The position numbers and the translations under genes were made by a program. Under the pieces are notes generated by a model. That model was given only the letters and a program-made list of their open reading frames with translations. It made no database searches and had not been told where the DNA came from. A DNA stretch of 64,000 nucleotides from a virus. Position 1 is the stretch's first letter, and the number at the start of each line of letters is the position of its first letter. Positions 1-64,000 of the stretch are shown here, one piece after another. Location of the stretch: UHGV virus genome UHGV-1351772; one strand, written 5' to 3'.

Positions 1-897
1 CCCAACCAATTCCGCAATCGCGGCACGCACCCAAGCCGTTGTGGAGATGCTCGTGTCGTTTGAATCTTTCGGGGGTGTTGGTGACGTCGGCTTACCCGTA
101 AAATTCGGCGAATGTTTGTTAGCCTTTAACTGTAGTTCGTCATTCAACTGCTTAACTGTAGACGGTGTAGCAGCCTCCGTCACGGATTCGCTAGTCAGGG
201 TATTGTTAAGTTTAACGATACCTTTACCAGTCGTACTAGCGTCGATTAAGCCCTGTGCAGCGATTTTCTCCGCACGCAGTGCAGCTGATTCCGAGCGCGT
301 AGCTGCGCCTTCTGAGCTTTCTTTATCTTTCGTGACCTGCGCAGCAACCTTTTCCACTGCGCCCTTACTGGCCTCAACTGAAGCTGCGGTATTTGCGATA
401 CTGGTAGCCGTCTGTTGTACTTGCCCGGCTTTTTGCGTAACCGTTTCTGCTTTCTTAGTTACATCAGCCGCTGCAGCCGTCACCGATTGTTCGCTTGTAG
501 CGATAGCTTGAGCTTTCTCATTTACCGACTGTAATACAGTATCTACGGCAGTTTTCGCGGCTAAAACTTCAGCGTGTTTTTTGCTAACCTCAGCAGTTTT
601 AGTGGCAACGGTTCCCGCTTGCTCGCTAACTGTGGAAGCTAACGTGTCAGTTTGTTGCTTCGCTGTTTCTGCTAAGTCTTTTGCTTGTGTGGCTTCTGTT
701 GCAGACTGTTGCGATTTGGCCGCCGCCGTTTGTGCGTCAGCAACCGCGTTTCTGACGGTGTCAATATCCGCAACAATCTCGCGGACAGGTAACTGATAAT
801 CCCTTTCGTCTTTCGAAAAAAGTAAAACGCCTTCACCGATATCCCCGGTGTATGGACGTAAATCGTGTAAACGAATTTTCTTTACCGCTTTAGCCAT
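1..897 (-). CDS. tail fibre protein, N-terminal ~299 aa (partial; gene runs past window start)
   Basis: ATG at 897-895, open frame to position 1; Ala/Gln/Thr-rich coiled region then conserved fibre motif GKGIVKLNNTLTSESVTEAATPSTVKQL...NFTGKPTSPTPP...TAWVRAAI as in lambda Stf / P2 H-type fibres; absent from ORF track because no stop in window. Confidence 0.6.
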   Translation of the reverse strand, partial: MAKAVKKIRLHDLRPYTGDIGEGVLLFSKDERDYQLPVREIVADIDTVRNAVADAQTAAAKSQQSATEATQAKDLAETAKQQTDTLASTVSEQAGTVATKTAEVSKKHAEVLAAKTAVDTVLQSVNEKAQAIATSEQSVTAAAADVTKKAETVTQKAGQVQQTATSIANTAASVEASKGAVEKVAAQVTKDKESSEGAATRSESAALRAEKIAAQGLIDASTTGKGIVKLNNTLTSESVTEAATPSTVKQLNDELQLKANKHSPNFTGKPTSPTPPKDSNDTSISTTAWVRAAIAELVG

Positions 898-1099
898 GAT
901 ATTTAATTCTCTATCGGGAGCTAAAAGATCTGAGGAAGTGTTTTACCCCTCAACATTTTTATAAGCGGATTATTATACTGGTTTTAATCCATCATCTTCT
1001 AACGTGAAAGTGATGCCCAACTCCGCGCTTCATGATTTGGGATTGTTAAGTTTTGATAAAAGTTTGCTTTGGCCTCCATTACCGGTAAAACGGTCAAGT

Positions 1100-1660
1100 T
1101 CATGTAGCCGGGTTTTCTTCAACTGAGTCGTCATCTGGAACCTCAAAGGTAAGAACAGCATCATCACCAATACAGAAGATCGCATCATCTTCGTTTGCTA
1201 ATGCTCGTTCTGTTGTATCGAATAACGTTACCATAAACGCATTCATCCACGCAGGAGAATCGTCAGCAACGTTAACAGCAATGGGTTCGTTACCTAAGGT
1301 GATATCTGCAGCACGTAAATCTTCGGGTTGTAAGTTCGTTCCGCAGAATTCATTTACAACACCTAAAATGTCACGAAGGTTGTCTTCAGTACCGTCTAAC
1401 GAAATCAAAATAGGTTCAGACGCTAACACTTCGTCCGCATCCAAACGGTCGTAATAAACAACCACAGAAGCACCATCAGGTTTCCTGATTTTTGTAATCT
1501 CTGTCAGTGTGTTACGACGCGAAGTGGTCGGGGACGGGTTTGCCATAGTGTTGCTAATACGGATTTCGTTTAGAGACAACCGTGAACCGTTATCGTGGTT
1601 GATTAAAGCGACCACCAATTCGGCTGAGGCCAGACTTAAATCAGGTACGTAAGTAGTCAC
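1100..1660 (-). CDS. hypothetical protein, acidic C-terminus
   Basis: Track ORF 1100..1693 starts inside terminator hairpin; in-frame GTG at 1660 preceded by GGGAGG 5 nt upstream. Confidence 0.35.
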   Translation of the reverse strand: MTTYVPDLSLASAELVVALINHDNGSRLSLNEIRISNTMANPSPTTSRRNTLTEITKIRKPDGASVVVYYDRLDADEVLASEPILISLDGTEDNLRDILGVVNEFCGTNLQPEDLRAADITLGNEPIAVNVADDSPAWMNAFMVTLFDTTERALANEDDAIFCIGDDAVLTFEVPDDDSVEENPAT

Positions 1661-1692
1661 TAAAACCTCCCAGATCAAAAAAAAATAAAACA

Positions 1693-1720
1693 CCTACCGC
1701 CCATAGAATCGGGCGGTAGG
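1693..1720 (-). terminator. rho-independent terminator
   Basis: 10 bp stem cctaccgccc/gggcggtagg, 8 nt loop, U-run on minus strand (plus 1671-1690 A-run). Confidence 0.6.
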
Positions 1721-1746
1721 CGGTCATTTTACAGCTAAATATCAAA

Positions 1747-2121
1747 TCAGACCGTTAGTTCTCCACATAACTCAACGTCGATACCGAACGTCATTCCCAC
1801 TTCTTGAAGTTTGTTCGCCAGTAGGTGACGATGACAAAACTTACCTGCGGGACAATAGCACATCAAAACCAAATCTTCGTGTCTAAGCAACGAGACCAAC
1901 GTTTCGGCATCGGTATCTAACAGTCGTTCGAGTTTGTACAAATACTTTACCGTGTATTCACGCTCAGCGGCAGCGTCTTGGGCAGAATTTTTATACGCCA
2001 TTAAGAAATCCCAGTCGGGGGCGAGTTCCTTTCGCCCTGACTTCACAGTGATATCCACTGCGTGAAATCCTTTTTGCTTAGCTAACCGCCACTTAGCGAG
2101 TTGTAGCGTCCAGATACGCAT
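1747..2121 (-). CDS. conserved hypothetical protein, DUF488-like (CYCPAGKFCHRH motif)
   Basis: ORF track; motif resemblance recalled from memory only. Confidence 0.4.
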   Translation of the reverse strand: MRIWTLQLAKWRLAKQKGFHAVDITVKSGRKELAPDWDFLMAYKNSAQDAAAEREYTVKYLYKLERLLDTDAETLVSLLRHEDLVLMCYCPAGKFCHRHLLANKLQEVGMTFGIDVELCGELTV

Positions 2122-2321
2122 TAGGAACGAGTCTGCGATTCAGCCATCAGCGCACAACTTTTTACAGCCTGTGCATGAAGCTCTGTACCTGGTGTGTAAT
2201 CCTTTATACAATCCTGATACAATTCACGTTTTGTTTCTAGAACACGATTATCGTACTCAGCACTTGCTAGTGCACCTGCGATAAGGATAAAAACTAGAAT
2301 CGGCAACCAAATTTTCATCAT
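2121..2321 (-). CDS. small secreted peptide with cleavable signal (ALASA|EY), two Cys
   Basis: N-terminal hydrophobic signal MMKIWLPILVFILIAGALASA; paralog of adjacent 2318..2527 (RELYQDC...C vs RETLYREC...C). Confidence 0.4.
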   Translation of the reverse strand: MMKIWLPILVFILIAGALASAEYDNRVLETKRELYQDCIKDYTPGTELHAQAVKSCALMAESQTRS

Positions 2322-2527
2322 CCATCTCCCATACGTTTAGCGTATTCCGTACACGCCATTACTAATTCGGCGTAACGTGGATTATCTACAGTAGTACCTG
2401 ACATACATTCACGGTAAAGGGTCTCTCTACGTGATTCGTCAGACGTCTTAACGTAGAACATCAGCATCGATACAATCAGCGCAGTTGAAACAATTGCCGA
2501 GATGATATATCCGTCATTTATTTTCAT
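2318..2527 (-). CDS. small membrane-anchored peptide, paralog of 2121..2321
   Basis: N-terminal TM segment, conserved RExLYxxC...A..V..C core. Confidence 0.4.
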   Translation of the reverse strand: MKINDGYIISAIVSTALIVSMLMFYVKTSDESRRETLYRECMSGTTVDNPRYAELVMACTEYAKRMGDG

Positions 2528-3044
2528 CTATAAAACACCATGGTTCTGGATAAAACTCTGTAAGTAAATCAACGTAAAAACTATGTAAATTTGTTAGTGT
2601 TATAACGCACCCTAACAAATCATGCTCAGTATGGTGATAAATCACTACAGATGTTTCTGATACCCGTTTAACATGTATATGGCCCACGTCTTTAATGCTC
2701 TGATACAATCGTCCGAAATCGACCGTACCGACAGCATCAGATGAATCCGTAACCGAGTACCGTATACGTGGGGTTTCATTATTTACTAACGAAAGAAATT
2801 TCTCCACACTTTCAGCATGGATTTGTTCCATAAAGGATAAGTGTGGGAACACTTCTTTACGTAACGCGCTGCTTGAAATCTTAGCAAAAACCTGACGTTC
2901 CGTTAAGCGCATTAACTCGCCCAATTTCTTCAAGTCTTTGTTATAATTCAGAAAAGCAACCACCTTTTCATCGTGCGTAATAGGCGGCCATTCGACCGCC
3001 TTTGCCCGACGTTGCTTAAACCAACTCGCAAGTCGCGCTATCAC
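2514..3044 (-). CDS. hypothetical protein
   Basis: ORF track, compact operon context. Confidence 0.4.
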   Translation of the reverse strand: MIARLASWFKQRRAKAVEWPPITHDEKVVAFLNYNKDLKKLGELMRLTERQVFAKISSSALRKEVFPHLSFMEQIHAESVEKFLSLVNNETPRIRYSVTDSSDAVGTVDFGRLYQSIKDVGHIHVKRVSETSVVIYHHTEHDLLGCVITLTNLHSFYVDLLTEFYPEPWCFIDENK

Positions 3045-3046
3045 GC

Positions 3047-3739
3047 TTAGTAATCCTCTTCCTGATTCACTACCGATTGGATACGGGATGCGACTTCGTT
3101 AGTGTCCAGGTCAGTTTCGTCTACCTTATCCACAAGTTTCTGTACTTTACGTACATGTGATTCGGTAATATCAAAACGACCACGATCAGCTAACAGCAAC
3201 GTTACCATGTCCTTACGTGTAACCATCAGTTCTTCTTCAGGTAAGTGTAAGGATTTGTCTAACAGACCCGAATGCATGAAGTTTTCCAGTAAGCGTTCTT
3301 CTCCCTGGTCAAAATCATAACGTTCATTAGGTGCAGCAACGAAAGCATAACCGAAGTAGTTTTCTTCCGTCTCACGTAGCGACTTGATGATTTTGTCACC
3401 GTGTTGACAGAAATCACTTAACGTGTAGTCGTCAAGCGTTGCCACGATGGTTTCTGCTTGCACGCCGTTATCTGTTTCGTACAGATGCGCAACCCACAGT
3501 TTCCAGTTACGTGGCTCGTCAAACAAACCACCGATTAACATATCGGTAGCCGCCATGCGCATACGCGGTGACGTTGTAAATTGGAAACCACGACCTGCGT
3601 ACGGACCGATAGGACGAATAGAACTACCGACGAAAGTAATGCGGTTTAGCGCATTTTCAGCAATGGTGTGCGCAGTACGGTTAGCAGCGGCTTTCGGGTT
3701 ATACTTTTTGTTACGCGGTTTCTTTTGTTTGGTAGCCAT
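3047..3739 (-). CDS. hypothetical protein, basic N-terminus
   Basis: ORF track. Confidence 0.45.
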   Translation of the reverse strand: MATKQKKPRNKKYNPKAAANRTAHTIAENALNRITFVGSSIRPIGPYAGRGFQFTTSPRMRMAATDMLIGGLFDEPRNWKLWVAHLYETDNGVQAETIVATLDDYTLSDFCQHGDKIIKSLRETEENYFGYAFVAAPNERYDFDQGEERLLENFMHSGLLDKSLHLPEEELMVTRKDMVTLLLADRGRFDITESHVRKVQKLVDKVDETDLDTNEVASRIQSVVNQEEDY

Positions 3740-4221
3740 TATTTATTCTCAACTAATACTGTGTGGAATGCTTTATAAAGAGCCTGTCGTGCCTCAATTA
3801 ATACTGGACGATTAATCAAGCACATGTATCCGATTTTCCAAGACCAGTAAGACGTGTCATCGGTATTTAACCCGTAATCAGGTTCAAGATATACCAAATC
3901 AGTGTATGCATCTGGTATATAAAGACGACACAAACTAAGATTCCAGAAATTCGGTAAATCCGATTTTGCAAGTTCACTCATTAGCCGCATTGGAATCTGT
4001 CTTCCAATAGCGTCCGTTGCAAAAACGATATGCAGATTTCCAGGTGACTTAGAATACATACCGTGACCTTCACAACTCCACATTGTCGCCAGGTGCGGAT
4101 GGTCGTTGATTAGTTTACAGGTATCACGAACACCTTTTTCAATATAGCCGTTTTTAACTGCAAACTGAGCACGCTCTTTAAATGACGCTAATCTTTCTGC
4201 GTCAACGGAAAATTGAATCAT
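3739..4221 (-). CDS. hypothetical protein
   Basis: ORF track; start overlaps upstream stop. Confidence 0.45.
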   Translation of the reverse strand: MIQFSVDAERLASFKERAQFAVKNGYIEKGVRDTCKLINDHPHLATMWSCEGHGMYSKSPGNLHIVFATDAIGRQIPMRLMSELAKSDLPNFWNLSLCRLYIPDAYTDLVYLEPDYGLNTDDTSYWSWKIGYMCLINRPVLIEARQALYKAFHTVLVENK

Positions 4222-4682
4222 GACGGATTCTTCCCTAAAATTATCTCGCGCATTTCCAGATAGGTGTCAAACGGCACCACGGTGTCTTTATAACGTAGCG
4301 TTACGTAGGTTACAAAATGTTGGGGTGCCAGGAAAGGACGTTTTGGTGACCCGTCGTGATTGTAATACTGCTTCGGACGATATTTGTTGAAAATATCTTC
4401 CCGTGGGAACAATGATTTCTGAATAACCACTTCCCAACGGTGTGGCGTTTCCAAGAGCCCAATACGGATCAGCATACCGTCTACCCACCGGCTCATGTTT
4501 TCGGTTAATACGAAACTGACGTGGTGGTGCTGTACCTCTGCTAACGCGACTTCGGGTTCTTTATCCAGTCGCATTAATACCGCAAACAGTGGGCGATAAT
4601 CAGAATCGTACAAGTCACGGAAAGCAGTTTTCTCACGCTGTTTAAACAACTCAACAATTTCTTTAGATTCGAAGTAATTCAT
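4218..4682 (-). CDS. hypothetical protein
   Basis: Internal ATG at 4682 (MNYFESK) with GGGGA RBS and ATGA overlap with upstream stop; track start 4724 less likely. Confidence 0.4.
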   Translation of the reverse strand: MNYFESKEIVELFKQREKTAFRDLYDSDYRPLFAVLMRLDKEPEVALAEVQHHHVSFVLTENMSRWVDGMLIRIGLLETPHRWEVVIQKSLFPREDIFNKYRPKQYYNHDGSPKRPFLAPQHFVTYVTLRYKDTVVPFDTYLEMREIILGKNPS

Positions 4683-5074
4683 TTTGAAATCCCCAATTCG
4701 TAAGTAACTAAATCGAACAAACACATTTCCAGCATCGCTTGATACAACGTGTGTTCCCCATTACCCACAAAACCATTGTTCAACATTTTATACGTATCTA
4801 TTCCAAACATCGTCTTTACGTCTATAGGACGTTTTTCGAGAATACGTAATAGCGATATTTCCATTACAATCCAATAAGCAGGCTCAACCTTAATTCTGAA
4901 TAACGGATTGATTTTACTTATTGTTTTATCCCAAATATTAAACCAGCGAACCCATTCTGTGCTATTCTGGGGTTTACGCAATCTAAGACGCGTATACGGT
5001 GAGTTGTTATATTGGTCGATAAATGTCTTAATGACATCAGCTTTTCTTGACATTATACCTATTATTGCGGTCAT
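4679..5074 (-). CDS. hypothetical protein
   Basis: ORF track. Confidence 0.4.
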   Translation of the reverse strand: MTAIIGIMSRKADVIKTFIDQYNNSPYTRLRLRKPQNSTEWVRWFNIWDKTISKINPLFRIKVEPAYWIVMEISLLRILEKRPIDVKTMFGIDTYKMLNNGFVGNGEHTLYQAMLEMCLFDLVTYELGISK

Positions 5075-5120
5075 CTCTATATTCTCCTAATCATTAAAAT
5101 AGCCGCAGTTGTAAAAAAGA

Positions 5121-5642
5121 CTACGGGTTAAAAGGCAGCGGTTTGCAATCCCGCTTTTTCAACTCCTCTACTAACTCAGGTAATGTACACCAACGTTTAA
5201 ATTGGTTGTTAGCTTTAAAGTGGCTGAGAATCTCCTCAATGCGCTCAATAGACCACTTCCCTTTCCCTACGTTGTCTAGATCCTTACGTACCGAGAGCGT
5301 CTCAATGGTAAACGCTAACTCTGAACTATCCGAGTGGTCGTACAACAATCTTACTGGTGTTGGTTGGTGTAGCGTAACACGCCACCCTGACTCTTTAGCC
5401 CAGTAGACGTCTTTAATTCGACCGCTGACGTCAATTACGGAACTGATATAAGTCCAATCACTATCCAGTTTGTTCTTTTCGGCGGTTAATGCATCTTCTA
5501 ATCGTAATGAGTTAGGAGACGGAATCCACCAACCGTACTTACCGTAATAATCGTCTATTACAGTAATACCTTCGTAATACAGATATTGTGTTTTTGTATT
5601 AACGAATATTTCATCGCCAATTAAGACAGCGTTTATCTTCAT
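5121..5642 (-). CDS. hypothetical protein
   Basis: ORF track. Confidence 0.45.
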   Translation of the reverse strand: MKINAVLIGDEIFVNTKTQYLYYEGITVIDDYYGKYGWWIPSPNSLRLEDALTAEKNKLDSDWTYISSVIDVSGRIKDVYWAKESGWRVTLHQPTPVRLLYDHSDSSELAFTIETLSVRKDLDNVGKGKWSIERIEEILSHFKANNQFKRWCTLPELVEELKKRDCKPLPFNP

Positions 5643-6130
5643 CGTAAGTGTTTCCTGTAAAATAAGTCGTACGTTTGTGATGAAGCTGTATCAATAGAAC
5701 CTACCAATGGCATAATTTTCTTTTCTGATATTCCGGTTGCCCAAGCAGCTCGCGCAAAACCTCCGCCAGAACCCGTTGTCCAAACCGCATTTTTATTTAT
5801 TACAAACGTTTTAAACTTATCTGCTACTAATGTCAGCCAATGTGTTTCTTTAGCCGTAAAAATGACGATTTGATCGTATATTCGCTCTTTTTCGATAAGA
5901 TCCGCAAGCAAGGGCTCAACCTTCTTACGTTTATCCTCGTCTAAATATTCTTCTATAGCAGCGGTAATCGACATTTTCCAAAACTCGGTGTCCAGTACAC
6001 GTTCGCCCGTGTAGAAAACAAACTTGTTTTTGTGTTTATGCAGTTTGGGCAATTCTTTAACCGTACCAGCATAATCCACAAGTCGGTCAGCTAAAATGTA
6101 ATCCTTTGTTACCAATACCGTTGTCATCAC
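5639..6130 (-). CDS. HslV/proteasome-beta-like Ntn-hydrolase (putative peptidase)
   Basis: N-terminus MMTTVLV (cf. HslV MTTIVSV, catalytic Thr after Met removal) and TTGSGGGFARAAWA matching HslV [14 protein letters not shown]; size 163 aa like HslV. Confidence 0.5.
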   Translation of the reverse strand: MMTTVLVTKDYILADRLVDYAGTVKELPKLHKHKNKFVFYTGERVLDTEFWKMSITAAIEEYLDEDKRKKVEPLLADLIEKERIYDQIVIFTAKETHWLTLVADKFKTFVINKNAVWTTGSGGGFARAAWATGISEKKIMPLVGSIDTASSQTYDLFYRKHLR

Positions 6131-6154
6131 ACACCTCGAAGAAAAATAAAAGTA

Positions 6155-6178
6155 CCCTCTCTCCTAACGGAGAGAGGG
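6155..6178 (-). terminator. rho-independent terminator
   Basis: ccctctctcc/ggagagaggg stem, 4 nt loop, U-run on minus strand. Confidence 0.65.
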
Positions 6179-6185
6179 GCACTGC

Positions 6186-6455
6186 TTAAATCTTACGGCT
6201 GCTACCGTAGCAGCCACAACCGGCTGTCGTTTTCGCAGCACTGACAGGCGCTAACGCAGCCATCGTACCATCGGCCTTAACAATGTGTAAGTTATTTACG
6301 CGAGTCAGACCTTTAAAGGTAATCTTCACACCCTTACGTAAACTCTTCACATCAAATCCGTCGAGTTTGAGTGTTTTAACTTTTTCAGGTTTACCTTCTT
6401 CGTAATAGGAAAGAACATTACCTGTACGTTTTTCAACAATATAAATCTTACCCAT
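6186..6455 (-). CDS. small hypothetical protein with Ala-rich linker and C-terminal GCGCYGSS motif
   Basis: ORF track; own promoter-like motif upstream and terminator downstream. Confidence 0.45.
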   Translation of the reverse strand: MGKIYIVEKRTGNVLSYYEEGKPEKVKTLKLDGFDVKSLRKGVKITFKGLTRVNNLHIVKADGTMAALAPVSAAKTTAGCGCYGSSRKI

Positions 6456-6485
6456 TTTAGATTACACCATTTAGTTAAGTGAGAA

Positions 6486-6512
6486 CTCTCACATAGATGA
6501 AATATATCTTAA
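6486..6512 (-). promoter_or_regulatory. conserved promoter-like motif (minus-strand cAGATATAT...TAgGTGAGAG), copy 1
   Basis: Shared 27 bp motif ~30-50 nt upstream of a start codon; GTGAGA...TCTCAC inverted repeat just downstream. Confidence 0.45.
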
Positions 6513-6525
6513 AATTTTTAAACCG

Positions 6526-6837
6526 TTAACTGAACAAAGCAATGTTAACCGACTTACCAGGTAGCGGGAAATGCTGTAGTTCTATTGACTGAAGTTTCCT
6601 GTCAATAGTCAGTATTTCATCAACGTTGGGCGTAAGACGGAATACGGCGCGTGGTAGCGTGAAAGGTACGTTCGTCGAGCAGTTGTTTAACAGTAACTGA
6701 TCCTGAGAATAGTCAATTTCTACCACCCTCGCAATTACCCAACGTTCGTGAATCTCGCCACCCAGCGGTGCAGTTAGTGCCCGTTGCAAGCGCTGTGAAT
6801 TCGTTTCATCGGTATTAGTGTGGTTTTGGTTCGACAT
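6526..6837 (-). CDS. hypothetical protein
   Basis: Track ORF 6526..6948 overlaps upstream gene by >100 nt; internal ATG 6837 (MSNQNH) more plausible. Confidence 0.3.
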   Translation of the reverse strand: MSNQNHTNTDETNSQRLQRALTAPLGGEIHERWVIARVVEIDYSQDQLLLNNCSTNVPFTLPRAVFRLTPNVDEILTIDRKLQSIELQHFPLPGKSVNIALFS

Positions 6838-7132
6838 AAGTTTCCCCAAACACGTACGCAGATTCTGTTTCAAGCGTCGGTTTAGCGACACGCCACTTCC
6901 ATGCACCGGTTTCAGGATCTTGCCAGGACAACAAAAGAGAACCCTCACAGATTTCAGAGGTATCGACCTCAGGGTGGAACAGCATGAATTCGTTTTCGTT
7001 GTCGTCCACTACGACGAATTGACCTTCTTCTACCCTTTCGAACTTAGCAACGCCTACTACAGTTGCTGGCTCGCCAACAGTAAATACCATTTCTTGTTTT
7101 GGTAAATCACGGTGAATCGCACTTAACCACAT
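6815..7132 (-). CDS. small acidic hypothetical protein
   Basis: ORF track; D/E-rich. Confidence 0.4.
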   Translation of the reverse strand: MWLSAIHRDLPKQEMVFTVGEPATVVGVAKFERVEEGQFVVVDDNENEFMLFHPEVDTSEICEGSLLLSWQDPETGAWKWRVAKPTLETESAYVFGETYVEPKPH

Positions 7133-7202
7133 TTAAGCTGTTCCTCAATTAATTTTGTTTACGTGTGCATAATTAGACACGAAACCGTAAAAATAAATAC
7201 TC

Positions 7203-7226
7203 CCTCTCTCCGTTTGGAGAGAGGGT
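7203..7226 (-). terminator. rho-independent terminator (near-identical stem to 6155-6178)
   Basis: ccctctctcc gttt ggagagaggg, U-run on minus strand. Confidence 0.65.
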
Positions 7227-7230
7227 AAGT

Positions 7231-7737
7231 TTACAGTACGTTTTCTTCTCGATCGTCTACTAAAATCGAAGTAATCACATAACGCGCTAAACGACTGCGT
7301 GCTTCTTCCGTTTCTTCTTCAGAAGGTAACTGTTCGCCCGCAGGTGCACACAACGTTAGCCCAGACTCACGAAGCTGCTCGGTATAGTCTTCCACAGCGC
7401 TGTCGAACGTACCACGAATACCTGCTACCGCATCCATAATTTCGTCGTTCGGAATAATGGATTCTTTTAGCACGGCGTGAGCATCCGTAGGCTCCACCAT
7501 TTGCAGGTTCTGTTCTACCAACAACGCCTGTTTCGCTAAGCTGTCGGTGATAAAGCAAGATAGAATCTTTTCGAAATCGTCTAACGAGAATTCGGTGTCT
7601 TCAGATGCCCCGGTAATCAATTGCCCGTAGCGATTAAAGAATTCTTTACAACGTGTTTCGTAGTCAGCTTCTAAGTCGCGAACACCGAGATCAAAATCGT
7701 GCTGCTCCAGCTGATTAAAATCCAGAGTCTCTTTCAT
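7231..7737 (-). CDS. acidic hypothetical protein
   Basis: ORF track; strongly D/E-rich. Confidence 0.45.
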   Translation of the reverse strand: MKETLDFNQLEQHDFDLGVRDLEADYETRCKEFFNRYGQLITGASEDTEFSLDDFEKILSCFITDSLAKQALLVEQNLQMVEPTDAHAVLKESIIPNDEIMDAVAGIRGTFDSAVEDYTEQLRESGLTLCAPAGEQLPSEEETEEARSRLARYVITSILVDDREENVL

Positions 7738-7775
7738 CTCTAAGTCTCCAGTTAAGAGGTCATATTACCTGCTGG

Positions 7776-8003
7776 TTAGAGTGCCAACGTTAACCCGGTA
7801 TGGGTTTCTACTGAACCAACACCGTCACGCGCTTTTGCTTTGGCGATGAGTTTGTCAATCACGCGCTGATGGCTACGAGTAATGACTTTACCTGGATAAC
7901 CGATAATCAGCACGTTCTCAGTATTAATAACCGCCGAGAATTCGTTATCACCTGCGACGTAAGTAATCTTTTTGTCTTTGGTTACAATACGTTTGATTTC
8001 CAT
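7776..8003 (-). CDS. small hypothetical protein
   Basis: ORF track. Confidence 0.35.
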   Translation of the reverse strand: MEIKRIVTKDKKITYVAGDNEFSAVINTENVLIIGYPGKVITRSHQRVIDKLIAKAKARDGVGSVETHTGLTLAL

Positions 8004-8012
8004 TCAATGTCC

Positions 8013-8786
8013 TTAAAAGATAAAATGGCCAGTTAATGCTTCTACTTCAACACCAGGCATCGCCGGTGGTGCTGAGTATGGAAAAGTAAGACGCACGGCT
8101 GCACCCTTTAAATACGCAATACGGCAGTATGTGGTTAAGAGTGCATTCCCGTAAGTACAGTCGTTATAGAAGAAACCTTCGGTGGCAAACGTCTTTTCGT
8201 TGATTTTCGAATAGACTAAGATACCTTCAACTTTACCGTCTTTACGACAGCACAGCCCTTCGGCAGCCCCAATCGCTAACAAACCCAGGCAGTACGTATC
8301 CAAGCTGACATTAGCCACCTTAGGAATCGTAAACGTTTCTTCTAATGTTAGAGATTCAATATCATCTACATCAGGTAAATCGGTACGAACTTCAGGTTTT
8401 TCAGTAAACGTCAGCTCATAGTCGATAGACGTCGGTTGCATACTCAAAAACGCCATTAACTGATCGCGACGTTTTAGGTCGTTGGCAGGGTAGGTGATAT
8501 CAAACACCTCCACACTTAACAAACGTTTGAGTTGTGCGAAATTGATGTTCTTCTTCGCAAACACAACGATTGCTGACATGTAGAAAATCTTACCGTCAGT
8601 GCGGCCGGAGAAGATTCCTTGTAGCTGATTCGTGTTCGAAAGAATAATAAAGGTCGGATCTTCAGATTCGCGAATGACGTCCTTTTCCAGTAACCCTTTC
8701 CGTACACGGGTTAGCGAAACCATTTTGCCATCCACACCAATTGCTAAATGGTCATTACGATAATCGTGGATATCCACTATGCGCAT
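8013..8786 (-). CDS. hypothetical protein, translationally coupled to dam
   Basis: ORF track; ATGA overlap with dam stop at 8786. Confidence 0.45.
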   Translation of the reverse strand: MRIVDIHDYRNDHLAIGVDGKMVSLTRVRKGLLEKDVIRESEDPTFIILSNTNQLQGIFSGRTDGKIFYMSAIVVFAKKNINFAQLKRLLSVEVFDITYPANDLKRRDQLMAFLSMQPTSIDYELTFTEKPEVRTDLPDVDDIESLTLEETFTIPKVANVSLDTYCLGLLAIGAAEGLCCRKDGKVEGILVYSKINEKTFATEGFFYNDCTYGNALLTTYCRIAYLKGAAVRLTFPYSAPPAMPGVEVEALTGHFIF

Positions 8787-9601
8787 TAGAGCACTCCCAG
8801 TAATTCAGTCACCGTTTTCCGAGCGGCACCAGACGCACCCATATAGCGACCAACCTCAATACTGCGCCACTCAAAACCGTAATAAATTTCTCGGGTGAGT
8901 AGGGTGTCTGCATTTGACAGCACGACGCTGTTGCCACGTTCCACCTGCTGCTGTAGTAACTTGGCTAATTCCCGATGATCCGTTTGTGAGAATTCTTTAC
9001 GGTGGTATTGCGCATGTTTCGCGGTATCCGATAACGGAATATAAGGAGGATCAGCATAAATCACGGCATCCTCAGGTGTCCGCGCTAAGACAGAACGAAA
9101 GTCCTCACAAACAATTTCCAGATACTCAACTTCTGTGCAACGTTTAGCCCAATCCCGAATTTCTTCTAATGGATAATAAACGCCGTTCGGGTAACGTCCA
9201 AACGGAACATTGAACCCACCACTACTGTTATAGCGACACATCCCATTATAACCATGACGCATTAAGTATAAAAACATCGCGGCACGTTCAACCTCGGTCA
9301 TCGTTTTACCGCTATTAAACAGTTCACGACGTTCCATATACTTTACAGTGGCATTACCGTCTAAGAACAACGGTTGCGATGCAGCGATCAGTTCTTCAGG
9401 CTGTTCACGCGCAACACAAAGTAAGCGTATCAAATCGGGGTTAGAATCCGATAGAATATACCGGCTGTAATTCGTATTTAGGAAAACAGACCCTGCGCCC
9501 ACAAACGGTTCTACAAAGGTTGTACGTTTAGGTAAGACCTTCTGTAATTCACCCAAAACGCGTGTTTTCCCACCCATCCATTTAATTATCGGTTTCCGCA
9601 T
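8786..9601 (-). CDS. dam: DNA adenine methyltransferase (Dam family)
   Basis: N-terminus IIKWMGGK...FVEPFVGAGSV (AdoMet site) and DPPY catalytic motif, ~270 aa. Confidence 0.85.
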   Translation of the reverse strand: MRKPIIKWMGGKTRVLGELQKVLPKRTTFVEPFVGAGSVFLNTNYSRYILSDSNPDLIRLLCVAREQPEELIAASQPLFLDGNATVKYMERRELFNSGKTMTEVERAAMFLYLMRHGYNGMCRYNSSGGFNVPFGRYPNGVYYPLEEIRDWAKRCTEVEYLEIVCEDFRSVLARTPEDAVIYADPPYIPLSDTAKHAQYHRKEFSQTDHRELAKLLQQQVERGNSVVLSNADTLLTREIYYGFEWRSIEVGRYMGASGAARKTVTELLGVL

Positions 9602-10580
9602 TATATCCGCCTTGTAACGATGACACTTCGTCGACTAACACCAATTTGACATGATTTTTCTGACGCTCCCAACTGACGACGTTTTCGTCACGCACTAAAA
9701 CAAATTCGTATTCGTAGGGGCGAAATTTAAATAATTCGACGGCCAGGTGCCTGAATGCAGGGTTGTTATTGAAACACCCTATCTCTAATGGTGCCGCTGT
9801 TGTCGATGCAATTTGTAGGGCACGATACAACAAAGTCCGTCCGATACCACGACCCCGATGTGTCTCACTTACCGCAATGGCTTTTAATTCACATTCGTTA
9901 AGATTACGCAATTTAACTTGCACCGCGCCCACAATATCGTTGCCGTCCATCCAAACGTAAGTATGGTGGTTGACATGACGTACTAACTCCACCAACGTTT
10001 CGACTTGTGGCATGATTTGACGTGAGCGACTCACAGGGTCAGCGTTGATGTTTTCAACGACACTCGTACCCAAAAGCAACATAAGCTGTTCGCGTTGTGT
10101 GGCGGTTAACTCTTTATAAAAATCACCGGAGATGTTCTTCACGTTTGTTGGTAGAGCGATATCCAACAACGAGCGTGTACCTAAACGATACGTAGTGTGG
10201 GTGTGTCTAAATCCTAAGTCATTAAGCTCAGCGATTTCTTCTACACCACTGGCGATTCGATTAAGGTACGTAAAACCGGTATAGTCGAGTACCAGTAGCA
10301 GGTTCAGTTTGTTCAAACAACCCGGTACAATTTCATGCATGTACAAGCAGTGTAACGTTGGGTCGCCGTAAATGTGTTTTGTGATGATAAACCCTTGGAT
10401 TGTTTTTCCTTTTTGTAAAGAGAACGTATTCAGTTCACTATTGCACAACGCCTCACGAATCACCGCGCCGTTAGGGCCCGATAAACATGCCTGAAGTTGA
10501 GGGTTGCGAATATCTCTACGTGCTAACCGACCTACTGTTAAATCCGTGGCGGTATGTTTTATAATCTTCATAAAAGCCAT
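9582..10580 (-). CDS. GNAT-family acetyltransferase with ~170 aa N-terminal extension
   Basis: C-terminal half carries acetyl-CoA motif AIAVSETHRGRGIGRTLL; AAGGAG RBS 8 nt upstream of ATG 10580. Confidence 0.55.
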   Translation of the reverse strand: MAFMKIIKHTATDLTVGRLARRDIRNPQLQACLSGPNGAVIREALCNSELNTFSLQKGKTIQGFIITKHIYGDPTLHCLYMHEIVPGCLNKLNLLLVLDYTGFTYLNRIASGVEEIAELNDLGFRHTHTTYRLGTRSLLDIALPTNVKNISGDFYKELTATQREQLMLLLGTSVVENINADPVSRSRQIMPQVETLVELVRHVNHHTYVWMDGNDIVGAVQVKLRNLNECELKAIAVSETHRGRGIGRTLLYRALQIASTTAAPLEIGCFNNNPAFRHLAVELFKFRPYEYEFVLVRDENVVSWERQKNHVKLVLVDEVSSLQGGYNAETDN

Positions 10581-10644
10581 GTTAATTACTCCTTAAAAGG
10601 TCGTCTCAAAACAATACGCTAAAGTTGTAAAAACAAAAAAGAAA

Positions 10645-10662
10645 GGGGAACCGAAGTTCCCC
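10645..10662 (-). terminator. rho-independent terminator
   Basis: ggggaac cgaa gttcccc, preceded on plus by A-run. Confidence 0.6.
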
Positions 10663-10674
10663 AATTATTAAACA

Positions 10675-11346
10675 TCATGCAGAAGGGGCAGAGTTTGTAA
10701 AAGCAAGATTGGGTGTCAAGCCAGCTTTCCCTAATTTTTCATACAGGTAGTTGAAAAATCTGAGATGGGCATCGTAGTGGCCAGCCGCTACTCGCTGGCC
10801 GTAAACTTCTACCAAGTCAGGCGAAAACTTAATATGGCAGTTTTGTCTAGAGAACAAAGGTTGTTGCACCCCACCCTTAATTAAGATGCGATACTTTTTA
10901 CCGTCGTCTGTTACGGCGTGAAGAATATTTGTACTGAAATGGAAATAGATAGAAGGGTTAAAACACAACCAGGTGGCGGCATTGATTAGCAAGTCAGCTA
11001 ACTTAACAGCGATTTTGTCAAGTTCAGGCCCTTCAAACTTATGCATTAACCGCAGAAGAATTTCAGTAATAACCGTGCCTGTAAGTAATTTGTCTCTATT
11101 GAGACCAGGTGCAACCGCCAAAACATCACCATTATAAGTGCAGACAAGTGTGAATAAGTTGAAAGGCTGGTCTTGATAAAGTTCGAAAACCAGGTCAGTA
11201 TACGGGCTAAAAGTTAAGAATTTCACCCCGAGTATTTCATTAACGCAGGGTAAAAGCTCAACTTTCACAGGCGGTTGTGCTTCGTTAACTTTAGTCTCGT
11301 TCTTTACAGTTTCTTCAATTACGGTTTTACCAATTTTCGGTGGCAT
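10675..11346 (-). CDS. hypothetical protein
   Basis: ORF track. Confidence 0.45.
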   Translation of the reverse strand: MPPKIGKTVIEETVKNETKVNEAQPPVKVELLPCVNEILGVKFLTFSPYTDLVFELYQDQPFNLFTLVCTYNGDVLAVAPGLNRDKLLTGTVITEILLRLMHKFEGPELDKIAVKLADLLINAATWLCFNPSIYFHFSTNILHAVTDDGKKYRILIKGGVQQPLFSRQNCHIKFSPDLVEVYGQRVAAGHYDAHLRFFNYLYEKLGKAGLTPNLAFTNSAPSA

Positions 11347-11367
11347 GATAATACTCCTTCAGGTTGA

Positions 11368-11727
11368 TTAGTGCGTTGCGGTGTTAGTGATAAAACGCAC
11401 ATTCTTCGTGGTGCGTTTAATGGACGTGTTTGCAACGTAGTCCAACGCTGATTCTACGTGAACGGTTACTGAGCAACGACCCTTAACGGAATTAAAACTA
11501 ATCTGGTATTTCAGACGAATCGCATCAGCAACTTTCATCATAATCGGCAAACTTAAACGTTCTGAGTGATCGTTCTTAATAGACGAGATAACAGGTTGTG
11601 AAACTTTCGCAAGCTGGGCAAGTTCACGCTGAGTAATGTCTTTTGTGGTCAAATGACGAATTACGTAAGACAAGTGAAGACCGAATTTACGTTTTGCCAG
11701 AACGATGGAATTGTGATTGTAAGCCAT
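11368..11727 (-). CDS. helix-turn-helix DNA-binding protein (XRE-like)
   Basis: ITQRELAQLAKVSQPVISSI HTH-like segment; AAAGGAG RBS. Confidence 0.45.
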   Translation of the reverse strand: MAYNHNSIVLAKRKFGLHLSYVIRHLTTKDITQRELAQLAKVSQPVISSIKNDHSERLSLPIMMKVADAIRLKYQISFNSVKGRCSVTVHVESALDYVANTSIKRTTKNVRFITNTATH

Positions 11728-11776
11728 TGTAAATACTCCTTTAGGTTAACAAGTCGGTGTAAAGAGTTAATCATAA

Positions 11777-11803
11777 CTCTCACCTAAGTAAAATATATCT
11801 GAG
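11777..11803 (-). promoter_or_regulatory. conserved promoter-like motif, copy 2
   Basis: ctctcacctaagtaaaatatatctgag; upstream of HTH gene. Confidence 0.45.
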
Positions 11804-11818
11804 AAAAAATAAAATATA

Positions 11819-11840
11819 GGTACCACCGTTGGGTGGTACC
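11819..11840 (-). terminator. rho-independent terminator
   Basis: ggtaccacc/ggtggtacc stem, U-run on minus strand. Confidence 0.55.
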
Positions 11841-11847
11841 TAAGCGG

Positions 11848-12471
11848 TTAGTTTGCTAAAATGTGCGTAACAATCTCAGCGGCTTTCAAACGGTAATCGT
11901 CATTCTGCGTTACTGGTAATAATGCGTGAAGACAACCACCTTCTGTTAAGATGTGATGCGCGAAACGATAATGGTCGCGTAGGCCATCCCAACATTGATT
12001 GTCCATTAGATACTTAACCGTAAGTACCTCATCGTCCCAATTCTTACCTTGTTCTTCTACACGTTTCTTAAATCGCGCTAACGCTGTTGGGTAATCAACA
12101 TCAGTCCAAACATAAAGGTCGGGTGCGTGGAAATGACGAGTTAGCTTACGTTGGAAAACTACGTCCTTGCCATCTGTCCCCTGATAAACAATCGTTGAAG
12201 GGCAAAAACGATCGAAAATGACGACATCGTACTCGTCAACAACATGGTCTAACGTGTGAAGGAAGTCATCACACATTGCTTCAGCAATTTTTGTTTTCGA
12301 AGCAGACTGTACAACCAAGCTACGTGCACGAATACCCGCCTCGGTTTCAGACGTCGGATGGTTCCGAATACACACTTTTAATCCTGCGGACTCCAACATC
12401 GCTTTTACCATTTTACACAACGTTGATTTCCCAGAAAAATCAGGACCATCAATAGACACGGTCTTAAGCAT
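11848..12471 (-). CDS. thymidylate kinase / dNMP-kinase-like P-loop kinase
   Basis: Walker A GPDFSGKST at N-terminus, ~200 aa. Confidence 0.6.
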   Translation of the reverse strand: MLKTVSIDGPDFSGKSTLCKMVKAMLESAGLKVCIRNHPTSETEAGIRARSLVVQSASKTKIAEAMCDDFLHTLDHVVDEYDVVIFDRFCPSTIVYQGTDGKDVVFQRKLTRHFHAPDLYVWTDVDYPTALARFKKRVEEQGKNWDDEVLTVKYLMDNQCWDGLRDHYRFAHHILTEGGCLHALLPVTQNDDYRLKAAEIVTHILAN

Positions 12472-12502
12472 TATTGTTTTACCTTTACGCGCTTTTAGAT
12501 AA

Positions 12503-12525
12503 AAGGGGTGTAAAAAACACCCCTT
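12503..12525 (-). terminator. hairpin, probable terminator
   Basis: aaggggtg/cacccctt stem with A-rich loop. Confidence 0.4.
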
Positions 12526-12533
12526 AGTTTTAC

Positions 12534-13148
12534 TTACAATTCAAAATATGTGGAAATTAAGCTCTCAAGGTTACGTTCTTCGTACACTTCCTTACTCGTA
12601 GGGTAACCGACGGTATGGTATTTCGCTGTAAAAGAAATGGCCTTGTTTGCAACGACGTACCGGTCATCGATACTCACCTTTTCAGGATGCTTGAGGCTGA
12701 GCGTGACGGTACGTATATGGGTCACCTCAAAATCTTTGATGATAACGCGATCTCTGTGTCGTGAGATAGCAAAATTGCTACTGCCCGCCACGAACTCCTC
12801 ATAACCGCCGACCAATTTAAGAGCTGCTAAACATGCAGTATAAGCGGGATATTTATCAGCCAATAGTTGTTCTTTTGTTACAAAGAGTTTATAGTCTTCC
12901 TCATCGCGAAGGTATCTCAGCAATAATTGGGAACGGAATTTCGACAACAGTCTTTCGTACTGCGATTCCCAGAGTTTTCCATTTTCAGTGAAGAGATGAC
13001 CAACGGTATACTTTAATTTCTCACCTTCATAAATCAAAAGCGAATTTTTCGAGACAAAGCCCGCATTCTTTCTATTTTCGCCAATTTCATTTTCAGCAAC
13101 TTCAACTAAAGTGTAGTTGTTAGGGAGTTCAAAGCGCTTAATTTCCAT
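12534..13148 (-). CDS. hypothetical protein
   Basis: ORF track. Confidence 0.45.
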   Translation of the reverse strand: MEIKRFELPNNYTLVEVAENEIGENRKNAGFVSKNSLLIYEGEKLKYTVGHLFTENGKLWESQYERLLSKFRSQLLLRYLRDEEDYKLFVTKEQLLADKYPAYTACLAALKLVGGYEEFVAGSSNFAISRHRDRVIIKDFEVTHIRTVTLSLKHPEKVSIDDRYVVANKAISFTAKYHTVGYPTSKEVYEERNLESLISTYFEL

Positions 13149-13191
13149 AATTTATCTCTCTTTAAATTGGTGAGTTACCGACTCACTACGG

Positions 13192-13218
13192 TTGTCACAT
13201 TGATAATATCAATCTGTA
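13192..13218 (-). promoter_or_regulatory. promoter-like motif, divergent copy
   Basis: ttgtcacattgataatatcaatctgta; matches consensus at TCAC and TAATAT..ATCTG. Confidence 0.35.
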
Positions 13219-13248
13219 ATAAAATTTAGGGTAAAAAAAAGAAACCCG

Positions 13249-13268
13249 CCCCTACCGTTAAGTAGGGG
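13249..13268 (-). terminator. rho-independent terminator
   Basis: cccctac/gtagggg stem after A-run. Confidence 0.5.
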
Positions 13269-13275
13269 TAAGGTT

Positions 13276-13881
13276 TTATTGGTGATCAACAATCGGACCA
13301 CTCCACACTTCTGACGTTTGTGGTGCGGTGAGGTTAGCAGCCTGTGCAGACGTTACGCACAGCAAGACTAACCCTTGTTTAGCAAGATAGTGTTGCATTC
13401 TTGCTGCCTCCACGGAGGTGTCCACAATAACGAGCTCAGCGCCACGTAGAAGCGTTAGAGCCGCTTGTCCCTCCTGTGGCGTGGTTAAAGCATCACTGTC
13501 GTCCAGAATGCGTTTAAGGCGGTTATACGCCAACCCAGTTACATTACTCCGACCTGCACGAAGATCGACAACCATATTGTTGTATTCCCCCACCACTTGT
13601 TGCGTCGAATTGGGATAAAATCGAAACGCGGCACGGCGGCGTTTACGACGCACCTCAGAAATCGCGCGTTGTAAAACTAGTAAAACGTATTTCGGTGCCG
13701 CTTCGCTATTCGGACGACGCATCTTGGCTAAACGTGCAGCTAAATCCAAAATTTTCGTTAAGGGATAGCGATGTTTAAACCCGTCGCGTTCAATAGTAAC
13801 GCCACGCTTAGGCAACTTGCCCGTTTTGTTGATATACGATACTGTAATCAATAGTAATGAATCGAGAATCATCTCTGACAT
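13276..13881 (-). CDS. hypothetical protein
   Basis: ORF track. Confidence 0.45.
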   Translation of the reverse strand: MSEMILDSLLLITVSYINKTGKLPKRGVTIERDGFKHRYPLTKILDLAARLAKMRRPNSEAAPKYVLLVLQRAISEVRRKRRRAAFRFYPNSTQQVVGEYNNMVVDLRAGRSNVTGLAYNRLKRILDDSDALTTPQEGQAALTLLRGAELVIVDTSVEAARMQHYLAKQGLVLLCVTSAQAANLTAPQTSEVWSGPIVDHQ

Positions 13882-13895
13882 TACAAGGCCCTCTC

Positions 13896-14267
13896 TTAGA
13901 ACCCCTCAAGAACAGCTTTCACAAATTCATAAACTGTGCGTCGGTGTTCTTCAAGCGGATAAACAAACTTAGAATAATCGTTGTTCCAGACAACCGGATA
14001 GAGGTCGCCATCACAACTTAAATAGCTCTTACGAACCATGTAATAATCTAAACCTACACGGAAGTTTAACGACAGACTACCGTGTTTACTACAAACGTGT
14101 AGCTGGAGCGATTTCACACCGTCTTGAGTTGGTGATTCAATCGTTTCCGCATACAATACATCCGAACACTGTTCTATAGCGCTAACGACATCTCTGAGGT
14201 TGTTGTCTGCATCGATGGTCGCTTTTCGGAGAGCGTCGGTGTATTGCTGAAGTTCTCGATAGAACAT
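13896..14267 (-). CDS. hypothetical protein
   Basis: ORF track; start uncertain (overlaps 14174..14806). Confidence 0.35.
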   Translation of the reverse strand: MFYRELQQYTDALRKATIDADNNLRDVVSAIEQCSDVLYAETIESPTQDGVKSLQLHVCSKHGSLSLNFRVGLDYYMVRKSYLSCDGDLYPVVWNNDYSKFVYPLEEHRRTVYEFVKAVLEGF

Positions 14268-14806
14268 CCTGCTAATCTCCTGTCTCTACCGTATGGCAGA
14301 GGAAATGCTTTGTGTTCAAATTCTGCAACGACATACGCAGGATAGAACAAAAGGTATTTATAGAACGTAGACAACGTAACGTTTTTCTGGGTGGCTAAAA
14401 AGTAATTAAGATCGGGGTTGTCTGGAAAAGCAAAATGCAACCCTGTGTATACCTGACCTTTATACTCCCCATTAAAGGGTGTGACTGCACATCGTGGGTG
14501 TGTCGGCTCGACGTGTAACCAACGACTTCTTACGTGATAAACGCCACGGACTGTCGCGTTTCGTGTTTTACCCAAATAACGGCAACGGATATTCTTTTCC
14601 CACGCCGCACGTTGAGTGGGTGAACCCAGAGAAACAAACCGCGTTAAAGCTTCAGGTGTAAAGTAATCAAAAATGCCGGTCGGTAAACACCAACACGCTT
14701 TATCGATTCGTACCACTCTCCAACCAGGACGAAAACCCACAGCGTAACGCTCTACACCAAAAGTATATCTAGACCCGTCATGAAACGGTACTAATCTTGC
14801 AGCCAT
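14174..14806 (-). CDS. hypothetical protein
   Basis: ORF track. Confidence 0.4.
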   Translation of the reverse strand: MAARLVPFHDGSRYTFGVERYAVGFRPGWRVVRIDKACWCLPTGIFDYFTPEALTRFVSLGSPTQRAAWEKNIRCRYLGKTRNATVRGVYHVRSRWLHVEPTHPRCAVTPFNGEYKGQVYTGLHFAFPDNPDLNYFLATQKNVTLSTFYKYLLFYPAYVVAEFEHKAFPLPYGRDRRLAGCSIENFSNTPTLSEKRPSMQTTTSEMSLAL

Positions 14807-14807
14807 T

Positions 14808-15275
14808 TTAGATTTCCTTTATCATTTCCCTGCATTCGGTACGGAATCCCATTTTCTCATACAAGGAGATAGCTTTAACGTTGTTGTCTAACACATCCAG
14901 ACTCATCCAACCACAACCTTTGGACTTTCCGTATTCACGAACTTTGTCCATAAGCGCACGTCCTACCCCTTGAGAACGTGCTTCGGGAATCACATAGTAG
15001 TTCCCAATATAAACAAATGTGTCCTTCGAGCAAGAACCTATTGAGAACGTCATGAAACCCAGAAGTTGTTCGTTGTCATCCACGGCACACGCACAGAGAT
15101 AATCTTGGGGCCAAATCTCTTCTAAGTGTTCAATTGGGTTGAACGTGTCGCGACCGGTTAACTGACTAATACGCACTTTCTCTTCTGCGAACAACATGTT
15201 GTGCAGTTTGAGTACCTGGTCGCCGTATAACTTTCCGTATTTACTGTCGGGTTTGAGAATAATAGTGATACGCAT
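14808..15275 (-). CDS. GNAT-family acetyltransferase
   Basis: VIPEARSQGVGRALMDKV acetyl-CoA-binding motif, 155 aa. Confidence 0.6.
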   Translation of the reverse strand: MRITIILKPDSKYGKLYGDQVLKLHNMLFAEEKVRISQLTGRDTFNPIEHLEEIWPQDYLCACAVDDNEQLLGFMTFSIGSCSKDTFVYIGNYYVIPEARSQGVGRALMDKVREYGKSKGCGWMSLDVLDNNVKAISLYEKMGFRTECREMIKEI

Positions 15276-16408
15276 TATTTAACCTCAATCAGTGACAACC
15301 TGCACCACTCCAGTAACCCTTCCGCAACGCGCACTAACGAGGTAGTAAACGCATCTTCTAAACGCAGTGCGTTTTTATAACGTACGGTAGCGTCGCGTAA
15401 CTCCCGCCCTTCAAGCGACTTAAGTTCCTTACGCATACGCTGAATTTCGTCATAAATTCCTGTATACCCTACACTACGTCGTTTCGCACCACGCTGACGT
15501 AACGCTCGGATAATGTTTCTAACGGCGTCGAGTGCTGAACCGATTTCGTGCAAGTTCAGAGATTTGATTGTGTGGCCAAAATCACCATCGCGAGCAATCG
15601 CCCATTCAATCTTACCGCTGTCGTGTTCAACGACCACCACGTTACCTGGCCACGGATATGCTTTCACCGTTTTAAACGGATCGATAATACCAAACAACCC
15701 TGCGCTTCGTTTAATCGCCCAGTTCGTTGACCGACCCACTTTCTCCAAACCGCTCTCGGTAACTTTCTTGCTCTTACCGATTAACGTACGTGTTTTAACG
15801 GTATACTCGTTGACCATCGCATCCATTGCACTCAGGTTCTTACTGAACTCAATACATGCTTTTACGTTAGGCTTGTCTTCTAAACAAACTTTGGTTGTCC
15901 AACTTCCCGTGTCACAGTCAACCGGTTCTAAAGTGTCCTTGATACCGAGTAAACTTAAACGTGCTTCTAACTTCTGTAGCTTGCGCTCTAACGACGATGC
16001 TTTGGACGTCGCTTCTTTCAGTTCATTAATAACTTCTTTACCGGCGGCTTCCGCGAAGTCGATAAAACGTAAGGCCAATTGCTTAGAATGTTTACCTGCG
16101 AATTTTCCAGACGCTTTGGCTCCCGCCACTGCTGCTTTTCCAGCAACGCGTCCAACTCCCTTAACCGCTCTGCCGGTCGCACGCGCGACCGCTTTACCTA
16201 CCCCTGCGTAAGGCTCGGTGTCCGCAACAAATTGCGCGCGTTCCATCATCGCTGCAGACTCCAACGCAACGTGGACATCATCTAAAGCCCACCGTTTTCG
16301 GATAGCGACAACCGCCGGATAATTGTCTTTAACATTAAGCGATTCTAACTCGACCAAACGATCGTAGTCATCGCAAAGGACTTCTAAATCGGAATCTAAT
16401 GTTGACAT
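15275..16408 (-). CDS. hypothetical protein with Gly/Ala/Lys-rich repeat segment
   Basis: ORF track; GKAVARATGRAVKGVGRVAGKAAVAGAKASGK low-complexity region. Confidence 0.45.
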   Translation of the reverse strand: MSTLDSDLEVLCDDYDRLVELESLNVKDNYPAVVAIRKRWALDDVHVALESAAMMERAQFVADTEPYAGVGKAVARATGRAVKGVGRVAGKAAVAGAKASGKFAGKHSKQLALRFIDFAEAAGKEVINELKEATSKASSLERKLQKLEARLSLLGIKDTLEPVDCDTGSWTTKVCLEDKPNVKACIEFSKNLSAMDAMVNEYTVKTRTLIGKSKKVTESGLEKVGRSTNWAIKRSAGLFGIIDPFKTVKAYPWPGNVVVVEHDSGKIEWAIARDGDFGHTIKSLNLHEIGSALDAVRNIIRALRQRGAKRRSVGYTGIYDEIQRMRKELKSLEGRELRDATVRYKNALRLEDAFTTSLVRVAEGLLEWCRLSLIEVK

Positions 16409-16458
16409 CCTTTACCCCATTTTAAGCTAAAGCGGGGAGAAGCCCGCCCTGACTAACT

Positions 16459-17007
16459 TCATAATAAGCGTAGGTCTTCTAACCACTTAGATGCATCCGT
16501 AACATGATAATAACAAGGGATGTTCAGTGACTGTGCGTAGCGGACACCCATCGCCGTACCCCCTTTTGGATTTCCCTTTTTATCATGCTCAGCGTAATAA
16601 TAGACGGCGTCTACATGATCGTCCAAAGAATCACCGGATACAATATTTAAGTTTCGTCCATGCAACGCCCAAGCTATTTCCGATAGCTTATCAGGATTAG
16701 GGTGAAGCGATGCCACAATCCCACGATAACGGACGTCTTGTGGAATAACGCGAAAATCCACATTCGGATGTAACTTACGTAACCACAACTTACGTTCGTC
16801 AGGCAAATAGCAAATATGTGGACCTGGTTCAGTACGTGCTAACATAAACTGTAATTGGTCTGGTCCTTTGTAACAACCGCCTGACCGCGTTTCGATACTG
16901 TGCTGTTTATTACGAAGAATTTTGAACCCGCGTTGCAACACATCCAACATTTCATGCATCGTATCTTCGGGCGTTTCTCGAGAACCAATAATAGCAATTT
17001 TATACAT
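16459..17007 (-). CDS. SLOG/DprA-like Rossmann-fold protein (putative nucleotide-binding)
   Basis: N-terminal KIAIIGSRE and SGGCYKGPD resemble DprA/SLOG motifs; low certainty. Confidence 0.35.
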   Translation of the reverse strand: MYKIAIIGSRETPEDTMHEMLDVLQRGFKILRNKQHSIETRSGGCYKGPDQLQFMLARTEPGPHICYLPDERKLWLRKLHPNVDFRVIPQDVRYRGIVASLHPNPDKLSEIAWALHGRNLNIVSGDSLDDHVDAVYYYAEHDKKGNPKGGTAMGVRYAQSLNIPCYYHVTDASKWLEDLRLL

Positions 17008-17053
17008 TTGTCACCTCCATACTGAAGTTGTGAAGTGAAAAAAAAAGAAAGCA

Positions 17054-17080
17054 GGAGAGAACCTTTTCAGGGTTCTCTCC
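17054..17080 (-). terminator. rho-independent terminator
   Basis: ggagagaacc/ggttctctcc stem after 10 nt A-run. Confidence 0.6.
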
Positions 17081-17094
17081 TATCGGTGATGTTA

Positions 17095-17757
17095 TCACGC
17101 TTCTAAACCACTTAAAACGACGGTCTCGAGTAACGCTTTGCCCATCCAGACGTCCAACTCACCATCTAAGCCCCCTAAAGGACGTTTATTCAGTTCGTTG
17201 TTGTAATTAAGTCCGTCAAGGGTTTTATTCGTAATAATTTGCCCAATATGAAGCGGTAGAATAAATCGATTTCGTGCGCTATAAATAAACGAATCACATT
17301 CGTAAATTACCACATAGCGCTCGAGATCCTCATCATACTCAACGTGACACTGCGAGCCCGTGTCCCATGCACGCGACAAAACCATACCACGGTCTTGACA
17401 CATCTTCTCCACCGACACTTTCGCGGACTCTGCCCATTTATCGTAATTTTTAGGTTGGCCGTTTTCGAAATCGAACCAATCCAGATACTTACCGGGAATA
17501 TCAAGAAAGTCGTTCAATTGAAGTTTCGTGTAAGATATCATCACCGCGTCGTTAATATCATTGCGGTTAGTTAACTTTACTCGATACCGACCTTCCGGTG
17601 TGGGTGCGCCTATTAAAGAAACATCCACTTTCTCAGCCGAAAGCTTTTTACGTACACTGCCGCTATTACAGTAACTAACGAGGTTGAGTAAGTTCTGTCT
17701 ATGACCAACTTCAAAATCAATTACAAAAGACATACAAACTCCGCGGGGGTTAATCAC
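17095..17757 (-). CDS. hypothetical protein
   Basis: ORF track. Confidence 0.4.
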   Translation of the reverse strand: MINPRGVCMSFVIDFEVGHRQNLLNLVSYCNSGSVRKKLSAEKVDVSLIGAPTPEGRYRVKLTNRNDINDAVMISYTKLQLNDFLDIPGKYLDWFDFENGQPKNYDKWAESAKVSVEKMCQDRGMVLSRAWDTGSQCHVEYDEDLERYVVIYECDSFIYSARNRFILPLHIGQIITNKTLDGLNYNNELNKRPLGGLDGELDVWMGKALLETVVLSGLEA

Positions 17758-18149
17758 TAATACCCGTATAACGGGTACCGTGCGGTGATCTCATCACCAA
17801 CATAGAAAGTTAAACGTTGAACATTAATACTTTTATTTGCGTAGGGTACAGTTTCTAACGTTACCTTTACACTGGCAGAGCAACTACCCGGATCAACAAA
17901 CTGATATGTACGCCGTTTGATGTTTACCAAATAGTAGCCGCCTGCCGGGCACAATTCGGTTTTACCGTAATTTACCGTGGCGAACTCATCGTTTTGAACT
18001 GCAACAACTGGCTGGTCGGTAGATTTAAAAACGACGGGTTTATCGCCCGGCACTGTAGGTTCAAAACGACTAATATCGTGCGGTTTAAATTCCGCGAACG
18101 CGGAAAATGAAAGTAACGTTAGAAATAGGGTAATGACAGTTCGTTTCAT
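17757..18149 (-). CDS. secreted/periplasmic hypothetical protein
   Basis: N-terminal signal peptide MKRTVITLFLTLLSFSAFA. Confidence 0.45.
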   Translation of the reverse strand: MKRTVITLFLTLLSFSAFAEFKPHDISRFEPTVPGDKPVVFKSTDQPVVAVQNDEFATVNYGKTELCPAGGYYLVNIKRRTYQFVDPGSCSASVKVTLETVPYANKSINVQRLTFYVGDEITARYPLYGY

Positions 18150-18625
18150 CGGTCTACCTCATCAAGATGATCGCGTAGCCATGGCATCGACTCTAAGCGC
18201 GGAATCATATTCCGTGTGTTCGGCGAAAACCATAGCGCTTCACGATATTTCTTTTTGAAACGTTCCCAGTGATACGAGAAAGGTTTGGGTGTAAAACCGC
18301 GCTCTTTTAGCACCTCCTCCCAAACCAAGTCTTTAATAAAATCGTCCACTAAAATTAATACCAACACTTTCCATTTACTGCGTCGGTAGTGCCGTGTAAA
18401 AGATTTGCGGAGATCAGAAAAGTCCTCTCGACGACGAGAACGTACTGCTGGAGTTGCCTTCTCTTTAAATTGCGAACAAGGATTATGTTGTAGTATCGTT
18501 ACAGGAACTCCCCGAACACGGCCTGTACGTAAATCAACCTCGTGTGCGGGGATAACTTCAACGCAACGTAACACTTTTGCTTTATTGCCTTCCAAGCACC
18601 GCGTCTCATATTCGACACGAATCAT
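18146..18625 (-). CDS. hypothetical basic protein
   Basis: ORF track. Confidence 0.4.
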   Translation of the reverse strand: MIRVEYETRCLEGNKAKVLRCVEVIPAHEVDLRTGRVRGVPVTILQHNPCSQFKEKATPAVRSRRREDFSDLRKSFTRHYRRSKWKVLVLILVDDFIKDLVWEEVLKERGFTPKPFSYHWERFKKKYREALWFSPNTRNMIPRLESMPWLRDHLDEVDR

Positions 18626-18644
18626 TTTGGGCTCTCAACTGTTT

Positions 18645-19121
18645 CTAATAAATCTTATCCGCAACAGAGAGAAAGATGGGGGTGTTTTCAATAAAATCCA
18701 CCAAATATCCTTCTTCCGGCGGGGCGTATGACGAATCAACGTTACTGTTCGTCATACGAAAATACCGACGGGAGTCACTGGCAATAAACCATCGGTCTAT
18801 TTGGAAGCCTTTTTTGGAAAAGAAACACAGTCCGTCAATGTTTGAGGGATGCACACGACACATCACCATTTGACGATCTGAATTAAGTTGAACGTATTTC
18901 AGTAAAAAGGAACCTACACCGCTACGGCGAGAACCTTCGGCCACTACCAGATAGATAAGATTCCCCGGCTCCCAGATTGCAACCCCATGTGTAATATCAT
19001 CTTCAACGGCCAACGTGATTCTAACTGGCGTTTCCCGAATCGAATTTAAGTCTTTGACGTATTCACGTAATTCAGGAAATTTAGCGGAAATTTTGTCTTC
19101 GGTAATATCTAACTGCTGCAT
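18645..19121 (-). CDS. GNAT-family acetyltransferase
   Basis: VVAEGSRRSGVGSFLLKYV motif. Confidence 0.55.
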   Translation of the reverse strand: MQQLDITEDKISAKFPELREYVKDLNSIRETPVRITLAVEDDITHGVAIWEPGNLIYLVVAEGSRRSGVGSFLLKYVQLNSDRQMVMCRVHPSNIDGLCFFSKKGFQIDRWFIASDSRRYFRMTNSNVDSSYAPPEEGYLVDFIENTPIFLSVADKIY

Positions 19122-19774
19122 TATTGTTCCCCTATCGATAAAACGTTTTTAACAAATTCATCCCACGTGGTGTTCCCACCAGAAGTAAATAAACTGCTAA
19201 GTGGAACGTTTCGATGCTGTGGAATAATCGCATCGAGCTTCGTTACTGGAACTTCGCTCCATAAAGCCCAACCGTACAACCCTTCCACCGTTTTTCTCTC
19301 ACCTCGTAGGGATGGCACCCACCAGGTAAACTGTATGAATCTTTTACCACGACAGATTTTAAGGCTGGTAGTAAAACCGTGGTCTAACATCCGAACGTCG
19401 TCAAACTTACAATTAATCGAGAAAAGACCATAACGGGCAAGCAATCTCCTTATCTGTAACATTAGGTCGTTTTGGTATTTGTTCAGTGTGACAGTGTCTA
19501 CAAAAACCTGTCCCTTCCCGACCCCAAACCCTTTCTTTTCTAAATGCTCCGCCATTAAGGCAGACGTACTCCCCTCTACACCCGGACAATCTAGACTGCC
19601 GGATAAAGGTACTGCACGATAATAGCGATGGAGCGTCTCTTGAAAAGCCGCCGTAACAATTTTTTCCTCTTTAACGAAATCAACAATTTCCCCATTGGAG
19701 GTGACCAACGGTCCAACCTTCAGGTCCTGAATAGGTATCAGTAACGTTCTGGTCATTAAGCGTAATGGTTCCAC
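19121..19774 (-). CDS. hypothetical protein
   Basis: GTG 19774 with AGGAG 7 nt upstream preferred over track start 19801. Confidence 0.4.
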   Translation of the reverse strand: MEPLRLMTRTLLIPIQDLKVGPLVTSNGEIVDFVKEEKIVTAAFQETLHRYYRAVPLSGSLDCPGVEGSTSALMAEHLEKKGFGVGKGQVFVDTVTLNKYQNDLMLQIRRLLARYGLFSINCKFDDVRMLDHGFTTSLKICRGKRFIQFTWWVPSLRGERKTVEGLYGWALWSEVPVTKLDAIIPQHRNVPLSSLFTSGGNTTWDEFVKNVLSIGEQ

Positions 19775-19834
19775 AATAGCACTCCTTCTTTTAAGTCTCA
19801 CAGTATGTTTAAAAATTGTAAAAATAAAAAGAAG

Positions 19835-19860
19835 TAACCTCTACCCGAAGGTAGAGGTTA
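19835..19860 (-). terminator. rho-independent terminator
   Basis: taacctctacc cgaa ggtagaggtta, A-run upstream on plus. Confidence 0.65.
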
Positions 19861-19863
19861 ATG

Positions 19864-20442
19864 TTATTTCGTTGTTGGGCTTTCTGTCTTCGACTTAAGC
19901 TGGCCTGATTTCTCAAGCTTCTTCTCAACAACTTTTGTGGCTATCTCAAGAGACTTATAAGCCAACGTTTTAATCGGCCAAGTCGCAAAAACAACCAACG
20001 CAAAGAACGGTACCAACGTCACAATCAGAACATCTAAACTGTCTTCTGGAAAATGTTGATGCGTGTCATAACCCAGGAAACCGGTTACAACAACCGTCGC
20101 TAACGTCAGGAGGGCAATAATGAACTTCTGGGGAGCGGATAATTTCGGCCATAAGGTTAGCATGGTTTCTTTGCTAATCTCATCCCCTAGAGATTCCACA
20201 GCGTCAGTTGCCTGCTGATGGAATTGTTCTGATATTTTGCCTAAGTTATCGATTAGCGTCGGGCGTAAGTCGGAAAGAATCTTTGTTCCCGAACGGGTAA
20301 CGTCAACGTCGACGTCATCCCCATACGCCGCTTTCAAGAGTTTCGTTAACTGTTCAGACTGTTCTTTACTTAACTTTCTGTTTCCAGCTTGGATCAATAA
20401 GTCAAGTATTTCAGTGGGTAGTGCTTGTGTGCTCGGTTCCAT
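19864..20442 (-). CDS. membrane protein (two predicted TM helices)
   Basis: hydrophobic segments FIIALLTLATVVVTGFLGY and VLIVTLVPFFALVVFATW. Confidence 0.45.
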   Translation of the reverse strand: MEPSTQALPTEILDLLIQAGNRKLSKEQSEQLTKLLKAAYGDDVDVDVTRSGTKILSDLRPTLIDNLGKISEQFHQQATDAVESLGDEISKETMLTLWPKLSAPQKFIIALLTLATVVVTGFLGYDTHQHFPEDSLDVLIVTLVPFFALVVFATWPIKTLAYKSLEIATKVVEKKLEKSGQLKSKTESPTTK

Positions 20443-21086
20443 TATCGTTTTCTCCGACGCCTTCTCCGCCTGGAGGTCTTAGTCGACTTTTGTTTAGGCG
20501 GTAGCAGGCTGTTTAAGTTTAACAGATTTACCCTGACGAAAATATTTCCCACCGCCACAGCATCAATACTGTGCTCATCTAACGTTGTAATATCAAACAA
20601 AGCATGTTCGCGATAGAGCTTGGTCACGGCCCGAAACATATCGGTTTTATCCGTCCCCTTCGCTTCCACCCCAACGAATGATTTTACAATGATAGGATTG
20701 AAGCCGTGTAAAATTTTCTCCGGGTAAACGTCCCACAAAGTACGTCGCAACATTAATTGTAGTTCGACACCAGATTCATAAGCGGAGAGTTTTGCTCTCC
20801 GCATAAACGGTGTCTCTGTTGCAACGAAAGTTGGGCAGGCAATCCGAAGAAATTCACGGTAACAAGCTTCGAGCTTAACTAAACGATCGTCACGTTTACC
20901 GACACACTCTGCAAACGCATTTGGATGCGTTGGGTCTAATACATGCATGGTATCAGCCCAAACCACTTCGGCTTGATCGCTGCCGTATTCCCAATCCAAT
21001 ACTGCCATACCAAGATGGCTAGTACCGGGGTCTATTGCCGCGATTCTTACCATCTTATCTGGAAGTCTCGGCTCGGGTATCAACAT
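20442..21086 (-). CDS. RuvC-like Holliday junction resolvase with poly-Arg C-terminal tail
   Basis: VRIAAIDPGTSHLGMAV (cf. RuvC IILGIDPGSRVTGYGV), ATET and HSIDAVAVG acidic motifs; ATGA coupling to upstream gene. Confidence 0.5.
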   Translation of the reverse strand: MLIPEPRLPDKMVRIAAIDPGTSHLGMAVLDWEYGSDQAEVVWADTMHVLDPTHPNAFAECVGKRDDRLVKLEACYREFLRIACPTFVATETPFMRRAKLSAYESGVELQLMLRRTLWDVYPEKILHGFNPIIVKSFVGVEAKGTDKTDMFRAVTKLYREHALFDITTLDEHSIDAVAVGNIFVRVNLLNLNSLLPPKQKSTKTSRRRRRRRKR

Positions 21087-21973
21087 CAGTTAGCTGTCCC
21101 CAGGAAGAACGGTGCAGGCTGTCCGATACGAATGGTCAAAGACAATTTGTCATTCGTCTGTGCCAGGTTGGTAAACATCGAAATATAGTACAACGCCTGA
21201 ACACCGATCGCCTCGTTATAGCTGAATTTAGACCCAGTTGCAGAATCCCCGGACGCGACCTGGTCTAACCCTGAGCAGAGTGCCAGTTCAGAGATAATTG
21301 AACTACGCGGGCTACCACGCATAATGCTCGTTACGTTCATATATTCCTGAACATCAAAGTCTGTCCACGGAATAACCAGGTCAGCACCTGACTCCACATA
21401 ACGGCCATCTGGGATTGCAACGGTACCATCGTCGTCGTAATCGTAGTCCGGCAATACTTTCGGTACGGGGTTTAATTCCGTGTCTGTGTACACAAAGTCT
21501 TCGACGGTCTCAACACCGTTCTCACGCCTGATATCGTAATCGGTGGTTTTTACAGCGCGCATGTCGATGCGTTTTAAATAATACGCCCAGTATTCGCGTT
21601 TGTTAAACGTTTCCAAAGTACGAAAAGCGTAGTTCTTACGTTGTTCGTCAGACAGATCATTGTCTTTTGTACGCAGGACAAACGGAACGCGGGAAAACAT
21701 CCCGGAAGCAATAGGTTCTTTACCTACAGGCACAACGTCAGCCACCACATCAGAGGTGTCGACCATATGACCACGGTTGCCAATTGCCATGTACTGCAAA
21801 TGAGGACGCGCTTTACCGTCCGGCACTGGTGTTTGCATGAGTTTATAAAACTCATTCAGTGTGGATTTTTGCGGGTATTGCACGTCAGCACCGGTAATTA
21901 ATGCGGTAGCCAAACGCATCGCATTAAGCGTTACCGTCGAGAGTTTACCGTCGTAAACTTTGACATTAGACAT
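21086..21973 (-). CDS. hypothetical protein
   Basis: ORF track. Confidence 0.45.
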   Translation of the reverse strand: MSNVKVYDGKLSTVTLNAMRLATALITGADVQYPQKSTLNEFYKLMQTPVPDGKARPHLQYMAIGNRGHMVDTSDVVADVVPVGKEPIASGMFSRVPFVLRTKDNDLSDEQRKNYAFRTLETFNKREYWAYYLKRIDMRAVKTTDYDIRRENGVETVEDFVYTDTELNPVPKVLPDYDYDDDGTVAIPDGRYVESGADLVIPWTDFDVQEYMNVTSIMRGSPRSSIISELALCSGLDQVASGDSATGSKFSYNEAIGVQALYYISMFTNLAQTNDKLSLTIRIGQPAPFFLGTAN

Positions 21974-22493
21974 TGATTAATTCTCCTGGGCGGAACCCAT
22001 CCAACGCTAATTTCGTCACAAGAGACGCCAATTTGCGTGGGGTGGAATCAGTAAATACGACCGGAATCGTTCCTTTAAAAGACAAATGATTCGGGACGAG
22101 ACGAACATCATAAGAATCCAGCTCCTCTGAAATCGGCTCAATCATAATGTCGTCAGCACGCAGGTCAATCCCTGTTTGTGCAACGATATAATCAGCCAAC
22201 TCTTCGCTGGACGTTACTGCGCCTTTCGGTACACTCACCGGTTCATCGGCCAGGAACGTTGCCAAATCAACGCGAGTTAAAATGAATTCCTGGTTACCGA
22301 CAACGCCGTTACGGAAGACGGCAGCAACCTTTGATTCTAGTCCGTAACGTTGACGTTCTGCTAAAGTTAGTGGTTGAACGCCGTTTGCGTTAAACTCGAT
22401 GTTATCAGCAGTATAGGATAGACTAAATACGTAGTTAATCCGGTCTACTAAAATTTGTTTAGGTGCTTTCGTTAAATCGACACGATATGCCAT
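21966..22493 (-). CDS. hypothetical protein
   Basis: ORF track. Confidence 0.45.
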   Translation of the reverse strand: MAYRVDLTKAPKQILVDRINYVFSLSYTADNIEFNANGVQPLTLAERQRYGLESKVAAVFRNGVVGNQEFILTRVDLATFLADEPVSVPKGAVTSSEELADYIVAQTGIDLRADDIMIEPISEELDSYDVRLVPNHLSFKGTIPVVFTDSTPRKLASLVTKLALDGFRPGELINV

Positions 22494-22500
22494 GATTCTC

Positions 22501-24684
22501 TCACTTAGGTAGCTGGTCTAACGTAAACCCTTCGAGATCGTTAATTTTCACCTGTTCGTTTAACGCCCAGTCGTCAAGTGAAGACTTGACCTTAACAACC
22601 CCGGTGGTCGGTTCATTAATATCCACCACGACTTGCTGATTCACTCTCACACGGATACCCATGTAAATGTTCATCCGTAGTTTGATGTGTTGCGGCATGG
22701 ACAGCTCTTTAATCACCGGCGCTGCGGGAAGCACTTTGTCCGTCGTCATGTATTGGTGTCGCGTAACTGACTGTACGCCTAAGAGAGGTTCAATGATGGT
22801 AACTGTACCCTCCCCACTCATAGGGATATCCCCTAAGATTGGACAAAGCGGGTCCATAACGTCGTAAGAATCTGACCCCATCCGTGCAGCAAAATGTACG
22901 GTATACGACGAAAGCGTGGTCATTAATCGAACCATCGCGCGCTGTATTTCAGATTGCGAAATGGTTGCACGCGTTTCAAGGTTTGTTGCGGTGTTCAATG
23001 CATCGACTGCAATATCTTGCCACGTCTCTGCAGAGACCAACGTATAGTCTAACCCAAAGGTCTTAAAGAACTCGTCATAGTTACGATACTTTAACTTTAA
23101 ATCACAGCGATAATCACGATAATGGTAATCGAACAGCATTAAGCCCGCAGCACGATCGGGAATCTTACGCCGGTTTTGGCTGTAACGCCAACGGCGTCGC
23201 TTCTGTAAGATAATTTCATTAATCGTATCGTAAAGTTCGTCGGCACTGAGAATGGTCCCGACCACCTCGGTGTGGGTGTCGGTGTAGTAGTTAATCAGCG
23301 CATCGAAACGGTGTTCCCAACTCGGGATAAGATGTTGTTCCATTTCATCGAAGGGCACCCAACGTTTAATCAACACATCAAAAACGTTAAATACGGGGAT
23401 TTCTTCAAGGGCAACATCGGAGTAACCTTTATACGCCGCGTACAAAAACAGTGCCAACAGTTCTTTCGAACTTAACTTTAATGTATCGCCGTTCGTTGGG
23501 TTAAGAATCTCGTGGTAGATGTTGTATTTTCCCTTCGCTACCAAATGTACCCATTCATTAAAGAGGTTATGTGTGTATTCAAAACGCTCAATAGCTTCTG
23601 GGTCAACGGCGGTTACTTCTACGAGCTTCGTCGTTAAGTTAGGATATTGTGTCAGACTCAGTCGCGTGTCTAAGTCTTCTTGGTACTCTGGTTCGTACGC
23701 CGGGTTGTTATACGCTAACCCCACCTCTTTTTGGATTATGTCCGTAGTGGTAACAATATCCAAATCGCGTCCAGAGTCTTTCTCTGTGTAGTTTAAAGAT
23801 TGCTGATAACCGATAGGCAACGGTGTTAAGGTTGAATCGTCATCATCTTTCGGTTCGTGAATCTGCTGCGCAACATTATACCCAACCGCAGGCATTCCCC
23901 AGCCTGTCAGTAGCGCATCGATTTGCCAATCGAAGATCTCCTCTTTCCCTGAATTGCGTTCCCAGTATCGAATATTTCGATAAAGAATGAATTTTTGTTT
24001 CTGAGTCAGGTACGGCATAAACTCATGCAGTTCCTGGTGCGAAGCTAAAAATTCGGTAACGAAGAAAGAGTGTGTTTCTGTCGTATGCTGTAAAGAAGAA
24101 CGAATATAACCAATTATGCCCGGTAGCTGCGGAAACAACATGCAGTAGAAAGCTAACACAAACGCATCGTTGTGGACCTTCCAACCCTCAGCCATGTACC
24201 GGACGTGGGCTGCACGAATTCTCGCTTCCAGTCGGCTAATCAATGACGTCTCTTGTGATTCTACTAACGAACTGTCGTAGTACAAAATAGAACAATCGTC
24301 TACACGTAACGCGTAATTTAAATCGATTGGCGTAAAGACGCCGCGAATATAAACCGCGTATTCGGGATAAGTTGCGATCAACGCCTCGATATACTCGACA
24401 TTCGAACGAAAAACGTTAGAGGTCTTTTTATGACGGGACAGGTTGGCTGTCGTTAATTCTATCTGCTCTTGCGTGTCGAGCGACGTGATGTAAATGGGTT
24501 TATCCATTTCGTGACGTTGTCCTGCTAAATGCAGGTAGTATCGCCACGTACTACGGTTATCGGAAACGAAACCGCCGTTCTCGGTTATTGCCAGATTCAT
24601 CTGTTGTGCGATTGATTCTGATTTAATAATCAGCGATTTCGCCAACGCGATGTTCTGATCACGAAATATGTTAAATCTCTGCAT
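22501..24684 (-). CDS. large hypothetical protein (~727 aa)
   Basis: Track start 24741 would overlap divergent gene; internal ATG at 24684 (MQRFNIF) used. Confidence 0.45.
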   Translation of the reverse strand: MQRFNIFRDQNIALAKSLIIKSESIAQQMNLAITENGGFVSDNRSTWRYYLHLAGQRHEMDKPIYITSLDTQEQIELTTANLSRHKKTSNVFRSNVEYIEALIATYPEYAVYIRGVFTPIDLNYALRVDDCSILYYDSSLVESQETSLISRLEARIRAAHVRYMAEGWKVHNDAFVLAFYCMLFPQLPGIIGYIRSSLQHTTETHSFFVTEFLASHQELHEFMPYLTQKQKFILYRNIRYWERNSGKEEIFDWQIDALLTGWGMPAVGYNVAQQIHEPKDDDDSTLTPLPIGYQQSLNYTEKDSGRDLDIVTTTDIIQKEVGLAYNNPAYEPEYQEDLDTRLSLTQYPNLTTKLVEVTAVDPEAIERFEYTHNLFNEWVHLVAKGKYNIYHEILNPTNGDTLKLSSKELLALFLYAAYKGYSDVALEEIPVFNVFDVLIKRWVPFDEMEQHLIPSWEHRFDALINYYTDTHTEVVGTILSADELYDTINEIILQKRRRWRYSQNRRKIPDRAAGLMLFDYHYRDYRCDLKLKYRNYDEFFKTFGLDYTLVSAETWQDIAVDALNTATNLETRATISQSEIQRAMVRLMTTLSSYTVHFAARMGSDSYDVMDPLCPILGDIPMSGEGTVTIIEPLLGVQSVTRHQYMTTDKVLPAAPVIKELSMPQHIKLRMNIYMGIRVRVNQQVVVDINEPTTGVVKVKSSLDDWALNEQVKINDLEGFTLDQLPK

Positions 24685-24695
24685 CGGAGACCCCA

Positions 24696-27413
24696 ATGGA
24701 CGATATTTGTAAATTAACGGGCGACCCCGCCGTAGCTGCAATTCTTCGTAAAACTACGGGCCCAGCACCCCAGCAACAACGCGGTACGCGTAGCGAGGGT
24801 GGTTCTACGCCAACACGTCAGGAACTTGCAGGAATTGTAAGTTCGCGTATTCGTACTATCAAAAATGCGGAACGTATCTTTGATGCGTTACCTGAACTCG
24901 AAACGATTGTTACCATTGCAACTTCGAGCTTGCTGTCGACAAAAGACTTAATCAACACCACGTTGATTTACGACAACATCGCAGACATTCCAATTGACTT
25001 ACGCAATGACCTACTGACACCAACGCGTGATTATCATGATAACGTACGTCAATTACCTAAGAAATTATATCAGTGGATTTACGACGCGTTAAAAACAAAA
25101 GGCGCAAGTCCAGTGATGATAATCTCGGACAACGGATTTGACCAGTTGTTCGGTTTAGACGCCAAAGTCGCTACCGAGTCCGTACGTCATTCTCAAGCTG
25201 CCTTTTTCGAAGACCAGCTCGGTATTCTCGGCCCAATCAACGGGCAAGAAGACGGGCAACGCGTAGGTGTGGAATCTATACTGAGTCGTGTTCGTGGCCC
25301 TGTTAAAGGACCACAGTCGCTGAAAATCAATTTCAGTAACCACGATAAGATGTTCTCAGATAAGTTCGAAATGGACATCTCGATCACCGACAACCCACGT
25401 ATCACGTTACTACCCCATGCTTATCGTCGAATCGCTCATGAGAACGCACGTACTGGTCTCTACGGCCAATTAGAGCAAGCCGCATATGAAAAGCCTGCCA
25501 CACCGACAGGTGCTACGCCGTATGAAGTTAATCAACAGTTTAACGATCGTCAGCGTGACGCGGCTGAAAAAGGCTTCATTAACTTAGGCGATCTGAACGA
25601 AGCGTACAAAGGTACACCAAAAACTCAGACTTATGGTGATATTCCGATTATTTCGATGAATGAAAACAACCAAATCGAATATTTCGAATGTCTATTGCCT
25701 GCTGAGTCTACCGCACCGTTGGTTATCGGCGACGACGTTCGTAACCCTATTGGGTTTCTGACCATTATTGACGATATGGGTAACTTCATCAACTCACGTT
25801 CTTCACTTTACGGGGACGCGAACTTTATGAACTACCTTAATAACGACGGCATGACGGACAGTATTATCAACCGCTCTAATTTAGGTTTGGGTAATACCTC
25901 TCGTATAACGCCAGAGATCGCCAACCGTTTAAGTGCCCGTTGTAGCGAGATTGCTGAGAACGAATTTACCCGTGCGTTAAGCCAGGCATTGGGTGGAGCT
26001 GAAATCAGCATGAAAATTACCGAAACTTTCGGTCGTATTCTGCTGGCACGTCACCTCGCAAAACGTCACACACAGGTTGTCTATATCCCGGCTAATAACT
26101 TGTGCTACTTTGCAACGGACTTTAACGAAGATGGTATTGGGGTGTCTATCACCGAACGTTCCTTTATCATCTCTACGGTCAGGATGGCACTGTTGTTCGC
26201 AACGATGAACTCCTCAGTGTTGAACTCAGCACGTCACATGCAATACGACATTGAGTTATCGCCAGACGATATGAACGGTCAGAAAACGGTTGACCAAGTT
26301 AAATCAGATATTCTCAACTCCTATAACCGTCGTTTACCGATGTGGGGTGATATCAATGACGCTTGGTCAATGGGGGCTAATGCCGGGATTGCATTTAACG
26401 TGACGGGTAATGAATACTACGCCAGTCATAAAGTGTCGGTTTCGGACACAACGCCTGAGTATAAAGTGCCCGATCAACAAATCGATGAAAACTTACTCCG
26501 TCGTACTTGTCACATCGCGTGTGTAGACCCGGATCTTGTTTTGACGCCGGAAAACCTGGAATTTGCTTCACAGATTTATTCCAAGTCACTGCTGGTGACT
26601 CAGCAAATCGTGAAAAAACAAGAAATCCTATCTACGCCGTTAACACGCTACGTGACAAACAGTTTGCAAGCCTCTCCTAAGTTACAAGCAGAACTGATTC
26701 GTGTTATCGTTGAATATATTCGCAATCAGAATCCTAATGTAACAGGTGAAGACTTGACCAAACAGACGTCAGAGTATCTGGCGAAGTTCATCAATGGCAT
26801 GAAAGTCACCTTACCACCACCAGACACATCAGCTTCTTCTTCACAAGCGGATCTGTTTGATAAACGCTATGAGTTCATTGAGAAACTGGCGGATCTGGTT
26901 GTTACCGACGACATTTCGAATATGCTTCAGAATGAAGGTATCGAAATGCAGCCTGATGATCTCAAGACGATGATTAAATCGTTCTATACGCGTAACTGGC
27001 TGCGTAATCAAGGTATCGAAACCGATCTGTTTGATTTGATCTACGACGAAGATAAACGTGGTGAAAACGTCAAGATGATTTCTGATGAAATCGCAGCAGC
27101 ATCGAAGACGCTGATTCAGTTAGCTAAACGCACAACAGGTAAAGTTGAAACCTTAGCAAAAGCGGCTGATTTGAATCCTGAGGACGCCAATAGCTTCGGC
27201 GGGGGTAGCGACTTCGGTGGCGGCTCTGAAGACGACGGTGGCTTAGGGGGCGATGAGGACTTAGGTGGCGACGATATGGGCGGTGATGAAGACTTGGACA
27301 TGTCTGATGATGAAACGACGGAAACCGATACGACAACGGAAGAAGACGTTTCTGCTGAAGACACAGACGAGACGGATACCGGTACAGACGACAACGCCGA
27401 CGAAACTCTCTAA
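24696..27413 (+). CDS. large hypothetical protein with acidic Gly/Asp/Glu-rich disordered C-terminus
   Basis: GGAGA RBS before ATG 24696; C-terminal GGGSDFGGGSEDDGGLGGDEDLGGDDMGGDEDLD. Confidence 0.5.
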   Translation: MDDICKLTGDPAVAAILRKTTGPAPQQQRGTRSEGGSTPTRQELAGIVSSRIRTIKNAERIFDALPELETIVTIATSSLLSTKDLINTTLIYDNIADIPIDLRNDLLTPTRDYHDNVRQLPKKLYQWIYDALKTKGASPVMIISDNGFDQLFGLDAKVATESVRHSQAAFFEDQLGILGPINGQEDGQRVGVESILSRVRGPVKGPQSLKINFSNHDKMFSDKFEMDISITDNPRITLLPHAYRRIAHENARTGLYGQLEQAAYEKPATPTGATPYEVNQQFNDRQRDAAEKGFINLGDLNEAYKGTPKTQTYGDIPIISMNENNQIEYFECLLPAESTAPLVIGDDVRNPIGFLTIIDDMGNFINSRSSLYGDANFMNYLNNDGMTDSIINRSNLGLGNTSRITPEIANRLSARCSEIAENEFTRALSQALGGAEISMKITETFGRILLARHLAKRHTQVVYIPANNLCYFATDFNEDGIGVSITERSFIISTVRMALLFATMNSSVLNSARHMQYDIELSPDDMNGQKTVDQVKSDILNSYNRRLPMWGDINDAWSMGANAGIAFNVTGNEYYASHKVSVSDTTPEYKVPDQQIDENLLRRTCHIACVDPDLVLTPENLEFASQIYSKSLLVTQQIVKKQEILSTPLTRYVTNSLQASPKLQAELIRVIVEYIRNQNPNVTGEDLTKQTSEYLAKFINGMKVTLPPPDTSASSSQADLFDKRYEFIEKLADLVVTDDISNMLQNEGIEMQPDDLKTMIKSFYTRNWLRNQGIETDLFDLIYDEDKRGENVKMISDEIAAASKTLIQLAKRTTGKVETLAKAADLNPEDANSFGGGSDFGGGSEDDGGLGGDEDLGGDDMGGDEDLDMSDDETTETDTTTEEDVSAEDTDETDTGTDDNADETL

Positions 27414-27437
27414 ATAGCAAAAAAAATAATTCGAGCT

Positions 27438-27462
27438 TACTCCGACCCCAGAAGGGTCGGAG
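27438..27462. terminator. bidirectional rho-independent terminator
   Basis: actccgaccc/gggtcggagt stem, T-run on plus and A-run upstream. Confidence 0.65.
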
Positions 27463-27477
27463 TGGCTTTTCTTTTTT

Positions 27478-27777
27478 TCACCACGCTATCTCGTCTTTCT
27501 TAATAGCAAGGTCTAGCATCACTCCTATTGCTAAGGGATCGTTATCGTACGCCGTCAGTTTCGCTAACAGTTCCGACTGACCTGATTTCTTGACGGCTTT
27601 CAGTAGCTCATTGCGGGCATTATAGTAGATAAGCCAGTATCTACCGTGATTGATTTTGGTGTTTGAATGCTCTAATAAGTAGCGATTAAACTCCATGGTT
27701 GCTTTGGTTTCAGGTAACTCAAAACGAAAACGTGGGCTACGTTCGTAGTCTACATTAATAACGACATATTTAATCAT
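27478..27777 (-). CDS. hypothetical protein
   Basis: ORF track. Confidence 0.4.
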   Translation of the reverse strand: MIKYVVINVDYERSPRFRFELPETKATMEFNRYLLEHSNTKINHGRYWLIYYNARNELLKAVKKSGQSELLAKLTAYDNDPLAIGVMLDLAIKKDEIAW

Positions 27778-27835
27778 TTCCTCATTCCCTCACTATAGTG
27801 GGCGGCTATAATAAATTGGGGAATAAAAATAAAGG

Positions 27836-27855
27836 AGGAGAGCCGAAGCTCTCCT
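27836..27855 (-). terminator. rho-independent terminator
   Basis: aggagagc cgaa gctctcct after A-run. Confidence 0.55.
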
Positions 27856-27864
27856 GTGGGGCGA

Positions 27865-28113
27865 TTAGACAATAGCGGCAATACGTTCTTCTAACAACAA
27901 CTTCTCTGCGGCCATTACCTCCAGTTCCGCAGTGATCAGTTTCACTTGGCGATCGTCAATGAAAATTGGGCGTTTTTCAATGAACTGTTCGCGTTCGTGC
28001 ATCCGAACTTGGAGTTGGTATAACTCCAGATTAAGCTGTTGCTTTAAACGAGCGGCGGTATCAATCTCCTTTAACTCAATTTTTGTATTACTGTAATCAA
28101 CATAGGCTGCCAT
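27865..28113 (-). CDS. small coiled-coil protein
   Basis: heptad-like E/L/Q-rich sequence. Confidence 0.4.
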   Translation of the reverse strand: MAAYVDYSNTKIELKEIDTAARLKQQLNLELYQLQVRMHEREQFIEKRPIFIDDRQVKLITAELEVMAAEKLLLEERIAAIV

Positions 28114-28157
28114 GATACTGTCCTGTGGTGTCTATAGATTAGGGGGCACGAAGCCCC

Positions 28158-29810
28158 TTAGTAACGCACCGGTGCGGTAATTTCACCATTGCTAAGCAGT
28201 GTATAGGATACCGACGGGGTAGCCAGCTTCACAATAGCTTCAGGTGCGCGTTGGTTAATTGCTTCATAGATACCGACAATAGGTTCAAACGCATTACCGA
28301 AGGAGGAAATCTCTACGATATTGCGTCCTTTTGCAGACGGGTAATCCGCAGGCAGCTGGATAGTGTAAGTTACGCGGCAAATTTCAATAGCACGATCGTT
28401 AGATTTCAGACGGAAGTGCAGCTTACGAACAGAACGTGCAACCAGCAAGCACAGTTCGCGGAAGAAATCTGCAGCCGTGGTTACGCCATTTTCACCGATA
28501 GTGCGCGGGAACAGCGTGTCACGGAAGTATTCGAGATCGCTTAAGTTACAATCGAATTGTACAAATTTCGTACCTGGAATTCCTTTACCGTAGTTTGTCG
28601 CAACAGAAATCGCGTTATGAACCAAAACAGTGAGTGTTGCGTTAAACTGCTGACAAAACTCCACACAGCTTTGTTTCAGTGTATCCGGCTCCTCTGCCTG
28701 AGTATTGAAATATTGCAGTAGGCGCTCAGACATTTTACGGATGCGGAACACCTCATCGATCGTACGCTTCAGCATTTCTTCCGGATCGTCAATATCGCGA
28801 ATATCTTCGATACCATCGATTGCCTGGCGGGTGGCAGTATAAAATTCTTGAAGGTAAGTTTTGCTCGAATTCGTACTCACCATCGGGAACAATTTATACT
28901 CGCTTTCGGTTTTCACCATCACATCCGCTTCATCATAAACGCAATAATCGACGTCTTCATTATCGATGATTTCGTCAACCTTTTCTGACCAATTGTGATG
29001 GCTAGAATACGGTGAATTCTTGATGCGTTCATTGAGTTCTTTCGGCGTAAGAATATTTTTCTTAATCTGTTCTCTAAGTTCGTGATCTAAATAGTCTTCC
29101 ACAATTTCCACCCGGAAATGATCGATGATAGGTTTATTGTAACGTTCGACAAGTTCTTCGATAGTTTTCTCGTCGAGCTCACGCGGTTTGTTAGCTTCCA
29201 CCATAGACTGCGAAACAGTCGGTTTAGGCTGTGCCTGTTGCACGGGTTGCTGTGCAGGTTGTTGTGCAGGCTGGCCGAAGTTACCTTGCGGTTGCGGTGA
29301 TTGTTTCTGTGCCGCTGTGCGCGGATCGTAAGTTGACATTGGGATAGAACCCCCTTGTACCGCTGGTGCTGGTTGTGGACTACCATAGCCGCTGCCTGGG
29401 AAGCCAGACGCTGGCATCGCTAAGCTCGGAGACCCACCCATTGCTGGGCCACCAAAAGTGCTCGATTGCGCCATAAGCTGTTTAGCTTGCACCGCATACT
29501 GATTCGCCGTACGGAATTCCTGTTCCAGCTGGCTGTGAATACGCGGGTCCAGTGGCTGCATACCACGTCCCAGTAAGTCACTATACAGCGTCGATTTAAA
29601 AGTTGCCAGAATCGCCGATGCAGTTTCGTTATCTGGACGACGGTTGTATACAAACCACGTGGCGACGGTAACGGCATTATCCATGTATTTGTCGTCATTC
29701 AATCCAGCAGCACGTGCTTGATTACAAAGATACGATAAAAGTTCATCACGACCACTGGAGATCGTGCTATAGATGTGGTTACGAATTACGTCTTTATTGA
29801 CAGTTGCCAT
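28158..29810 (-). CDS. hypothetical protein with Pro/Gln-rich linker
   Basis: ORF track. Confidence 0.5.
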   Translation of the reverse strand: MATVNKDVIRNHIYSTISSGRDELLSYLCNQARAAGLNDDKYMDNAVTVATWFVYNRRPDNETASAILATFKSTLYSDLLGRGMQPLDPRIHSQLEQEFRTANQYAVQAKQLMAQSSTFGGPAMGGSPSLAMPASGFPGSGYGSPQPAPAVQGGSIPMSTYDPRTAAQKQSPQPQGNFGQPAQQPAQQPVQQAQPKPTVSQSMVEANKPRELDEKTIEELVERYNKPIIDHFRVEIVEDYLDHELREQIKKNILTPKELNERIKNSPYSSHHNWSEKVDEIIDNEDVDYCVYDEADVMVKTESEYKLFPMVSTNSSKTYLQEFYTATRQAIDGIEDIRDIDDPEEMLKRTIDEVFRIRKMSERLLQYFNTQAEEPDTLKQSCVEFCQQFNATLTVLVHNAISVATNYGKGIPGTKFVQFDCNLSDLEYFRDTLFPRTIGENGVTTAADFFRELCLLVARSVRKLHFRLKSNDRAIEICRVTYTIQLPADYPSAKGRNIVEISSFGNAFEPIVGIYEAINQRAPEAIVKLATPSVSYTLLSNGEITAPVRY

Positions 29811-29849
29811 TATTATACTCCTGTTACGTCTTTTCTATAATTTAATTCG

Positions 29850-31625
29850 TTAACGGCCAATCTTCGCAATGTCTTCTTCGGTTGCTTGGATCAACTCGTT
29901 GAGTTTTGGATTACGTACCATCACCAGTTGGGTGTTCGTCTTCATATACGGATTGAGAATACCCGATTTGAACGGTGATGATTTCGGAATGTAATACACG
30001 TTACCACATTCCAGATGAGATGCAGAGGCATGTTTTGTCCGGTCATTAAGGTTAACCGTCTTACCGCCCTTGCTGTTACGTTTTGATTCTGTTTCTGTCT
30101 GGCTGATAGCATGGGTTGAAACCCCCAGCACCATAGACTCGGTAGAAGCGTTGAAATAACTTACACCGCCATTGCCGGTAATGTTGCGTAATACCAGGCT
30201 GGTTACAATGTCTTTATTCAACGCACTGCGTATCATGTTCGCACAAGACTCCGGTGTTCGATTTTCCGTTTGTCCCAAGTGGAAACGAATCGCTGCGATG
30301 GTAGGCGTAAAGCCACGCTCACCCAATAACAGGTAATCTGTTACGGTCAGACGTTTTCCATACATTGACGGAATATCACCTTGTTTCGTAAGGCGCGTTC
30401 TCACCATCAACTTCGTCGCGTACCAGAAGAAATCAAACATATCCATATCGTCCGGGATATCGGGATCTGACATCATTAACTCGCCACGGAATGTTGAGTT
30501 AACGTAACGTTCACACTCCGTATAGTGCTTCGTCATGCTGTGTGCCAGTTCAATATCGGACGGTTTAAGTCCAACAATACTTCTCCCCAAAATCTCCCGC
30601 CAAATTGCGGAGGAATTCAGGTTTACAACATCGTCCTCCATTGCAAGTTCGTTAATCGCGGTAAACAACGGCGGTAAAGGAACAACGTTGCCGCTTTTAA
30701 TCGCTTGCTTTCCGCAATAATAGTGCGCTGCTTTAAAGAATGCAGAAATCGCCACGAGTAATAAGTGCTCGTTTTGATCCCATCCCGCTTTATCGAGATT
30801 TGGTAAAGCCTCTGCAGGAACCGTCACTACGTACATAATCGACCGATTATGTTTAGGCTCACCTGAACTGATTACTACTTTTTTATCGAGATCGATTTCA
30901 GGTACTTTGAATGCAGGATATATCTCCACATCCACGCCAGTATAACGTTTGATGGCTTCCTTAAATCCATAACGTCCGAATAGCCAGTACATTAACGGCT
31001 TTTCGTCCGTGTCAGGATGTGTGGCGTTTTTGGCTTTAAACAAATTGTTTGTTCCGGGTAAGAACAACTCTTCTTTCTTCCCATTCACTAAAATCCGTAC
31101 CGGGTGCTTACAGAATTTTAATGACGCTTTACGTTTAAAGTCAAAATTAACAAACACCCCGCCGTGCTCACGACAGATACCCGGCTGATGAATAACAGGT
31201 GCAACATGATACGTTGTTCCGTAATAGTTCATCAACCCACCACGACGAATGAAAGGCAAGTTAATCGGTCTTGAGATTGGTCTTGAGTCTCCAGGAATAC
31301 GGAACGACGACATGACCATATACGCATCGGTATTCGCGATAGACATCACCCCACGACGCTTATCCATCCTGCTGCTCTCTGAACGAGACAGCTTATAGAT
31401 AAAAGTTTCGAACGGCGACATTAAACGAACACCCAACACGGCCAAGCCTTCAGGAACACGAGGGTTCTCTACAGGATGGTAATCTAGCTCACGTTTCAAG
31501 ATACGATGTACACGATCGTGAATACCATCTTTGGCTTGTGTATAACCGACTCCTTCCGCAATCGCACGGTTAAAGGGTACTATTTTACCACTCTCTTTAA
31601 GCTTTTTGATTGCATCTTTAAACAC
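29850..31625 (-). CDS. hypothetical protein
   Basis: ORF track. Confidence 0.5.
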   Translation of the reverse strand: MFKDAIKKLKESGKIVPFNRAIAEGVGYTQAKDGIHDRVHRILKRELDYHPVENPRVPEGLAVLGVRLMSPFETFIYKLSRSESSRMDKRRGVMSIANTDAYMVMSSFRIPGDSRPISRPINLPFIRRGGLMNYYGTTYHVAPVIHQPGICREHGGVFVNFDFKRKASLKFCKHPVRILVNGKKEELFLPGTNNLFKAKNATHPDTDEKPLMYWLFGRYGFKEAIKRYTGVDVEIYPAFKVPEIDLDKKVVISSGEPKHNRSIMYVVTVPAEALPNLDKAGWDQNEHLLLVAISAFFKAAHYYCGKQAIKSGNVVPLPPLFTAINELAMEDDVVNLNSSAIWREILGRSIVGLKPSDIELAHSMTKHYTECERYVNSTFRGELMMSDPDIPDDMDMFDFFWYATKLMVRTRLTKQGDIPSMYGKRLTVTDYLLLGERGFTPTIAAIRFHLGQTENRTPESCANMIRSALNKDIVTSLVLRNITGNGGVSYFNASTESMVLGVSTHAISQTETESKRNSKGGKTVNLNDRTKHASASHLECGNVYYIPKSSPFKSGILNPYMKTNTQLVMVRNPKLNELIQATEEDIAKIGR

Positions 31626-31635
31626 GCCATGCTCC

Positions 31636-32646
31636 TTACGTTAGCATCCCTATAAATGCGACACCCGCCGCCAAATACGCAGGGACAGATTTAAATAGGT
31701 CTGAGCCGTCCTTACGAATGTAAGAACGCGTCTCGTAGAATTCTTTACGCGCCTCAGCCCGTGACTTCGCTTCCAATTCCTGTTGCTTGAATGCTAAAGT
31801 CAATCGCTCCTTTTCTAAAGCCATGCTCTGTAGTTGTTTCTTGTGTTCCAATTCTAGCTTGTCTTTTGCCGAATCCAAGCTTTCTAATTTTTCTTTGTAC
31901 TGCTCCTCTAAACGCTGCTTAATCTCAAAGAGACCGGGAACTGCTTCTTGCCATCGAAACGCGTCCGCCGCTGCCTCGTCCTTAAATAATCTAAACGGTG
32001 AAGTAATGTCGTCAAATTCAAAATGAATCATTCGACTGCCTTCCACCCTCGTTCCACCTCCTATTATCATGTAAACGCCCGGTTCATAATAGCGTGACGT
32101 TATTGGCTCGATTTTCATTTTCGTGCCGTAGAAACGTAGCCACCGATAGTTGTCAGGCTCATCGTAGCGCTGCACAACAACAACACCCAATGTAAATTCA
32201 GTGCGCTCACCTCCAGGGCGCATAGTTGGGGGTTTACTATCTAAGCGTATTGGTGTTGTTGAGAAAGCAAAGCCTAATTGCTTTAGTACAACCAAATCTC
32301 CTCGCAGCAACGCGCCAACATCGTTTACTGCATACTCTAACGTTACCTCTCCTTTTTCTTTCAATTGGGCGCAAAAGCGAGAAAATTGTTTTCCCGGCAT
32401 CAGTTCAGCAAACCCATTGAGATTCGCGCATCTTCCGTATGATTGATACGTCACGTAAACGATAACCCCATGCTCATCAGCGGGGTTTTTCGAAGCATTT
32501 AAAATAAAGCTACCGCCACTGGTTTCAGTGACGTGGATAGGCACGCCAGTGTTATTTTCAAACGTAACAAGTTTCCTCAATCCAGACGTTTGACATAACG
32601 AGCGTTCAGAGATACTGGGCACCACATCAATATCAAGACGTTTCAT
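31636..32646 (-). CDS. hypothetical protein with C-terminal coiled coil and hydrophobic anchor
   Basis: ORF track; promoter-like motif ~90 nt upstream. Confidence 0.5.
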   Translation of the reverse strand: MKRLDIDVVPSISERSLCQTSGLRKLVTFENNTGVPIHVTETSGGSFILNASKNPADEHGVIVYVTYQSYGRCANLNGFAELMPGKQFSRFCAQLKEKGEVTLEYAVNDVGALLRGDLVVLKQLGFAFSTTPIRLDSKPPTMRPGGERTEFTLGVVVVQRYDEPDNYRWLRFYGTKMKIEPITSRYYEPGVYMIIGGGTRVEGSRMIHFEFDDITSPFRLFKDEAAADAFRWQEAVPGLFEIKQRLEEQYKEKLESLDSAKDKLELEHKKQLQSMALEKERLTLAFKQQELEAKSRAEARKEFYETRSYIRKDGSDLFKSVPAYLAAGVAFIGMLT

Positions 32647-32735
32647 GGGAACCCAAGCTAAATTTTAATGATGACACATATCTTTAGTTTAAACTGTATT
32701 TTTTCCATACATACTCCTTTAAAACCAACTGGCCG

Positions 32736-32760
32736 TCTCCCATTAATAATATCTATCCAA
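32736..32760 (-). promoter_or_regulatory. promoter-like motif, variant copy
   Basis: tctcccattaataatatctatcc, closest to the 46862 copy. Confidence 0.35.
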
Positions 32761-32788
32761 AAAATAATAGAAAGAAAAAAAATAAAAG

Positions 32789-32812
32789 GTCTAAGCCCCG
32801 AAGGGCTTAGAC
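32789..32812 (-). terminator. strong rho-independent terminator downstream of the 764-aa structural gene
   Basis: gtctaagccc cgaa gggcttagac with long flanking A/T runs. Confidence 0.7.
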
Positions 32813-32827
32813 ACTTTTTATTCGGTA

Positions 32828-35122
32828 TTATTTACCAGCAGCAGCTTTGCCTTCGCCAGCAACGTTACCTGCTACACCACCTTCGGTTTGTTTCTGACCG
32901 TTCTGTTCAACAGAAACATTGTAAGCCAGTTTTTCTTCAACCAGTTTGGTGATGCCTTTAACCCAGATCAGACCAGTGATCGGGCAGTGGCAGATGTGCG
33001 CGTTACGTGGCTGTACGGCCAGCTCTTTAGAGGTAGAACCGTTACGCTGAATGTTGATGTTGGTAACCATGATCGGAGACCAGAAGTGGTTACCCCAGTT
33101 CAGCACGTTGTAGGAACCATCGTCCGCAGTCGGAACTTTCAGGAACCATTGCAGACGACGAGTCCAGGAACCGTCAGCTGCGTTGTAGATACGCCAGCGG
33201 TCATCGTTGGTGGTGATCACTTCGTATTCGTAGCGATCGCCCAGCAGACGTTGGTCGCCCTGTACCAGCAGCAGCATAGATGCAGTCGGTTCGTCAGTTG
33301 CAATAACAACTTTCGGCAGAATGTCCGGATCGGCAGTGTACAGACGCAGCGCAGGAATGAAGCGAGATTCCTGGATAGCCTGAGTTACCTGATTACCGAT
33401 ACGCTGTACCAGGCCCTGACGAGCGTTGATCAGTGCATCTTTGGTATCCAGGGACTGTACAACTTCATCAACGTTGTAGTCAGACTCTTTGAACCACGGA
33501 GCAACCCAGTGACGTCCCAGACCACGAATGGCCGGTTTGTCCCACGGAGTGATCATGCTTGCAGCAGCGTTACGTACCGCTTCGGTGTAAGACAGCGTCT
33601 GAGTGATAGCCAGCTGTTCGTTACGGATGTTAACTGCGGAAATCAGGTCGTCCAGACGTTCGGTATCGTCGTATTCAACTCCAACCGGAGACTTGGTCAG
33701 GATCGGAGAACCGTATTGCAGTTTGTAGTTTTCTTGTTCCCAGATTGGGTCAAGCAGCAGACCCTGGGTACGACGGTTTTCGTTGGTACGAGTACCATCG
33801 AAGCGCCAGCCCATCAGTTCAAGTTTCAGACCGTCCAGGATAACTTTGCCGGTACCAGATTTGGTATCAACTTTGTTACCGGTAGCGTCGTACAGACCTT
33901 CGATTTCCAGTTTGTGACCAGCGATGTCAACTTTACCACCGAACTGACCGGTAGTGAACAGAGACATGTTGATGGTGATCACATAACGCAGGGTGTAGGA
34001 GTTCTGACCAAGCGCTTGCAGTGCCGGAATAGCCGCACCAGTCCAGTCGGTAGTTTTCGCGTTCAGAGAGAACGCAGTACGACGGAATTGCAGTACCAGC
34101 TCACGGCCATCACCTTCAGCAGGACGCTGGAAGGTTGCGAACTGCATGTCACGAACGTGCAGTTTGATGAATTTACCTGCTTTTGCTTCTTCGGTCGGTT
34201 TACGTACGGAAATCAGCAGGCTGCCCAGAGCACAACCCGGTGCGATTTCATCAGTTTCGTCGTAACCTTCCTGAACGATACCCGGATGCGCAGACAGCTG
34301 GAACAGGTTCAGAGTGTCTTTAGCAAAGCTCAGGTAGTTAGTCGGGTACGGAGGTACACGACCCAGGCGAACAGATTCGTTCGGTACCAGTTCTTCGCTT
34401 ACGAAGTATTCAGCGTTTTCACCGGTTTCCATTACGTAAGGAACGATGTTGATCGCTTCGTCCTGAAGAACGGTGTGGTCAGTCAGCGCTTCGTGCAGGT
34501 TACGACGATGATCTTCAACAACGTCTTTGGTCAGTAACGCGTGCATGACACCACGAGAAACGGTGGTCACTTTGGTACGTACGGTAATACCAACGTCATT
34601 GGTGTCAACGGTGATGGTCGGGAACAGAGTCTCAGCGAAACGAGACTGAGTTTCCAGAGCACGTACGTTCAGCGTCCAGGTCAGACCCAGGTTTTTGTCG
34701 TAATCTTTGTTGGTGTAGTATTCCTGAGCAACAACCATACGCTCTTTGCCCCAGTCGCCGTTACCAGCTTGGGAACCAGGAATCGCAACGTCCAGGTTAA
34801 AACGGCTATGGAATTCTGGCTTAGCGTATTCTTGCGCTACTTTTTCTTGCAGGTCCATACCGTGACCAGCAGCACCCAGAATCATTGCAGAAGCAACTTC
34901 CGCAGCGTGGGACATTTTCTTGCCGCCAGCAAACGCGTTTGCGTAGTGCTGTGCAGCATCGTCACGCAGGGTACCAAAAACTTTCGTGTTGCTACGTACA
35001 GACTCACCAGCAACGATGGTGTTCCACATTTCGCCAGCACTGTTGTTACTAATGACGCTTTGTACCAGCGAGTTACCAGCTTGTACGAGTTTCTCCAGAT
35101 TAGAGATTCGGGTATCTTTCAT
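32828..35122 (-). CDS. major virion structural protein, possibly jumbo-phage-type major capsid protein
   Basis: 764 aa, strongest host-like codon bias in window, strong terminator, N-terminal S/A/G-x-E motifs typical of prohead-protease-processed capsid proteins; assignment is inference. Confidence 0.45.
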   Translation of the reverse strand: MKDTRISNLEKLVQAGNSLVQSVISNNSAGEMWNTIVAGESVRSNTKVFGTLRDDAAQHYANAFAGGKKMSHAAEVASAMILGAAGHGMDLQEKVAQEYAKPEFHSRFNLDVAIPGSQAGNGDWGKERMVVAQEYYTNKDYDKNLGLTWTLNVRALETQSRFAETLFPTITVDTNDVGITVRTKVTTVSRGVMHALLTKDVVEDHRRNLHEALTDHTVLQDEAINIVPYVMETGENAEYFVSEELVPNESVRLGRVPPYPTNYLSFAKDTLNLFQLSAHPGIVQEGYDETDEIAPGCALGSLLISVRKPTEEAKAGKFIKLHVRDMQFATFQRPAEGDGRELVLQFRRTAFSLNAKTTDWTGAAIPALQALGQNSYTLRYVITINMSLFTTGQFGGKVDIAGHKLEIEGLYDATGNKVDTKSGTGKVILDGLKLELMGWRFDGTRTNENRRTQGLLLDPIWEQENYKLQYGSPILTKSPVGVEYDDTERLDDLISAVNIRNEQLAITQTLSYTEAVRNAAASMITPWDKPAIRGLGRHWVAPWFKESDYNVDEVVQSLDTKDALINARQGLVQRIGNQVTQAIQESRFIPALRLYTADPDILPKVVIATDEPTASMLLLVQGDQRLLGDRYEYEVITTNDDRWRIYNAADGSWTRRLQWFLKVPTADDGSYNVLNWGNHFWSPIMVTNINIQRNGSTSKELAVQPRNAHICHCPITGLIWVKGITKLVEEKLAYNVSVEQNGQKQTEGGVAGNVAGEGKAAAGK

Positions 35123-35134
35123 TTGTTTAATACC

Positions 35135-35659
35135 TTAATGAGATAAATGACATGCGTATAATTGCGTCAGCACTTCGTTAGCGGCAAACTGCGTTGAGGT
35201 ACTGAAGCAGTCATCCACGACGCGAGTCTTGGTACGCATATATTTAAAAAGTTCTGCGCAGAACATCTTTTTCGCAGCGTGGTCTTCACCCGAAGAAAAA
35301 CCCGAACCGGACTTCGCTTCTGCAAATGACGCCACAATCGTATCACCACGTTGAGTAAACACCCAACGTACGCGACAAGGAATTGTTTCCCCATATAAAT
35401 CGTCAAGGGAAACCTTTTCGCCTGATTCGACCAGACGTAACACCTGATCATAATATTTACCTGGAAGCACAGGCGGAGCCATTAACGCTTTATAAATAGC
35501 AGAACGACTTACTTCAGGTAAGATAATAGAACTGAAACCATTCGGACAGTCATATAACCAGTTAAAGAACCCTGCCTGGAGCAATTCTATACTTTTAACG
35601 GCAGCGCCTTTATCTATGTTAGGTTGAACTTCCCACGGTGGACTAAAACGAATTTGCAT
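35135..35659 (-). CDS. hypothetical protein immediately upstream of structural gene
   Basis: ORF track. Confidence 0.45.
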   Translation of the reverse strand: MQIRFSPPWEVQPNIDKGAAVKSIELLQAGFFNWLYDCPNGFSSIILPEVSRSAIYKALMAPPVLPGKYYDQVLRLVESGEKVSLDDLYGETIPCRVRWVFTQRGDTIVASFAEAKSGSGFSSGEDHAAKKMFCAELFKYMRTKTRVVDDCFSTSTQFAANEVLTQLYACHLSH

Positions 35660-35672
35660 TTAAGGATGCTCC

Positions 35673-37235
35673 ATGAATAACAAAATGATGTTGATAACCG
35701 CCTTAGCCACATTATACGCTGAAAGTCTTCTGACCGATCCTGAAAAGGACCACGACATCATAAGAAAAGTGCTGTTAGAGGCTAAGCTTCCTGATTACGC
35801 AGAAGAAGGTGACGAACGTGCCGCCCTCGTCGAAATCAAGGATATCATCACATCCATCATAGACGGCGGTATGCCTTACGACCACACAAACGTCATGAAA
35901 CGTTTGAAACTGGCCACTACGCAAATACGTCCTCTATACGATACGATTACCAAATTCCTGGAAGATGATATTCCAGAAGAACCAGAAGCACGCATCGAGC
36001 ATCTTAATCGCCAAGTAGCACAATACTACTTTCAGTTACGTCAAGCTATTCAAGGCGTACAACTGAAACAAAAATTGGGTCGTACGTTAGGCGCACTGAA
36101 CGGCACTGAAACGCGTGTTGATTTACAAACGGCGCTCAACGACCTTAAGGATACCTTATCCACGTTCAGTGAACGCTCTCATAATAAGATTCCTTCTCTG
36201 GTAGGGGAATTGATTACTGATAATAAAGCACCTTTCGTGCATGTATTCGACTCTATCAGTAAGAAAGCGGCAGGGAACGGGTTGCGTACGGGGTGGAAAG
36301 CAATTAACCAAATGCTCGGTTGTAACAAAGGGATCACCGAAGAACTCTGGCTGATGCCTGCTCTTCCCTTTAACTGTAAATCATTATTCAGTTTATTGCT
36401 CTCTATTAGCATTCCTGTATTCAACACTCCAGAAAAGGTGATGGCGAATGTTAAAGGTGACCTACAACCGGTTATTCTGGATTTAAGTTTAGAAAACGAA
36501 TTGGATGTTAACTTGGCTTACGCGTATCAAGCACTTTACGGACACTTTGAAGGTACAGCTCCGGTAATGGTTGCACCTGAAACGGCAACTGACGAAGAAA
36601 AAGCGCTACACAATGCACAAATGTCAGATTACCTCTGTAGTAAAATGCGGGCAAACGGTTGGGAGTATATTTTCCAAAAACACACAAACTCCGATTTTAA
36701 AATTCACTATTTGAATGATTTGATTTTAGATTTAAAACGTCGAGGTTATCATGTAGCTGGAATACGCGGAGACTATTTCGGTACTATCAGCAAAGCAGGA
36801 CACGGTAACGGCATTGCGGGTAGTGACATTAAAGAAATTTATCGTATCGCGCGAAACATCCAAGTGGTACGTAATCGTGGTTTCCTCTTAGCACCACACC
36901 AAATCTCACCTGAAGGCAAAAAATTAAAAGCACTCGACCCAGCAAGTTTCTGTAAGAGCTTACCTGGTCGTGGTCTTTACGACAACTGCTCTAGCTTAGA
37001 CAACGAAGCTGACGGTGAGATGTATTTTAACAAACGTGTCGTCAGCGGACACAGCTATTTAGAAGTACAACGCGGTAAACACCGTACCATTATTGATACC
37101 AAAGAAGCTTATCATTATACTGTAATACCTTTCCGTGATGTTGGCATTTTGCCATGGGATTGTGATAAAGAAGAAACTGTAACAGCCTCGTCGATTAACG
37201 TATTTACCGGCGGCATGGGTGACGAACTCTTTTGA
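35673..37235 (+). CDS. hypothetical protein (520 aa)
   Basis: AAGGATG RBS; plus-strand island. Confidence 0.5.
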   Translation: MNNKMMLITALATLYAESLLTDPEKDHDIIRKVLLEAKLPDYAEEGDERAALVEIKDIITSIIDGGMPYDHTNVMKRLKLATTQIRPLYDTITKFLEDDIPEEPEARIEHLNRQVAQYYFQLRQAIQGVQLKQKLGRTLGALNGTETRVDLQTALNDLKDTLSTFSERSHNKIPSLVGELITDNKAPFVHVFDSISKKAAGNGLRTGWKAINQMLGCNKGITEELWLMPALPFNCKSLFSLLLSISIPVFNTPEKVMANVKGDLQPVILDLSLENELDVNLAYAYQALYGHFEGTAPVMVAPETATDEEKALHNAQMSDYLCSKMRANGWEYIFQKHTNSDFKIHYLNDLILDLKRRGYHVAGIRGDYFGTISKAGHGNGIAGSDIKEIYRIARNIQVVRNRGFLLAPHQISPEGKKLKALDPASFCKSLPGRGLYDNCSSLDNEADGEMYFNKRVVSGHSYLEVQRGKHRTIIDTKEAYHYTVIPFRDVGILPWDCDKEETVTASSINVFTGGMGDELF

Positions 37236-37239
37236 GTCT

Positions 37240-37257
37240 GGGGAGCTTCGGCTCCCC
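37240..37257 (+). terminator. hairpin with UUCG loop, weak terminator
   Basis: ggggagc ttcg gctcccc directly after stop of 35673..37235. Confidence 0.45.
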
Positions 37258-37340
37258 CTTATGACCCCTTATGCGTCTCGAAAAACAAAAAAAAACAGAA
37301 GGCTATTAATTATGAACGGGAAACAACTACTGAACTAAGT

Positions 37341-37363
37341 AGGGGGTGGTGACAACACCCCCT
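37341..37363. terminator. GC-rich hairpin (agggggtg...caccccct), terminal member of repeat series
   Basis: T-rich run follows on plus strand; same architecture as hairpin 3 of the two full units. Confidence 0.4.
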
Positions 37364-37378
37364 TTATTAGTTAGTAAC

Positions 37379-37540
37379 TTATCTCCTTACAGGTGGTTGG
37401 TGAACATTGTGGTTGTTAACCGTTTTCGGTGCCGCAACGAGGCCGAGACGAACATATTCGTCCATGCGTTGGTTAAACTGAATTTGTTTTTCACGATTTC
37501 GCATCGCGGTATTGGACATCTGTATTTGATATTCGTTCAT
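37379..37540 (-). CDS. small basic protein, paralog A (53 aa), not in ORF track
   Basis: Manual translation MNEYQIQMSNTAMRNREKQIQFNQRMDEYVRLGLVAAPKTVNNHNVHQPPVRR; AAAGG RBS-like. Confidence 0.35.
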   Translation of the reverse strand: MNEYQIQMSNTAMRNREKQIQFNQRMDEYVRLGLVAAPKTVNNHNVHQPPVRR

Positions 37541-37599
37541 TTTTCATTACCTTTCGTAATGTTGTAAAAACGTCAACAACTTTATGTGTTGACACCGTA

Positions 37600-37687
37600 C
37601 AGCAGAGACTGTTCCGCCAGTCTCTGCTGCTTTAACTTCTCTTTCGAAAAGTTAAAGCTATGAAAAGGGGTGCTTCACCACCCCTTT
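37600..37687. other. conserved three-hairpin structured element, copy 1 (candidate sRNA or intercistronic RNA structure)
   Basis: hairpin1 37600-37629, hairpin2 37629-37658, hairpin3 37664-37687 plus T-run. Confidence 0.4.
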
Positions 37688-37694
37688 ATTTTAT

Positions 37695-37865
37695 TTAGTA
37701 GTTACTTCTCCTTTCGGTGAAGATTTGTACTCGAGGATTATTAGAAGGTTTAAGCCTTTTATTTAATCCTAGCTGTTGAACTTCTCTTAATCGTTCATTA
37801 AACCTCGCTTGTTCTGCATAGCTGTTTGAGATAGAAGTAAAGATACGTGTATTGTTGTTAGTCAT
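37695..37865 (-). CDS. small basic protein, paralog B (56 aa), not in ORF track
   Basis: MTNNNTRIFTSISNSYAEQARFNERLREVQQLGLNKRLKPSNNPRVQIFTERRSNY; GTGAGG RBS 7 nt upstream. Confidence 0.35.
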   Translation of the reverse strand: MTNNNTRIFTSISNSYAEQARFNERLREVQQLGLNKRLKPSNNPRVQIFTERRSNY

Positions 37866-37921
37866 GTTAAAACCTCACACGAGTTGGGGATTAAGCTATT
37901 ACGCGGGTGTAATAGCAACAA

Positions 37922-38006
37922 GTAGGGACTGTACCGGCAGTCCCTACTGCTTTATCTTCTCTTTCGAAAAGATAAAGCGCCTATGGGGAGTGTTGGCGCA
38001 CTCCCC
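37922..38006. other. conserved three-hairpin structured element, copy 2
   Basis: hairpin1 37922-37947, hairpin2 37949-37978 (28/30 identical to copy 1, one compensatory pair), hairpin3 37985-38006. Confidence 0.4.
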
Positions 38007-38015
38007 TTTAGGTTG

Positions 38016-38168
38016 TTACCTCCTCTCAACTGCCAACTGGGTGTTTCTTGAATATGCAACTTTGGGCTGTGTTAACGTTGGTTGCGCTATTTCACTAACC
38101 CTTCGCTGAAACTCAAGTTGTTTTGTTGACAACTCGTTTAACCGTCGAAACAGCAGTTCATGTTTCAT
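38016..38168 (-). CDS. small basic protein, paralog C (50 aa), not in ORF track
   Basis: MKHELLFRRLNELSTKQLEFQRRVSEIAQPTLTQPKVAYSRNTQLAVERR; AGGTGA RBS-like. Confidence 0.35.
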   Translation of the reverse strand: MKHELLFRRLNELSTKQLEFQRRVSEIAQPTLTQPKVAYSRNTQLAVERR

Positions 38169-38212
38169 GAACTCATCACCTATGTCGATTTTGCGAAAAT
38201 AAATAAAGTGTA

Positions 38213-38238
38213 CCCCTAATCCTTTTCGGGATTAGGGG
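38213..38238. terminator. bidirectional rho-independent terminator
   Basis: cccctaatcc/ggattagggg stem with T-runs both sides. Confidence 0.6.
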
Positions 38239-38244
38239 TTGCTT

Positions 38245-39060
38245 TTATTTAGTCGCTACGTATTGAACATGGCCACATTCCTTACATTCCACGTTGGCTT
38301 TCGGGATTGTCAGGCCGGTTAAAGGAACACGTATTTGGTACTGTGCTCCACATTCTTCACAAACAAAATCGTGTTCTGGATAAACACGACCTTCTAATTT
38401 CTCTTCTTTCCTTAGTGTGCCTGCTAAGAACAGCATCGCACCTAACGCTTCATTAATCTGCTGTTCCCATTCTCCGTCTAACGGGTAAGCGAACGCACGA
38501 GTCAACGTTTCCACCATCTCTGGAGTATTACTTACATAAACGTGTTTCAGTTCAAACTCAACACGCTGTAAGCCAAACAATACGCGTGCTGTTACAGTAA
38601 CATTATCCAACGTTTGTGCAAATACAACGGGATTATCGTCGCCGTACATCGCGAATAACGCAGCACGTTCGTATTCGATATCACTCCACTCGATTAGTTC
38701 TACAGATTTAATCTCTTCCGCAATCGTAGCATTACCGAACGTTTCATGTTCCAATAATCCGACGATAACTTCATTCAACGATTTCAATTGCTGTAAACGA
38801 ATCACAGGATCGGTGTTCACGATAAGCAAACGATGCATTCTGGATTTCAACCAATTAATCGTTCCTTCTACACCGCCCCCAAACGAGCAGATGCTTATCA
38901 CTTCAGGTTCGCGAAGGATAAGAGTGGATTTTCCTGCTGCCGTACTCAAGTAGAGTTTAAAAGACTTATCGCTGGACTCTGCAACGATGGCAATGTCTTC
39001 AGTTGGAACAAAGTTTTCATTGCTCAGTCCACGCGGAAAATAATCTTTAATGGTAATCAT
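38245..39060 (-). CDS. hypothetical protein with C-terminal zinc-ribbon (CxxC...CxxC)
   Basis: FVCEECGAQ...VECKECGHV. Confidence 0.45.
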   Translation of the reverse strand: MITIKDYFPRGLSNENFVPTEDIAIVAESSDKSFKLYLSTAAGKSTLILREPEVISICSFGGGVEGTINWLKSRMHRLLIVNTDPVIRLQQLKSLNEVIVGLLEHETFGNATIAEEIKSVELIEWSDIEYERAALFAMYGDDNPVVFAQTLDNVTVTARVLFGLQRVEFELKHVYVSNTPEMVETLTRAFAYPLDGEWEQQINEALGAMLFLAGTLRKEEKLEGRVYPEHDFVCEECGAQYQIRVPLTGLTIPKANVECKECGHVQYVATK

Positions 39061-39090
39061 CTTTTATGCTCCAATTAATAAAAAATTAAG

Positions 39091-39106
39091 GGCACCCGAA
39101 GGTGCC
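39091..39106 (-). terminator. rho-independent terminator
   Basis: ggcacc cgaa ggtgcc after A-run. Confidence 0.6.
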
Positions 39107-39113
39107 TTATACA

Positions 39114-39257
39114 TTAACCACGACCAGTGCACTGTGCAACGGAGTTACCGTTGTCGATGCAAGTGTCGTAGCCTTTGTCGATGTCCAGATACAGGCAACC
39201 CAGAACAACAGCGATAACAACAGCGAAAATAGCTTTTTTGTGTTTTACAGAAATCAT
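39114..39257 (-). CDS. small lipoprotein-like peptide (47 aa), not in ORF track
   Basis: MISVKHKKAIFAVVIAVVLGCLYLDIDKGYDTCIDNGNSVAQCTGRG; AGGAG RBS 8 nt upstream; host-like codon bias. Confidence 0.4.
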   Translation of the reverse strand: MISVKHKKAIFAVVIAVVLGCLYLDIDKGYDTCIDNGNSVAQCTGRG

Positions 39258-39302
39258 GATATAACTCCTAATTAGGTATTCGATAAATGAGTATTACGTA
39301 AA

Positions 39303-39328
39303 CTCTCACCTAGGTAATATATATCTGA
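39303..39328 (-). promoter_or_regulatory. conserved promoter-like motif, copy 3
   Basis: ctctcacctaggtaatatatatctga upstream of lipoprotein-like gene. Confidence 0.45.
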
Positions 39329-39460
39329 AATCTTTTTGAATCCATATACCCTCTAGAACGCTCTAAAACGCATTCTGACGCAATTTTCTTTTTAAAGGGT
39401 AATTAGTCGTCTTAGCGGTTAAATGACTTCTGCGTGTCGTTTAGGAATAAATAAAAGGTA

Positions 39461-39488
39461 TTCCCGTTACCCATAGAGGTAACGGGAA
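39461..39488 (-). terminator. rho-independent terminator
   Basis: ttcccgttacc/ggtaacgggaa stem, A-run upstream on plus. Confidence 0.6.
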
Positions 39489-39492
39489 GTTT

Positions 39493-40299
39493 TTACAGAC
39501 CTTGCATCTTATCCATTACAGCGATTTCAGGATCGTTAATGCCCGTCTTCGAAGAAATCATAAAGCGCTTATCGCTAATAGCTTCTACAGATTCGCGAAT
39601 AAACAATGACTTTTCTTCCGCAACAGGGAGAATAGAATCGTTATCCTGCGGACCCACAAGCTGACAACTGAATGGCACATAGCTGTTGAAAGTCACATAA
39701 GGACCTAACTGCAAGACCGGATACACTTCATTAAAGTTATTTGATGTACCGCTGTCTGTAGAAATAACAGAATAGCGCACCACCGCACGAACCGCTGTTG
39801 TGTATTCAGGATCGCGGGCTTCACCCACCACGGTAAAACGAAACGCATTGAAGTCGTAGTCTTCCGACTCACTAAAGTGTGAAGGGAGAATACGTTCAAT
39901 ATACTGAGGATAGGTTTCTTGTTGCCCTGGAATAACCGCTGCAGCTAATTTCTGAGCATAGAAGTAACAATAAGCAAAGCCGTATTGCGCTTCTAAAGCA
40001 CCAGACACCACGGCAGTTGTGATCGCGTGCAGGAACAACAAATGGCCTAACGTCCCTTTTTCTTCGATTGGTAATAAGCGACAATTCTGTACACCGTCTA
40101 CGGTATAAATAACAGAAATCGTTTTGTCAGCACTGGACGCCATGATGTAGTCCAACTGGCGTTGTTCGCCACCAGGAATAACATTAAGGCAACGTTCTAA
40201 CAACTTCGACGGTTTCGAAAAATTCTCTTCTTCGAACTTGTCGATTTGAATTAACGTTTGGCCAGACATTCTGAAAGTAAGTAGATTACTCATTAACAA
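39493..40299 (-). CDS. hypothetical protein
   Basis: ORF track. Confidence 0.45.
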   Translation of the reverse strand: MLMSNLLTFRMSGQTLIQIDKFEEENFSKPSKLLERCLNVIPGGEQRQLDYIMASSADKTISVIYTVDGVQNCRLLPIEEKGTLGHLLFLHAITTAVVSGALEAQYGFAYCYFYAQKLAAAVIPGQQETYPQYIERILPSHFSESEDYDFNAFRFTVVGEARDPEYTTAVRAVVRYSVISTDSGTSNNFNEVYPVLQLGPYVTFNSYVPFSCQLVGPQDNDSILPVAEEKSLFIRESVEAISDKRFMISSKTGINDPEIAVMDKMQGL

Positions 40300-40325
40300 A
40301 TCCTTTAGGTTACGGACGACATAAT

Positions 40326-41645
40326 TTACGTAGCGGTTGTAAATTTTTCATTAGTCAACCACAACGTCAATTGACTAATGGTATTAAATTGTGGGGACGC
40401 CATCGAACCACCGTCAACGGCAGCTTGGAAAACTTCACCAACCAACGTCCCATAACGAGTGTATACACCGTAATTATTCGCATACAGATATTTTACTGCC
40501 ATACCCGGCTGCAATAAACCGTACGCTGAACGGTTCCAGGTCGTTGCGGTCAGTGTCCCTCTGGCGGCAGCCAACTTAGAACGACGAGGCTTATCTGTGT
40601 CGCTGAAGTGCTCATTTGGATCAATAGGCGCATTAACAACACCACCGGGGTACTGTGTAGGGTCTGCTGCCGAAACAAACGAATCTGACGTCGTTGCTGA
40701 AACGTCGCCTGGAGAGAAAGAACTTGCACGACCATCTAAGGCACGGATTGAACCCACGCGGTAACCCGTTCCCTGGTTTAACGCAAGAGCGTCTTTGTCT
40801 TCGAAGGTGTGAACATCACCACCACAAATCAGATAAATGACGTCACCTGCAATGTGACACGTTTTATCTAAATAGGCAACTTTCTCTCTTGGAAGGTTAA
40901 TTACCACCAGTTTCTTTTTTGCCGTAGAGAATTTCTTAGAATCCCACGGTTGAAAGATATGCCAACGGTGTTTATACAAAAAGACACCTAATCCTTGGCT
41001 ATACACACCGTAGCGGTTTTGAATGAAATCGAAAACCGAAAGAAAACTTTGCGAATCGGGAATCAAAATGTCGCGATAAGGCTGTTGTTCTTCTTCCTCG
41101 TATTCCACACCAACCAACTGACCTTCTGGTGCATCCCCAGTAGGTAACGTATCAGCAAGTAATGCACGAACGACACTTAATCCGTCGGTTTCGTGATAAA
41201 TCCCTCCTACCTGACGGCAACGAAGGAACCACATCGATTCGTCCATCAACTCCAACGTCACCACACCCAACCCTTTTTGGTCAGATTCACCCAAGAACAT
41301 CGTGGGCGATTCCATATCAGGATCGTGATTGTTAACTACGATTCCTCGGTAGTTCAGTTGCGCAATGGTTTTCTTGTTCATTGTCCGCATCAGGATTTTA
41401 ACTGATAAATCCCCTTCTGCCGACGACGTAAGAATACGTTGCTGGCTCAGTGGAATCACCACACTGAGGTGCGTGATGGTCGTTAAATCCTGAGCGAAAT
41501 TACTGGCATGGATTATCGACATGGTTTTGTAAACGTCAATCGTCACCCCACGAACCGTGATAAGGGGTACGTAGTCGATGGCCGGTAATCCCGCCGCTTG
41601 TGCAATGTGCACGTTTGCTATGTTCTGTAACCGACCAAACGACAT
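40326..41645 (-). CDS. hypothetical protein (439 aa)
   Basis: ORF track. Confidence 0.5.
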   Translation of the reverse strand: MSFGRLQNIANVHIAQAAGLPAIDYVPLITVRGVTIDVYKTMSIIHASNFAQDLTTITHLSVVIPLSQQRILTSSAEGDLSVKILMRTMNKKTIAQLNYRGIVVNNHDPDMESPTMFLGESDQKGLGVVTLELMDESMWFLRCRQVGGIYHETDGLSVVRALLADTLPTGDAPEGQLVGVEYEEEEQQPYRDILIPDSQSFLSVFDFIQNRYGVYSQGLGVFLYKHRWHIFQPWDSKKFSTAKKKLVVINLPREKVAYLDKTCHIAGDVIYLICGGDVHTFEDKDALALNQGTGYRVGSIRALDGRASSFSPGDVSATTSDSFVSAADPTQYPGGVVNAPIDPNEHFSDTDKPRRSKLAAARGTLTATTWNRSAYGLLQPGMAVKYLYANNYGVYTRYGTLVGEVFQAAVDGGSMASPQFNTISQLTLWLTNEKFTTAT

Positions 41646-42199
41646 TACAGAATTCCTCCACGTCTACGGTATATCTGTTCAATACGGTGCATAATCGTAT
41701 CGTTGAACTGATGCCGCTCTGTTTCCAATCGGACTTCGCCAAATAACGCTTGTACGGAAACCGCCATTGTTACTTCAGGTTTCTTAAAGTAACCGTAACG
41801 GTTCGCTACCGGGAACAGTTTACGCGCTAACGCATTAAACTGACGCAAGCCCTCCATAGGGACTTTACGTGTTGTCAGGTGTGGGGTCTGCATGTAATTT
41901 AGCCAATCGGCTAAGTGTTCCATGATATACCCGTACACGATAATCCCGTCATGTGGGTCGTGGACGTCTAACGCCGCGCCAGATTCTGCATAAACCGCAA
42001 CTTCGAAAGGTCGCATGTATACGGTCTTTTTATTGAGCAGTATCGCGCGTGCTTTTTTCTCGTCTTCCGGTAAGAACAACCCATGTTCCTGAGACATGTA
42101 CGTTGAAATCGTCGTCCATTCAGGGACACGCCACCCCACCCACTTGTGAAACAGCATAAATGCTGCGCTACGTTTTTCAGCCACGTTAATCCCTCGCAT
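41645..42199 (-). CDS. hypothetical protein
   Basis: Track ORF 41645..42286 overlaps upstream gene by 100 nt; internal start chosen, uncertain. Confidence 0.3.
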   Translation of the reverse strand: MRGINVAEKRSAAFMLFHKWVGWRVPEWTTISTYMSQEHGLFLPEDEKKARAILLNKKTVYMRPFEVAVYAESGAALDVHDPHDGIIVYGYIMEHLADWLNYMQTPHLTTRKVPMEGLRQFNALARKLFPVANRYGYFKKPEVTMAVSVQALFGEVRLETERHQFNDTIMHRIEQIYRRRGGIL

Positions 42200-43556
42200 A
42201 CCGTAACAACAAATACACCATCGGAATATAGTAGAACTGCGCATCCTTCGGCAAACGGTAAACTTCTTCAAACAACCGTAATGCAATTACCGTTGACAGT
42301 GGGCGTTTATTCAGATAGAGATATAAACCGTATTCTAATAACGAACTGTACGAACCCTCGTAGAACGTTGGGCTTAACAAATACGGTTCGTAAGTCAGTG
42401 GTAGAAATGCAGGGATTGATTCACCTTCATTACCCCGATAATTCTCCACTTCAACCGGTTCAAACTCCGTCCACTTCGGCCACTGTCCAGGGAAACGTTG
42501 CGCCATCCCATAGCCCGGTTTTAATTCATCGGTAAAGAATCGGGTATCCGAAATTAATGACCAGGTCACAGAATTCCGATGCTGCATCGTACGGAAGGTT
42601 TTTACCTGCCAGACACTAGAATCACGTTTGTAATCCGCTAAGAACGTTGGCGATTGATTTAACAACGCAGTCCAGACCGTTTCAATATCTTCCACACGCA
42701 TTGGTGGATGCGGATAAATTTGAATATCTTTACCAACGGTGCGTAAGCCTACAGAGCGTACGAACTGTGCCAAGAACACATCGTAGTACGCACGACTACG
42801 CAACCCATCGCTGTGTCGATCGTGCGGGAAAAGCAACGTTGCCGTTTCCCCATCGTAAAACCGTTTTACGTAAGTCTGTTCAATGTCTGCAATCGCATCA
42901 ACGACCTTCAAAAACGCACGATATTCTTTCGGTGTCAGTAACGTATCACCGCCCGTCCAGGCACGCTCAGAAACGTAATAATACTCACGGACCGTACACC
43001 GGCGAATGGTTTCTGCAACTTCTGGATCAACTTCAAACAACAGCGTATATTCAATGTTATACGTTGCAATTTTGTTATTGGACATCCGTATGACGTTCGT
43101 GACATTGAACAACGCGAACCGTCCGTCTCCAATCGGTGCAACGAAAAAACACCCTTCGTTGGGAATCACCGAGTTCGCCATTGTTGCGGCACCGGACATG
43201 GTAAACGTTTTGTTTGTTGTGTCCTGAGAACGATCTAACGGTGTGGTAACCCGCAATTCTAACCCGATGATTTTCTCTACTTGCTGGTCAGGCGTAAGTA
43301 CCTTCGAATCGAAGAATTTCTTCGCGTCGTTACGCCCTTTCAGGAAATTAAAGAAATCCACTGTCCAGGAAGACCCTTCCAGGTATTTCATCAGGTACTG
43401 TTTCGGTATACGCTCTAAATCCGTCACCGTTGTACGTGTCGGTTGTGTCACCACGTTCGTGGTTTCCTTCACACCGTCTTGTGGTTTATTCAACTCAGGG
43501 ATCGGGCGTTCCACCGGTTCGAAAGAAGACGGTTTATCACGCTTCGCTTTGAGCAT
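42186..43556 (-). CDS. hypothetical protein (456 aa)
   Basis: ORF track. Confidence 0.5.
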   Translation of the reverse strand: MLKAKRDKPSSFEPVERPIPELNKPQDGVKETTNVVTQPTRTTVTDLERIPKQYLMKYLEGSSWTVDFFNFLKGRNDAKKFFDSKVLTPDQQVEKIIGLELRVTTPLDRSQDTTNKTFTMSGAATMANSVIPNEGCFFVAPIGDGRFALFNVTNVIRMSNNKIATYNIEYTLLFEVDPEVAETIRRCTVREYYYVSERAWTGGDTLLTPKEYRAFLKVVDAIADIEQTYVKRFYDGETATLLFPHDRHSDGLRSRAYYDVFLAQFVRSVGLRTVGKDIQIYPHPPMRVEDIETVWTALLNQSPTFLADYKRDSSVWQVKTFRTMQHRNSVTWSLISDTRFFTDELKPGYGMAQRFPGQWPKWTEFEPVEVENYRGNEGESIPAFLPLTYEPYLLSPTFYEGSYSSLLEYGLYLYLNKRPLSTVIALRLFEEVYRLPKDAQFYYIPMVYLLLRYARD

Positions 43557-45045
43557 TCTCTGTTCCTCGCATGGTAATAATGGTCGAGTTCAGCACCGTC
43601 AATAACACACGGGCTTCTACGTTCGGAATCAGTTTATTAATGTCATCGATAACACTCGGCGGTAACACCGGCTTATCCCACCACCAATCAGGAACGTCCC
43701 ATTTCGGGAATAACCACTCAATTAATACTTTCGCTGCCTTCGGATATAACTGTAATGGCCAGAGGTTCATTCCACGCCAGTCAAACATGACCGATTCGGT
43801 TAAGTAATAACCCTTATTTACTTTCAGGTCACGACCTTTAAGCGAAAACGTATTTCCTTCCCAATGGTAGAAACGCGGTTCGATAATCTGTCCCTCTTCG
43901 AACAGCTCGATACGGAAAACACCCGTCTGTCCTGTCGGGTCGATCGCACGACAATGTTCGATATACGGTAGCAACGCTTCGTTCCACTCGTAAGGTAAAT
44001 CTTCCGTAGACATCACCTTCGGCGATAACATGTTGTCCGGTTCAAAAACAACATCTGTACCGAAAATCGGTAGGAGTTTATCTTTCAACGGGGAATGTGT
44101 ACGGTGGAACTGTTCTGTCGGTGACAGTAAATACGGTAAACGAATATACTGACGGGTTTCGTTAATCCACCAGGTTGAATCGAGATTCTTCTGTTGTGGA
44201 TGACGATACACCAGTTCTTCGTTAGACACCCACGGTGGGTCTATCTCTGGCCAATATTCATCAGGCAGCGGTGTCTGATTGATGATATACGGATACGAAA
44301 CCACAATCTCTTCAGGGCGCTGATAAGAGAAACGGATAACGAACGTTGCTTCCCAGTGGTTTTCATCTTTATCCCAAGCCGGTGTTTGAACATCGTATAC
44401 CGTTTCTAAACGCGTAGGTGCGTAACGTACCGCAATGGTTTCCTGACCGCCAGCAACATTAGCTGCGCGAAATACATCGGGCGTAAAATACGCTTTCAAA
44501 TAGGCTTTAAAATCGTCAAACGTTGATACTCGCGTTCCCGCAGCAACGTAGCAGGCATTCAACAATTTTAAAGCAGGTTTAGGGATATAATAGAACGCTT
44601 CTGACTCCGTCATAGTCGAATAACGACCCATGTCCACTAACGAGTCTAAACGGTTCGTCCAGCGCAATAACTCGTCACGTGAGGCACTGGTACGTCGTAA
44701 CGTTACTGTTACGTTATACATCGTTCTAACGGGCCAGGCGCGTACCTGATCGACGGAGTTTTCAAAGAAGTACGGTTCAGCCTGCTGACCAACCTGACGA
44801 TTGATTCTGGCCCACTCATCGCGTTCTTCTTCTACTTCAACGTAAACCTTTTCAGGTGAACTGTACTCTACTTCAGTACCGTCACCTAAAGTAGAATCCG
44901 GTTGATGGGCGCTATTGAATTCATCGAGGAAAACAACCGCTGCTGTATCAATACCAGACTCATTAAGTACACGTTGTATAACACCATCGATTATTGGTTT
45001 GCGAATGGTCGCGTCTAACGACGGAATTTCAAAATACTGTTGCAT
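43537..45045 (-). CDS. hypothetical protein (502 aa)
   Basis: ORF track. Confidence 0.5.
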   Translation of the reverse strand: MQQYFEIPSLDATIRKPIIDGVIQRVLNESGIDTAAVVFLDEFNSAHQPDSTLGDGTEVEYSSPEKVYVEVEEERDEWARINRQVGQQAEPYFFENSVDQVRAWPVRTMYNVTVTLRRTSASRDELLRWTNRLDSLVDMGRYSTMTESEAFYYIPKPALKLLNACYVAAGTRVSTFDDFKAYLKAYFTPDVFRAANVAGGQETIAVRYAPTRLETVYDVQTPAWDKDENHWEATFVIRFSYQRPEEIVVSYPYIINQTPLPDEYWPEIDPPWVSNEELVYRHPQQKNLDSTWWINETRQYIRLPYLLSPTEQFHRTHSPLKDKLLPIFGTDVVFEPDNMLSPKVMSTEDLPYEWNEALLPYIEHCRAIDPTGQTGVFRIELFEEGQIIEPRFYHWEGNTFSLKGRDLKVNKGYYLTESVMFDWRGMNLWPLQLYPKAAKVLIEWLFPKWDVPDWWWDKPVLPPSVIDDINKLIPNVEARVLLTVLNSTIITMRGTENAQSEA

Positions 45046-45096
45046 TGGCTTGTTCCTTCGTTATAGTCATATCACAGGCGCGAAATGAAAAAAAAT

Positions 45097-45120
45097 AAAA
45101 GGGAACCGAAGTCCCCTTTT
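45097..45120 (-). terminator. rho-independent terminator
   Basis: GC hairpin with cgaa-containing loop after long A-run. Confidence 0.5.
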
Positions 45121-45133
45121 ACGTTTATCCTAC

Positions 45134-45430
45134 CTATAACAGATAAGGTATACCTTCAAAGATAATCTCGTCGTTAGCGAAGCCAACAGACGCTTCCTCA
45201 CCCCCAGAGGTGGTTGCCCAAATCTCTGCCGCAAAACGCTGATTGTTAATCAACAGCCCACGGTTGTTTTCGAACAACACTATCAAGACCAACCTGACGC
45301 TTTTATCTTGATGTAAACGGCGTATAAAGGCGTGCTTTACAGAGGAAGGATACCAGGTGAAGCGTGCTATTTTCCCTTTCGCAACTCTACCTAAAAAGAG
45401 CTTTTCTAAGGTTACAAACTCAGTGCCCAT
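45134..45430 (-). CDS. hypothetical protein
   Basis: ATG 45430 overlaps DHFR stop by 11 nt. Confidence 0.35.
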   Translation of the reverse strand: MGTEFVTLEKLFLGRVAKGKIARFTWYPSSVKHAFIRRLHQDKSVRLVLIVLFENNRGLLINNQRFAAEIWATTSGGEEASVGFANDEIIFEGIPYLL

Positions 45431-45956
45431 CTCTTTTCCAAATCTGATAATGCCAACGTGGGACATCGCTATCCGGTTTGGAAGCGTGCGTTAAGTTATA
45501 AACCAGTCTAAACTTGTTACGATCGATTTCAGGAAAGAACGCATCTGCACCATCGACTTTAACTTCTACGCGTGACAAGTAAATCTTATCCACATAAGGT
45601 AACGCCTGATGGTAAATTTCTGCGCCGCCGATAATAAAGATTTCCTTAGGATAACCCTTTTTCTCAACCTCGGTTTTGAGGAATTCAATAATCGAACCCA
45701 TTTCACCCTTAAGGTTAAGCACCCCATCGATATCGGGCACACCACCAGGTCTTCTCGTTAACACGACATGGTGGCGATTTGGTAGGGGTTTATACCCTAA
45801 CGATTCCCATGTCTTGCTTCCCATCACAATAACTTTACCTGACGTAAGAGCCTTAAAATTCTTTAAGTCATCGGGAATACGCCACGGCAGTTTATTGTCT
45901 TTCCCAATTTCGTTATTCAACCCAGCAGCAGCTATCATCGAAACTGTAATTGTCAT
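45420..45956 (-). CDS. dihydrofolate reductase
   Basis: MTITVSMIAAAGLNNEIGKDNKLPWRIPDDLKNFKALTSGKVIVMGSKTWESLG... typical bacterial-type DHFR; start at internal ATG 45956 (ATGA overlap with upstream stop), not track start 46145. Confidence 0.8.
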   Translation of the reverse strand: MTITVSMIAAAGLNNEIGKDNKLPWRIPDDLKNFKALTSGKVIVMGSKTWESLGYKPLPNRHHVVLTRRPGGVPDIDGVLNLKGEMGSIIEFLKTEVEKKGYPKEIFIIGGAEIYHQALPYVDKIYLSRVEVKVDGADAFFPEIDRNKFRLVYNLTHASKPDSDVPRWHYQIWKRDGH

Positions 45957-46258
45957 TTCTTTATCTCCAGTGAGCCTCTTAAATGGCGTATAAAATCTTT
46001 TCGGGTATACCGACTCGTTTTGTACTGATCGGCTAAATGGTAAACGGTAACGTACCGCCCTTTGGCTTCCATATGCAAATGCGTTATATTGCCATCGTTC
46101 GTAGGGAGTGGTCTGATCAGAGGAATCATCAAATCCCCATTCCAACCAGGTTCATTAAGTCTCGGTATCAGTAATCGAATGTCTAGCCGTTTTACGCAGT
46201 ACACCACATTACTTTCCGGCAACTTAACAACACATATCGCATCGGCTTTGAGTTTCAT
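45953..46258 (-). CDS. hypothetical protein
   Basis: ORF track. Confidence 0.4.
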   Translation of the reverse strand: MKLKADAICVVKLPESNVVYCVKRLDIRLLIPRLNEPGWNGDLMIPLIRPLPTNDGNITHLHMEAKGRYVTVYHLADQYKTSRYTRKDFIRHLRGSLEIKK

Positions 46259-46260
46259 TT

Positions 46261-46812
46261 TTAACCTTCCTGGTATTGTCTAATTCCGTAATCAGGTAGA
46301 ATGTTTTCTACTGTGGTTTTCGGTACAACTGAAAGCTGGTTGTATAAATTCAACAAATCCTCGCGCAGTAACTTCTGCTCGATATCAAGTTTATAACAAG
46401 CCAGTTCTTTTTCTAGCGGTTTAAGTAATACAACGCGTGTTTGAAAACCGTCAATAGGCTCAGGAACACGATAACCGCGACGACGATAGAACGTTTCCAG
46501 CTTCGAATAATCACGAATGTATGTTTTCGTCAGTGTAGAATAACCTGCGTCTAACATAAACTTGTAGAACGGACGTAAAGCGATGAAACGATTATATTCC
46601 AGGTGCACCGGAATATAGAATTCGTAATTGCCGTAAGTGAGCGTGGAGAGTTGGGAACCATTACAATGCACACAGTTAATAAAAATAGCCAGTCCAATCA
46701 TTACCGGGCGTGGGACGATAAGAGTTTTATCGCCAAACTGAATGCGGAAAATTTCCTGCTGCAGGCTGGTTTCAGATACGACTTCAGCGTCTAAGATATT
46801 AAATTTGTTCAT
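46261..46812 (-). CDS. hypothetical protein
   Basis: ORF track; TAGGAG RBS; promoter-like motif upstream. Confidence 0.45.
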   Translation of the reverse strand: MNKFNILDAEVVSETSLQQEIFRIQFGDKTLIVPRPVMIGLAIFINCVHCNGSQLSTLTYGNYEFYIPVHLEYNRFIALRPFYKFMLDAGYSTLTKTYIRDYSKLETFYRRRGYRVPEPIDGFQTRVVLLKPLEKELACYKLDIEQKLLREDLLNLYNQLSVVPKTTVENILPDYGIRQYQEG

Positions 46813-46861
46813 TTCTATTCTCCTAAAGGTAATAAACTGGTCGTTAAAAGATTACAATGTA

Positions 46862-46888
46862 ATCTCACTAAGATAATATCTATCTGTG
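46862..46888 (-). promoter_or_regulatory. conserved promoter-like motif, copy 4
   Basis: tctcactaagataatatctatctgtga followed by AGATTACA/TGTAATCT palindrome. Confidence 0.4.
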
Positions 46889-46919
46889 ATTATTTTTAAT
46901 AGAAAAAAAAAAGAAAAGG

Positions 46920-46948
46920 GAGAACCACCCCATTACAAGGTGGTTCTC
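46920..46948 (-). terminator. rho-independent terminator
   Basis: gagaaccacc/ggtggttctc stem after ~20 nt A-run. Confidence 0.65.
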
Positions 46949-46966
46949 TTACTAAACAATCAGGGA

Positions 46967-48229
46967 TTATTTAGATTTTTCGTAAGCAGCGATACCTGCG
47001 GAGATATAGCCGTTCAGACCGCTGGCCAGGTGTTTCTGGGTAGAAGCAATAATTTTCTCATTAAAAGAGAGACTACGTTGAACACTGGTAATGTGGCGAC
47101 GTAACTTACGCACATTGTCGGTCAGTTCTGGTTTTTCATCGATCTTGACTTTATCGATTTCTTTCAACAGATTACCGATTTTATCTTCAAAGGACTTACG
47201 TGCGCTTTCGACTTTACGATAAGCCTGAACGTTTTTCTCGATCTGTTTACCCACTTCGTTGAAGAAGGCATTGATCTTAGCCAGTTCGCCAACAGACGGA
47301 GTTTTCACGCTGGTTTCAACGCTTTTCTCAGCTTCGACAAAGGTATAACTAAAGCCACCTTCTTCATCGTACTCGACTTTCGCAGAGACGTTGCCGAGAT
47401 GATATTCGATAACTTCTTTTTTGGCGATCGCTTCGAAAACTTTCTTCAGTTCTCCATCAAAAGAAGCATCGCCTTTAAGGGCTTTATCAACCATGCCAGC
47501 AGCATCAGTGGCTAAAGAAGGGACTTCATTACTATAGAAATTAGAAACTCTGTGCAGATCGTCTTTCAGTGACGGGATATCGTTGCCAACGAACTTGCCA
47601 TCGATAGACAGAGACTTGATAAAGCCACCAGAGATTTCATCTTTCTTCTGTTTGCCCAGCTTACGAATAACTTCATCGTATTTCTTAGCACGCGCCTGGA
47701 TAGATTTACCCTGGTTGTGGAATTTCAGCCAGCGATCTTTGATCTTACGACCCTGTTCTTTCAGCCAATCCCAGATACGACCAATGAAGGCTTTAATGTC
47801 TTCCCACAGGGATTCACGAGCAACCTGACGACGGTTACGAGAACCGTAGGATTCGTGAGCAACAGAAGAACGGTGTTCGAAGTTCCAACGAGAACGGATA
47901 GATTCCTGAGCAACGTCCAGCGCAGTCGCAGCGTCGTCCGGCATATCTTCTTCGGCGTCCATCGGTTCTTCACCGTCTTCGCCAGCACCTTCACCGTCAG
48001 CAGCAGCCTGAGCTTCATCCAGAACATCCAGCTGAGCGTCAGTTTCGTCGCCGTCTTCTGCCAGCAGTTCAGCGTCAGCGTCCAGAGCTTCGATCGGTTT
48101 GGTGTCATGCTCGATATCGGCCAGAGTGCCTTCTACGGATTCTGCTGGCAGTTCGATGCCGTCTGGAACTACAGTAGAAGTAGACTCCATAGACTCACGA
48201 GCAATTTTGTTTTTGTAGAAATTCGCCAT
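46967..48229 (-). CDS. abundant virion-type protein, tandem paralog 1 (420 aa)
   Basis: Shares N-terminus MANFxK..ARESME, central KKYxExxRKLGKQKKDEISGGFI and C-terminus GLNGYxxAGIxAYEKSK with 48312..49583; acidic N-terminal region; strong codon bias. Confidence 0.5.
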   Translation of the reverse strand: MANFYKNKIARESMESTSTVVPDGIELPAESVEGTLADIEHDTKPIEALDADAELLAEDGDETDAQLDVLDEAQAAADGEGAGEDGEEPMDAEEDMPDDAATALDVAQESIRSRWNFEHRSSVAHESYGSRNRRQVARESLWEDIKAFIGRIWDWLKEQGRKIKDRWLKFHNQGKSIQARAKKYDEVIRKLGKQKKDEISGGFIKSLSIDGKFVGNDIPSLKDDLHRVSNFYSNEVPSLATDAAGMVDKALKGDASFDGELKKVFEAIAKKEVIEYHLGNVSAKVEYDEEGGFSYTFVEAEKSVETSVKTPSVGELAKINAFFNEVGKQIEKNVQAYRKVESARKSFEDKIGNLLKEIDKVKIDEKPELTDNVRKLRRHITSVQRSLSFNEKIIASTQKHLASGLNGYISAGIAAYEKSK

Positions 48230-48248
48230 TTTAAGCTTTTCCTCTAAG

Positions 48249-48267
48249 GGGAACGTATTGTTCCCCT
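48249..48267 (-). other. inter-paralog hairpin (ggggaac aatac gttcccc)
   Basis: Lies between the two paralog genes without a clear U-run on the minus strand. Confidence 0.35.
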
Positions 48268-48311
48268 GATGATTTATTTCAAGAACTGTACGGAACTACG
48301 AATCTAAATGA

Positions 48312-49583
48312 TTATTTAGATTTTTCGTAAGCACCGATACCAGCACCCAGGTAGCCATTCAGACCGCTAATAACGGTGTTAGCAACATAGCTAACTGCGC
48401 GGTTCAGGGTCTGGTAGTTCTTAACAGACCAATCGGCAGCTTGACGTGCGTTACGCAGGCCATCCCACTTGCTATCGTCTTTTTCGTTGTTCAGCGCCTT
48501 AGCAGCATTCTCAGCAGCCTGTTGCAGCTTCACGATTTCAGAATCGTAAGCACGGAAATCTTTCAGTACGGCTTCGAAGCCTTTACCGATCGCTTCCAGA
48601 GCAGAAGCAGCGCCAGCCATTTCAGAAACAGACGGAGTTTTCACGTCTTTATCGTCAGAAGCGTCGCCGGTGCTCATGAATGCGATTGCAGTGAACTTGT
48701 GGCCGCCAGCCAGTTCTTTAGTACCAGCCTGAATGTAAGCGTTGCCCGGCAGTGCCAGCAGTTTAGACGCATCACCTTTTTCAAAGTTCGGCAGAGTGTG
48801 TAGTTTAGAAGCAGCTTTACCAAACAGTTCTACCGGCTGATCACCACGCATTGCCTTGAATGCGTCATCGTCACCTTTGGTAACGGCAGTCACAGCTTCA
48901 CCAGCTTGTTTTTCCAGAGCACCGATGGAACCTTTAGCTTTACCAGCGGTAACTTCTTTCGCAATAGCGATAGAGCCAGCAGCATCGAATTTACCTTCGA
49001 TAGACAGCTTGGTGATAAAGCCACCAGAGATTTCATCTTTCTTCTGTTTGCCCAGCTTACGCAGCATTTCCTGATATTTCTTCGCACGTTTCTGTGCGGT
49101 CTTACCGACGTTGAAATATTTCAGTTTCAGGTCTTTGATCTTCGCAATCACTTCTTTACAGAACTGAATGAAACGATCGTAAAGATCTTTCAGGGTTTCT
49201 TTCCAACCTTCCTGTGCAGCAGCAGTCATACCACGACCACGGCGATAGGATTCGCGAGCCAGTTTAGTACGTTCCAGGCACCAACGACGTGCGATGGATT
49301 CCTGTGCCACTTCGTGCAGGGCAACCGCTTCTTCCGGCATTTCTTCACCGTTAGCAACGGCTTCTTCCGCCTGTTCGATAGCGTCTTCAGTACGCTCGGT
49401 ATCGGCAGCCAGGGTTTCACCGTCGGTTTCCAGCTGATCGAGCTGACCGTCGATAGATGCTACGTCCGCAAGTTGGACGTCCAGGTTCTCTTCTGCCGGT
49501 TCAACGTTGCTGATACCGTCGATTACTTCATCGGCCGCTTCCATCGATTCACGAGCGGCGCGAGTTTTTGCGAAATTTGCCAT
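48312..49583 (-). CDS. abundant virion-type protein, tandem paralog 2 (423 aa)
   Basis: See paralog 1; AAAGGAAA RBS. Confidence 0.5.
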   Translation of the reverse strand: MANFAKTRAARESMEAADEVIDGISNVEPAEENLDVQLADVASIDGQLDQLETDGETLAADTERTEDAIEQAEEAVANGEEMPEEAVALHEVAQESIARRWCLERTKLARESYRRGRGMTAAAQEGWKETLKDLYDRFIQFCKEVIAKIKDLKLKYFNVGKTAQKRAKKYQEMLRKLGKQKKDEISGGFITKLSIEGKFDAAGSIAIAKEVTAGKAKGSIGALEKQAGEAVTAVTKGDDDAFKAMRGDQPVELFGKAASKLHTLPNFEKGDASKLLALPGNAYIQAGTKELAGGHKFTAIAFMSTGDASDDKDVKTPSVSEMAGAASALEAIGKGFEAVLKDFRAYDSEIVKLQQAAENAAKALNNEKDDSKWDGLRNARQAADWSVKNYQTLNRAVSYVANTVISGLNGYLGAGIGAYEKSK

Positions 49584-49642
49584 TTCGTTTATTTCCTTTG
49601 GTTATATAACCCAATTACACGCCCCTAGAATGAGGGGCCCCC

Positions 49643-50203
49643 TTAGGGACGTGCGATTTTCAAAAACACTGCTAACGACGAGATCATGTCGGACAACCCG
49701 TTCGGGCGCGTCATCCAGCGTGCCAGCAGTTCATGGTCTGCATAAGATAAAAGACGTTTGCTACACTCAACGGATTGGTGAGCAGAGCCCATATTACGTA
49801 CAGTACCTCGGCGACCAAACGCAGCAGCTAATAGACGCGAGCCTAATGCACCCGTCTGTTCAACATTCTTCGTGTTACGAACATCGTTCATATACGACGA
49901 CAGCAAAGTCGACCACTGCCCTAACGTCACATTACGTCGCTTACCATCCAGCAAGAAATCTACACTTTCGTTATAAAACGTATTAAAGGTAAATCCGACC
50001 TGCGGATATTCGTCATATAATACTTGCTGCAAAGAATCAGCAGCCATCAGACGAAAGTACGGTAAAATAACGGCGGCGGCTTCCAGTGTTTTGTGAATAA
50101 CCTCGTCATCGTGTGTGTCGATTGGGTTTTTCGATAAAATCGACATGTAGGATTTAATGCGCTCTACAGCAACATTAAATTCAGGACTATCGTGCTCAAA
50201 CAT
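49643..50203 (-). CDS. hypothetical protein
   Basis: ORF track. Confidence 0.45.
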   Translation of the reverse strand: MFEHDSPEFNVAVERIKSYMSILSKNPIDTHDDEVIHKTLEAAAVILPYFRLMAADSLQQVLYDEYPQVGFTFNTFYNESVDFLLDGKRRNVTLGQWSTLLSSYMNDVRNTKNVEQTGALGSRLLAAAFGRRGTVRNMGSAHQSVECSKRLLSYADHELLARWMTRPNGLSDMISSLAVFLKIARP

Positions 50204-50220
50204 TCGCCTCTCCTAACGGT

Positions 50221-51156
50221 TTACGCTAAACCGTATTTCTTTTCAAGACGCTCACGCTTGTGCTTGAGTTCCATCAGATGCTTTTCACTGATTTCAATCA
50301 GTTTCTCAATGTAGGCATCACCCTTACCTTCTGCGACTTGCTTTTTGTAAAGTAAGATACGCAGTTCCGCCGCTTTCGCCGCTTCTACACACTCGTCGTA
50401 CTTATCCATCTGCCGTTCAGCGATATTCAAACGTACGCGCAATATCAGCGAGATTGGGAACGGTACACTGCTCATTCCCAGTGGGTCAACGGAGCTCGAA
50501 CCGAACTGTTGCGCCAACTCACCGTAAGTTTCGTCGTTAAAGATCGCTTCAGGAATTTCCGCATAATCCGCTTTCAGTTTATTCAGCGGCGTTGCCAGCA
50601 CACGGACAGCAATGCAGTAAGAAATAGAACGAGTATTGAGGTATTGAAGGTCATTCGGACCGACGCCTTTTACTTCAATATTCGAGCCTTCTACGGCGGC
50701 TATTTCTTCCGCGGTTACGTAGTTAAGTAAGGTGGCACTGTAACCTGTAAAGAAGTCAATCAGGTCAAGCAGTCTGAGCACCGTTAATTTATTAAACGTC
50801 ATTGAAGACGTGACTAACGCTTTACCAATGTCACGCGTAATACATTGGTCTAAGAAAGAACGCAATTGTAGCGTGTTTTCCATCGAGGCAACGATGTATT
50901 CCAGCATCGAAGGATTACGGAGACCTTTGGCTTCCAGACCGGAATTCCGCAGGTATTTAACCAAATCATCCGACATGTCCTGCACCGTTTTCGATTTAAA
51001 CGGCTTGCCTTCTTTCGACGCTACCAGCTCTTGCAGAGACTGGAAACGCGGTAAAAGTTGTTCACCAATCGCATCGCAGTTTGATGAGAGTTGGTTTTTC
51101 AAGTTTGTTGCTTCAAAGCTCGGCAACAACATAGCGAGCATATTCGGGATTGCCAT
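50221..51156 (-). CDS. hypothetical protein
   Basis: ORF track. Confidence 0.45.
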   Translation of the reverse strand: MAIPNMLAMLLPSFEATNLKNQLSSNCDAIGEQLLPRFQSLQELVASKEGKPFKSKTVQDMSDDLVKYLRNSGLEAKGLRNPSMLEYIVASMENTLQLRSFLDQCITRDIGKALVTSSMTFNKLTVLRLLDLIDFFTGYSATLLNYVTAEEIAAVEGSNIEVKGVGPNDLQYLNTRSISYCIAVRVLATPLNKLKADYAEIPEAIFNDETYGELAQQFGSSSVDPLGMSSVPFPISLILRVRLNIAERQMDKYDECVEAAKAAELRILLYKKQVAEGKGDAYIEKLIEISEKHLMELKHKRERLEKKYGLA

Positions 51157-51166
51157 GCCTTACCCC

Positions 51167-52273
51167 TTAAAGAACTGGCTGAGCGCCAGAGCGATACGCT
51201 TCGATGATTTTATTTACATCGGCGCTACCAGACTTCGATTTACTAAAGTCAGATTTATCGAGTTCCTGAGAGCCGTTCTGACCACGGGTATAAATAGTGA
51301 CGCGATTCCAGGTGGTGTCCACAACAACGTAGTAGACGGTCAAGGTGTCTTTGAACACACGCTGACGGATATTGAAATCGTCAAATTCGCCACCTAGCTG
51401 TGCGGTCAAACCGTCGATGGTGTCTTGAGAAACCACCATAACGGAAGAAGCGTTATTGATAGACGGTGCCAGAGACAGCAAACCAGATAACCAGTTACCG
51501 TTCTTCTTCTCCACCATCTTACGGTAATAACCGGACTTATCGCGATAACGGTTCTTACGATATTCTTCTACCAGGTCGTTACAGAACGCAATGTCTTTTA
51601 CGTAACTCAACGCGCCAACGCGTGCACGCAGCCAACGTTCCCAGAATGTTTTCGTCTGGTCACTGAACGCAATCAGTGTTTCAATTTGTTCGGTCGGTAA
51701 GGATTTCACATCCAAACGTAAACGCATTGGGAGTTCGACTTTATTACCGTCACGTTCGAATGTTACTGAGAACATCTTCCCGTTGGACAACCCTTCTTGA
51801 TCGAAAAGCTGTTTAATCGGATCACCTTTCCCACCACTGACTGAACCTTTTGATTCTTGGGCAACCCGTCGGGAAGATTCACCGACCGCAATGCCGATTT
51901 TATCGTATGACGGTAAACCATAACGGGCAGATTCGCCGACCGCAAGCGCTGCTAAGCGGGAACCGCTGCGGACTGCATTATCGAGCGCACTACGACGTGT
52001 GCTGACCTGATCCAGTGTGCCGATAATATCGACATCCGGTACACCAGTTAACAGGGAGATAGCCGTTAGTTGGTTTCCTGCCAGCAAAATTTGGATTTTC
52101 TCCAGAATTCCCGGAAGGTAATCTAAACCCAGCAGGCTTTGTTCGACTAAGGTAATGTGCTCGTTATAGAGCACTGAGTTAAATTCCTCCATCGACTCCG
52201 CACGTGAACGAAACAGCATGGGAAGTCTGGAGAGGAAAGAGACAACGCTTGTCTCAAACGTTTTTTCTAACAT
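51167..52273 (-). CDS. hypothetical protein
   Basis: ORF track. Confidence 0.45.
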   Translation of the reverse strand: MLEKTFETSVVSFLSRLPMLFRSRAESMEEFNSVLYNEHITLVEQSLLGLDYLPGILEKIQILLAGNQLTAISLLTGVPDVDIIGTLDQVSTRRSALDNAVRSGSRLAALAVGESARYGLPSYDKIGIAVGESSRRVAQESKGSVSGGKGDPIKQLFDQEGLSNGKMFSVTFERDGNKVELPMRLRLDVKSLPTEQIETLIAFSDQTKTFWERWLRARVGALSYVKDIAFCNDLVEEYRKNRYRDKSGYYRKMVEKKNGNWLSGLLSLAPSINNASSVMVVSQDTIDGLTAQLGGEFDDFNIRQRVFKDTLTVYYVVVDTTWNRVTIYTRGQNGSQELDKSDFSKSKSGSADVNKIIEAYRSGAQPVL

Positions 52274-52299
52274 TTTCCTAATGAACTCCGGAGTTAAAG

Positions 52300-53598
52300 A
52301 TGAGTGACGAGACAGATAAGAACGATCCGGGGTATGACCCGAATACTGATTACGACGATTCTCTCCACAATCCGAATAATGCGGACGCAGTGCCTTCGGT
52401 CGCAGGGTATTTCGACGGACGGATTAGTAATGCTAACCCCCCGACGCCTTACGACGCTAATACTGAACTTACGGCATGGAACGATCGTATCCGTCTTACT
52501 GTAGGTTTGGGTCTTGCTGCGCAGCGTTTGACCAACCCCTACATGGGGTTCAACCATATGATGGCGTCTAACCCCACGCCAATCAACCGAGAATACGGTG
52601 GACTAACTTTTATTACCCGGCCCGATTTTAACCTGTGCTACGACAACATTGCTAAGTCTCGTAAAATGTCGAACATGGCAATGCAGCCAAAGGACTCCAT
52701 AGATTATTCGATTTTAGCTGCGCTTGACCCCGATTTTGAACTCGGATTTACGGACGCACCTATGGAAAACGGTAGGCGGAAGAATCGCTTAGGTACGCCG
52801 TTTATGCCTCAAGTAAAATTCGATAATCTACAAGCGTTCATACCAATACTCAGTACGCAGCTGATTAGCCTTAGTGGTGCACCCGATCAATCTATTGATA
52901 ACTGGATGGCAAGTGAAGGTTTAATGCGTGAACAGTGGGGGATGGTTGACTCTACCCACGAAGTTAACAACAGCTTTTCCATCAGCATGTCATTAAACAA
53001 CCCCTATGGCGACCCATTGATGAAAATGATGGGTGTGTGGCTGGAGTATATGTCTGGTGTGAAAATGGGTAAATTCCGTCCGAAAATGCGTAACTCCATT
53101 CAACGCAGAATCGATTATCAGTCGCGAATCTACGGGATGCGTTACGATGCCTTAGGGAACATCACCCGTTTCTGGACGATTTGCGTCGCTTGGCCGATGA
53201 ACGATAACGCGGGACAAATGGCGAACGTTGATAACTCCAAACCGCAGTTAAACGACGACGTTACGATTACTATTAACTGGCAAGCTATCGGTGCGCGGTT
53301 TAACGATCCATTATACATGGAAATGTTTAACCGCACCGTTTCCATTTTTAATCCGGATATGCTCCCGCAGCCAGGCTCTATTCAATCGGGCAACTTCATC
53401 CCGATTGCTAGTGACCAATTAGTACCCATCGCGCCACAATTGCTGCCGTTGTTTAACTATTACGGTTATCCACACATCGATTCCGTGCGACGCAAACTTA
53501 CCTGGTATGTTTACCAGGCAGACTACCAACATATTCTCAAGAAAGCGGGATTACTGGATAACGCTAATGCCGCTTCACTACCGACAGGTAATAACTGA
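52300..53598 (+). CDS. hypothetical protein (432 aa)
   Basis: GGAG RBS; ATGA coupling to downstream gene. Confidence 0.5.
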   Translation: MSDETDKNDPGYDPNTDYDDSLHNPNNADAVPSVAGYFDGRISNANPPTPYDANTELTAWNDRIRLTVGLGLAAQRLTNPYMGFNHMMASNPTPINREYGGLTFITRPDFNLCYDNIAKSRKMSNMAMQPKDSIDYSILAALDPDFELGFTDAPMENGRRKNRLGTPFMPQVKFDNLQAFIPILSTQLISLSGAPDQSIDNWMASEGLMREQWGMVDSTHEVNNSFSISMSLNNPYGDPLMKMMGVWLEYMSGVKMGKFRPKMRNSIQRRIDYQSRIYGMRYDALGNITRFWTICVAWPMNDNAGQMANVDNSKPQLNDDVTITINWQAIGARFNDPLYMEMFNRTVSIFNPDMLPQPGSIQSGNFIPIASDQLVPIAPQLLPLFNYYGYPHIDSVRRKLTWYVYQADYQHILKKAGLLDNANAASLPTGNN

Positions 53599-56552
53599 TG
53601 AGTTCTACGACTTACGATACTTTGGCAAAGAACATATTGTTGTTTGCCCACCATCCGGCAGCGATGCAAACACTGCTCTTGAATCAGCTTCTGGATGTAG
53701 AAGACGCCGAAGGCCAAATAGTGTTACGTGACCCAACAGACCCTGTTGTTTATTTGGCGGAAATGGGGACAATGTTGGGCCATGCAACGCTTATGGGGTT
53801 GCAGGAATCAGTGCCAAAGACATTTCCATCGATGGCGCAAACGTACGATGACCTGTTCCGACATATGTCCGATGTGGACTACGTTGATGTGTTCGCCCAA
53901 CCTTCAACCACCGAGCTGTTGTTATTAATCGATGTTGATAGTTTAATCTCCAAGGCGTACCCTTTACAGATTGCGGGTGTGCGTAAAGTTGTTATCCCAC
54001 GAGACACAGTTTTCACGGTGTCAGGTTACACCTTTGCCATCCAGTACCCGATTGAAATCAGGGTACTTCCTTACGGTACCAATGAAAACCCGGCGTTTCA
54101 GGTTCTTTGGATTACCGAAACACAGTCACCTATTTCTCCTGTGTCGACGAATGCGCTGGATTGGGAGTTGACGTCGTCTAACACCACGGCCTCGCAACTA
54201 CTGGCAATCCATATCCCGGTCATGCAGTATGCGGTGAAAAACGAAAGTGACACCGTTGCTGGGAAAAATACCTTTGTCATGACCCGTCATTACACTAACA
54301 AATTTTTCTACGTAAGGGTATGGATGAAATCAACCAACGATAACAAGTGGGTTGAAATTCAGCATACGCACAGTCGTGACGTTTACGACCCCAACACCCC
54401 AACCGCGTTAATCCAGGTCGGTGACGGTGTTATACGGTGTACTATCCCCTCGATCTACATGGCGAAGAACTTGGTCAGCGGCGAAATTCGTATGGATATC
54501 TACACGACCTTAGGGCCTTTAAGTGTCGATATCTCGGCTTATCCGTCTGACGAATACACGTTCACGTTGCGTGATTTAAACGGCGAATATGACGAAAACT
54601 ACGTTAACCCGATTAAGAGTTTTTCCATCAAACAGATGGCTGCAAAAGCAGGTAAAATGTTGTCAGGTGGTCGTAGCCAGCTCACCTTCGAAGATTTACG
54701 TACACGTGTAGTCAATAACGCTGTAGGTGCACGAAAACTCCCTGTAACGGAGAAACAATTAGAAGCAACGGTTTCTGACTACGGTCTAACGTTGTCGAAA
54801 CCAAACGACTATGTTACTAGCCGTACATACTTCTTAACGGCACCGATGCTCGAATCGACAATTCCCAATGTCAGTTCTCCCATCGGGACAATCACGGCAC
54901 CGTTCTATTTCTCCTGGAATGAATTGGTTAATCTACCAACGGTAAAGGTTAACGGTAATCGCCTGACGATTCTTCCTGACACACTTTATCGGTTCACCGA
55001 CACCAGCTTGACGGTTGATGCGGAGATGACGGTCTTGGCAAAAACCATGCGTAAAGAAGATTTGATTAATGCGGCCAACGCTAATCGTTATCTCTTTACA
55101 CCATTCCATTACGTTGTGGATATCAACAACAAAGCCATTGACGTTCGTATTTATCAATTAGATAAACCGACGTTAAACTCCAAACGCTTTATCGCCACTA
55201 ACGTAAGCACGGAACTCAGTGTGGTAACAGCCGACTACACTATCGAAAAGACCGAAGCCGGTTATGTATTGCGTACCGTAACGAAGTCAGAGGCACCTTA
55301 TCAAGCACTGACCGACGATCAAGTTTTTGCACAGCTATCGTTCCGTCCACGTAACGCAGACAACACTTTAGCGTACATCAACGGTACGTTAGTCGGTAAA
55401 CAGGGTAGTGAGCGCGTATGGGAATTCCTGCTGGAAACCAACCTAGACGTTGACCGTAACGACGAATTAATGCTAACGAATACACGCATTAGTAGTAGCA
55501 CACCCACGGAAACGCCTGTACCGCTGATGACGGACTTCAACCTGTTCTACGGCTGCACCGGTTATTATCCTGGTAATTACGAACGTGCGGAAATGGATGC
55601 GTTAATCACTGCCCCGTCACGCGATGCTATTGGTATTACTCACGAGATTTTCAAAATCGAATTGGGTAAAGCAATGACGTACTACTGGCGTAAAGCGCGT
55701 GCTGTTACTGACAGCATTAACTACCAGTATTACGAAAAAGACGTGATGGCAACGTGGGAAATCGATGTGGTTAAACGCGATGAGAACGGTGTACCAATCT
55801 ACACCTACGACGCAGGTCGCACGCCACCACTTCAGATTACGTACGAGCATCGTAAAGGTGATCCTAAACTTGACGAGGCTGGACAACAGATCGTCCTACA
55901 TCGTGAAGGAGACTTAGTTAAAGACGAATTCGGCAATCCGAAAATTGCGAAATCGCGTTCTATCAAATTCCGTAGTGAGATGGCGGTATTCGATGCGCGA
56001 TATAAATTCGCGACGACGCCTTCTGCAAAATCGTATCTGAACGAGGTTATCGAAAACATCGTTAACTACGTTACGGTAATACTGCCAACTTTGAAGCCTA
56101 TGTTGTTAGAACGTACCGAAGGTTACTTTGTGCCGATTACAACAATGGGGTATATCGACGCCCGTACCGAGGACGGGGTAGTAACGCCTGTCCCTGCGGA
56201 AAACCAGTTCACCGTGCGTTATTACCTAACAGCTGCTAACCGTAATAACACCGAGCTCTTAACGCAGATTCGTAAGAAAACGTCTCAGGTTATCAATGAT
56301 TACTTGGGTAGTCATCTAACAATCTCTGCAACAGAAATCGGTAATGCATTGAGTGAAACCCTCGATGCGTCTATTATCGGTGTTGAACTCGATGCTATGG
56401 GACCAGATAAAGACATGCGTCTCTTTACCGTTGTTTCGGAAGCATCAAGAGCAACTATAGGTAAAAAGCTGGACATTGAGGCCAGCGGCGACATCGGACT
56501 TAAAGACGATATCGTTATTGTCTATAACCGTCACGATACTACCGCCGATTAA
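53598..56552 (+). CDS. large hypothetical protein (984 aa), possibly structural
   Basis: ORF track; no catalytic motifs recognised. Confidence 0.5.
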   Translation: MSSTTYDTLAKNILLFAHHPAAMQTLLLNQLLDVEDAEGQIVLRDPTDPVVYLAEMGTMLGHATLMGLQESVPKTFPSMAQTYDDLFRHMSDVDYVDVFAQPSTTELLLLIDVDSLISKAYPLQIAGVRKVVIPRDTVFTVSGYTFAIQYPIEIRVLPYGTNENPAFQVLWITETQSPISPVSTNALDWELTSSNTTASQLLAIHIPVMQYAVKNESDTVAGKNTFVMTRHYTNKFFYVRVWMKSTNDNKWVEIQHTHSRDVYDPNTPTALIQVGDGVIRCTIPSIYMAKNLVSGEIRMDIYTTLGPLSVDISAYPSDEYTFTLRDLNGEYDENYVNPIKSFSIKQMAAKAGKMLSGGRSQLTFEDLRTRVVNNAVGARKLPVTEKQLEATVSDYGLTLSKPNDYVTSRTYFLTAPMLESTIPNVSSPIGTITAPFYFSWNELVNLPTVKVNGNRLTILPDTLYRFTDTSLTVDAEMTVLAKTMRKEDLINAANANRYLFTPFHYVVDINNKAIDVRIYQLDKPTLNSKRFIATNVSTELSVVTADYTIEKTEAGYVLRTVTKSEAPYQALTDDQVFAQLSFRPRNADNTLAYINGTLVGKQGSERVWEFLLETNLDVDRNDELMLTNTRISSSTPTETPVPLMTDFNLFYGCTGYYPGNYERAEMDALITAPSRDAIGITHEIFKIELGKAMTYYWRKARAVTDSINYQYYEKDVMATWEIDVVKRDENGVPIYTYDAGRTPPLQITYEHRKGDPKLDEAGQQIVLHREGDLVKDEFGNPKIAKSRSIKFRSEMAVFDARYKFATTPSAKSYLNEVIENIVNYVTVILPTLKPMLLERTEGYFVPITTMGYIDARTEDGVVTPVPAENQFTVRYYLTAANRNNTELLTQIRKKTSQVINDYLGSHLTISATEIGNALSETLDASIIGVELDAMGPDKDMRLFTVVSEASRATIGKKLDIEASGDIGLKDDIVIVYNRHDTTAD

Positions 56553-56569
56553 GAAAAAAATAATAAAAG

Positions 56570-56597
56570 TTACCCTACTCCTTCGGGAGTAGGGTAA
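56570..56597. terminator. bidirectional terminator, UUCG tetraloop; identical sequence repeated at 61930-61957
   Basis: ttaccctactcc ttcg ggagtagggtaa flanked by A-run and T-run between convergent genes. Confidence 0.7.
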
Positions 56598-56603
56598 TCT
56601 TTT

Positions 56604-58274
56604 TTAATCAATCAATTTATTGAACTTCCCACCTTTCACAAGTGGGTTGGACTTGGCACGCTTCAACACCGTTGCCATAGACCCTGCGGCCTTGCACCAC
56701 ATGTTAATCATGTTTGCACTGTGCGCAACAGAATCCCAGACATTGCGGTCAGGGTTTAACACCATCATCGTGGTCAGCTCACGACCGTGAAGGTTAAAGT
56801 TTTCCCCTCGCGTCACTTGGTCTTTAAACGCCTGTTCCATCGCCTGCCATTTCTGACTGTCGACGCCAGAACGTGATTGGCGTGCCATCTCTTTCAAGGT
56901 TTTTACAACCTGATCGACACGTTTCTCCAACACCTTATACTTGTCTAGCGCAGTATTCGCTACGCCATCAGAGATACCACTACGTGCCAGTGTAATCAGA
57001 CATGCCAACAGCTCACGGTAATCCCCGTTACTTAAGCTCAACTCCTGGCGCATCATCTCCAGGTTTGTTGTGGAGCCAAAGAAAGAGTTAGCACCGATTG
57101 ATGCAATCATCCAACCGTTGTCTAATTCACGTGTGGTATAACCGAGAAGCTCAACCTTGTCTTTTACACGCAAAATTGGACCAGGACTACCTTTCTGTCG
57201 TCCAAATTCCGTGGCAGTATATTCAATTCGGCCATTGATCTCGCCTAACGCACGAACCAGATGCACAGCGGCGACTTGGTTCTCTTGCGATGTGCCTACC
57301 TTCGGATTATTCGACAGGTAATACGTTTTGATGTCTTTCAGCGACTGGTCTAAGTCCTGAAGCGCACCGGCAAAACTGTCAAGAATCGTGCTCATTAAGT
57401 TGAACTGAATATCTGACGGAATGTTCACCCCAGCACGTTTCACATCAGGCGGCAAACCGTTATAGACTTCCTCAGCAACCCCGAAGTCAAATACACCGTA
57501 ACCGATGTTCGTCCGAAGCAGCGTATCGAGCAGATCCTGAATAACCTGCAGCTCATTCTGCCGACGTTTAAGATGGTTCTTAAACGTATCGATAAACGGT
57601 GATTTACCTAACGCAGCGGCGAGTTTATTTAGAAACTCTTCAGCTTCCATGTTCACGAAAACGTCGTCAGCCAGCGAAAGAGATAACTCCAGGTTGCTTA
57701 ACTCGCTGTCTTTCAAACCTTTTGACAGTACCAGATAAACTTCTTTCAGTACGGTTGTTTTCAGGCGCTCTGTGAAAGGAACATCGGCCAACTTCTCTTC
57801 CAGTTTCTCGCGATAGTCGTTCCCGTCAATGTTCGCAGCACCTGCAAAAGGAACGGCGTTGCTGATAATCCAACTGAGGATTTTCATTATCCCCATCATC
57901 ACCATCACGATGAGGCTAATCTTACCAAAATTAGCGTAAGACTCTAATGCCACCACCGTTTCTTTCTGGTGTGTTTTGGAATAATTCGACGTCAGGACAC
58001 TTTGTACAGCCTTTGGGATCGTACCAGGACGCAACGATTCAGTCGCTACAGCAACATCACGGTTCAACCCTGCTTTACGTATTTCCCGTAAGATCGCTTC
58101 AATCTGCGCGATAAGGCGAGAGCCGTAAATCAGGTCTGCTTCATTACGTTGCATGTAGAGATTGAGTTGGCTAACAGAATCGATGCGTTCTTCCATGCGC
58201 TGTTCTAACAGTGCAGGAAGTTCATCGAGTTTCCATTGCGGTTGCGCAATGTTTGCTGTCATCTCCATACTCAT
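56604..58274 (-). CDS. membrane-associated hypothetical protein
   Basis: Internal ATG 58274 (ATGA overlap with upstream stop); hydrophobic segment ISLIVMVMMGIMKILSWIISNAVPFAGAA. Confidence 0.4.
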   Translation of the reverse strand: MSMEMTANIAQPQWKLDELPALLEQRMEERIDSVSQLNLYMQRNEADLIYGSRLIAQIEAILREIRKAGLNRDVAVATESLRPGTIPKAVQSVLTSNYSKTHQKETVVALESYANFGKISLIVMVMMGIMKILSWIISNAVPFAGAANIDGNDYREKLEEKLADVPFTERLKTTVLKEVYLVLSKGLKDSELSNLELSLSLADDVFVNMEAEEFLNKLAAALGKSPFIDTFKNHLKRRQNELQVIQDLLDTLLRTNIGYGVFDFGVAEEVYNGLPPDVKRAGVNIPSDIQFNLMSTILDSFAGALQDLDQSLKDIKTYYLSNNPKVGTSQENQVAAVHLVRALGEINGRIEYTATEFGRQKGSPGPILRVKDKVELLGYTTRELDNGWMIASIGANSFFGSTTNLEMMRQELSLSNGDYRELLACLITLARSGISDGVANTALDKYKVLEKRVDQVVKTLKEMARQSRSGVDSQKWQAMEQAFKDQVTRGENFNLHGRELTTMMVLNPDRNVWDSVAHSANMINMWCKAAGSMATVLKRAKSNPLVKGGKFNKLID

Positions 58275-58714
58275 ACCAGCTCGCCTCGCGTTTCTTCCAT
58301 ATAGAATTTCACCGTTTCCATGAAACGTTCCAGCCACAGATTAACGGTATCCCATACATCGTCGCCCAAGGCTTCATTGAAAATCTCACGGACAGAGAAG
58401 TTTTCAATAGCGCGACGGCCGCCCCAAGCGCTATCGTAGCGGTTACAAAACAGTGCCACTGTCAAATCTTCAATACTGCCCAGATCGACACAATAAAGCT
58501 CGTTTACGTCCGAAACAACATTTTTCATCAGCGGGCGAAGCTTTAGCTGCGACACTTCATTCGACCCAAACGGGCCATTATCGGGCATATCGGTATTATA
58601 AGCCAAAGCGAATGCGACCAGGCCAGTCAGCGCGCGTTGTGCCTGTACACCTTTACCCTCGTTCGTACGTTTAAAGTCCAGAACCAGGGAATTTAAAGAA
58701 ACTTTATGCGTCAT
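58271..58714 (-). CDS. hypothetical protein
   Basis: ORF track. Confidence 0.4.
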   Translation of the reverse strand: MTHKVSLNSLVLDFKRTNEGKGVQAQRALTGLVAFALAYNTDMPDNGPFGSNEVSQLKLRPLMKNVVSDVNELYCVDLGSIEDLTVALFCNRYDSAWGGRRAIENFSVREIFNEALGDDVWDTVNLWLERFMETVKFYMEETRGELV

Positions 58715-58728
58715 GATTTTACCTTTAC

Positions 58729-60063
58729 TTATTCGACATTAAACATGGCTGAAGCAATACGAAGATCGTTCGACATATACTTCCCAATCGCACGCTGGTA
58801 ATCAACTGCAGCACGTGAGCGACGACCCTTCGGCGTTAAAGTATTCCAGATAAACTGATACAAGTTATCTTTATCTTTTACGGTTTCTAATAACTTGTCG
58901 ATAACCGCAATACCATCTAAAATACGTTTACGTTGCTCGTTAGCCGCCTTCGTATTTTTGTCTTTAATCGTATTGAGTTCTTCAACGAGTGTACGTCGCA
59001 TTGCCTCAAAACGCTGCTGCGGCGGATCGTAAATGGTGTTATCCGGGTCATTTAAGATCATTCCGAACGTCACGGAAATCACTGGAATAATTGGAATCGT
59101 AGAAGAGACTATTAACGCGGTCACGCGGAAAAGTTCTACTGTCAAATGGACACCCATGTTCATATACGCTGAGTTCCGCAGCAAATAGAACGAACTGGTT
59201 TCCATTTTATACAGTGCAGAGGCCAGATAAGGAGCGCCTCCGAAACGGGAAGCAAAATCATCCGCAGCACGTTCCCACGTCCTGTTAGCAAAGCCTTGAC
59301 TACCGCTAATGAACGGACGATCTAATAACAGCTGTGTGACCAAGTGCATGTAGACGTTTTCTTTTTTGTACTCAGTACAAATCGTTTCTGGCTGATTCAC
59401 TTTCGTGTTCAGCATCTTCTCTACGTCTTTAACAATGCGCAAGCGGACAGTTTGGTCTTCTGTTTCCATGATGCGGTTAGCCGCAGCATCTGCCAGCAAA
59501 TCAGTCACCACGGTACGCATTAGCGTACGGAAATAATAATAGATGTGGCCGACTTCATGAAGAATCACCGAGGCGATTTCCAGATCGGTCAGATTTAATT
59601 TTTCCAGCAGCACCGGGGTAAGATAAAGCGGAGAACCCACTTTGCTTAAATCGCCACTGATTTTTGCGCTGCTGTCATCGATTGATGTGTTCAGTTCGTT
59701 TTCTTTGATGAACTTACTGTACATATCCAGGTCTTTGTTACCTGCGTACAGTGCGCGAGTCATCGATGCAATGATTGGACTGTTTGCATCCAATTTCGGT
59801 GGTTCTACGCCTGCAAAAGCAACGTCAACAAGACCCAGTTCGCTACCGTTCTTAAAGTGAATCGTAATGCCGATATTCTTAAATACCCAATCCGAAACCC
59901 CGGCACTTTCGTAGCCAGCAGGACTGAAATCGCCTGCTCCACGAAACTTAGCAATAATATCAGCCAATTCTGCCAGCTTCTTTTTGTCTTGGAATTTAAT
60001 CGATTCTGCGGCTACAACCTTTGCATCCGCAACTGATGCAATGTGATTTTGCCAATATCCCAT
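58729..60063 (-). CDS. putative zinc metallopeptidase (HExxH) with C-terminal hydrophobic segment
   Basis: ASVILHEVGHIYYYF motif; ATG 60063 with AAGGAAA RBS preferred over track start 60096; single-motif call. Confidence 0.35.
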   Translation of the reverse strand: MGYWQNHIASVADAKVVAAESIKFQDKKKLAELADIIAKFRGAGDFSPAGYESAGVSDWVFKNIGITIHFKNGSELGLVDVAFAGVEPPKLDANSPIIASMTRALYAGNKDLDMYSKFIKENELNTSIDDSSAKISGDLSKVGSPLYLTPVLLEKLNLTDLEIASVILHEVGHIYYYFRTLMRTVVTDLLADAAANRIMETEDQTVRLRIVKDVEKMLNTKVNQPETICTEYKKENVYMHLVTQLLLDRPFISGSQGFANRTWERAADDFASRFGGAPYLASALYKMETSSFYLLRNSAYMNMGVHLTVELFRVTALIVSSTIPIIPVISVTFGMILNDPDNTIYDPPQQRFEAMRRTLVEELNTIKDKNTKAANEQRKRILDGIAVIDKLLETVKDKDNLYQFIWNTLTPKGRRSRAAVDYQRAIGKYMSNDLRIASAMFNVE

Positions 60064-60134
60064 TTGTGTTTCCTTTTGAGAAATTACATTACCCACAAAT
60101 CAGTATAGCAGCCGCTAGATTTGAGAGTGAAATC

Positions 60135-61916
60135 ATGAATAACTATTACGCACCGGAAGACGTTATTGCCAAGGAGTGCAAGTTTGTTTCTTACGCAACC
60201 GATCAGCAGAAAGAAAACGACTTCGTGCTCATAAAGGAGGTCGTCCATACTAAAGATGGCAGATATATCCCACGAATTGTCATGCGTGAAAATCTGAAAC
60301 GGCCCATCTACATTACTTTACCACAACATCGTAACCACAAGGAAAAGAAAGAATACGAAGAACGTAGTAAGTGCCAGGAATATTTAACAACGGACGTAAT
60401 GATGTCCTCAACCATACAGATGGGTCTGGGGATTCGTTTTCCCGATAAAAAGAAACCACTCCGTCAGGTTTGTACTTCACCGTATGTTTACTGGGCTGAT
60501 TTGCCCATTACTAGCTGGATTAAAGAAAAGTACATACGTAAATGGCCTAATGCTGTTTCACCTAACCGCATCTGTGTATACGACGTGGAAACTCGAGAAG
60601 AAGACAAGTCTCGAGACCCCTGGATTATGAGTTTTGTTTTAGACGACGAAATTCATTTCTTTGCTACGAAAGACTACGTCACCCGTTGCGGACGTGAAAA
60701 CTTTGAAGCGCGACTCGTCAAACGTGCTCAAGAATTGCTTTCTAAAATCGCTTTTCGTGGAAAAGACGAGAACGACAACCCTATCGTTAAATACAAAAAC
60801 GTTATCGACGGTTACAAAATCTTCGTTTACGAATGTCTCAATTCGGGTTGTTGTATTCAACGGATGTTTGAGGAAATTCACCCTCGTCTCCCTGACTTAC
60901 TCGTCGCATGGAACCACGAGTTCGATATTTCACGTATGTTAGAAGCTTTAGAAGCAGCGGGCATTCCACCGGAAGACGTCTTCTGTCATCCAGACGTGCC
61001 GAAACAGTACCGTCGTGTCTACTTTAAGAAAGACGAAGCATCGAAGAAAACGGAATCAAAGTCATTAACAAAAGCGCCTTCGCAACAGTGGCACATTCTT
61101 TATTGTACGGCGTCATTCTACTGTGTAGATGCAATGTGTCTATTCCGTTCATTGCGTGTACACGAGGGACAACGCCCCTCTTACAAACTTAACGCGATAC
61201 TGGAAACCGAGTTGGGTTTAAACAAGTTGGACTTACCAGAACTACCCTACGAGGAAAAGTTGGAATGGCACTTAAAGGCGCAGAAAGATTTCCCGTTAGA
61301 ATACTGCGTTTATAACATCTTCGATAACTTGATGATTGTTCTGCTGGATAAAAAGACGAACGATCTGTCTTCTGCTATTTCAGTTTTGGCGGGTTATTCG
61401 ATGTATGATATTTTCCCTTCTCTACCGAAGCGAATCTGTATTGCATACACGTATTACCTCTATGAACAGGGTCTGGTTATCGGTTGTGTGGGTAGCGCGA
61501 TGCGTAACGATTTCGACAATGAAGTCATTGGGACGGATGGTTGGATTGTTACATTGACTGCGTGTATGAACGCAGAGAATGGGCTACGAAACATCATCAA
61601 GGAAGTTGATGATTTCTACACGGCTTTCCGTGGGCAAACTGCGGATGCTGACTTAACCCAGGCATACCCATCTGCAACGAACATGATGAACCAGTCTCGT
61701 GAAACAACGTTAATCGAGCTATTGAGCATTCACGGTGTTCCTGAAGAGGTGCGGCGTCGTGTCGGTATTAACCTTACTGCGGGGCGTGTCAATGCAATGG
61801 AAATCGCGACAGATTTCTTCCTGTTGCCCGATAAAAACGACGTCTTAGAAGCTTTTCTACGTAGACAAGGAGAAACGATTACCGATCCTTTTGAATATAT
61901 CAAAGCTGCAAAGTAA
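60135..61916 (+). CDS. family-B DNA polymerase, N-terminal portion (3'-5' exonuclease domain through motif A)
   Basis: Exo I ICVYDVETRE, Exo II VAWNHEFDISRML, Exo III YCVYNIFDNLMI, motif A DADLTQAYPSA with T4/RB69-like spacing; motifs B and C absent; ATG 60135 used because track start 60021 overlaps divergent gene. Confidence 0.6.
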   Translation: MNNYYAPEDVIAKECKFVSYATDQQKENDFVLIKEVVHTKDGRYIPRIVMRENLKRPIYITLPQHRNHKEKKEYEERSKCQEYLTTDVMMSSTIQMGLGIRFPDKKKPLRQVCTSPYVYWADLPITSWIKEKYIRKWPNAVSPNRICVYDVETREEDKSRDPWIMSFVLDDEIHFFATKDYVTRCGRENFEARLVKRAQELLSKIAFRGKDENDNPIVKYKNVIDGYKIFVYECLNSGCCIQRMFEEIHPRLPDLLVAWNHEFDISRMLEALEAAGIPPEDVFCHPDVPKQYRRVYFKKDEASKKTESKSLTKAPSQQWHILYCTASFYCVDAMCLFRSLRVHEGQRPSYKLNAILETELGLNKLDLPELPYEEKLEWHLKAQKDFPLEYCVYNIFDNLMIVLLDKKTNDLSSAISVLAGYSMYDIFPSLPKRICIAYTYYLYEQGLVIGCVGSAMRNDFDNEVIGTDGWIVTLTACMNAENGLRNIIKEVDDFYTAFRGQTADADLTQAYPSATNMMNQSRETTLIELLSIHGVPEEVRRRVGINLTAGRVNAMEIATDFFLLPDKNDVLEAFLRRQGETITDPFEYIKAAK

Positions 61917-61929
61917 AAAAAAATAAACG

Positions 61930-61957
61930 TTACCCTACTCCTTCGGGAGTAGGGTAA
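61930..61957. terminator. bidirectional terminator, identical copy of the 56570 hairpin
   Basis: ttaccctactcc ttcg ggagtagggtaa. Confidence 0.7.
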
Positions 61958-61962
61958 TACTT

Positions 61963-62472
61963 TTATGCCGCGTTGAAGCAGTAAGCCAGTAAGTGTTGCA
62001 GCTCTGGATCGGTCACACGTTGTACCAAACGTCCAACGTTGTCACGCTGAGCAAAGTTTGCTTTATCCTGAGAATTTGCGAAACGTACTAACATGTTGAT
62101 AAACACGACGTATGTTTCACGTTCAGCGGAATCGTAAAACCAATCTAAATGGTAGTTCACATTCGGATAGTAGAAGATACCACGTTTGTGTTTAATTGCA
62201 GCTTCAACGAACACGTTGAACGCATCAATGAATGCTTGGCCACGCAGTTCAAATAACGTACGGAACGATTGATGCAGCTTACGGAAAGCGTCGTCAGCTT
62301 CTGGGGTATCTTTCGGTTTATTTTGGCTAATTGCCCCGCCAGCCTCATCGAGCTGAGTAGCAATAAGTCGCACCTGGTACGCATCATCCTGACTGTAAGT
62401 TACCGCATTTTCCTCAGCGCGTCTTACCGCTGATGGGCGTTCATCTTGTGTCGAAATATCTTTAGTTGCCAT
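61963..62472 (-). CDS. hypothetical protein
   Basis: ORF track. Confidence 0.45.
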   Translation of the reverse strand: MATKDISTQDERPSAVRRAEENAVTYSQDDAYQVRLIATQLDEAGGAISQNKPKDTPEADDAFRKLHQSFRTLFELRGQAFIDAFNVFVEAAIKHKRGIFYYPNVNYHLDWFYDSAERETYVVFINMLVRFANSQDKANFAQRDNVGRLVQRVTDPELQHLLAYCFNAA

Positions 62473-62485
62473 TGGCTAATAATCC

Positions 62486-63787
62486 TTACGTAATGTGGAT
62501 CGATGGATTAAATTCGTGTACCACTGTCTCTTTACCGTGCATCGCGGCCATTGCCACGGACATAACGTTAGAGAACGCCGAGGATATATCCGCAGCGATT
62601 GCGCGAGGTTCTTCCCCTTTATTCGCAGACGAACACGCTGTGCAGGTGTCGATGTGGCCATACTGACATAAGATGGGTCGGCGTAACCGCACCACTTTAC
62701 CTAACTGCTGTTTTAAATATTCCTCAGTCAGTGGTGTCAGTTTACCATTAACCATCGCATTCATCCCAACGTAACGTTTTACGTTATCATCGGTAATCAC
62801 AACCGGATACGTTAGTTTCGTTCCACAGTCACCAGGGACGATTCGGTGGTTCTGGAAAATCATCTGGATAATACGTACCTGCTCACCCCCTTTCGCTGTT
62901 TCCGCACCACGAGAGAACGAACCTTCACGGATAGAGTTGAATTTCGCGACCAGGTTTTCCATCCCCGCCTTATCAACTTCAACTAATGCGTTCGGAATGA
63001 GCGTGTAATGGCCCCCTTCCTGAAAAGACGATTCAATACCGTACATCAGCATTAATTTACGTCGACGCATCCGCGATTTCGGCGAGTTATAAAACTCAAT
63101 AGATTGGTCACCCGACAACCACTCTTTATCTAACTCATCCAGCGCTTTTTCAATCTTAACGATAACGGCAGGATCGTCTAACTCGTCTTTGTGCTTCAAC
63201 AGTAACGCATCGCGGATTTTATACGCATCAGGATGCACCGTGAGGCTTCGTAACGTACCTGTTGGTGCAATACCTGACGTGAGCGGTGCGAGCTCGTGTA
63301 AGCCGCTTACAAAGCGCTCAATCATACTCGGTCGAATTGCACCTTCGTTTTCTGGCTCATCGGTTTCATGGTCTAAACAACGACGATGCATCTCTTTGCG
63401 ATATTCCAACGGGTTTTGTGAAATCGCCAGATAAGGTAAGCGTGTACCAAATGCATACCAGATAACAATCCAGTTAAAAACGTATCGTCCTACTGTCGTG
63501 GGAATAGGACCGTCTAAACCGGGATAATCGTCAGGGCGTAGCTCGAACTGTTCTTCAGGGACAAACAGCTCCTGGTCCTTTACACCGTCAGTAATCGGTT
63601 CCCAACTGCCCTTACCGTCTTCTACAGCGTAATAATGCGGTAAGCCGTCGATATACGTTATATCAAACACTTCGGGTTCTTCGCGCCCTGTTGGAAACAC
63701 CGACATGTTAAAAATAGCAATACGCCAAACCAATCGACGCCAAGCTTCTGCTTTACATGCCGCTACTAAGAACTCAAACCTCGTCAT
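62486..63787 (-). CDS. hypothetical protein
   Basis: ATG 63787 with GAGGAGG RBS; track start 63805 is TTG. Confidence 0.45.
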   Translation of the reverse strand: MTRFEFLVAACKAEAWRRLVWRIAIFNMSVFPTGREEPEVFDITYIDGLPHYYAVEDGKGSWEPITDGVKDQELFVPEEQFELRPDDYPGLDGPIPTTVGRYVFNWIVIWYAFGTRLPYLAISQNPLEYRKEMHRRCLDHETDEPENEGAIRPSMIERFVSGLHELAPLTSGIAPTGTLRSLTVHPDAYKIRDALLLKHKDELDDPAVIVKIEKALDELDKEWLSGDQSIEFYNSPKSRMRRRKLMLMYGIESSFQEGGHYTLIPNALVEVDKAGMENLVAKFNSIREGSFSRGAETAKGGEQVRIIQMIFQNHRIVPGDCGTKLTYPVVITDDNVKRYVGMNAMVNGKLTPLTEEYLKQQLGKVVRLRRPILCQYGHIDTCTACSSANKGEEPRAIAADISSAFSNVMSVAMAAMHGKETVVHEFNPSIHIT

Positions 63788-64000
63788 CGTGCTCTGCCTC
63801 CTCAACCTGATAAATCAGCCGTAGGCTTTTTAATGCAGGTTGTAAAACAGTAATGGGTTGTAACCCATCATTATTAAGTTTCTCTAAGTTCGTCGAAAGA
63901 TCGGCATAGGCGTCATCGAAGTCATCGTTATCGATAATCGAAAGCCCTACCGTGTACATCTCGAGCAATTCTGTTTCGCTATAATCCTCGACGTCAAACA
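63774..64000 (-). CDS. acidic hypothetical protein, C-terminal part (gene starts beyond window end)
   Basis: Frame remains open to position 64000; track start 63968 is TTG. Confidence 0.3.
   Translation of the reverse strand, partial: FDVEDYSETELLEMYTVGLSIIDNDDFDDAYADLSTNLEKLNNDGLQPITVLQPALKSLRLIYQVEEAEHDDEV

Follow-up and report, generated by a model that had tools for sequence, protein, structure and literature searches.

The 64,000-nucleotide segment of virus genome UHGV-1351772 analyzed here (the window) carries three genes for GNAT acetyltransferases within 10 kb, raising the question of whether a phage that encodes several enzymes of one superfamily uses them for different purposes. 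A preliminary description had located these genes, here called G1, G2 and G3 (Table 1), and they are indeed exact minus-strand open reading frames (ORFs) whose products match GNAT profiles or structures. G1 matches Pfam Acetyltransf_1 at 48.1 bits (E 1.7e-12), across residues 198-280 only, and G2 at 70.9 bits (E 1.4e-19), with a cut-off of 20.7 bits. G3 lies below the Pfam cut-offs (Acetyltransf_7, 22.9 against 27 bits), and we place it in the GNAT superfamily because it is matched by PHROG 7861 'acetyltransferase' (1.7e-70) and by the solved structure 7DQG (3.4e-61), and because its family profile also matches the GNAT structures YjaB, smu.2055 and Ard1. Structure-based assignment likewise recovers the GNAT alpha/beta fold.

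The acetyl-CoA-binding motif A (R-x-x-G-x-G) that had been noted in each product is present as RGRGIG in G1 (aa 242-247; nt 9840-9857), RSQGVG in G2 (aa 100-105; nt 14961-14978) and RRSGVG in G3 (aa 65-70; nt 18912-18929), and sits between a strand and a helix in the structure models of G1 and G2. The bare motif [QR]xxGx[GA] is unspecific, with 14 matches in 12 of the 289 window ORFs, so it is the profiles that carry the evidence for GNAT membership; among the same ORFs, a GNAT profile HMM picks out exactly the three genes (1.9e-51, 7.1e-7 and 6.4e-5; next best 0.077). Pairwise BLASTP and phmmer comparisons among the three gave no significant match (best E 0.29), and they are therefore not recent duplicates, in agreement with the preliminary description. 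We expect all three to be acetyl-CoA-dependent acyltransferases.

Table 1. The three GNAT genes, their neighbors and associated sequence features (positions in the window).
Feature	Position	Strand	Length	Description
gp106-like ORF	8013..8786	minus	257 aa	phmmer to SPN3US gp106, 2.5e-14
Dam-type (D12 class) N6-adenine DNA methyltransferase	8786..9601	minus		Pfam MethyltransfD12, 7.8e-57
G1	9582-10580	minus	332 aa	tandem GNAT-fold protein (predicted), SPN3US gp104 orthologue
G1 C-terminal GNAT domain	9651-10142	minus	about aa 147-310	carries motif A
G1 N-terminal degenerate domain	10182-10541	minus	about aa 14-133	predicted
Terminator-like hairpin	10645..10662	minus		just upstream of G1 unit
Terminator-like hairpin	13249..13268	minus		ends internal head protein/G2 unit
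G2	14808-15275	minus	155 aa	single-domain GNAT, SPN3US gp95 orthologue
phiKZ-type internal head protein	15275..16408	minus		SPN3US gp94-like; TAATG overlap onto G2
Terminator-like hairpin	17052..17082	minus		between G3 unit and DprA-like/internal head protein/G2 unit; 12-bp stem, then T-run
G3	18645-19121	minus	158 aa	single-domain GNAT, SPN3US gp88 orthologue (PDB 7DQG)
gp87-like ORF	19121..19801	minus	226 aa	PHROG 8034; TAATG overlap with G3
Terminator-like hairpin	19835..19860	minus		upstream of G3 unit; 11-bp stem, then T-run

The window is part of an undescribed relative, about 225 kb in size, of the Salmonella jumbo phage SPN3US. Its gene order is that of SPN3US, but its proteins are divergent, with 30-60% identity to their SPN3US counterparts (G1, 30%; G2, 48%; G3, 60%), and a megablast search of the window found no nucleotide-level match among 50,697 phage records. 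The lineage has so far been recorded only in metagenomes and in isolate assemblies of Salmonella, E. coli and Shigella, and the exact window proteins are already in NCBI, labelled 'GNAT family N-acetyltransferase'. SPN3US and about 60 related Erwinia, Salmonella and Escherichia phages have these three genes as well, in an identical order and with acetyltransferase annotations. The order of gp88, gp95 and gp104 is shared by orthologues in jumbo phages of Erwinia, Salmonella, Escherichia, Cronobacter and Proteus (genera Seoulvirus, Erskinevirus, Machinavirus, Wellingtonvirus and Derbicusvirus), which have the same PHROG families as the window and the same neighbors: the gp87-like protein, the internal head protein, a thymidylate kinase, an HTH protein and Dam. 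G3 is present in all 17 full-length IMG/VR loci and strong G2 orthologues in 14, each adjoined by an internal-head-protein ORF (14/14), while the other three have a weak GNAT match after that ORF; G1 is found in 48 phage records, compared with 62 for G3. Because the trio is syntenic in SPN3US and across related phages, its arrangement is not due to chance. Nor is it new: a set of three annotated GNAT genes is standard in SPN3US-like jumbo phages, and the bare observation, which the preliminary description had singled out, has little significance in itself.

On balance we regard it as probable, in a joint judgement that covers lineage, inheritance, separate units and the roles of G1, G2 and G3 together, that these are three evolutionarily unrelated GNAT-superfamily enzymes that have come down by vertical descent within a conserved block, of which they are fixed parts, and that perform three different jobs. 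They lie in three separate units, each bounded by terminator-like hairpins, and after the hairpin that lies just before the G1 unit come a TTTTACAAC motif (10624-10632) and an AAGGAG Shine-Dalgarno sequence. The Dam ORF overlaps the 3' end of G1 by 20 nt, and the two are therefore co-transcribed; their adjacency recurs in SPN3US, Wellington and IMG/VR loci. The gp106-like ORF next to Dam gave no Pfam match and matches a GNAT family by hhalign at E 3.4e-4 (probability 38%); judged from its sequence it is possibly a degenerate GNAT-fold protein. A TAATG overlap couples G3 translationally to the gp87-like ORF. An ORF of 200-230 aa precedes G3 in SPN3US, Caitlin, CR5, Wellington and Huxley as well, and the gp87-like ORF is fast-evolving, such that phmmer picks up only the closest loci. 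The same type of overlap couples G2 translationally to the internal head protein (Pfam phiKZ_IP, 32 bits; PHROG 2497, 1.5e-73; 58.5% identity to SPN3US). Separate transcription units, different architectures and different virion status argue for different roles of the three proteins.

The SPN3US orthologue of G2, gp95 (YP_009153389), is classed as 'Head' and is comparable to gp94, virions giving 41 PSM and tailless heads 32 (PMC10052503, Tables S2 and S6); its N-terminus is intact, and it has no protease motif (PMC10052503). Two syntenic orthologues, phiEaH2 YP_007237670 and Caitlin YP_009292176 (46-50% identity to G2, 154-155 aa, both with motif A and the invariant Tyr139), yielded N-acetylspermidine when expressed in E. 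coli BL21 delta-speG, whereas the SPN3US orthologue made none in the same assay, so that two of three were positive (PMC9992855). Asp130 in a VLDNN loop is common to G2 and the phiEaH2 and Caitlin proteins, and the inactive SPN3US protein, equally related to G2, has Gly at this position, a correlation drawn from three data points only. The best PDB sequence match to G2 is human SSAT2 (4.9e-10, 28% identity), and G2 shares with SSAT1/SSAT2 and with SpeG/PaiA the GNAT fold, the motif-A Arg and the general-acid Tyr, its Tyr139 aligning with SSAT Tyr140 and being invariant across the G2 family. Membership in the SSAT, SpeG or PaiA families was nonetheless rejected: the SSAT Glu92/Asp93 pair is absent from the G2 family (the aligned residues are Gly91/Asn92), the SpeG model gave no match to G2, and G2 falls far below every NCBIfam cut-off (PaiA NF053587, 25.8 against 250 bits; RimI, 51.2 against 86.4 bits).

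By analogy with these orthologues, to which the head location and the production of N-acetylspermidine belong, G2 is most likely packaged in the head and acetylates polyamines, and of the small molecules proposed in the preliminary description it is the polyamines that gain support. The GNAT fold and motif, the synteny and the coupling are observed in G2 itself; from the synteny and the TAATG coupling we infer its packaging in the window phage, and its ejection and physiological substrate are putative. G2 would be made together with the internal head protein from the stop/start overlap and would enter the capsid, probably as a passenger on that protein, since it lacks a propeptide of its own. 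After ejection with the phage DNA it would, as infection begins, draw on host acetyl-CoA and N-acetylate polyamines (spermidine) or a similar amine. The full proposal, of a capsid-delivered small-molecule enzyme that the internal head protein brings into the prohead and that, once ejected with the genome, acetylates polyamines of the host within minutes of the start of infection, we put forward tentatively, as a possibility. Head-packaged enzymes delivered with DNA include the T4 Alt ADP-ribosyltransferase and the virion RNA polymerase of phiKZ and SPN3US. Like these, the SPN3US G2 orthologue is a head protein, present alongside virion RNA polymerase subunits; unlike them, it has no capsid-targeting propeptide or protease site, and the substrate proposed for G2 is a small molecule. 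Several points count against the model. Spermidine acetylation may be a promiscuous side activity of overexpressed GNATs and not the conserved function, because SPN3US gp95 made no N-acetylspermidine, and the missing acidic pair and the low family scores of G2 also weigh against it. Further, a packaged enzyme would be without acetyl-CoA until ejected, and in the Chimalliviridae the ejected contents are reported to be first enclosed in a vesicle, which, if so, would place the access of packaged G2 to its substrate in doubt.

G3 is 60-68% identical to its SPN3US and phiEaH2 orthologues (up to 68%, phiEaH2), and clustering of 1.84 billion proteins at 50% leaves only 20 representatives of its family. 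The 7DQG chain is SPN3US gp88, and the title of the 7DQG paper gives the structure as a complex with acetyl-CoA; by analogy with this crystal, G3 is expected to bind acetyl-CoA. Since gp88 is absent from the SPN3US virion tables (PMC10052503), we picture G3 as a non-virion, clade-restricted, acetyl-CoA-binding GNAT for which a single, specific cationic acceptor in the infected cell is probable.

The structure model of G1 contains two GNAT topologies. Its C-terminal domain matches a GNAT profile by hhalign at 97.9% probability, and the N-terminal match is weak (E 0.009, probability 4%), the GNAT identity of that domain coming from a shallow-alignment model (8 sequences, pLDDT 79); the prediction for G1 is thus a tandem GNAT whose N-terminal domain is degenerate. 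In this predicted two-domain architecture it would resemble the tandem-GNAT enzymes MshD, Legionella VipF, N-myristoyltransferase and FemAB, and the likeness to MshD goes no further, as the mycothiol synthase model TIGR03448 scores 19.9 against 163 bits. By analogy with MshD, VipF and N-myristoyltransferase, the N-terminal domain, itself devoid of a CoA motif, most likely provides the catalytic C-terminal domain with its acceptor site. The family is confined to the SPN3US-like clade and patchily distributed within it, being absent from phiEaH2, and SPN3US gp104 is listed as 'Non-virion' (PMC10052503). G1 would be expressed with the Dam methylase, not packaged, and dispensable in some relatives.

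A different reading, possible but rather doubtful, takes the whole trio for protein acetyltransferases (Rac-like or RimI/NAT-like) whose targets in cell takeover are proteins of the host or the phage, for example RNA polymerase, ribosomal proteins or head proteins. Such a role was predicted for jumbo-phage GNATs by Iyer et al. 2021 (PMC7824862). Spermidine acetylation by the G2 orthologues would then be a side reaction; gp95, negative in the spermidine assay, is retained and packaged all the same. VipF is a protein-targeting, effector-type enzyme, and NatD, Ard1 and Naa30/50, all N-terminal acetyltransferases, are among the structural neighbors of G2 and G1, but the GNAT fold does not predict the acceptor. 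Similarly, RimI (ribosomal protein S18 alanine acetyltransferase) heads the NCBIfam matches of both G1 and G2 and is the lower of the two matches of G3, yet all scores for TIGR01575 lie under its cut-off (G1, 25.9 bits; G3, 18.6 bits; G2 as above). [quoted passage not shown] It has no detectable sequence relation to G1, G2 or G3, phiKMV-like phages being absent from the tblastn matches at E<=1e-5, an indirect comparison with Rac, and the phage biology differs too. The phiKZ-like phages encode their own RNA polymerases, which makes takeover of the host enzyme less needed. That the genes encode antibiotic-resistance-type enzymes, acting on aminoglycosides as had been suggested or on streptothricin, is scarcely credible: G2 weakly matches AAC(6') and STAT/Sat4 models and structures, but its scores are far under the curated cut-offs (41.7 against 140 bits for aminoglycoside 6'-N-acetyltransferase, the best AAC(6') score of the three, and 35.3 against 420 bits), and a resistance function has no rationale in a lytic jumbo phage.

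The anti-CRISPR AcrVA5 acetylates a host immune protein, and it is conceivable, if unlikely, that at least one of the three genes, most plausibly the patchy G1, encodes an anti-defence enzyme that acetylates such a protein or a defence signalling molecule. Besides being missing from some close relatives, G1 adjoins a Dam methylase, a classic anti-restriction function, and a loss of spermidine has been speculated to impair CRISPR adaptation and restriction fidelity (PMC9992855). However, no PADLOC model of known anti-phage defence or counter-defence proteins matches G1, G2 or G3, leaving the earlier suggestion of defence signals as targets without support, and G2 and G3 belong to a conserved core block, not to a variable island. 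Where GNATs usually have their catalytic Tyr, G3 has Phe and the C-terminal domain of G1 has Leu, because of which either could be a poor catalyst or non-catalytic, although many active GNATs do without this Tyr. For gp88, reportedly no broad activity was found and a 'very narrow substrate specificity' is said to apply, which may favor a dead fold. G3, G1 or both would on that reading be catalytically dead binding or structural modules, following the precedent of the GNAT-like domain of the nuclear-shell protein chimallin, in which jumbo phages reuse a GNAT fold non-catalytically (PMC9365700). We consider this improbable, as both keep an intact R-x-x-G-x-G pyrophosphate-binding loop, the G3 orthologue was, by the title of its report, crystallized with acetyl-CoA, and G3 is the most conserved of the trio.

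Both G3, with a solved structure and about 20 sequence clusters, and G1, a clade-specific tandem GNAT, are well-defined targets for substrate discovery. The useful outcome, though, is the synthesis for G2. The head location and the spermidine N-acetyltransferase activity of its orthologues were reported in separate papers and appear never to have been linked, our literature search having found no paper that connects the location of gp95 with the activity of the phiEaH2 and Caitlin enzymes; taken together, the two datasets suggest that a giant phage head contains, beside the internal head protein, a packaged polyamine acetyltransferase. If this is true, G2 would alter DNA condensation, translation or nuclease fidelity before phage gene expression; if confirmed, it would place a metabolite-modifying enzyme among the few that phages inject and provide a testable handle on the role of the large ejection-protein mass in giant phages.

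The window encodes three GNAT acetyltransferases, here termed G1, G2 and G3, and the open reading frames, profile matches and R-x-x-G-x-G sequences found in every one of them (RGRGIG, RSQGVG and RRSGVG, respectively) bear out the preliminary description, in which three such genes, each with an acetyl-CoA-type motif, had been placed at these coordinates. The bare motif is unspecific, with 14 matches spread over 12 of the 289 ORFs in the window, and the evidence for GNAT identity is therefore carried by profiles. A GNAT profile HMM run against all 289 ORFs of the 64-kb window matches G1, G2 and G3 and no other ORF. Pfam Acetyltransf_1 (cut-off 20.7 bits) is matched by G1 with 48.1 bits, in residues 198-280 only, and by G2 with 70.9 bits; G3 falls under the Pfam thresholds (Acetyltransf_7, 22.9 vs 27 bits) and is matched by PHROG 7861, 'acetyltransferase', at 1.7e-70 and by a solved structure at 3.4e-61. 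Neither Pfam scans of 30 ORFs (1.1-21 kb) nor the HMM searches of the 289 ORFs revealed extra GNATs, and a 223-aa ORF included in the table gives no GNAT signal. Pairwise BLASTP and phmmer comparisons among the three found no significant similarity, in agreement with the earlier view that they are not recent duplicates. The gp106-like ORF downstream of the Dam methyltransferase gene lacks a Pfam match, and its profile resemblance to GNATs is weak (hhalign E 3.4e-4, probability 38%). In Foldseek, uncharacterised 214-278-aa proteins of the related phages Kwan, Huxley and phiEaH2 match the G1 tandem-GNAT model (probability 1.0). The gp106-like ORF may represent an additional, degenerate GNAT-fold gene adjoining G1.

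Coordinates of the GNAT genes, neighbouring ORFs, terminator-like hairpins and TTTTACAAC sites (gp numbers are those of Salmonella jumbo phage SPN3US).
Feature	Coordinates	Strand	Length	SPN3US equivalent
DUF7941 protein	1100-1693	(-)		
DUF488-N3a protein	1747-2121	(-)		
gp106-like ORF	8013-8786	(-)	257 aa	
Dam	8786-9601	(-)		gp105
G1	9582-10580	(-)	332 aa	gp104
Hairpin before G1	10662-10645			
ORF without GNAT signal	10675-11346		223 aa	
Hairpin ending G2 unit	13268-13249			
Last ORF of G2 unit	13276-13881			
gp97-like ORF	13896-14267	(-)		
gp96-like ORF	14174-14806	(-)	210 aa	
G2	14808-15275	(-)	155 aa	gp95
Internal head protein	15275-16408	(-)		gp94
Hairpin ending G3 unit	17082-17052			
ORF in G3 unit	17757-18149	(-)	130 aa	
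G3	18645-19121	(-)	158 aa	gp88
Hairpin before gp87-like gene	19860-19835			
TTTTACAAC	5108-5116	(-)		
TTTTACAAC	10624-10632	(-)		
TTTTACAAC	13668-13676	(-)		
TTTTACAAC	37561-37569	(-)		
TTTTACAAC	56901-56909	(+)		
TTTTACAAC	63839-63847	(-)		

All three proteins belong to the GNAT superfamily and, within it, to phage-specific orthologous groups for which SPN3US-like phages already carry annotations. No match to 11 kb of the window was found by megablast among 50,697 phage records, and relatives are seen at the protein level only, where the region is collinear with SPN3US and about 60 related phages of Erwinia, Salmonella, Escherichia, Cronobacter and Proteus. The SPN3US annotation labels all three as acetyltransferases, and NCBI already holds the exact window proteins as 'GNAT family N-acetyltransferase', on contigs of 220-229 kb from isolate assemblies of Salmonella enterica (many serovars), E. 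coli and Shigella and from metagenomes. The exact G3 is present on 167 contigs and the lineage has no nucleotide match in INPHARED phage records; the pattern suggests a jumbo phage, common but undescribed, that accompanies enterobacterial isolates.

Among 17 full-length related loci sampled from IMG/VR, G3 is present in all 17 and a strong G2 orthologue in 14, every one of which abuts the 3' end of an internal-head-protein ORF. The other three (L030, L032 and L034; Derbicus, CR5 and Phobos-type) carry, at about 18.6-19.2 kb and directly after an internal-head-protein ORF, a divergent GNAT-like ORF scoring 35-37 bits to the G2 profile, and the Derbicusvirus clade has smaller genomes without a clear G2 orthologue; an internal head protein may thus have been paired with a GNAT before the G2 family arose. 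G1 is more patchily distributed, being missing from phiEaH2 and found in 48 phage records vs 62 for G3. It follows that selection has conserved the trio, which is already known. Escherichia phages EC001 and Lh1B and Salmonella phages JN03 and 1252 (H72, H73, H81, H82) each match G2 at two places; behind their internal head protein gene, the head-associated GNAT is apparently duplicated in tandem.

The region is split into separate units by terminator-like hairpins on the coding strand. One unit begins after a hairpin and contains the gp87-like gene, G3 and three small ORFs; another runs from a DprA-like gene through the phiKZ-type internal head protein, G2, and the gp96-like and gp97-like genes to a final ORF; and a third consists of G1, Dam and the gp106-like ORF. 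For both G2 and G3, the start codon overlaps the preceding gene's stop codon, as TAATG. G1 heads its own unit, preceded by a terminator, the TTTTACAAC motif and the Shine-Dalgarno sequence AAGGAG, and shares 20 nt at its 3' end with the Dam gene. TTTTACAAC occurs six times in the window (1.56 expected), a count reached in 0 of 100 shuffles, and its four intergenic copies, including the one before G1, precede minus-strand start codons by roughly 30-70 nt; it may serve as a promoter motif of the phage. Sites resembling sigma-70 promoters show no enrichment (16 observed vs 22.6 expected).

Several neighbouring ORFs deserve mention. The gp96-like ORF (PHROG 9255, 1.6e-59) shares 94 nt with the gene that follows and was missed by the gene finders behind the ENA and Logan contigs; this overlap is also present in the SPN3US annotation (gp96/gp97). 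The 130-aa ORF in the G3 unit has a signal-peptide-like start, MKRTVITLFLTLLSFSAFA, and judging from this sequence may encode a phage protein that is secreted or periplasmic. At its left end, the window encodes DUF488-N3a (4.2e-12) and DUF7941 (1.1e-18) proteins.

The NCBIfam equivalogs RimI, AAC(6'), STAT, PaiA, MshD, ArsN and PanM all score far under their cut-offs, such that no specific family is assigned, and PADLOC gives no match for G1, G2 or G3. That the three act on several different targets, as suggested, is a reasonable reading with partial support: polyamines gain support as a target for G2, but aminoglycosides and defence signals do not for any of the trio.

G3 shows the highest conservation of the three, with 60-68% identity to SPN3US and phiEaH2. 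Its family is very small, with 20 representatives (50% clustering) from 1.84 billion proteins searched. Its SPN3US orthologue, gp88, is the protein in PDB 7DQG, which the title of the corresponding paper presents as bound to acetyl-CoA and as a novel dimeric arrangement (Ki et al., J Microbiol 2022; cited in PMC12328618), and does not appear in the SPN3US virion tables (PMC10052503). In G3, Phe stands where a catalytic Tyr is usual, and both a VEDD cluster (39-42) and Tyr57 are invariant; we infer that its acceptor would be a specific cationic molecule.

GNAT profile matches in G1 are confined to the C-terminal 135 residues, in which Leu occupies the catalytic-Tyr position. Its AlphaFold model (8-sequence alignment, pLDDT 79.4, pTM 0.72) contains two regions of GNAT topology, residues 14-133 and about 147-310, and a Foldseek search against viral models recovers orthologues, N-myristoyltransferases and FemAB. 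Motif A is missing from the N-terminal domain, and hhalign comparisons with the C-terminal domain (E 0.038) and a GNAT family (E 0.009, probability 4%) are too weak to prove its homology. By analogy with other tandem GNATs, the N-terminal domain would be a pseudo-domain that forms the acceptor site. The SPN3US orthologue, gp104, is a non-virion protein (PMC10052503).

G2 is modelled by AlphaFold as a canonical single-domain GNAT (pLDDT 92), and its top PDB sequence match is human SSAT2 (4.9e-10), a polyamine acetyltransferase. The motif-A Arg (R100) and general-acid Tyr (Y139) align with those of SSAT, but G2 has Gly/Asn where SSAT has the Glu92/Asp93 pair. Candidate phage spermidine N-acetyltransferases have been expressed in E. 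coli BL21 delta-speG, where N-acetylspermidine was made by phiEaH2 YP_007237670 and Caitlin YP_009292176 but not by SPN3US YP_009153389 (Li et al., PNAS 2023, PMC9992855); these are syntenic orthologues of G2, with 50, 46 and 48% identity, respectively. The SPN3US orthologue, gp95, is classed as a head protein, with 41 peptide-spectrum matches from virions and 32 from tailless heads, counts close to those of the adjacent internal head protein gp94, and has an intact N-terminus and no prohead-protease motif (Scheuch et al., Viruses 2023, PMC10052503). We found no paper linking the head location of gp95 with spermidine acetylation by G2 orthologues.

Asp130, in a VLDNN loop, is common to G2 and both active orthologues, whereas the subclade of SAT-negative SPN3US and its closest relatives has VLGNN, with Gly at this position; in these alignments Asp versus Gly appears to track spermidine acetylation, as a correlation only. 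An equation of Asp130 with SSAT1 Glu152, suggested by the inactivity of the SSAT1 R101A/E152K mutant, is rejected, as an ungapped alignment puts Asp130 at SSAT2 Asp131; the mechanistic argument falls with it, and the correlation alone is kept.

The most likely mechanism is that G2 would be co-translated with the internal head protein, and we infer that in the window phage it would then be taken into the prohead, leave the capsid by ejection along with the DNA, and use host acetyl-CoA to acetylate polyamines as its physiological substrate. The trio as a whole comprises new members of already-known, already-annotated orthologous groups and is not a new discovery; among the three, the putative head-packaged polyamine acetyltransferase is the sole lead worth pursuing.

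Follow-up and report, generated by a model that had tools for sequence, protein, structure and literature searches.

A single-domain SLOG protein of the DprA branch in a phiKZ-like jumbo phage

The SLOG gene and its surroundings

The DNA analysed here (hereafter the window; 64,000 nt of virus genome UHGV-1351772) is that of a phiKZ-like jumbo phage. The ORF that the first-pass annotation had placed at 16459–17007, with no strand stated, was borne out: an ORF check returned exactly this extent, including the stop codon, on the minus strand, and the plus-strand frame of the interval is packed with stops. The 182-aa product begins with MYKIAIIGSRETPED and contains the internal segment RSGGCYKGPDQ; KIAIIGSRE corresponds to residues 3–11 of the protein and SGGCYKGPD to residues 42–50. 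The gene, its signals and the genes around it are listed below.

8786–9601, minus: DNA methyltransferase (PHROG 56, E=4e-85), approximately 7 kb from the SLOG gene
11848–12471: thymidylate kinase
13896–14267 and 14174–14806, both minus: two ORFs, each matching a PHROG over its full length (8535, 9255), overlapping by 94 nt
14808–15275 and 18645–19121, both minus: GNAT acetyltransferases (PHROG 3810; the other, 7861), on either side of the region
16459–17007, minus: CDS of the single-domain DprA-clade SLOG protein (PHROG 768), 182 aa plus stop
17011–17018, minus: RBS GGAGGTGA, 6 nt 5′ of the ATG, by direct sequence reading
17052–17082, minus: strong terminator-like hairpin with a 12-bp stem (6 GC pairs) followed by a long T-run; a consensus match only, from a promoter/terminator scan
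17095–17757, minus: 220-aa ORF of unassigned function (PHROG 10571), between a gp102-like gene and the SLOG gene

The RBS of the SLOG gene is canonical and good. The terminator-like hairpin lies between the upstream gene, whose stop is at 17095, and the SLOG gene, inside a long co-directional array. A short 5-bp GC hairpin at about 16432–16447, 3′ of the SLOG gene stop, was seen by eye and was not called by the terminator scan; together the two hairpins flank the gene in a cassette-like manner. The gene downstream codes for an internal head protein of phiKZ type (PHROG 2497, Pfam phiKZ_IP), and the placement of the SLOG gene between this gene and genes of no known function gives no functional neighbour clue. 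A DNA polymerase and a DnaB-like helicase are encoded elsewhere in the window.

A nucleotide search of 50,697 phage records found no match. At the protein level the nearest genomes, at 58–62% identity, are those of the Erwinia phages Asesino, Machina and Caitlin and of Salmonella SPFM/SPN3US-like phages, and a 99%-identical protein in the same gene context is present on a 191-kb contig from the Logan assembly of SRR29133897. Around the ORF, the genes follow the order of Machina gp100–gp113, and the homologue at the same genomic position, gp103 (58–62% identity range), is annotated as a ‘DprA-like DNA recombination-mediator protein’. The flanking GNAT genes are shared with Machina (gp107 and gp100). 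In contrast, Machina has no gene at the site of the 220-aa ORF, and the window has no counterpart of its gp104 and gp105 (‘putative ammonia monooxygenase’); the surroundings of the SLOG gene are a local indel hotspot between the two genomes. The overlap between the ORFs at 13896–14267 and 14174–14806 may be genuine and conserved, because gp108 and gp109, the corresponding Machina genes, share a 55-nt overlap as well.

A widespread phage family nearest to DprA

The match of the window protein to a DprA-like family goes far beyond chance: residues 1–172 align with positions 3–170 of the 191-position profile of PHROG 768, labelled ‘DprA-like DNA recombination-mediator protein’, at E=1e-43. The AlphaFold2 model is a confident Rossmann fold (mean pLDDT 93.1, pTM 0.89) in which the Rossmann domain uses up all 182 aa, leaving no accessory SAM domain at the N-terminus or winged-helix domain at the C-terminus. 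Profile and model together support what had been a tentative call of a SLOG/DprA-like Rossmann-fold protein. Searched alone against Pfam, NCBIfam and PDB sequences, the window protein returned noise only (FOG1-like_PR, ETV6 fusions, SEL1).

Homologues with 58–99% identity to the window protein occur in jumbo-phage genomes and metagenomes. A tblastn search found homologues in at least 271 phage records (from phages of Erwinia, Acinetobacter, Salmonella, Klebsiella, Aeromonas and others), covering jumbo, T4-like, rV5-like, phi92-like and other phage types, and an exhaustive profile search of 1.84 billion representatives gave 1,900 matches at E<=1e-3, counted as representative metagenome clusters, many of them standalone proteins of approximately 180 aa and others with the domain embedded in proteins of 1,000–5,200 aa. 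The Phi92_gp047-like/PHROG 768 proteins (Machina gp103, Caitlin, phiEaH2) share the motifs GSR-x-T, SGG-x-x-G-x-D, YLP, HP, LH-x-RN and GGT, and BFVD structures of PHROG 768 phage proteins superpose on the window protein with TM scores of 0.75–0.80. The best GenBank phage protein is only 62% identical to it, and it lacks a 15–17-residue insert found after helix 2 in Machina-type homologues. The window protein thus joins a known family, whose function is predicted by analogy, as a new and fairly divergent member; it is not a new kind of protein, because close homologues are annotated as DprA-like and surveys by the Aravind group discuss the family. A literature search found no reported experiments on the PHROG 768-type phage family.

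To place the family among SLOG clades, we used an alignment of 44 standalone relatives reaching down to 22% identity. Searched against all PDB sequences, the profile from this alignment matched DprA alone (E 1.4e-4 to 5.5e-4), with IGSR set on IGTR and SGGAxGAD on SGGALGVD of Helicobacter pylori DprA (HpDprA). When each member was scanned against Pfam, 22 of the 44 gave weak matches to DNA_processg_A (PF02481; best 3.3e-8), against ten to LDcluster4, six to YAcAr and one to cpYpsA; the window protein itself had no PF02481 match even at E<=10. Using hhalign, the alignment matched Escherichia coli Smf (E 5.4e-5, probability 67%), pairing GSR with GSR, SGGCyKGPD with SGLARGID and LHGRNLNIVSG with FPRRN-RIISG, whereas the comparison with the LOG-family protein PpnN was null (E 0.14, probability 0.4%) and no member matched Pfam Lysine_decarbox. 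Identity to DprA structures is 14–20%. The profile, Pfam and hhalign results, with Smf set against PpnN, indicate that the family is nearest to DprA, yet forms a separate, divergent branch; isoelectric point and charge had no discriminating power. The features described for the SLOG superfamily of the Rossmannoid TIR-DrHyd-SLOG class (PMC9503650) are present, GSR, SGG..G.D, HP and LH-x-RN being invariant or near-invariant.

Viral SLOG domains have been described as ‘primarily’ YpsA-like (Iyer et al. 2022, PMC9503650), and a DprA/Smf-type copy in jumbo phages was noted by the same group in 2021 (PMC7824862). The PHROG 768-type family appears to be that copy. Neither model match nor closest structure placed the window protein with the YAcAr/YpsA-like viral SLOGs (PF10686, PF06908, PF12694), and its placement in the DprA branch, rather than in the LOG or YAcAr branches, is new here. 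YAcAr/YpsA-like proteins such as Erwinia phage RAY gp153 (PF10686) belong to the same superfamily, also occur in jumbo phages, are also annotated as ‘DprA-like’ and show Macro and NADAR fusion or neighbour themes similar to those of the window family, but they constitute a different family (hhalign probability 9.6%, BFVD TM 0.4–0.5). The alignment shows no RN helix motif region in RAY gp153 itself, and we rejected this protein as an orthologue: it is YAcAr-type (Pfam 1.3e-4), has no BLASTP similarity and reaches an hhalign probability of 9.6%. A GFP fusion of RAY ‘DprA gp153’ was seen in the nucleus together with the phage DNA (PMC10299810); since gp153 belongs to a different family, this localization is not transferable to the window protein. 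The RAY protein (locus excerpt 8154–9511) has an N-terminal extension of approximately 150 aa and directly follows gp152, a Macro-domain protein annotated as a ‘putative phosphatase’; this Macro–SLOG pair lies near UvsX gp150.

Motifs of the DprA pocket

In the 44-member alignment, G8, R10, G43, G48, D50, R118, N119, G149, G150, T151 and A158 are invariant, and S9, T12, S42, H102, H116 and G125 are near-invariant. KIAIIGSRE and SGGCYKGPD form the loops after strands 1 and 2 of the Rossmannoid fold. Their proposed likeness to DprA/SLOG nucleotide-binding motifs held up in both alignments: the profile places them on IGTRR and SGGALGVD of HpDprA, and hhalign places them on GSR and SGLARGID of Smf. 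The codons of the conserved motifs are as follows.

16978–16986, minus: G8-S9-R10, DprA motif 1 (G-S/T/A-R), loop after strand 1; G and R in 44/44 members, S in 43/44
16858–16884, minus: S42–D50 (SGGCYKGPD), glycine-rich loop after strand 2; G43, G48 and D50 invariant
16699–16704, minus: H102-P103, part of the ‘HPAP’ motif seen across the wider family; H102 in 41/44, P103 in 38/44
16651–16665, minus: L115-H116-G117-R118-N119, DprA motif 2 (F/L/Y-x-x-R-N/D), in helix 110–124; aligned by hhalign with Smf FPRRN
16540–16563, minus: G149–R156 (GGTAMGVR), loop and helix after strand 4; GGT in 44/44, aligned with HpDprA SGSMSSAR

HpDprA has been solved with ssDNA by Wang et al., who gave the signature of the ssDNA-binding DprA domain as G-S/T/A-R (G50–R52) plus F/L/Y-x-x-R-N/D (F140–N144) (PMC3950713). 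In that structure one thymine sits in a small basic pocket of Y108, R143, N144 and G164, with R52 as a gate, and the substitutions R52E and R143E lowered affinity by approximately 315-fold and 173-fold, respectively (PMC3950713). In the phage family, G8-S9-R10 aligns with HpDprA G50-T51-R52, as well as with GSR of Smf, making R10 the equivalent of R52; SGGCYKGPD is equivalent to the SG-x-A-x-G-x-D of DprA; and in motif 2, R118 and N119 are present in all 44 members, H116 in 43 and L115 in 37. G150 corresponds to HpDprA G164, and R156 to HpDprA R170 (ShosA R261), a position that is R or K in only 20 of the 44 members. LOG proteins are told apart by PGGxGTxxE (PMC3950713). The catalytic Glu of this motif is absent from GGTAMGVRY, where the column holds V155 (V in 29, I in 6 and L in 6 of the 44 members, with no Glu among the residues listed).

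Judged from sequence, the family carries both published DprA signature motifs and lacks the LOG signature. This motif equivalence is the strongest mechanistic evidence in our analysis, and points to an intact DprA-type nucleotide pocket, the ligand of which could be polymeric ssDNA or a mononucleotide-like molecule, both being compatible with the motifs. A rival reading is an enzyme of the nucleotide pool, acting as a LOG/PpnN-like N-glycosidase on (d)NMPs or modified nucleotides and so reshaping precursors for phage DNA synthesis. We consider this quite unlikely given the loss of the Glu from GGTAMGVRY, with V155 in 29 of 44 members, the null hhalign comparison with PpnN and the want of any Lysine_decarbox match in members whose non-DprA matches are to LDcluster4, YAcAr and cpYpsA. 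The same missing Glu and the E value of 0.14 separate the window protein from the LOG/PpnN nucleotide N-glycosidases (PF03641) in general.

The phage family also differs from bacterial DprA/Smf proteins (PF02481; PDB 3maj, 4ljk/4ljr, 3uqz), in which SAM and winged-helix domains are common, but not universal; the window protein has neither, and single-domain DprAs exist (PMC3950713). The segment from strand 3 to the RN helix carries the family-specific motifs YLP(D/W) and HP(A/N)P, and thus differs from that of DprA/Smf in having an HP motif. H102-P103 falls outside the signature residues of Wang et al., and both H102 and H116 are conserved in the phage family only, a pattern that hints at extra specificity or chemistry. 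The presence of both DprA ssDNA signature motifs, intact and invariant, and the family-specific histidines H102 and H116 are new here.

Of the DprA-like antitoxins of anti-phage toxin–antitoxin systems, ShosA and PsyrA (PDB 8zva), ShosA has the pocket: its R139, R234 and R261 correspond to HpDprA R52, R143 and R170, and both its ssDNA binding and its antitoxin activity depend on them (PMC12961424). An orphan mimic of such an antitoxin might replace unstable ShosA/PsyrA, which bind ssDNA and RecA, after host shut-off, and thereby stop ShosTA/PsyrTA abortive infection, much as two orphan antitoxin-like proteins, AdfN (NADAR) and AdfM (Macro), overcome DarTG. Such a role for the window protein is very unlikely. 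ShosA depends on a SAM domain and a C-terminal helix to be stable and to dimerize (PMC12961424), and the window protein has neither; a PADLOC scan gave no match for it, and the PADLOC matches of its relatives cover a generic N-terminal 50 residues only; a contact with RecA finds no support; and the family, in 271 records, is spread much more widely in phages than so narrow a role would lead one to expect. No PRTase toxin gene adjoins the SLOG gene, the neighbours being the internal head protein, GNATs and unassigned genes.

Fusion partners, genomic contexts and a proposed role

Pfam domains were scanned in 54 multi-domain relatives, and this census of SLOG fusion partners is new here. SF1 helicase domains (AAA_30/PIF1/UvrD_C_2) were found in seven relatives, NADAR in five and AlkB-like 2OG-Fe(II) oxygenase in three; DUF4326 and DUF7831 each occurred in two, and Macro, ART-PolyVal and ORF6N in one each. 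One protein has the domain order AlkB-like, SLOG, NADAR (P0088), and two combine SLOG with an SF1 helicase (P0071, P0097). Six giants of 4,000–5,200 aa (P0090, P0113, P0118, P0125, P0129, P0152) usually carry the SLOG domain toward the C-terminus; proteins of the P0090 type look like injected polyvalent proteins with which phages or conjugative elements counter defences. The partners are mostly ssDNA-moving or base-repairing enzymes, and therefore fit with an ssDNA-binding module.

The standalone copies are found among replication and nucleotide-metabolism genes, in early and middle gene regions. In Mydovirus BIS47 and Lahexavirus LAh_6 the SLOG copy follows PhoH (plus an endonuclease) and sits beside RNR genes; the succession of a PhoH-like ATPase and a DprA-like SLOG gene (locus excerpts 3378–4621 in BIS47 and 2217–3528 in LAh_6) recurs in these unrelated lineages, and could represent a conserved functional pairing. 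Rhizobium phage LG08 has its copy directly upstream of the DNA polymerase gene, Kimel near dCTPase and denV, and Amme-3 near MazG. No linkage to UvsX/RecA was seen at any sampled standalone locus.

Several loci called for corrected annotation. The Karamvirus Cronobacter phage Pet-CM3-4 (locus excerpt 4004–4549) has an unannotated 181-aa SLOG-family ORF. This ORF and the RNA ligase 2 stop codon overlap (ATGA), an arrangement suggestive of translational coupling between the two genes. A conserved RNA ligase 2 (Rnl2) linkage was rejected, as the genes are approximately 2.3 kb apart in ZPAH1 and unlinked in Kimel; the SLOG gene lies there in the hyperplastic rnlB–gene 24 region. In Aeromonas phage ZPAH1, orf00262 (excerpt 2986–3552) is annotated as ‘RNA ligase’ and is actually a SLOG/DprA-like homologue, the true RNA ligase 2 being approximately 2.3 kb upstream. 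In Klebsiella phage OY979426.1 a link to NAD salvage, suggested by a CDS labelled ‘nicotinamide-nucleotide adenylyltransferase’ close to a PnuC-like gene, was rejected because the CDS table is out of register: the real ORFs are PhoH followed by a DprA-like ORF (3983–4621), as in BIS47, and in excerpt 3900–5300 the mislabelled CDS overlies the DprA-like ORF, many CDSs of the record being flagged as pseudogenes.

The fold, the family, the equivalence and conservation of the motifs and the fusion partners are shown by our analysis, which makes the window protein a minimal single-domain SLOG protein of the DprA branch. Our data are consistent with a model, to which we assign a probability of about 0.5, in which its pocket binds single-stranded nucleic acid in phage DNA metabolism. 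The pocket is formed by the G8-S9-R10 loop after strand 1, the L115-x-x-R118-N119 helix motif and the G149-G150-T151 loop with R156. In DprA and ShosA the same pocket holds one flipped-out base and the adjacent ssDNA phosphates, and the phage protein may likewise bind a single strand of nucleic acid, or one nucleotide unit on it. The setting would be phage DNA replication, recombination or repair, with the protein as an accessory ssDNA-handling factor, in keeping with the other phages in which the same module is fused to ssDNA translocases or base-repair enzymes (SF1 helicase, NADAR, Macro, AlkB-like). The ligand, the oligomeric state, any contact with RecA or UvsX and the biological role of the phage protein are matters that we can only infer.

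The same fusion architectures were taken by Iyer et al. 2022 as evidence of ADPr-signal processing (PMC9503650), and the pocket could then serve as a sensor or enzyme for soluble molecules derived from NAD+ or ADP-ribose, binding host immune signals or toxic ADPr derivatives (cADPR isomers), possibly cleaving an N-glycosidic bond, and so blunting Thoeris-like or other NAD-centred defences. This function was predicted for viral SLOG domains by the same authors, and we regard it as possible, though rather unlikely, for the window protein. The partners bear on a further, distinctly doubtful reading. DarT-installed ADP-ribose has been shown to be stripped from DNA by AdfN, a NADAR protein of phages, and by AdfM, the Macro protein of chimalliviruses, Asesino gp217 among them (PMC11257639, PMC13309987). 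As a counter-defence factor, the SLOG protein might use its base pocket to recognize damaged or ADP-ribosylated bases or exposed ssDNA and present them to Macro/NADAR/AlkB-type enzymes, or might cleave the adduct itself with the involvement of H102 and H116; an orphan ShosA/PsyrA-like antitoxin would be another form of such a factor.

For this window, the SLOG gene is an ordinary accessory gene of an already annotated type. The PHROG 768-type family is widespread, yet lacks a Pfam model, and the recombination-mediator label that it bears in databases was assigned by analogy alone. The intact DprA ssDNA pocket predicted here, the missing LOG residue and the distinctness from YAcAr-type viral SLOGs sharpen what to test. 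The counter-defence reading, if true, would place a widespread ‘DprA-like’ family of phages among anti-immunity proteins rather than recombination mediators. A role in ssDNA protection or repair would likewise tie the family into a current topic of phage biology, because its fusion partners are domain types that reverse DarT ADP-ribosylation.

Follow-up and report, generated by a model that had tools for sequence, protein, structure and literature searches.

A 764-residue protein of the PhiKZ_MCP family as the very probable major capsid protein of an SPN3US-like jumbo phage

A gene of 764 codons lies within a 64,000-nucleotide stretch of viral DNA (UHGV virus genome UHGV-1351772; the whole stretch that was analysed is hereafter referred to as the window), and the question is which structural protein it encodes and for what kind of phage. 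An initial annotation, made from the sequence without database searches, placed an open reading frame (ORF) of this size at 32828-35122, proposed a capsid protein of the phiKZ type and named a tail sheath as the competing assignment. The frame is confirmed to the nucleotide: an ATG-to-stop reading frame of 764 amino acids spans exactly 32828..35122 on the minus strand, with an AAGG Shine-Dalgarno-like element upstream of the ATG and a terminator-like hairpin 16 nt past the stop codon. We find that its product is very probably the major capsid protein (MCP) of a jumbo myophage of the phiKZ/SPN3US type (Chimalliviridae).

32828..35122, minus strand: major capsid protein gene, complete, 764 codons plus stop; orthologue of SPN3US gp75, phiKZ gp120 and Goslar gp41
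32775..32812, minus strand (read 32812-32775): intrinsic-terminator-like hairpin of 10 bp (6 GC) with a loop of 4, followed by a T-run

The palindrome at 32775..32812 scores as terminator-like on the plus strand too. A sigma-70 promoter scan returned 2 hits compared with 3.4 in shuffled sequence and is uninformative here because the phage uses its own polymerase for late genes. Two plus-strand ORFs of 549 and 201 amino acids that run antisense over the MCP gene match no Pfam family, and we rejected them as real genes and regard them as shadow ORFs.

Family searches gave a direct and full-length assignment. The Pfam family PF25620, PhiKZ_MCP ("Bacteriophage PhiKZ major capsid protein gp120"), is matched with 694.3 bits (curated cut-off, 27 bits; E=1.6e-208), residues 73-729 covering profile positions 2-634 of 635, and PHROG 3231 ("major head protein") takes in residues 1-754 of the 764 (E=8.5e-280). 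A phmmer comparison with the PDB sequences matched four solved capsid proteins over about 600 residues:

11BT/11FG/11MK/11ML: Goslar gp41 (E=5.9e-50)
36ZA: capsid protein (E=1.3e-49)
8Y6V: phiKZ gp120 (E=1e-34)
8BFL/8BFP: MCP of Klebsiella phage phiKp24 (E=4e-34)

The MCPs of phiKZ (PMC11297242) and Goslar have an HK97 fold, comprising an N-arm, a P domain and an A domain, with a large inserted I domain, and form T=27 shells. Homology to the solved capsid structures (E=6e-50 to 4e-34) implies that the window protein would likewise adopt an HK97-type fold carrying an I domain. AlphaFold2 modelling of the predicted mature chain from its sequence alone (mean pLDDT 28.9, pTM 0.18) gave a result too poor to use. 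NCBIfam returned no family for the 764-residue protein; NCBIfam has no model for it, which explains an MCP without a name in NCBI records and is not contrary evidence.

Among annotated phages, the best matches are the MCP of Erwinia phage vB_EamM_Asesino (80.8% amino acid identity) and then that of Salmonella phage SPN3US (78-79%), the latter, gp75, being 78% identical in a full-length global alignment. This orthologue, the full-length PhiKZ_MCP and PHROG 3231 matches and the matches to Goslar, phiKZ and phiKp24 all bear out the phiKZ-type capsid proposed at the outset. In purified SPN3US virions, gp75 has the top spectral count per unit mass (PMC5694885); it is present in 1,560 copies in a T=27 capsid (PMC5694885, PMC7552025), and mass spectrometry established its processing from 83.9 to 70.4 kDa by a cut at an A-x-E site that takes off the first 130 residues (PMC5694885).

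The gene neighbourhood agrees with the orthology. A tblastn search of the window with 73 SPN3US proteins (gp34-gp109, gp119 and gp124) gave matches from gp41 to gp109, in the same order and on the opposite strand, and the order around the MCP gene (gp73 helicase, gp74, MCP, gp76, gp77) is identical in SPN3US. The genes on which the argument draws are as follows:

24696..27188, plus strand: portal gene, gp81-like (tblastn match coordinates; 72.5% to SPN3US gp81)
29850..31625, minus strand: gp77-like gene for an N-terminal fragment of the non-virion RNA polymerase (nvRNAP) beta subunit (PHROG 2943 'polymerase'; 73% to gp77)
31636-32646: gp76-like gene (tblastn match)
35135..35659, minus strand: gp74-like gene, a conserved capsid-gene partner, with a 12-nt gap upstream of the MCP gene (PHROG 8266; 77% to SPN3US gp74)
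35673..37235, plus strand: gp73-like divergent DnaB-like helicase gene, a synteny marker (Pfam divDNAB, E=2e-125; 83% to gp73)
46970-48229, minus strand: gp54-like internal head/ejection protein (Pfam phiKZ_IP)
48315-49583, minus strand: gp53-like internal head/ejection protein (Pfam phiKZ_IP)

The SPN3US portal is gp81 (PMC5694885), and the assignment of gp77 as a non-virion RNA polymerase beta fragment is from PMC5105663. The window also holds a gp42-like gene for a fragment of the vRNAP beta-prime subunit, and the 'split polymerase' of the initial annotation is right on the understanding that it denotes the split multisubunit RNA polymerases, represented by the gp77-like nvRNAP beta and gp42-like vRNAP beta-prime fragments. 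Its 'paralogous abundant proteins' correspond to the tandem gp53/gp54-like pair (46970..49583), which match phiKZ_IP at E=5e-72 and 5e-55 and are reciprocal paralogues, each 33-34% identical to the other's SPN3US counterpart; gp53 and gp54 are abundant in SPN3US heads (PMC7552025). The lambda Stf-like tail-fibre motif noted at the window start is also real (Phage_fiber_2, E=1.6e-10), but the 'mosaic' genome read from it is overstated: the window is collinear with SPN3US gp41-gp109, and the match alone does not show mosaicism because Phage_fiber_2 is a Pfam tail-fibre repeat family.

Comparison with the processed relatives points to a maturation site. Residues 128-130 of SPN3US gp75 are ATE, followed by YYTNKD, and they align with AQE (residues 132-134) followed by YYTNKD in the window protein. 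The phiKZ gp120 protein is cleaved between Glu163 and Asn164 (PMC11297242); in the phmmer alignment, query residue 147 pairs with phiKZ residue 176 (an offset of 29), which carries that bond to 134/135 or nearby by extrapolation 12 residues past the aligned block, and the phiKZ cleavage position thus appears to be conserved. The matches to mature chains start shortly downstream, residue 14 of 36ZA pairing with query residue 148 and residue 2 of 8BFL with query residue 161. The A-x-E/YY junction was found in all 19 of the 19 lineage sequences aligned, and identity to SPN3US gp75 is 51.5% in the propeptide and 85.2% in the mature core, a fast-evolving propeptide beside a conserved core being the pattern expected of a discarded assembly domain. 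From the aligned SPN3US and phiKZ sites and the conserved junction, we predict that the precursor consists of a 134-residue propeptide followed by a mature subunit of 630 residues, with the prohead protease most likely cutting after Glu134 during head maturation. The domain boundaries within the mature part were carried over through the phmmer alignment from the published phiKZ gp120 map (PMC11297242; I domain 248-472), and the resulting map is approximate because identity to phiKZ gp120 is only about 24%:

34721..35122, minus strand: predicted N-terminal propeptide, residues 1-134, aligned to the 130-residue propeptide of SPN3US gp75
34721..34729, minus strand: predicted cleavage motif A132-Q133-E134, cut after E134 (AQE/YYTNKD), aligned to SPN3US ATE130/YYTNKD
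32831..34720, minus strand: predicted mature shell protein, residues 135-764 (630 aa); the solved mature chains align from here
residues ~135-176: N-arm, transferred from phiKZ gp120
residues ~177-220 and ~456-467: I-domain linkers, transferred from phiKZ gp120
33758..34462, minus strand, residues ~221-455: I domain (~235 residues), a jumbo-phage embellishment of the HK97 E-loop, from phiKZ gp120
32957..33721, minus strand, residues ~468-722: HK97 core, transferred from phiKZ gp120
residues ~468-522 and ~676-712: P domain, transferred from phiKZ gp120
residues ~523-675 and ~713-722: A domain, transferred from phiKZ gp120
32831..32956, minus strand, residues ~723-764: C-terminal arm and variable Gly/Ala-rich tail (the phiKZ C-arm alignment ends near 730)

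The N-terminal richness in S/A/G-x-E motifs reported in the initial annotation is real but modest: there are 6 in residues 1-135, where composition-matched shuffles give 2.9 +/- 1.3 (p ~0.03), and 7 in the remaining 629 residues, where 7.7 are expected. A C-terminal AGE at residues 755-757 was considered as a second protease site and rejected, as the relatives have AGD.

With an effective number of codons of 32.4, the MCP gene stands beside the gp53-like (31.7) and gp54-like (36.8) genes, and the other 19 of the 22 window genes measured have values of 45-59. The SPN3US counterparts of these three proteins are highly abundant head components (PMC7552025), and the bias of the MCP gene fits a high predicted level of expression. 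Against its 90%-identical copies, the MCP gene has a dN/dS of 0.08-0.12 and is under strong purifying selection; it is not a relic.

In the biology that we propose, the MCP would be a late product, synthesised in very large quantity as a precursor of 764 residues. A procapsid would arise from the co-assembly of this precursor with the portal, the prohead protease and the gp53/gp54-like internal proteins. The protease would then most likely remove the 134-residue propeptide at AQE/YYTNKD, and the 630-residue mature subunit would most likely form the hexamers and pentamers of a T=27 shell in about 1,560 copies, as in SPN3US. The cleavage itself and the copy number are thus predicted values, as is the T number: given a genome about 15 kb smaller than that of SPN3US, T=27 is an assumption for the window phage.

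The propeptide may also have a history of its own. Between the window and the corresponding E. coli 98232 sequence, nucleotide identity is 97-100% in the gp74-like gene, 78-81% in the propeptide and 87-97% in the mature region, and synonymous divergence is 0.96 in the propeptide and 0.29 in the mature part. One doubtful but tenable account is that the propeptide has been exchanged by recombination within the lineage independently of the shell-forming part, in which case it would be an interchangeable module whose co-evolution is with the protease and the internal core and not with the shell. Alternatively, codon-bias constraint may have lowered the synonymous divergence of the mature part, together with ordinary patchy mosaicism.

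Some large phages, including T4, build their pentons from a second MCP-like protein. With this precedent, and with the view confined to 64 kb of the genome, the gene could encode a capsid-fold paralogue with a special role, such as a vertex or penton protein like T4 gp24 or a decoration protein, with another protein forming the main shell. The evidence makes this very improbable. The gene is the positional orthologue of SPN3US gp75 (78% identity); in SPN3US, phiKZ and Goslar one and the same MCP makes up hexamers as well as pentamers, and cryo-EM has shown gp75 to form the outer-shell hexamers and pentamers alike (PMC7552025). Moreover, gp75 matched one place in the window by tblastn, and likewise one place in each related phage record, and the codon bias of the MCP gene is among the strongest in the window. 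The gene is thus best read as encoding the main shell subunit.

Database records extend the picture to the whole genome. The identical protein occurs in public collections on 26 contigs, the longest of 224.8 kb. Two metagenome contigs that carry the gene unchanged measure 223.6 and 224.6 kb. At 90% identity the MCP cluster has 378 members, largely from isolate assemblies; its named members were found in assemblies of Shigella flexneri, Salmonella enterica and Enterobacter ludwigii, where their contigs measure 221-227 kb, and every one of them is labelled "hypothetical protein". Genes with 90% DNA identity are carried by the circular E. coli 98232 record p98232-contig_4 (221,873 bp, labelled plasmid) and by a circular Enterobacter ludwigii plasmid (222,441 bp, typed non-mobilizable). 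The expectation that the window comes from a phage of more than 200 kb thus holds, on contigs of 223.6 and 224.6 kb with the identical protein and circles of 221.9 and 222.4 kb with 90%-identical genes. The features of a jumbo genome are present together: contigs or replicons of 221-227 kb, gp42-like and gp77-like RNA polymerase fragments, and two phiKZ_IP genes.

These same records, namely the 90%-identical copies on plasmid-labelled replicons of E. coli 98232 and Enterobacter ludwigii and a 378-member cluster drawn mostly from isolate assemblies, could be taken to mean that the gene is a leftover on a plasmid-like element that has been domesticated and has lost the production of virions. We consider this even less probable than a specialised paralogue: the ORF is intact, with a dN/dS of about 0.1 and strong codon bias, the whole structural and replication gene order is kept, and the Enterobacter record is typed non-mobilizable. 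Two studies explain contigs of this kind by virulent jumbo phages in a persistent or carrier-state infection, and one of them supplies experimental proof for a jumbo phage. [quoted passage not shown]

A contractile tail sheath, suggested only by the size of the protein and its inferred high expression (jumbo myophage sheaths are likewise large and abundant), is the least credible reading of all and can be set aside: no sheath family was found in Pfam or PHROGs and no sheath chain among the PDB matches at E<=1, although the Goslar sheath is listed as deposited (11EI); the SPN3US sheath is gp256 (PMC5694885), and the window is collinear only with gp41-gp109; and the alignment with capsid proteins runs the whole length of the protein, a full-length capsid-family match being incompatible with a sheath.

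The identification is one of annotation and not of discovery: a well-characterised jumbo-phage MCP has its orthologue here, in an already described lineage, and identifying it adds nothing new on capsid biology. Its use lies in what it says about the surrounding sequence. The window belongs to the genome of a Chimalliviridae jumbo phage whose gene order closely follows that of SPN3US, a genetic model, and this synteny makes most window genes nameable by orthology. Since the capsid protein is labelled "hypothetical protein" in the bacterial and "plasmid" records that we inspected, jumbo-phage genomes of about 222 kb stand deposited as plasmids, and a capsid marker of the PhiKZ_MCP kind offers a simple flag for such mislabelled genomes.

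Among known systems, the MCPs of phiKZ (gp120), Goslar (gp41) and phiKp24 belong to the same Pfam family and align across the whole mature protein, but they are only about 23-27% identical to the window protein, and their phages may differ from the window phage in their sets of minor capsid proteins. The Asesino MCP is 80.8% identical over 97% of the protein and its genome gives the best nucleotide synteny; Asesino differs in its host, Erwinia, and in its genome of 246 kb. SPN3US gp75 (Seoulvirus, Chimalliviridae) shares 78% identity over the full length and 85% over the mature region, the same neighbours in the same orientation and the A-x-E/YYTNKD site, and both phages carry the gp53/gp54 paralogue pair. 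By contrast, the window propeptide is 51.5% identical to that of gp75 and 4 residues longer, the C-terminal Gly/Ala tail differs in length and sequence, and genomes of the window lineage measure about 222-227 kb, compared with 240 kb for SPN3US.

The ICTV guideline for a genus is about 70% or more nucleotide identity over the genome length. When 25 kb around the MCP gene was compared with Seoulvirus genomes by megablast, 25-34% was covered at about 77% identity, or roughly 20-26% overall, which over these 25 kb falls below the value for membership of Seoulvirus; this low nucleotide similarity to SPN3US suggests a different genus. A genus "Bapsvirus" has been proposed for phages with genomes of about 220-226 kb from Salmonella, E. 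coli and Shigella assemblies that lack PhuZ, with conserved synteny but limited nucleotide similarity (15-40%) to Seoulvirus (PMC12768965). The hosts of the cluster, the contigs of 221-227 kb, the synteny and the low similarity to Seoulvirus all match the published description, and, compared by description, the lineage fits the Seoul-like "Bapsvirus" phages, of which it is a candidate member.

The effective number of codons (ENC), a low value of which reflects strong codon bias, was 32.4 for the major capsid protein (MCP) gene, 31.7 for the gp53-like gene and 36.8 for the gp54-like gene (genes are named after their counterparts in the Salmonella jumbo phage SPN3US), as compared with 45–59 for 19 other genes of the window. 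These low-ENC genes are located as follows:
32828-35122, minus strand, MCP gene
46970-49583, minus strand, gp53-like and gp54-like genes
Their SPN3US counterparts are the three most abundant head proteins of that phage (PMC7552025), and thus ENC alone flags the high-copy structural genes in the window phage.

The gp74-like gene (minus strand) ends 12 nt before the MCP start codon and diverges from the helicase gene (plus strand), with the two start codons 13 bp apart (35659 and 35673). Given this spacing, any promoter of the gp74–MCP unit would have to lie within the helicase coding sequence.

Across window positions 29800-37450, nucleotide identity to the Escherichia coli 98232 element (NZ_CP173450.1) is strongly patchy at short range:
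gp74-like gene, 97–100%
MCP propeptide (predicted), 78–81%
mature MCP, 87–97%
gp76-like gene, 63–93%
gp77-like gene, 75–88%
Between the two MCP genes, dS is 0.96 in the propeptide and 0.29 in the mature region. The patchy identity and the uneven dS suggest that recombination is frequent inside the lineage, but codon-bias constraint could play a part.

Divergence from SPN3US also differs from gene to gene across the window. Two genes stand out from their neighbours, which are 70–83% identical to SPN3US:
28161-29795, minus strand, gp78-like gene, 28.6% identity
56607-58262, minus strand, gp47-like gene, 41% identity
SPN3US gp78 is essential and possibly regulatory (PMC5105663). The small-gene block at ~37300-39500, the counterpart of gp66–gp72, falls within the window's GC minimum (0.42), and the two genes tested from it, gp69 and gp70, had no match by tblastn.

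A truncated tail-fibre gene opens the window:
1-897, minus strand, 299 residues, with the reading frame continuing beyond the window start
It encodes a coiled-coil-like stretch rich in Ala, Thr and Gln, followed by a repeat with the motif SPNFTGKPTSPTPP...STTAWV. Pfam assigned residues 221–261 to Phage_fiber_2 (E=1.6e-10), bearing out the lambda Stf-like motif proposed in the initial annotation; SPN3US gp124 had no tblastn match to this gene.

The circular 'plasmids' NZ_CP173450.1 (E. coli) and NZ_CP134650.1 (Enterobacter ludwigii) are entire jumbo-phage genomes of ~222 kb, in agreement with published reports of 'persistent virulent phage' and BAPS (bioRxiv 10.1101/2024.12.31.630880; PMC12768965). 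Both records label the capsid gene 'hypothetical protein'; no NCBIfam model covers a capsid protein of this type. For this capsid gene, several NCBI records (P0006–P0010) list 683–685 rather than 761–764 residues; these short calls seem to take an internal codon as their start, losing most of the propeptide.

The MCP ends in a Gly/Ala-rich tail:
32831-32920, minus strand, residues ~737–764
Its sequence and length differ among lineages, with AGE or AGD variants, and the window tail is 7 residues shorter than that of SPN3US. In the phiKZ MCP, C-terminal arms build a six-helix bundle at the centre of the hexamer (PMC11297242).

Follow-up and report, generated by a model that had tools for sequence, protein, structure and literature searches.

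In enterobacteria, REP/BIME palindromes form stable intercistronic hairpins that can shield upstream mRNA from 3' exonucleases and attenuate transcription, and REPs are dispersed genome-wide, have a consensus of their own and are associated with a transposase. Integron cassettes are promoterless small genes bounded by attC palindromes, which are imperfect, contain extrahelical bases, and are conserved in structure and not in sequence. The lambda N/nut boxB and HK022 put systems are examples of antitermination RNAs. In T4-type phages, the promoter-early stem-loop (PeSL) includes a strong sigma-70-type promoter and is present at about 50 copies per genome; PeSL cassettes are found as excised mini-circles, and recombination between PeSL copies explains insertions, deletions and replacements that distinguish closely related phages (Arbiol et al. 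2010, PMC2839356). Here we describe a locus in a jumbo phage at which a three-hairpin element separates tandem small genes, and on balance we think that the element probably consists of hairpins that serve as intercistronic terminators and leaders and, in a second role, as recombination junctions of a hyperplastic small-gene array.

The window, a 64,000-nucleotide stretch of virus genome UHGV-1351772, comes from a PhiKZ-type jumbo phage that is kin to SPN3US and phiEaH2, and it encodes a PhiKZ-type capsid and a divergent DnaB helicase, with 85% amino acid identity to phiEaH2. The same locus is present in about 13 related genomes of ~222–228 kb each, and in E. coli and Enterobacter isolates related phages are also found as circular 'plasmids' of ~222 kb. 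A blastn search with the locus gave no match among 50,697 phage records, and its relatives were found by pattern scans and with the helicase protein. An exact 16-mer scan of viral contigs returned 48 matches, two of which are true relatives; the other matches fit chance, including those in 13 related contigs of 23–44 kb that have the 16-mer in a different hairpin. At the syntenic site SPN3US has two annotated copies of the small gene (ACQ60_gp194 and gp195) and pEa_SNUABM_29 has one (pEaSNUABM29_00087), and the SPN3US-like small ORFs are assigned to the family by profile-level homology (E values 1e-16 to 1e-8) together with their position between the helicase and zinc-ribbon genes.

A set of three paralogous ORFs (50–56 aa) had been predicted on the minus strand between these convergent genes, and all three are present in the ORF list at exactly those positions. 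Type C (38016–38168; 50 aa, pI 10.9) is the first cistron of the array, type B (37695–37865; 56 aa, pI 11.3) follows, and type A (37379–37540; 53 aa, pI 10.4) is the last, with each matching the family profile (E = 4e-19 for type C and 8e-23 for type B). Type C has orthologues in nine genomes with a dN/dS of ~0.12, and the corresponding values are ~0.2 for type B and ~0.13 for type A. Purifying selection is seen in all five paralog types tested (dN 0.04–0.15 versus dS 0.4–0.7), and because dN/dS is 0.1–0.2 the small ORFs are evidently real genes. The type A gene is annotated by PGAP in two RefSeq records, and in each of the two RefSeq records checked the PGAP annotation covers only one of the two small ORFs. 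Types A and B look truncated in one relative (L080), where single-nucleotide insertions are scattered through otherwise identical sequence; because of this pattern we attribute the truncations to assembly errors and reject them as biology.

The family is clade-restricted and includes six paralog types. Each of the proteins is basic and consists of a single helix of about 30 residues and a disordered tail (in the AlphaFold2 model, which is too simple for structural comparison to be informative, the helix spans residues 3–31, with a pLDDT of 79), and they share a helix motif, KQxxFNxR, with pI values of 9.8–11.7. They are hydrophilic (GRAVY −0.8 to −1.2), and no membrane or hydrophobic segment was seen in hydropathy windows, the top 19-aa Kyte-Doolittle window being ≤0.16. 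Pfam and PHROGs searches with the small ORFs gave nothing, and profile searches of 5.8 billion and 1.84 billion proteins gave 66 clusters and 15 representatives, respectively, all from the same phage clade and none with an informative name.

The two three-hairpin elements of ~90 nt that separate these genes are confirmed where they had been described. They form a 58-nt direct repeat (37601–37658 and 37921–37978), with copies 86% identical and 320 nt apart, and both fold with a z-score of about −10. Hairpin 1 has perfect 12- and 11-bp stems (37600–37629 and 37921–37948) and 6-nt loops; on the minus strand, copy 1 has a class A stem (CAGCAGAGACTG) and starts the leader of the type A gene, and copy 2 has a class B stem (AGTAGGGACTG) and starts the leader of the type B gene. 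In copy 2, covariation across classes affects 7 of the 11 pairs, and the orientation of the loop differs from genome to genome. Hairpin 2 (37629–37658 and 37949–37978, minus strand) marks the cassette junctions and has a conserved 13-bp AU-rich stem and, in the window, a GAAA loop. The first copy of hairpin 3 (37664–37687, minus strand) belongs to the type B cistron as its 3' hairpin and on both strands is preceded by an A-tract and followed by a T-tract; the second (37985–38006, minus strand), which is GC-rich with a T-tract on the plus side, is the 3' hairpin of the type C cistron. Additional minus-strand leader hairpins include one with an 8-bp stem (37895–37916) that lies after hairpin 1 and before the type B Shine-Dalgarno sequence, and two (37572–37593 and 37545–37561, together 37545–37593) before the type A start codon, as seen in the minus-strand fold of 37541–37690.

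The array is flanked by conserved sequences on both sides. Downstream of the helicase gene there is a conserved plus-strand module (37236–37340, aligned across 10 genomes) with a covarying hairpin (37240–37257), an invariant TTATGCGT (37269–37276) and an A-tract (37281–37296), which adjoins the array and lies outside the cassettes. The GC-rich hairpin that follows at the convergent junction (37341–37363), the 3' hairpin of the type A cistron, had been taken for a reduced copy of the element; together with its T-tract it is better interpreted as a putative plus-strand terminator for the helicase-side transcript, at the end of the conserved module. We also considered a replication origin beside the helicase gene and discounted it, as even genomes that are nearly identical differ in their number of element copies (one to three) and no switch in GC skew is seen. 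At the other end, the segment 38190–38239 includes the minus-strand terminator of the 271-aa zinc-ribbon gene (38212–38239) and a T-tract, CTTTATTTATTTTCGCAAA on the minus strand, and appears to be the remnant of an ancestral hairpin-2-like element seen in SPN3US, pEa29 and L060. An analogous module, in which an AT-rich hairpin is placed between two GC hairpins, precedes the first small ORF in SPN3US, pEa29 and L064, and the apex of the hairpin-2-like element in L064 has the opposite orientation to those of pEa29 and L060.

The two copies of hairpin 2 are 28/30 identical as originally reported, the two differences together forming a compensatory A-T to T-A swap, and the 30-mer has two matches in 64 kb where none is expected. 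Twelve of its 13 pairs are invariant in 20 copies, and no differences are present where ~11–14 would be expected at the dS of the flanking genes. This invariance could partly reflect gene conversion instead of selection. The GNRA tetraloop is present in the window as GAAA; it is not conserved, since the loop is GAAA, CAAA, CGAA or GAAAA among relatives. When the covariance-model search that had been proposed for finding further copies was run, the element was detected at this locus only: the model finds the two known copies in the 64-kb window and one copy in a complete 222-kb genome, in which the protein profile also matches just this locus. Within that complete genome, both the element and the gene family are confined to this locus. 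A hairpin-2-like motif acting as a genome-wide promoter was also considered and rejected, with TTTTCSNAAAR found 3 times in the window (1.85 expected) and the exact TTTTTCGCAANGAAAAA found once per jumbo genome.

Several features indicate the strand on which hairpin 2 would form. On the minus strand it is a 13-bp stem with one U·G pair, which on the plus strand is a C·A mismatch, and all 20 copies are more stable when folded as the minus strand, the mean difference being 4.5 kcal/mol. Minus-strand pairing holds for 98.8% of cells, and every single-arm change in hairpins 1 and 2 produces G·U there and A·C on the plus strand, an asymmetry that reflects only about five events in phylogenetically related copies; one hairpin-3 copy (L078) has an A·C mismatch on the minus strand. 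By these measures hairpin 2 appears clearly to be under constraint and to differ between the strands, and the evidence that bears on strand favors minus, the sense strand, as the putative RNA strand.

This bears on the proposal that the elements are plus-strand sRNAs of about 90 nt, with two hairpins and a terminator, that are antisense to the small mRNAs and have type I toxin-antitoxin-like or regulatory roles. The original observation that hairpin 3 has the better T-run on the plus strand agrees with a terminator scan, which flags 37664–37687, 37985–38006 and 37341–37363 on the plus strand only; hairpin 1 is likewise flagged as terminator-like on the plus strand, and terminator-like plus-strand tails follow both hairpins 1 and 3. 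By the rho-independent pattern on the minus strand, the tail after hairpin 3 or the 37341 hairpin has only 0–5 U. Further points in favor of sRNAs are a plus-strand TATG that resembles a PhiKZ late promoter and precedes copy 1 by 20 nt, and the short TSS-to-terminator sRNAs known in related jumbo phages. However, neither copy 2 nor the class C copies have the TATG upstream, the elements are not preceded by any conserved plus-strand promoter, and hairpin 2, which has a C·A mismatch on the plus strand in all copies, is less stable there in 20 of 20, with the single-arm changes in hairpins 1 and 2 giving A·C on that strand. The element and ORF overlap by a stop codon at most, and the proteins are basic and hydrophilic without any hydrophobic segment. 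An Rfam search at a permissive E-value found nothing at the gathering threshold, with SymR (20 bits versus 61) and ylbH (25 bits versus 50) far below it and FsrA also sub-threshold. Because the RNA strand appears to be the sense strand, neither the plus-strand sRNA nor the toxin-antitoxin interpretation is supported, and we consider such sRNAs highly improbable. The other role that had been put forward, that of processing and stability structures punctuating a duplicated small-gene operon, is supported: the paralogous genes are real, the hairpins lie between cistrons on the same strand, and the strand-informative changes favor the minus strand.

Searches for promoters associated with the element were negative. 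No sigma-70 promoter-like site was found inside either copy, the phage's own putative early motif (GATAtATTA...TAGGTGAGA) is absent from the element, and no promoter was found for individual cassettes.

The arrays contain two to four cassettes whose order differs among genomes, with the six paralog types distributed over about 13 genomes. Hairpin 3 co-segregates with the upstream ORF, hairpin 1 and the leader co-segregate with the downstream ORF, and hairpin 2 is the common junction. In L075 and L081 hairpin 2 is chimeric, with the crossover inside it, and the two-gene arrays of L072 and L187 are the expected product of recombination between two elements; the first cistron of the window array is without hairpins 2 and 1. 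To judge from these comparisons, the array is evidently a mosaic with its junctions at hairpin 2.

Between genomes that are otherwise nearly identical, the loops of hairpins 1 and 3 differ by exact reverse complementation, as do those of the 37341 hairpin (inverted in L054) and the zinc-ribbon gene terminator, and these repeated flips show DNA-level palindrome dynamics. The compensatory swap in hairpin 2 had been read as a classic signature of selection on RNA structure; the swap itself is real, and the argument drawn from it is weaker than stated. Flipping palindromes can gain matched changes in both arms by DNA-level events alone, and covariation alone is therefore weak evidence; the covariation in hairpins 1 and 3 does not prove RNA function. 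A general caution follows, in that where loops flip by DNA-level inversion, compensatory stem changes alone are not evidence for RNA-level selection.

These same dynamics raise the alternative that the locus operates only at the DNA level, with recombination-prone or protein-bound palindromes kept for cassette exchange or binding and with incidental transcript folds. The reverse-complement loops between near-identical genomes are a signature of DNA-level inversion or template switching, the crossovers map to hairpin 2, and perfect palindromes are maintained whatever their sequence. A double-stranded or cruciform site should lack strand asymmetry, whereas hairpin 2 keeps its U·G pair (C·A on the plus strand) in all copies, its apex is never inverted among 23 copies, and where just one arm of hairpin 1 or 2 has changed, the result is G·U on the minus strand alone. 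The hairpins are also placed exactly at cistron boundaries on the coding strand, and an exclusively DNA-level explanation seems to us unlikely.

We prefer an account in which the hairpins act as terminators and leader structures and also as recombination junctions. The tandem paralogous small genes would be transcribed on the minus strand downstream of the zinc-ribbon gene, and an early-operon promoter presumably lies near 39.3 kb. Each cassette would include, in order, half of hairpin 2, hairpin 1, a structured leader, a Shine-Dalgarno sequence, the ORF, hairpin 3, and half of the next hairpin 2; with cassettes bounded by hairpin-2 halves, the three-hairpin 'element' would therefore be the joint of two cassettes. 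Hairpin 3 would be the 3' hairpin of the upstream cistron and would duplicate the bidirectional terminator that the array shares with the convergent helicase gene, probably weak for sense transcription and strong against antisense transcription; because its sense U-tract is short (0–5 U), it may not terminate sense transcription at all. Hairpins 2 and 1 would be the conserved part with which the downstream leader begins. In sense transcripts the module most likely causes attenuation or segmentation of transcription and shields mRNA ends, and on the opposite strand hairpins 1 and 3, with their T-rich tails, would block transcription from the helicase side. Hairpin 2 may also act as a homology patch for cassette deletion, duplication and exchange between phages, since its 30-nt sequence is kept identical in all cassettes. 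We infer the roles in termination, stabilization and insulation, as we do every RNA-level role, from sequence comparison.

A more specific proposal is that the cassettes are protein-RNA modules, in which hairpins 2 and 1 form a candidate leader site for a phage factor, possibly the small basic proteins themselves, with binding leading to translational autoregulation or, as with lambda N/boxB, to processive antitermination past the hairpin-3 terminators. Hairpin 2 is conserved in both sequence and structure and is found nowhere but beside this gene family, which holds for every genome and also for distant relatives; the proteins are small and very basic with a common helix motif, and there are putative terminators inside the operon. 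However, the small proteins have no similarity to known RNA-binding or antitermination proteins in Pfam, PHROGs or the profile searches, the variable loop is unusual for a site read through its loop, and the first cistron of the window array is without hairpins 2 and 1. We regard this proposal as quite improbable, and give no more credence to its extension, in which each cassette would be a self-contained protein-RNA unit, with hairpin 2 both a candidate binding site for the small proteins or another phage factor and the site at which cassettes are exchanged in an integron-like but recombinase-independent way. If true, binding would bring about autoregulation, or antitermination of the lambda-N kind on the multisubunit RNA polymerase that the jumbo phage itself encodes, and exchange at hairpin 2 would diversify an accessory, possibly host-interaction, gene family.

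Under the favored account of punctuating hairpins that double as crossover points, the locus shows cleanly how genes are shuffled as modules in nature, here in a jumbo phage lineage that forms a nucleus, with an invariant 30-nt hairpin marking the joints of a small-gene array that varies in copy number. It also defines a previously unannotated small-protein family, and hairpin 2 is a compact candidate cis-element for work on transcription and RNA stability with phage polymerases whose terminators and middle promoters are poorly defined.

The array resembles the systems described above to different degrees. As in type I toxin-antitoxin systems, ORFs of 50–60 aa are located beside structured RNA-like elements, but the proteins are hydrophilic and basic and not membrane peptides, there is no Rfam match, and no antisense sRNA with its own promoter overlapping a toxin mRNA was found. 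The similarity to lambda N/boxB lies in a small basic protein gene beside a short leader hairpin with a GNRA-like loop and with terminators downstream, but neither sequences nor profiles are similar, the loop varies, and the polymerase is the phage multisubunit enzyme. Like REP/BIME palindromes, the phage hairpins are stable and lie between cistrons, but instead of being dispersed they are found at a single locus and tied to one gene family. Integrons share the promoterless small-gene cassettes with palindromic borders, the variation in cassette order and number between relatives, and half-sites that would rejoin on cassette circularization; in contrast to attC, hairpin 2 is a near-perfect palindrome conserved in sequence, and the 225 annotated features of the complete relative NZ_CP173450.1 include no annotated integrase or recombinase. 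Bidirectional or convergent intrinsic terminators similarly have GC-rich stems between an A-tract and a T-tract at a convergent junction, and the AT-rich middle hairpin of SPN3US, pEa29 and L064 forms where the T-tail of one GC hairpin pairs with an A-rich stretch, the complement of the tail of the GC hairpin that faces the other way; the middle hairpin of the window clade differs in being a discrete 13-bp stem of conserved sequence that is strand-asymmetric, which is beyond what overlapping tails need.

The PeSL of T4-type phages shares short conserved intergenic cassettes with stable GC-rich stem-loops, located just upstream of small genes with no assigned function in a hyperplastic region, and in both cases element copies border insertions, deletions and replacements between related phages, as seen here among about 13 genomes. 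The jumbo-phage element differs in lacking a promoter, in a phage group that uses its own RNA polymerases, in being located at one locus and not dispersed, and in having three hairpins, of which the middle one is invariant. Most likely the spacer punctuates mRNA and is also the crossover point for gene swapping; it therefore adds a new instance to a known theme and does not represent a novel RNA system.

The array lies between the helicase gene (35673-37235, plus strand) and a gene coding for a 271-aa zinc-ribbon protein (38245-39060, minus strand). The ORF list, repeat search and folding bear out the original prediction of three minus-strand small ORFs (37379-37540, 53 aa; 37695-37865, 56 aa; 38016-38168, 50 aa) separated by two copies of a three-hairpin element as spacers. 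The spacers contain a 58-nt direct repeat (37601-37658 and 37921-37978; 86% identity, 320-nt spacing), within which the hairpin 1 stems are perfect inverted repeats of 12 bp and 11 bp and hairpin 2 is a 13-bp inverted repeat; the GC-rich hairpin 3 follows at 37664-37687 and 37985-38006, and a related GC-rich hairpin is at 37341-37363. The hairpin 2 30-mer occurs twice in the 64-kb window against zero expected occurrences, and each element copy has a folding z of about -10 on either strand. The feature is real, non-random and was correctly observed.

Among the neighboring genes are those for a PhiKZ-type major capsid protein and for a divergent DnaB helicase, which shares 85% identity with the helicase of Erwinia phage phiEaH2 and 83% with the Salmonella phage SPN3US enzyme. 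The window is from a jumbo phage of the group encoding their own multisubunit RNA polymerases. A DNA search of the locus among 50,697 phage records gave no matches, and about 13 distinct close relatives of 222–228 kb were recovered from viral and metagenome collections by pattern scans and a helicase-based search. Two RefSeq 'plasmids' from clinical and wildlife Enterobacteriaceae isolates belong to the same clade, NZ_CP173450.1 (L187, E. coli strain 98232) and NZ_CP134650.1 (L188, Enterobacter ludwigii); both were deposited as circular molecules of ~222 kb, pointing to either a carrier state or co-assembly. Metagenome contig L080 (CYGL01000001.1, 1140-1400) has the window sequence itself across the locus, apart from about a dozen scattered single-nucleotide insertions that falsely truncate two small ORFs and are probably assembly errors.

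The small ORFs are genes, with dN of 0.04–0.15 against dS of 0.4–0.7 in every paralog type with diverged alleles. Six types (A to F) are present among the relatives, aligning on a KQxxFNxRxxE core and a basic C-terminal motif, and the window array reads C, B, A in transcription order; in L187 and L188, PGAP annotated type A alone and missed the genes of types C and F. SPN3US has two annotated family members of 48 aa at the syntenic site and Erwinia phage pEa_SNUABM_29 has one, with none in phiEaH2 or Asesino. Members occur only in this phage group (66 clusters in 5.8 billion proteins; 15 representatives in 1.84 billion), and Pfam and PHROG searches with the small ORFs returned no family match. 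The predicted structure is a single helix at residues 3–31 followed by a disordered tail (pLDDT 79). The proteins are hydrophilic and basic and lack a membrane-type segment, which removes the type I toxin-antitoxin locus that had been proposed.

Cassette order varies among the genomes. With 'el' denoting the element, the window is C-el-B-el-A, L072 and L187 are C-el-A, L054 is el-E-el-A, L079 and L082 are C-el-E-el-D, L075 is C-el-B-el-D, L074 is F-el-B'-D, and L188 is F-el-A. The upstream ORF travels with hairpin 3 and its 5' flank, the downstream ORF travels with its leader and hairpin 1, whose stems fall into three classes, and hairpin 2 is shared throughout. The arrays are thus mosaic with hairpin 2 as the junction, and in L075 and L081 hairpin 2 is itself chimeric, with one arm from each of two variants leaving a mismatch, which shows a crossover inside it. 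The two-gene arrays are the expected remainder of recombination between two elements.

Constraint was analyzed in an alignment (A4) of 20 distinct element copies, in which minus-strand pairing holds in 98.8% of cells. Hairpin 1 covaries at seven of 11 pairs and 12 of the 13 hairpin 2 pairs are invariant; between genomes with flanking-gene dS of 0.5–0.7, hairpin 2 has no differences where 11–14 are expected. In the two window copies its minus strand forms a GAAA loop on a 13-pair stem including one fixed U·G, which on the plus strand is a C·A mismatch, and across the alignment the minus-strand form is the more stable in 20/20 copies; hairpin 1 is neutral and hairpin 3 slightly better on the plus strand. 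In hairpins 1 and 2 every change confined to one arm (L032, L078, L081, and hairpin 2 of L075/L081) gives G·U on the minus and A·C on the plus strand, and hairpin 3 has one case favoring each strand. Stability and G·U bias together argue, with moderate confidence and from some five events among related sequences, that for hairpins 1 and 2 the functional transcript is the one in sense with the small genes.

The sole difference between the window copies of hairpin 2 is a compensatory A-T to T-A swap. The swap itself stands, but taken alone it does not prove RNA-level selection, because DNA-level events act on these palindromes. Near-identical genomes have loops that are the exact reverse complement of each other in hairpin 1 (6-nt loops TTACCG/CGGTAA, TATAGG/CCTATA, TTGGCG/CGCCAA, TTGTAG/CTACAA), hairpin 3 (TGACAG/CTGTCA, CTGACA/TGTCAG), the 37341 hairpin (GTGACAA/TTGTCAC) and the zinc-ribbon-gene terminator (TTTTCG/CGAAAA), suggesting that small inversions or template switches are frequent at these palindromes; small hairpin-bounded inversions of this sort are catalogued in plastid genomes. 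Flipping sites in the window are at 37600-37629, 37664-37687, 37341-37363 and 38212-38239, with the same hairpins in L032, L048, L053, L054 and L072–L082; terminators at 39461-39488 and 32789-32812 have point changes only, or none. The hairpin 2 apex is inverted in none of 23 copies, in scans covering both strands in which inverted copies were detectable.

A covariance model of the element placed it at this locus only, with two copies in the 64-kb window and one in a complete 222-kb relative, where a protein profile of the small-ORF family also matched this locus only; the element is therefore tied to the gene family, and a regulatory repeat spread over the genome it is not. The 16-mer CTTCTCTTTCGAAAAG also occurs in thirteen related viral contigs of 23–44 kb (L005, L006, L009, L010, L033, L034, L036, L039, L041–L043, L047 and L051), there within another conserved hairpin that precedes a GC-rich one (ggcctcacgtggaCCTTCTCTTTCGAAAAGGccaaggcctgacggggcgg...); chance could account for this number of matches to a 16-mer.

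In SPN3US, pEa_SNUABM_29 and L064, weak covariance-model matches (E 0.003–0.08) lie at the corresponding site ahead of the first small ORF, ordered as GC hairpin, AT-rich hairpin (apex TTTTC-G(C)AA-GAAAA) and GC hairpin. To the AT-rich hairpin one GC hairpin supplies its T-tail, which pairs with the A-rich complement of the opposite-facing hairpin's tail, and by its sequence the module is a tail-to-tail terminator pair. A 19-nt remnant of it, CTTTATTTATTTTCGCAAA, follows the zinc-ribbon-gene terminator in the window and is identical in L060. The 37341 hairpin resembles hairpin 3 and closes a conserved module that ten genomes share downstream of the helicase gene. Inheritance from this convergent terminator is the simplest account of the plus-side T-tract of hairpin 3. 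The module is non-coding (37236-37368, plus strand) and lies 3' of the helicase stop codon in genomes including SPN3US, phiEaH2 and pEa_SNUABM_29. Its parts are a hairpin that covaries (37240-37257), the invariant sequence TTATGYGT (37269-37276), which is similar to the TATG of the PhiKZ late promoter, an A-tract of 8–11 (37281-37296), and the closing hairpin with its T-tract (37341-37368); the module may be the 3' UTR of the helicase gene or a plus-strand sRNA of ~95 nt.

The minus strand has several copies of an early-type motif, GATAtATTA...TAGGTGAGA (~46884-46863, 39330-39304, 32757-32736, 11800-11778 and 6508-6487). Its form is GATA(t/g)ATATTA-N3-5-TAGGTGAGA, and a GC-rich terminator tailed by TTTTATTTTT stands a short distance before each copy. 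Jumbo-phage early promoters are described as AT-rich conserved motifs, and by analogy we infer that this is a promoter, with early transcription by the virion RNA polymerase as its candidate use. The copy at ~39.3 kb, which precedes a 47-aa ORF, the zinc-ribbon gene and the array, would drive an operon with the small-gene array as its tail. The 47-aa hydrophobic ORF (MISVKHKKAIFAVVIAVVLGCLYLDIDKGYDTCIDNGNSVAQCTGRG; 39114-39257, minus strand) is conserved and annotated in RefSeq relatives (WP_262880969.1). In the sense RNA each cistron would be ended or attenuated by hairpin 3, and the next structured leader would begin with hairpins 2 and 1; on the plus strand, where a terminator scan found T-rich tails after hairpins 1 and 3, these would stop transcription from the helicase side. 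The invariant hairpin 2 would be the stretch of homology through which cassettes are lost, gained and exchanged. The analysis establishes that the ORFs are genes, that the arrays are mosaic with their junction at hairpin 2, and that hairpin 2 is constrained and strand-asymmetric; termination, stabilization and insulation are putative roles. A less likely reading is a lambda-N/boxB-like relationship, with the small proteins binding the RNA, for which the support is confined to co-location, protein basicity and hairpin 2 conservation; the significance of the locus would rise if hairpin 2 were a specific protein-binding or polymerase-control element.

Among known systems, an Rfam search excludes any Rfam family, locus specificity excludes a REP-type repeat, and an integron is excluded as no recombinase is annotated in the complete relative and the site is conserved in sequence, beyond structure alone. 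The PeSL cassettes of T4-type phages come closest in behavior: they are conserved stem-loops upstream of small genes in hyperplastic regions, and recombination among them shuffles genes (Arbiol et al. 2010, PMC2839356). PeSLs are defined by a promoter, which was not found within the window element, and by a genome-wide distribution, whereas the element occupies a single locus in the 64-kb window and the complete 222-kb relative, and we do not class it as a PeSL. It is best filed as a set of intercistronic hairpin cassettes mediating modular shuffling, a known theme, here in a jumbo phage using its own polymerases.
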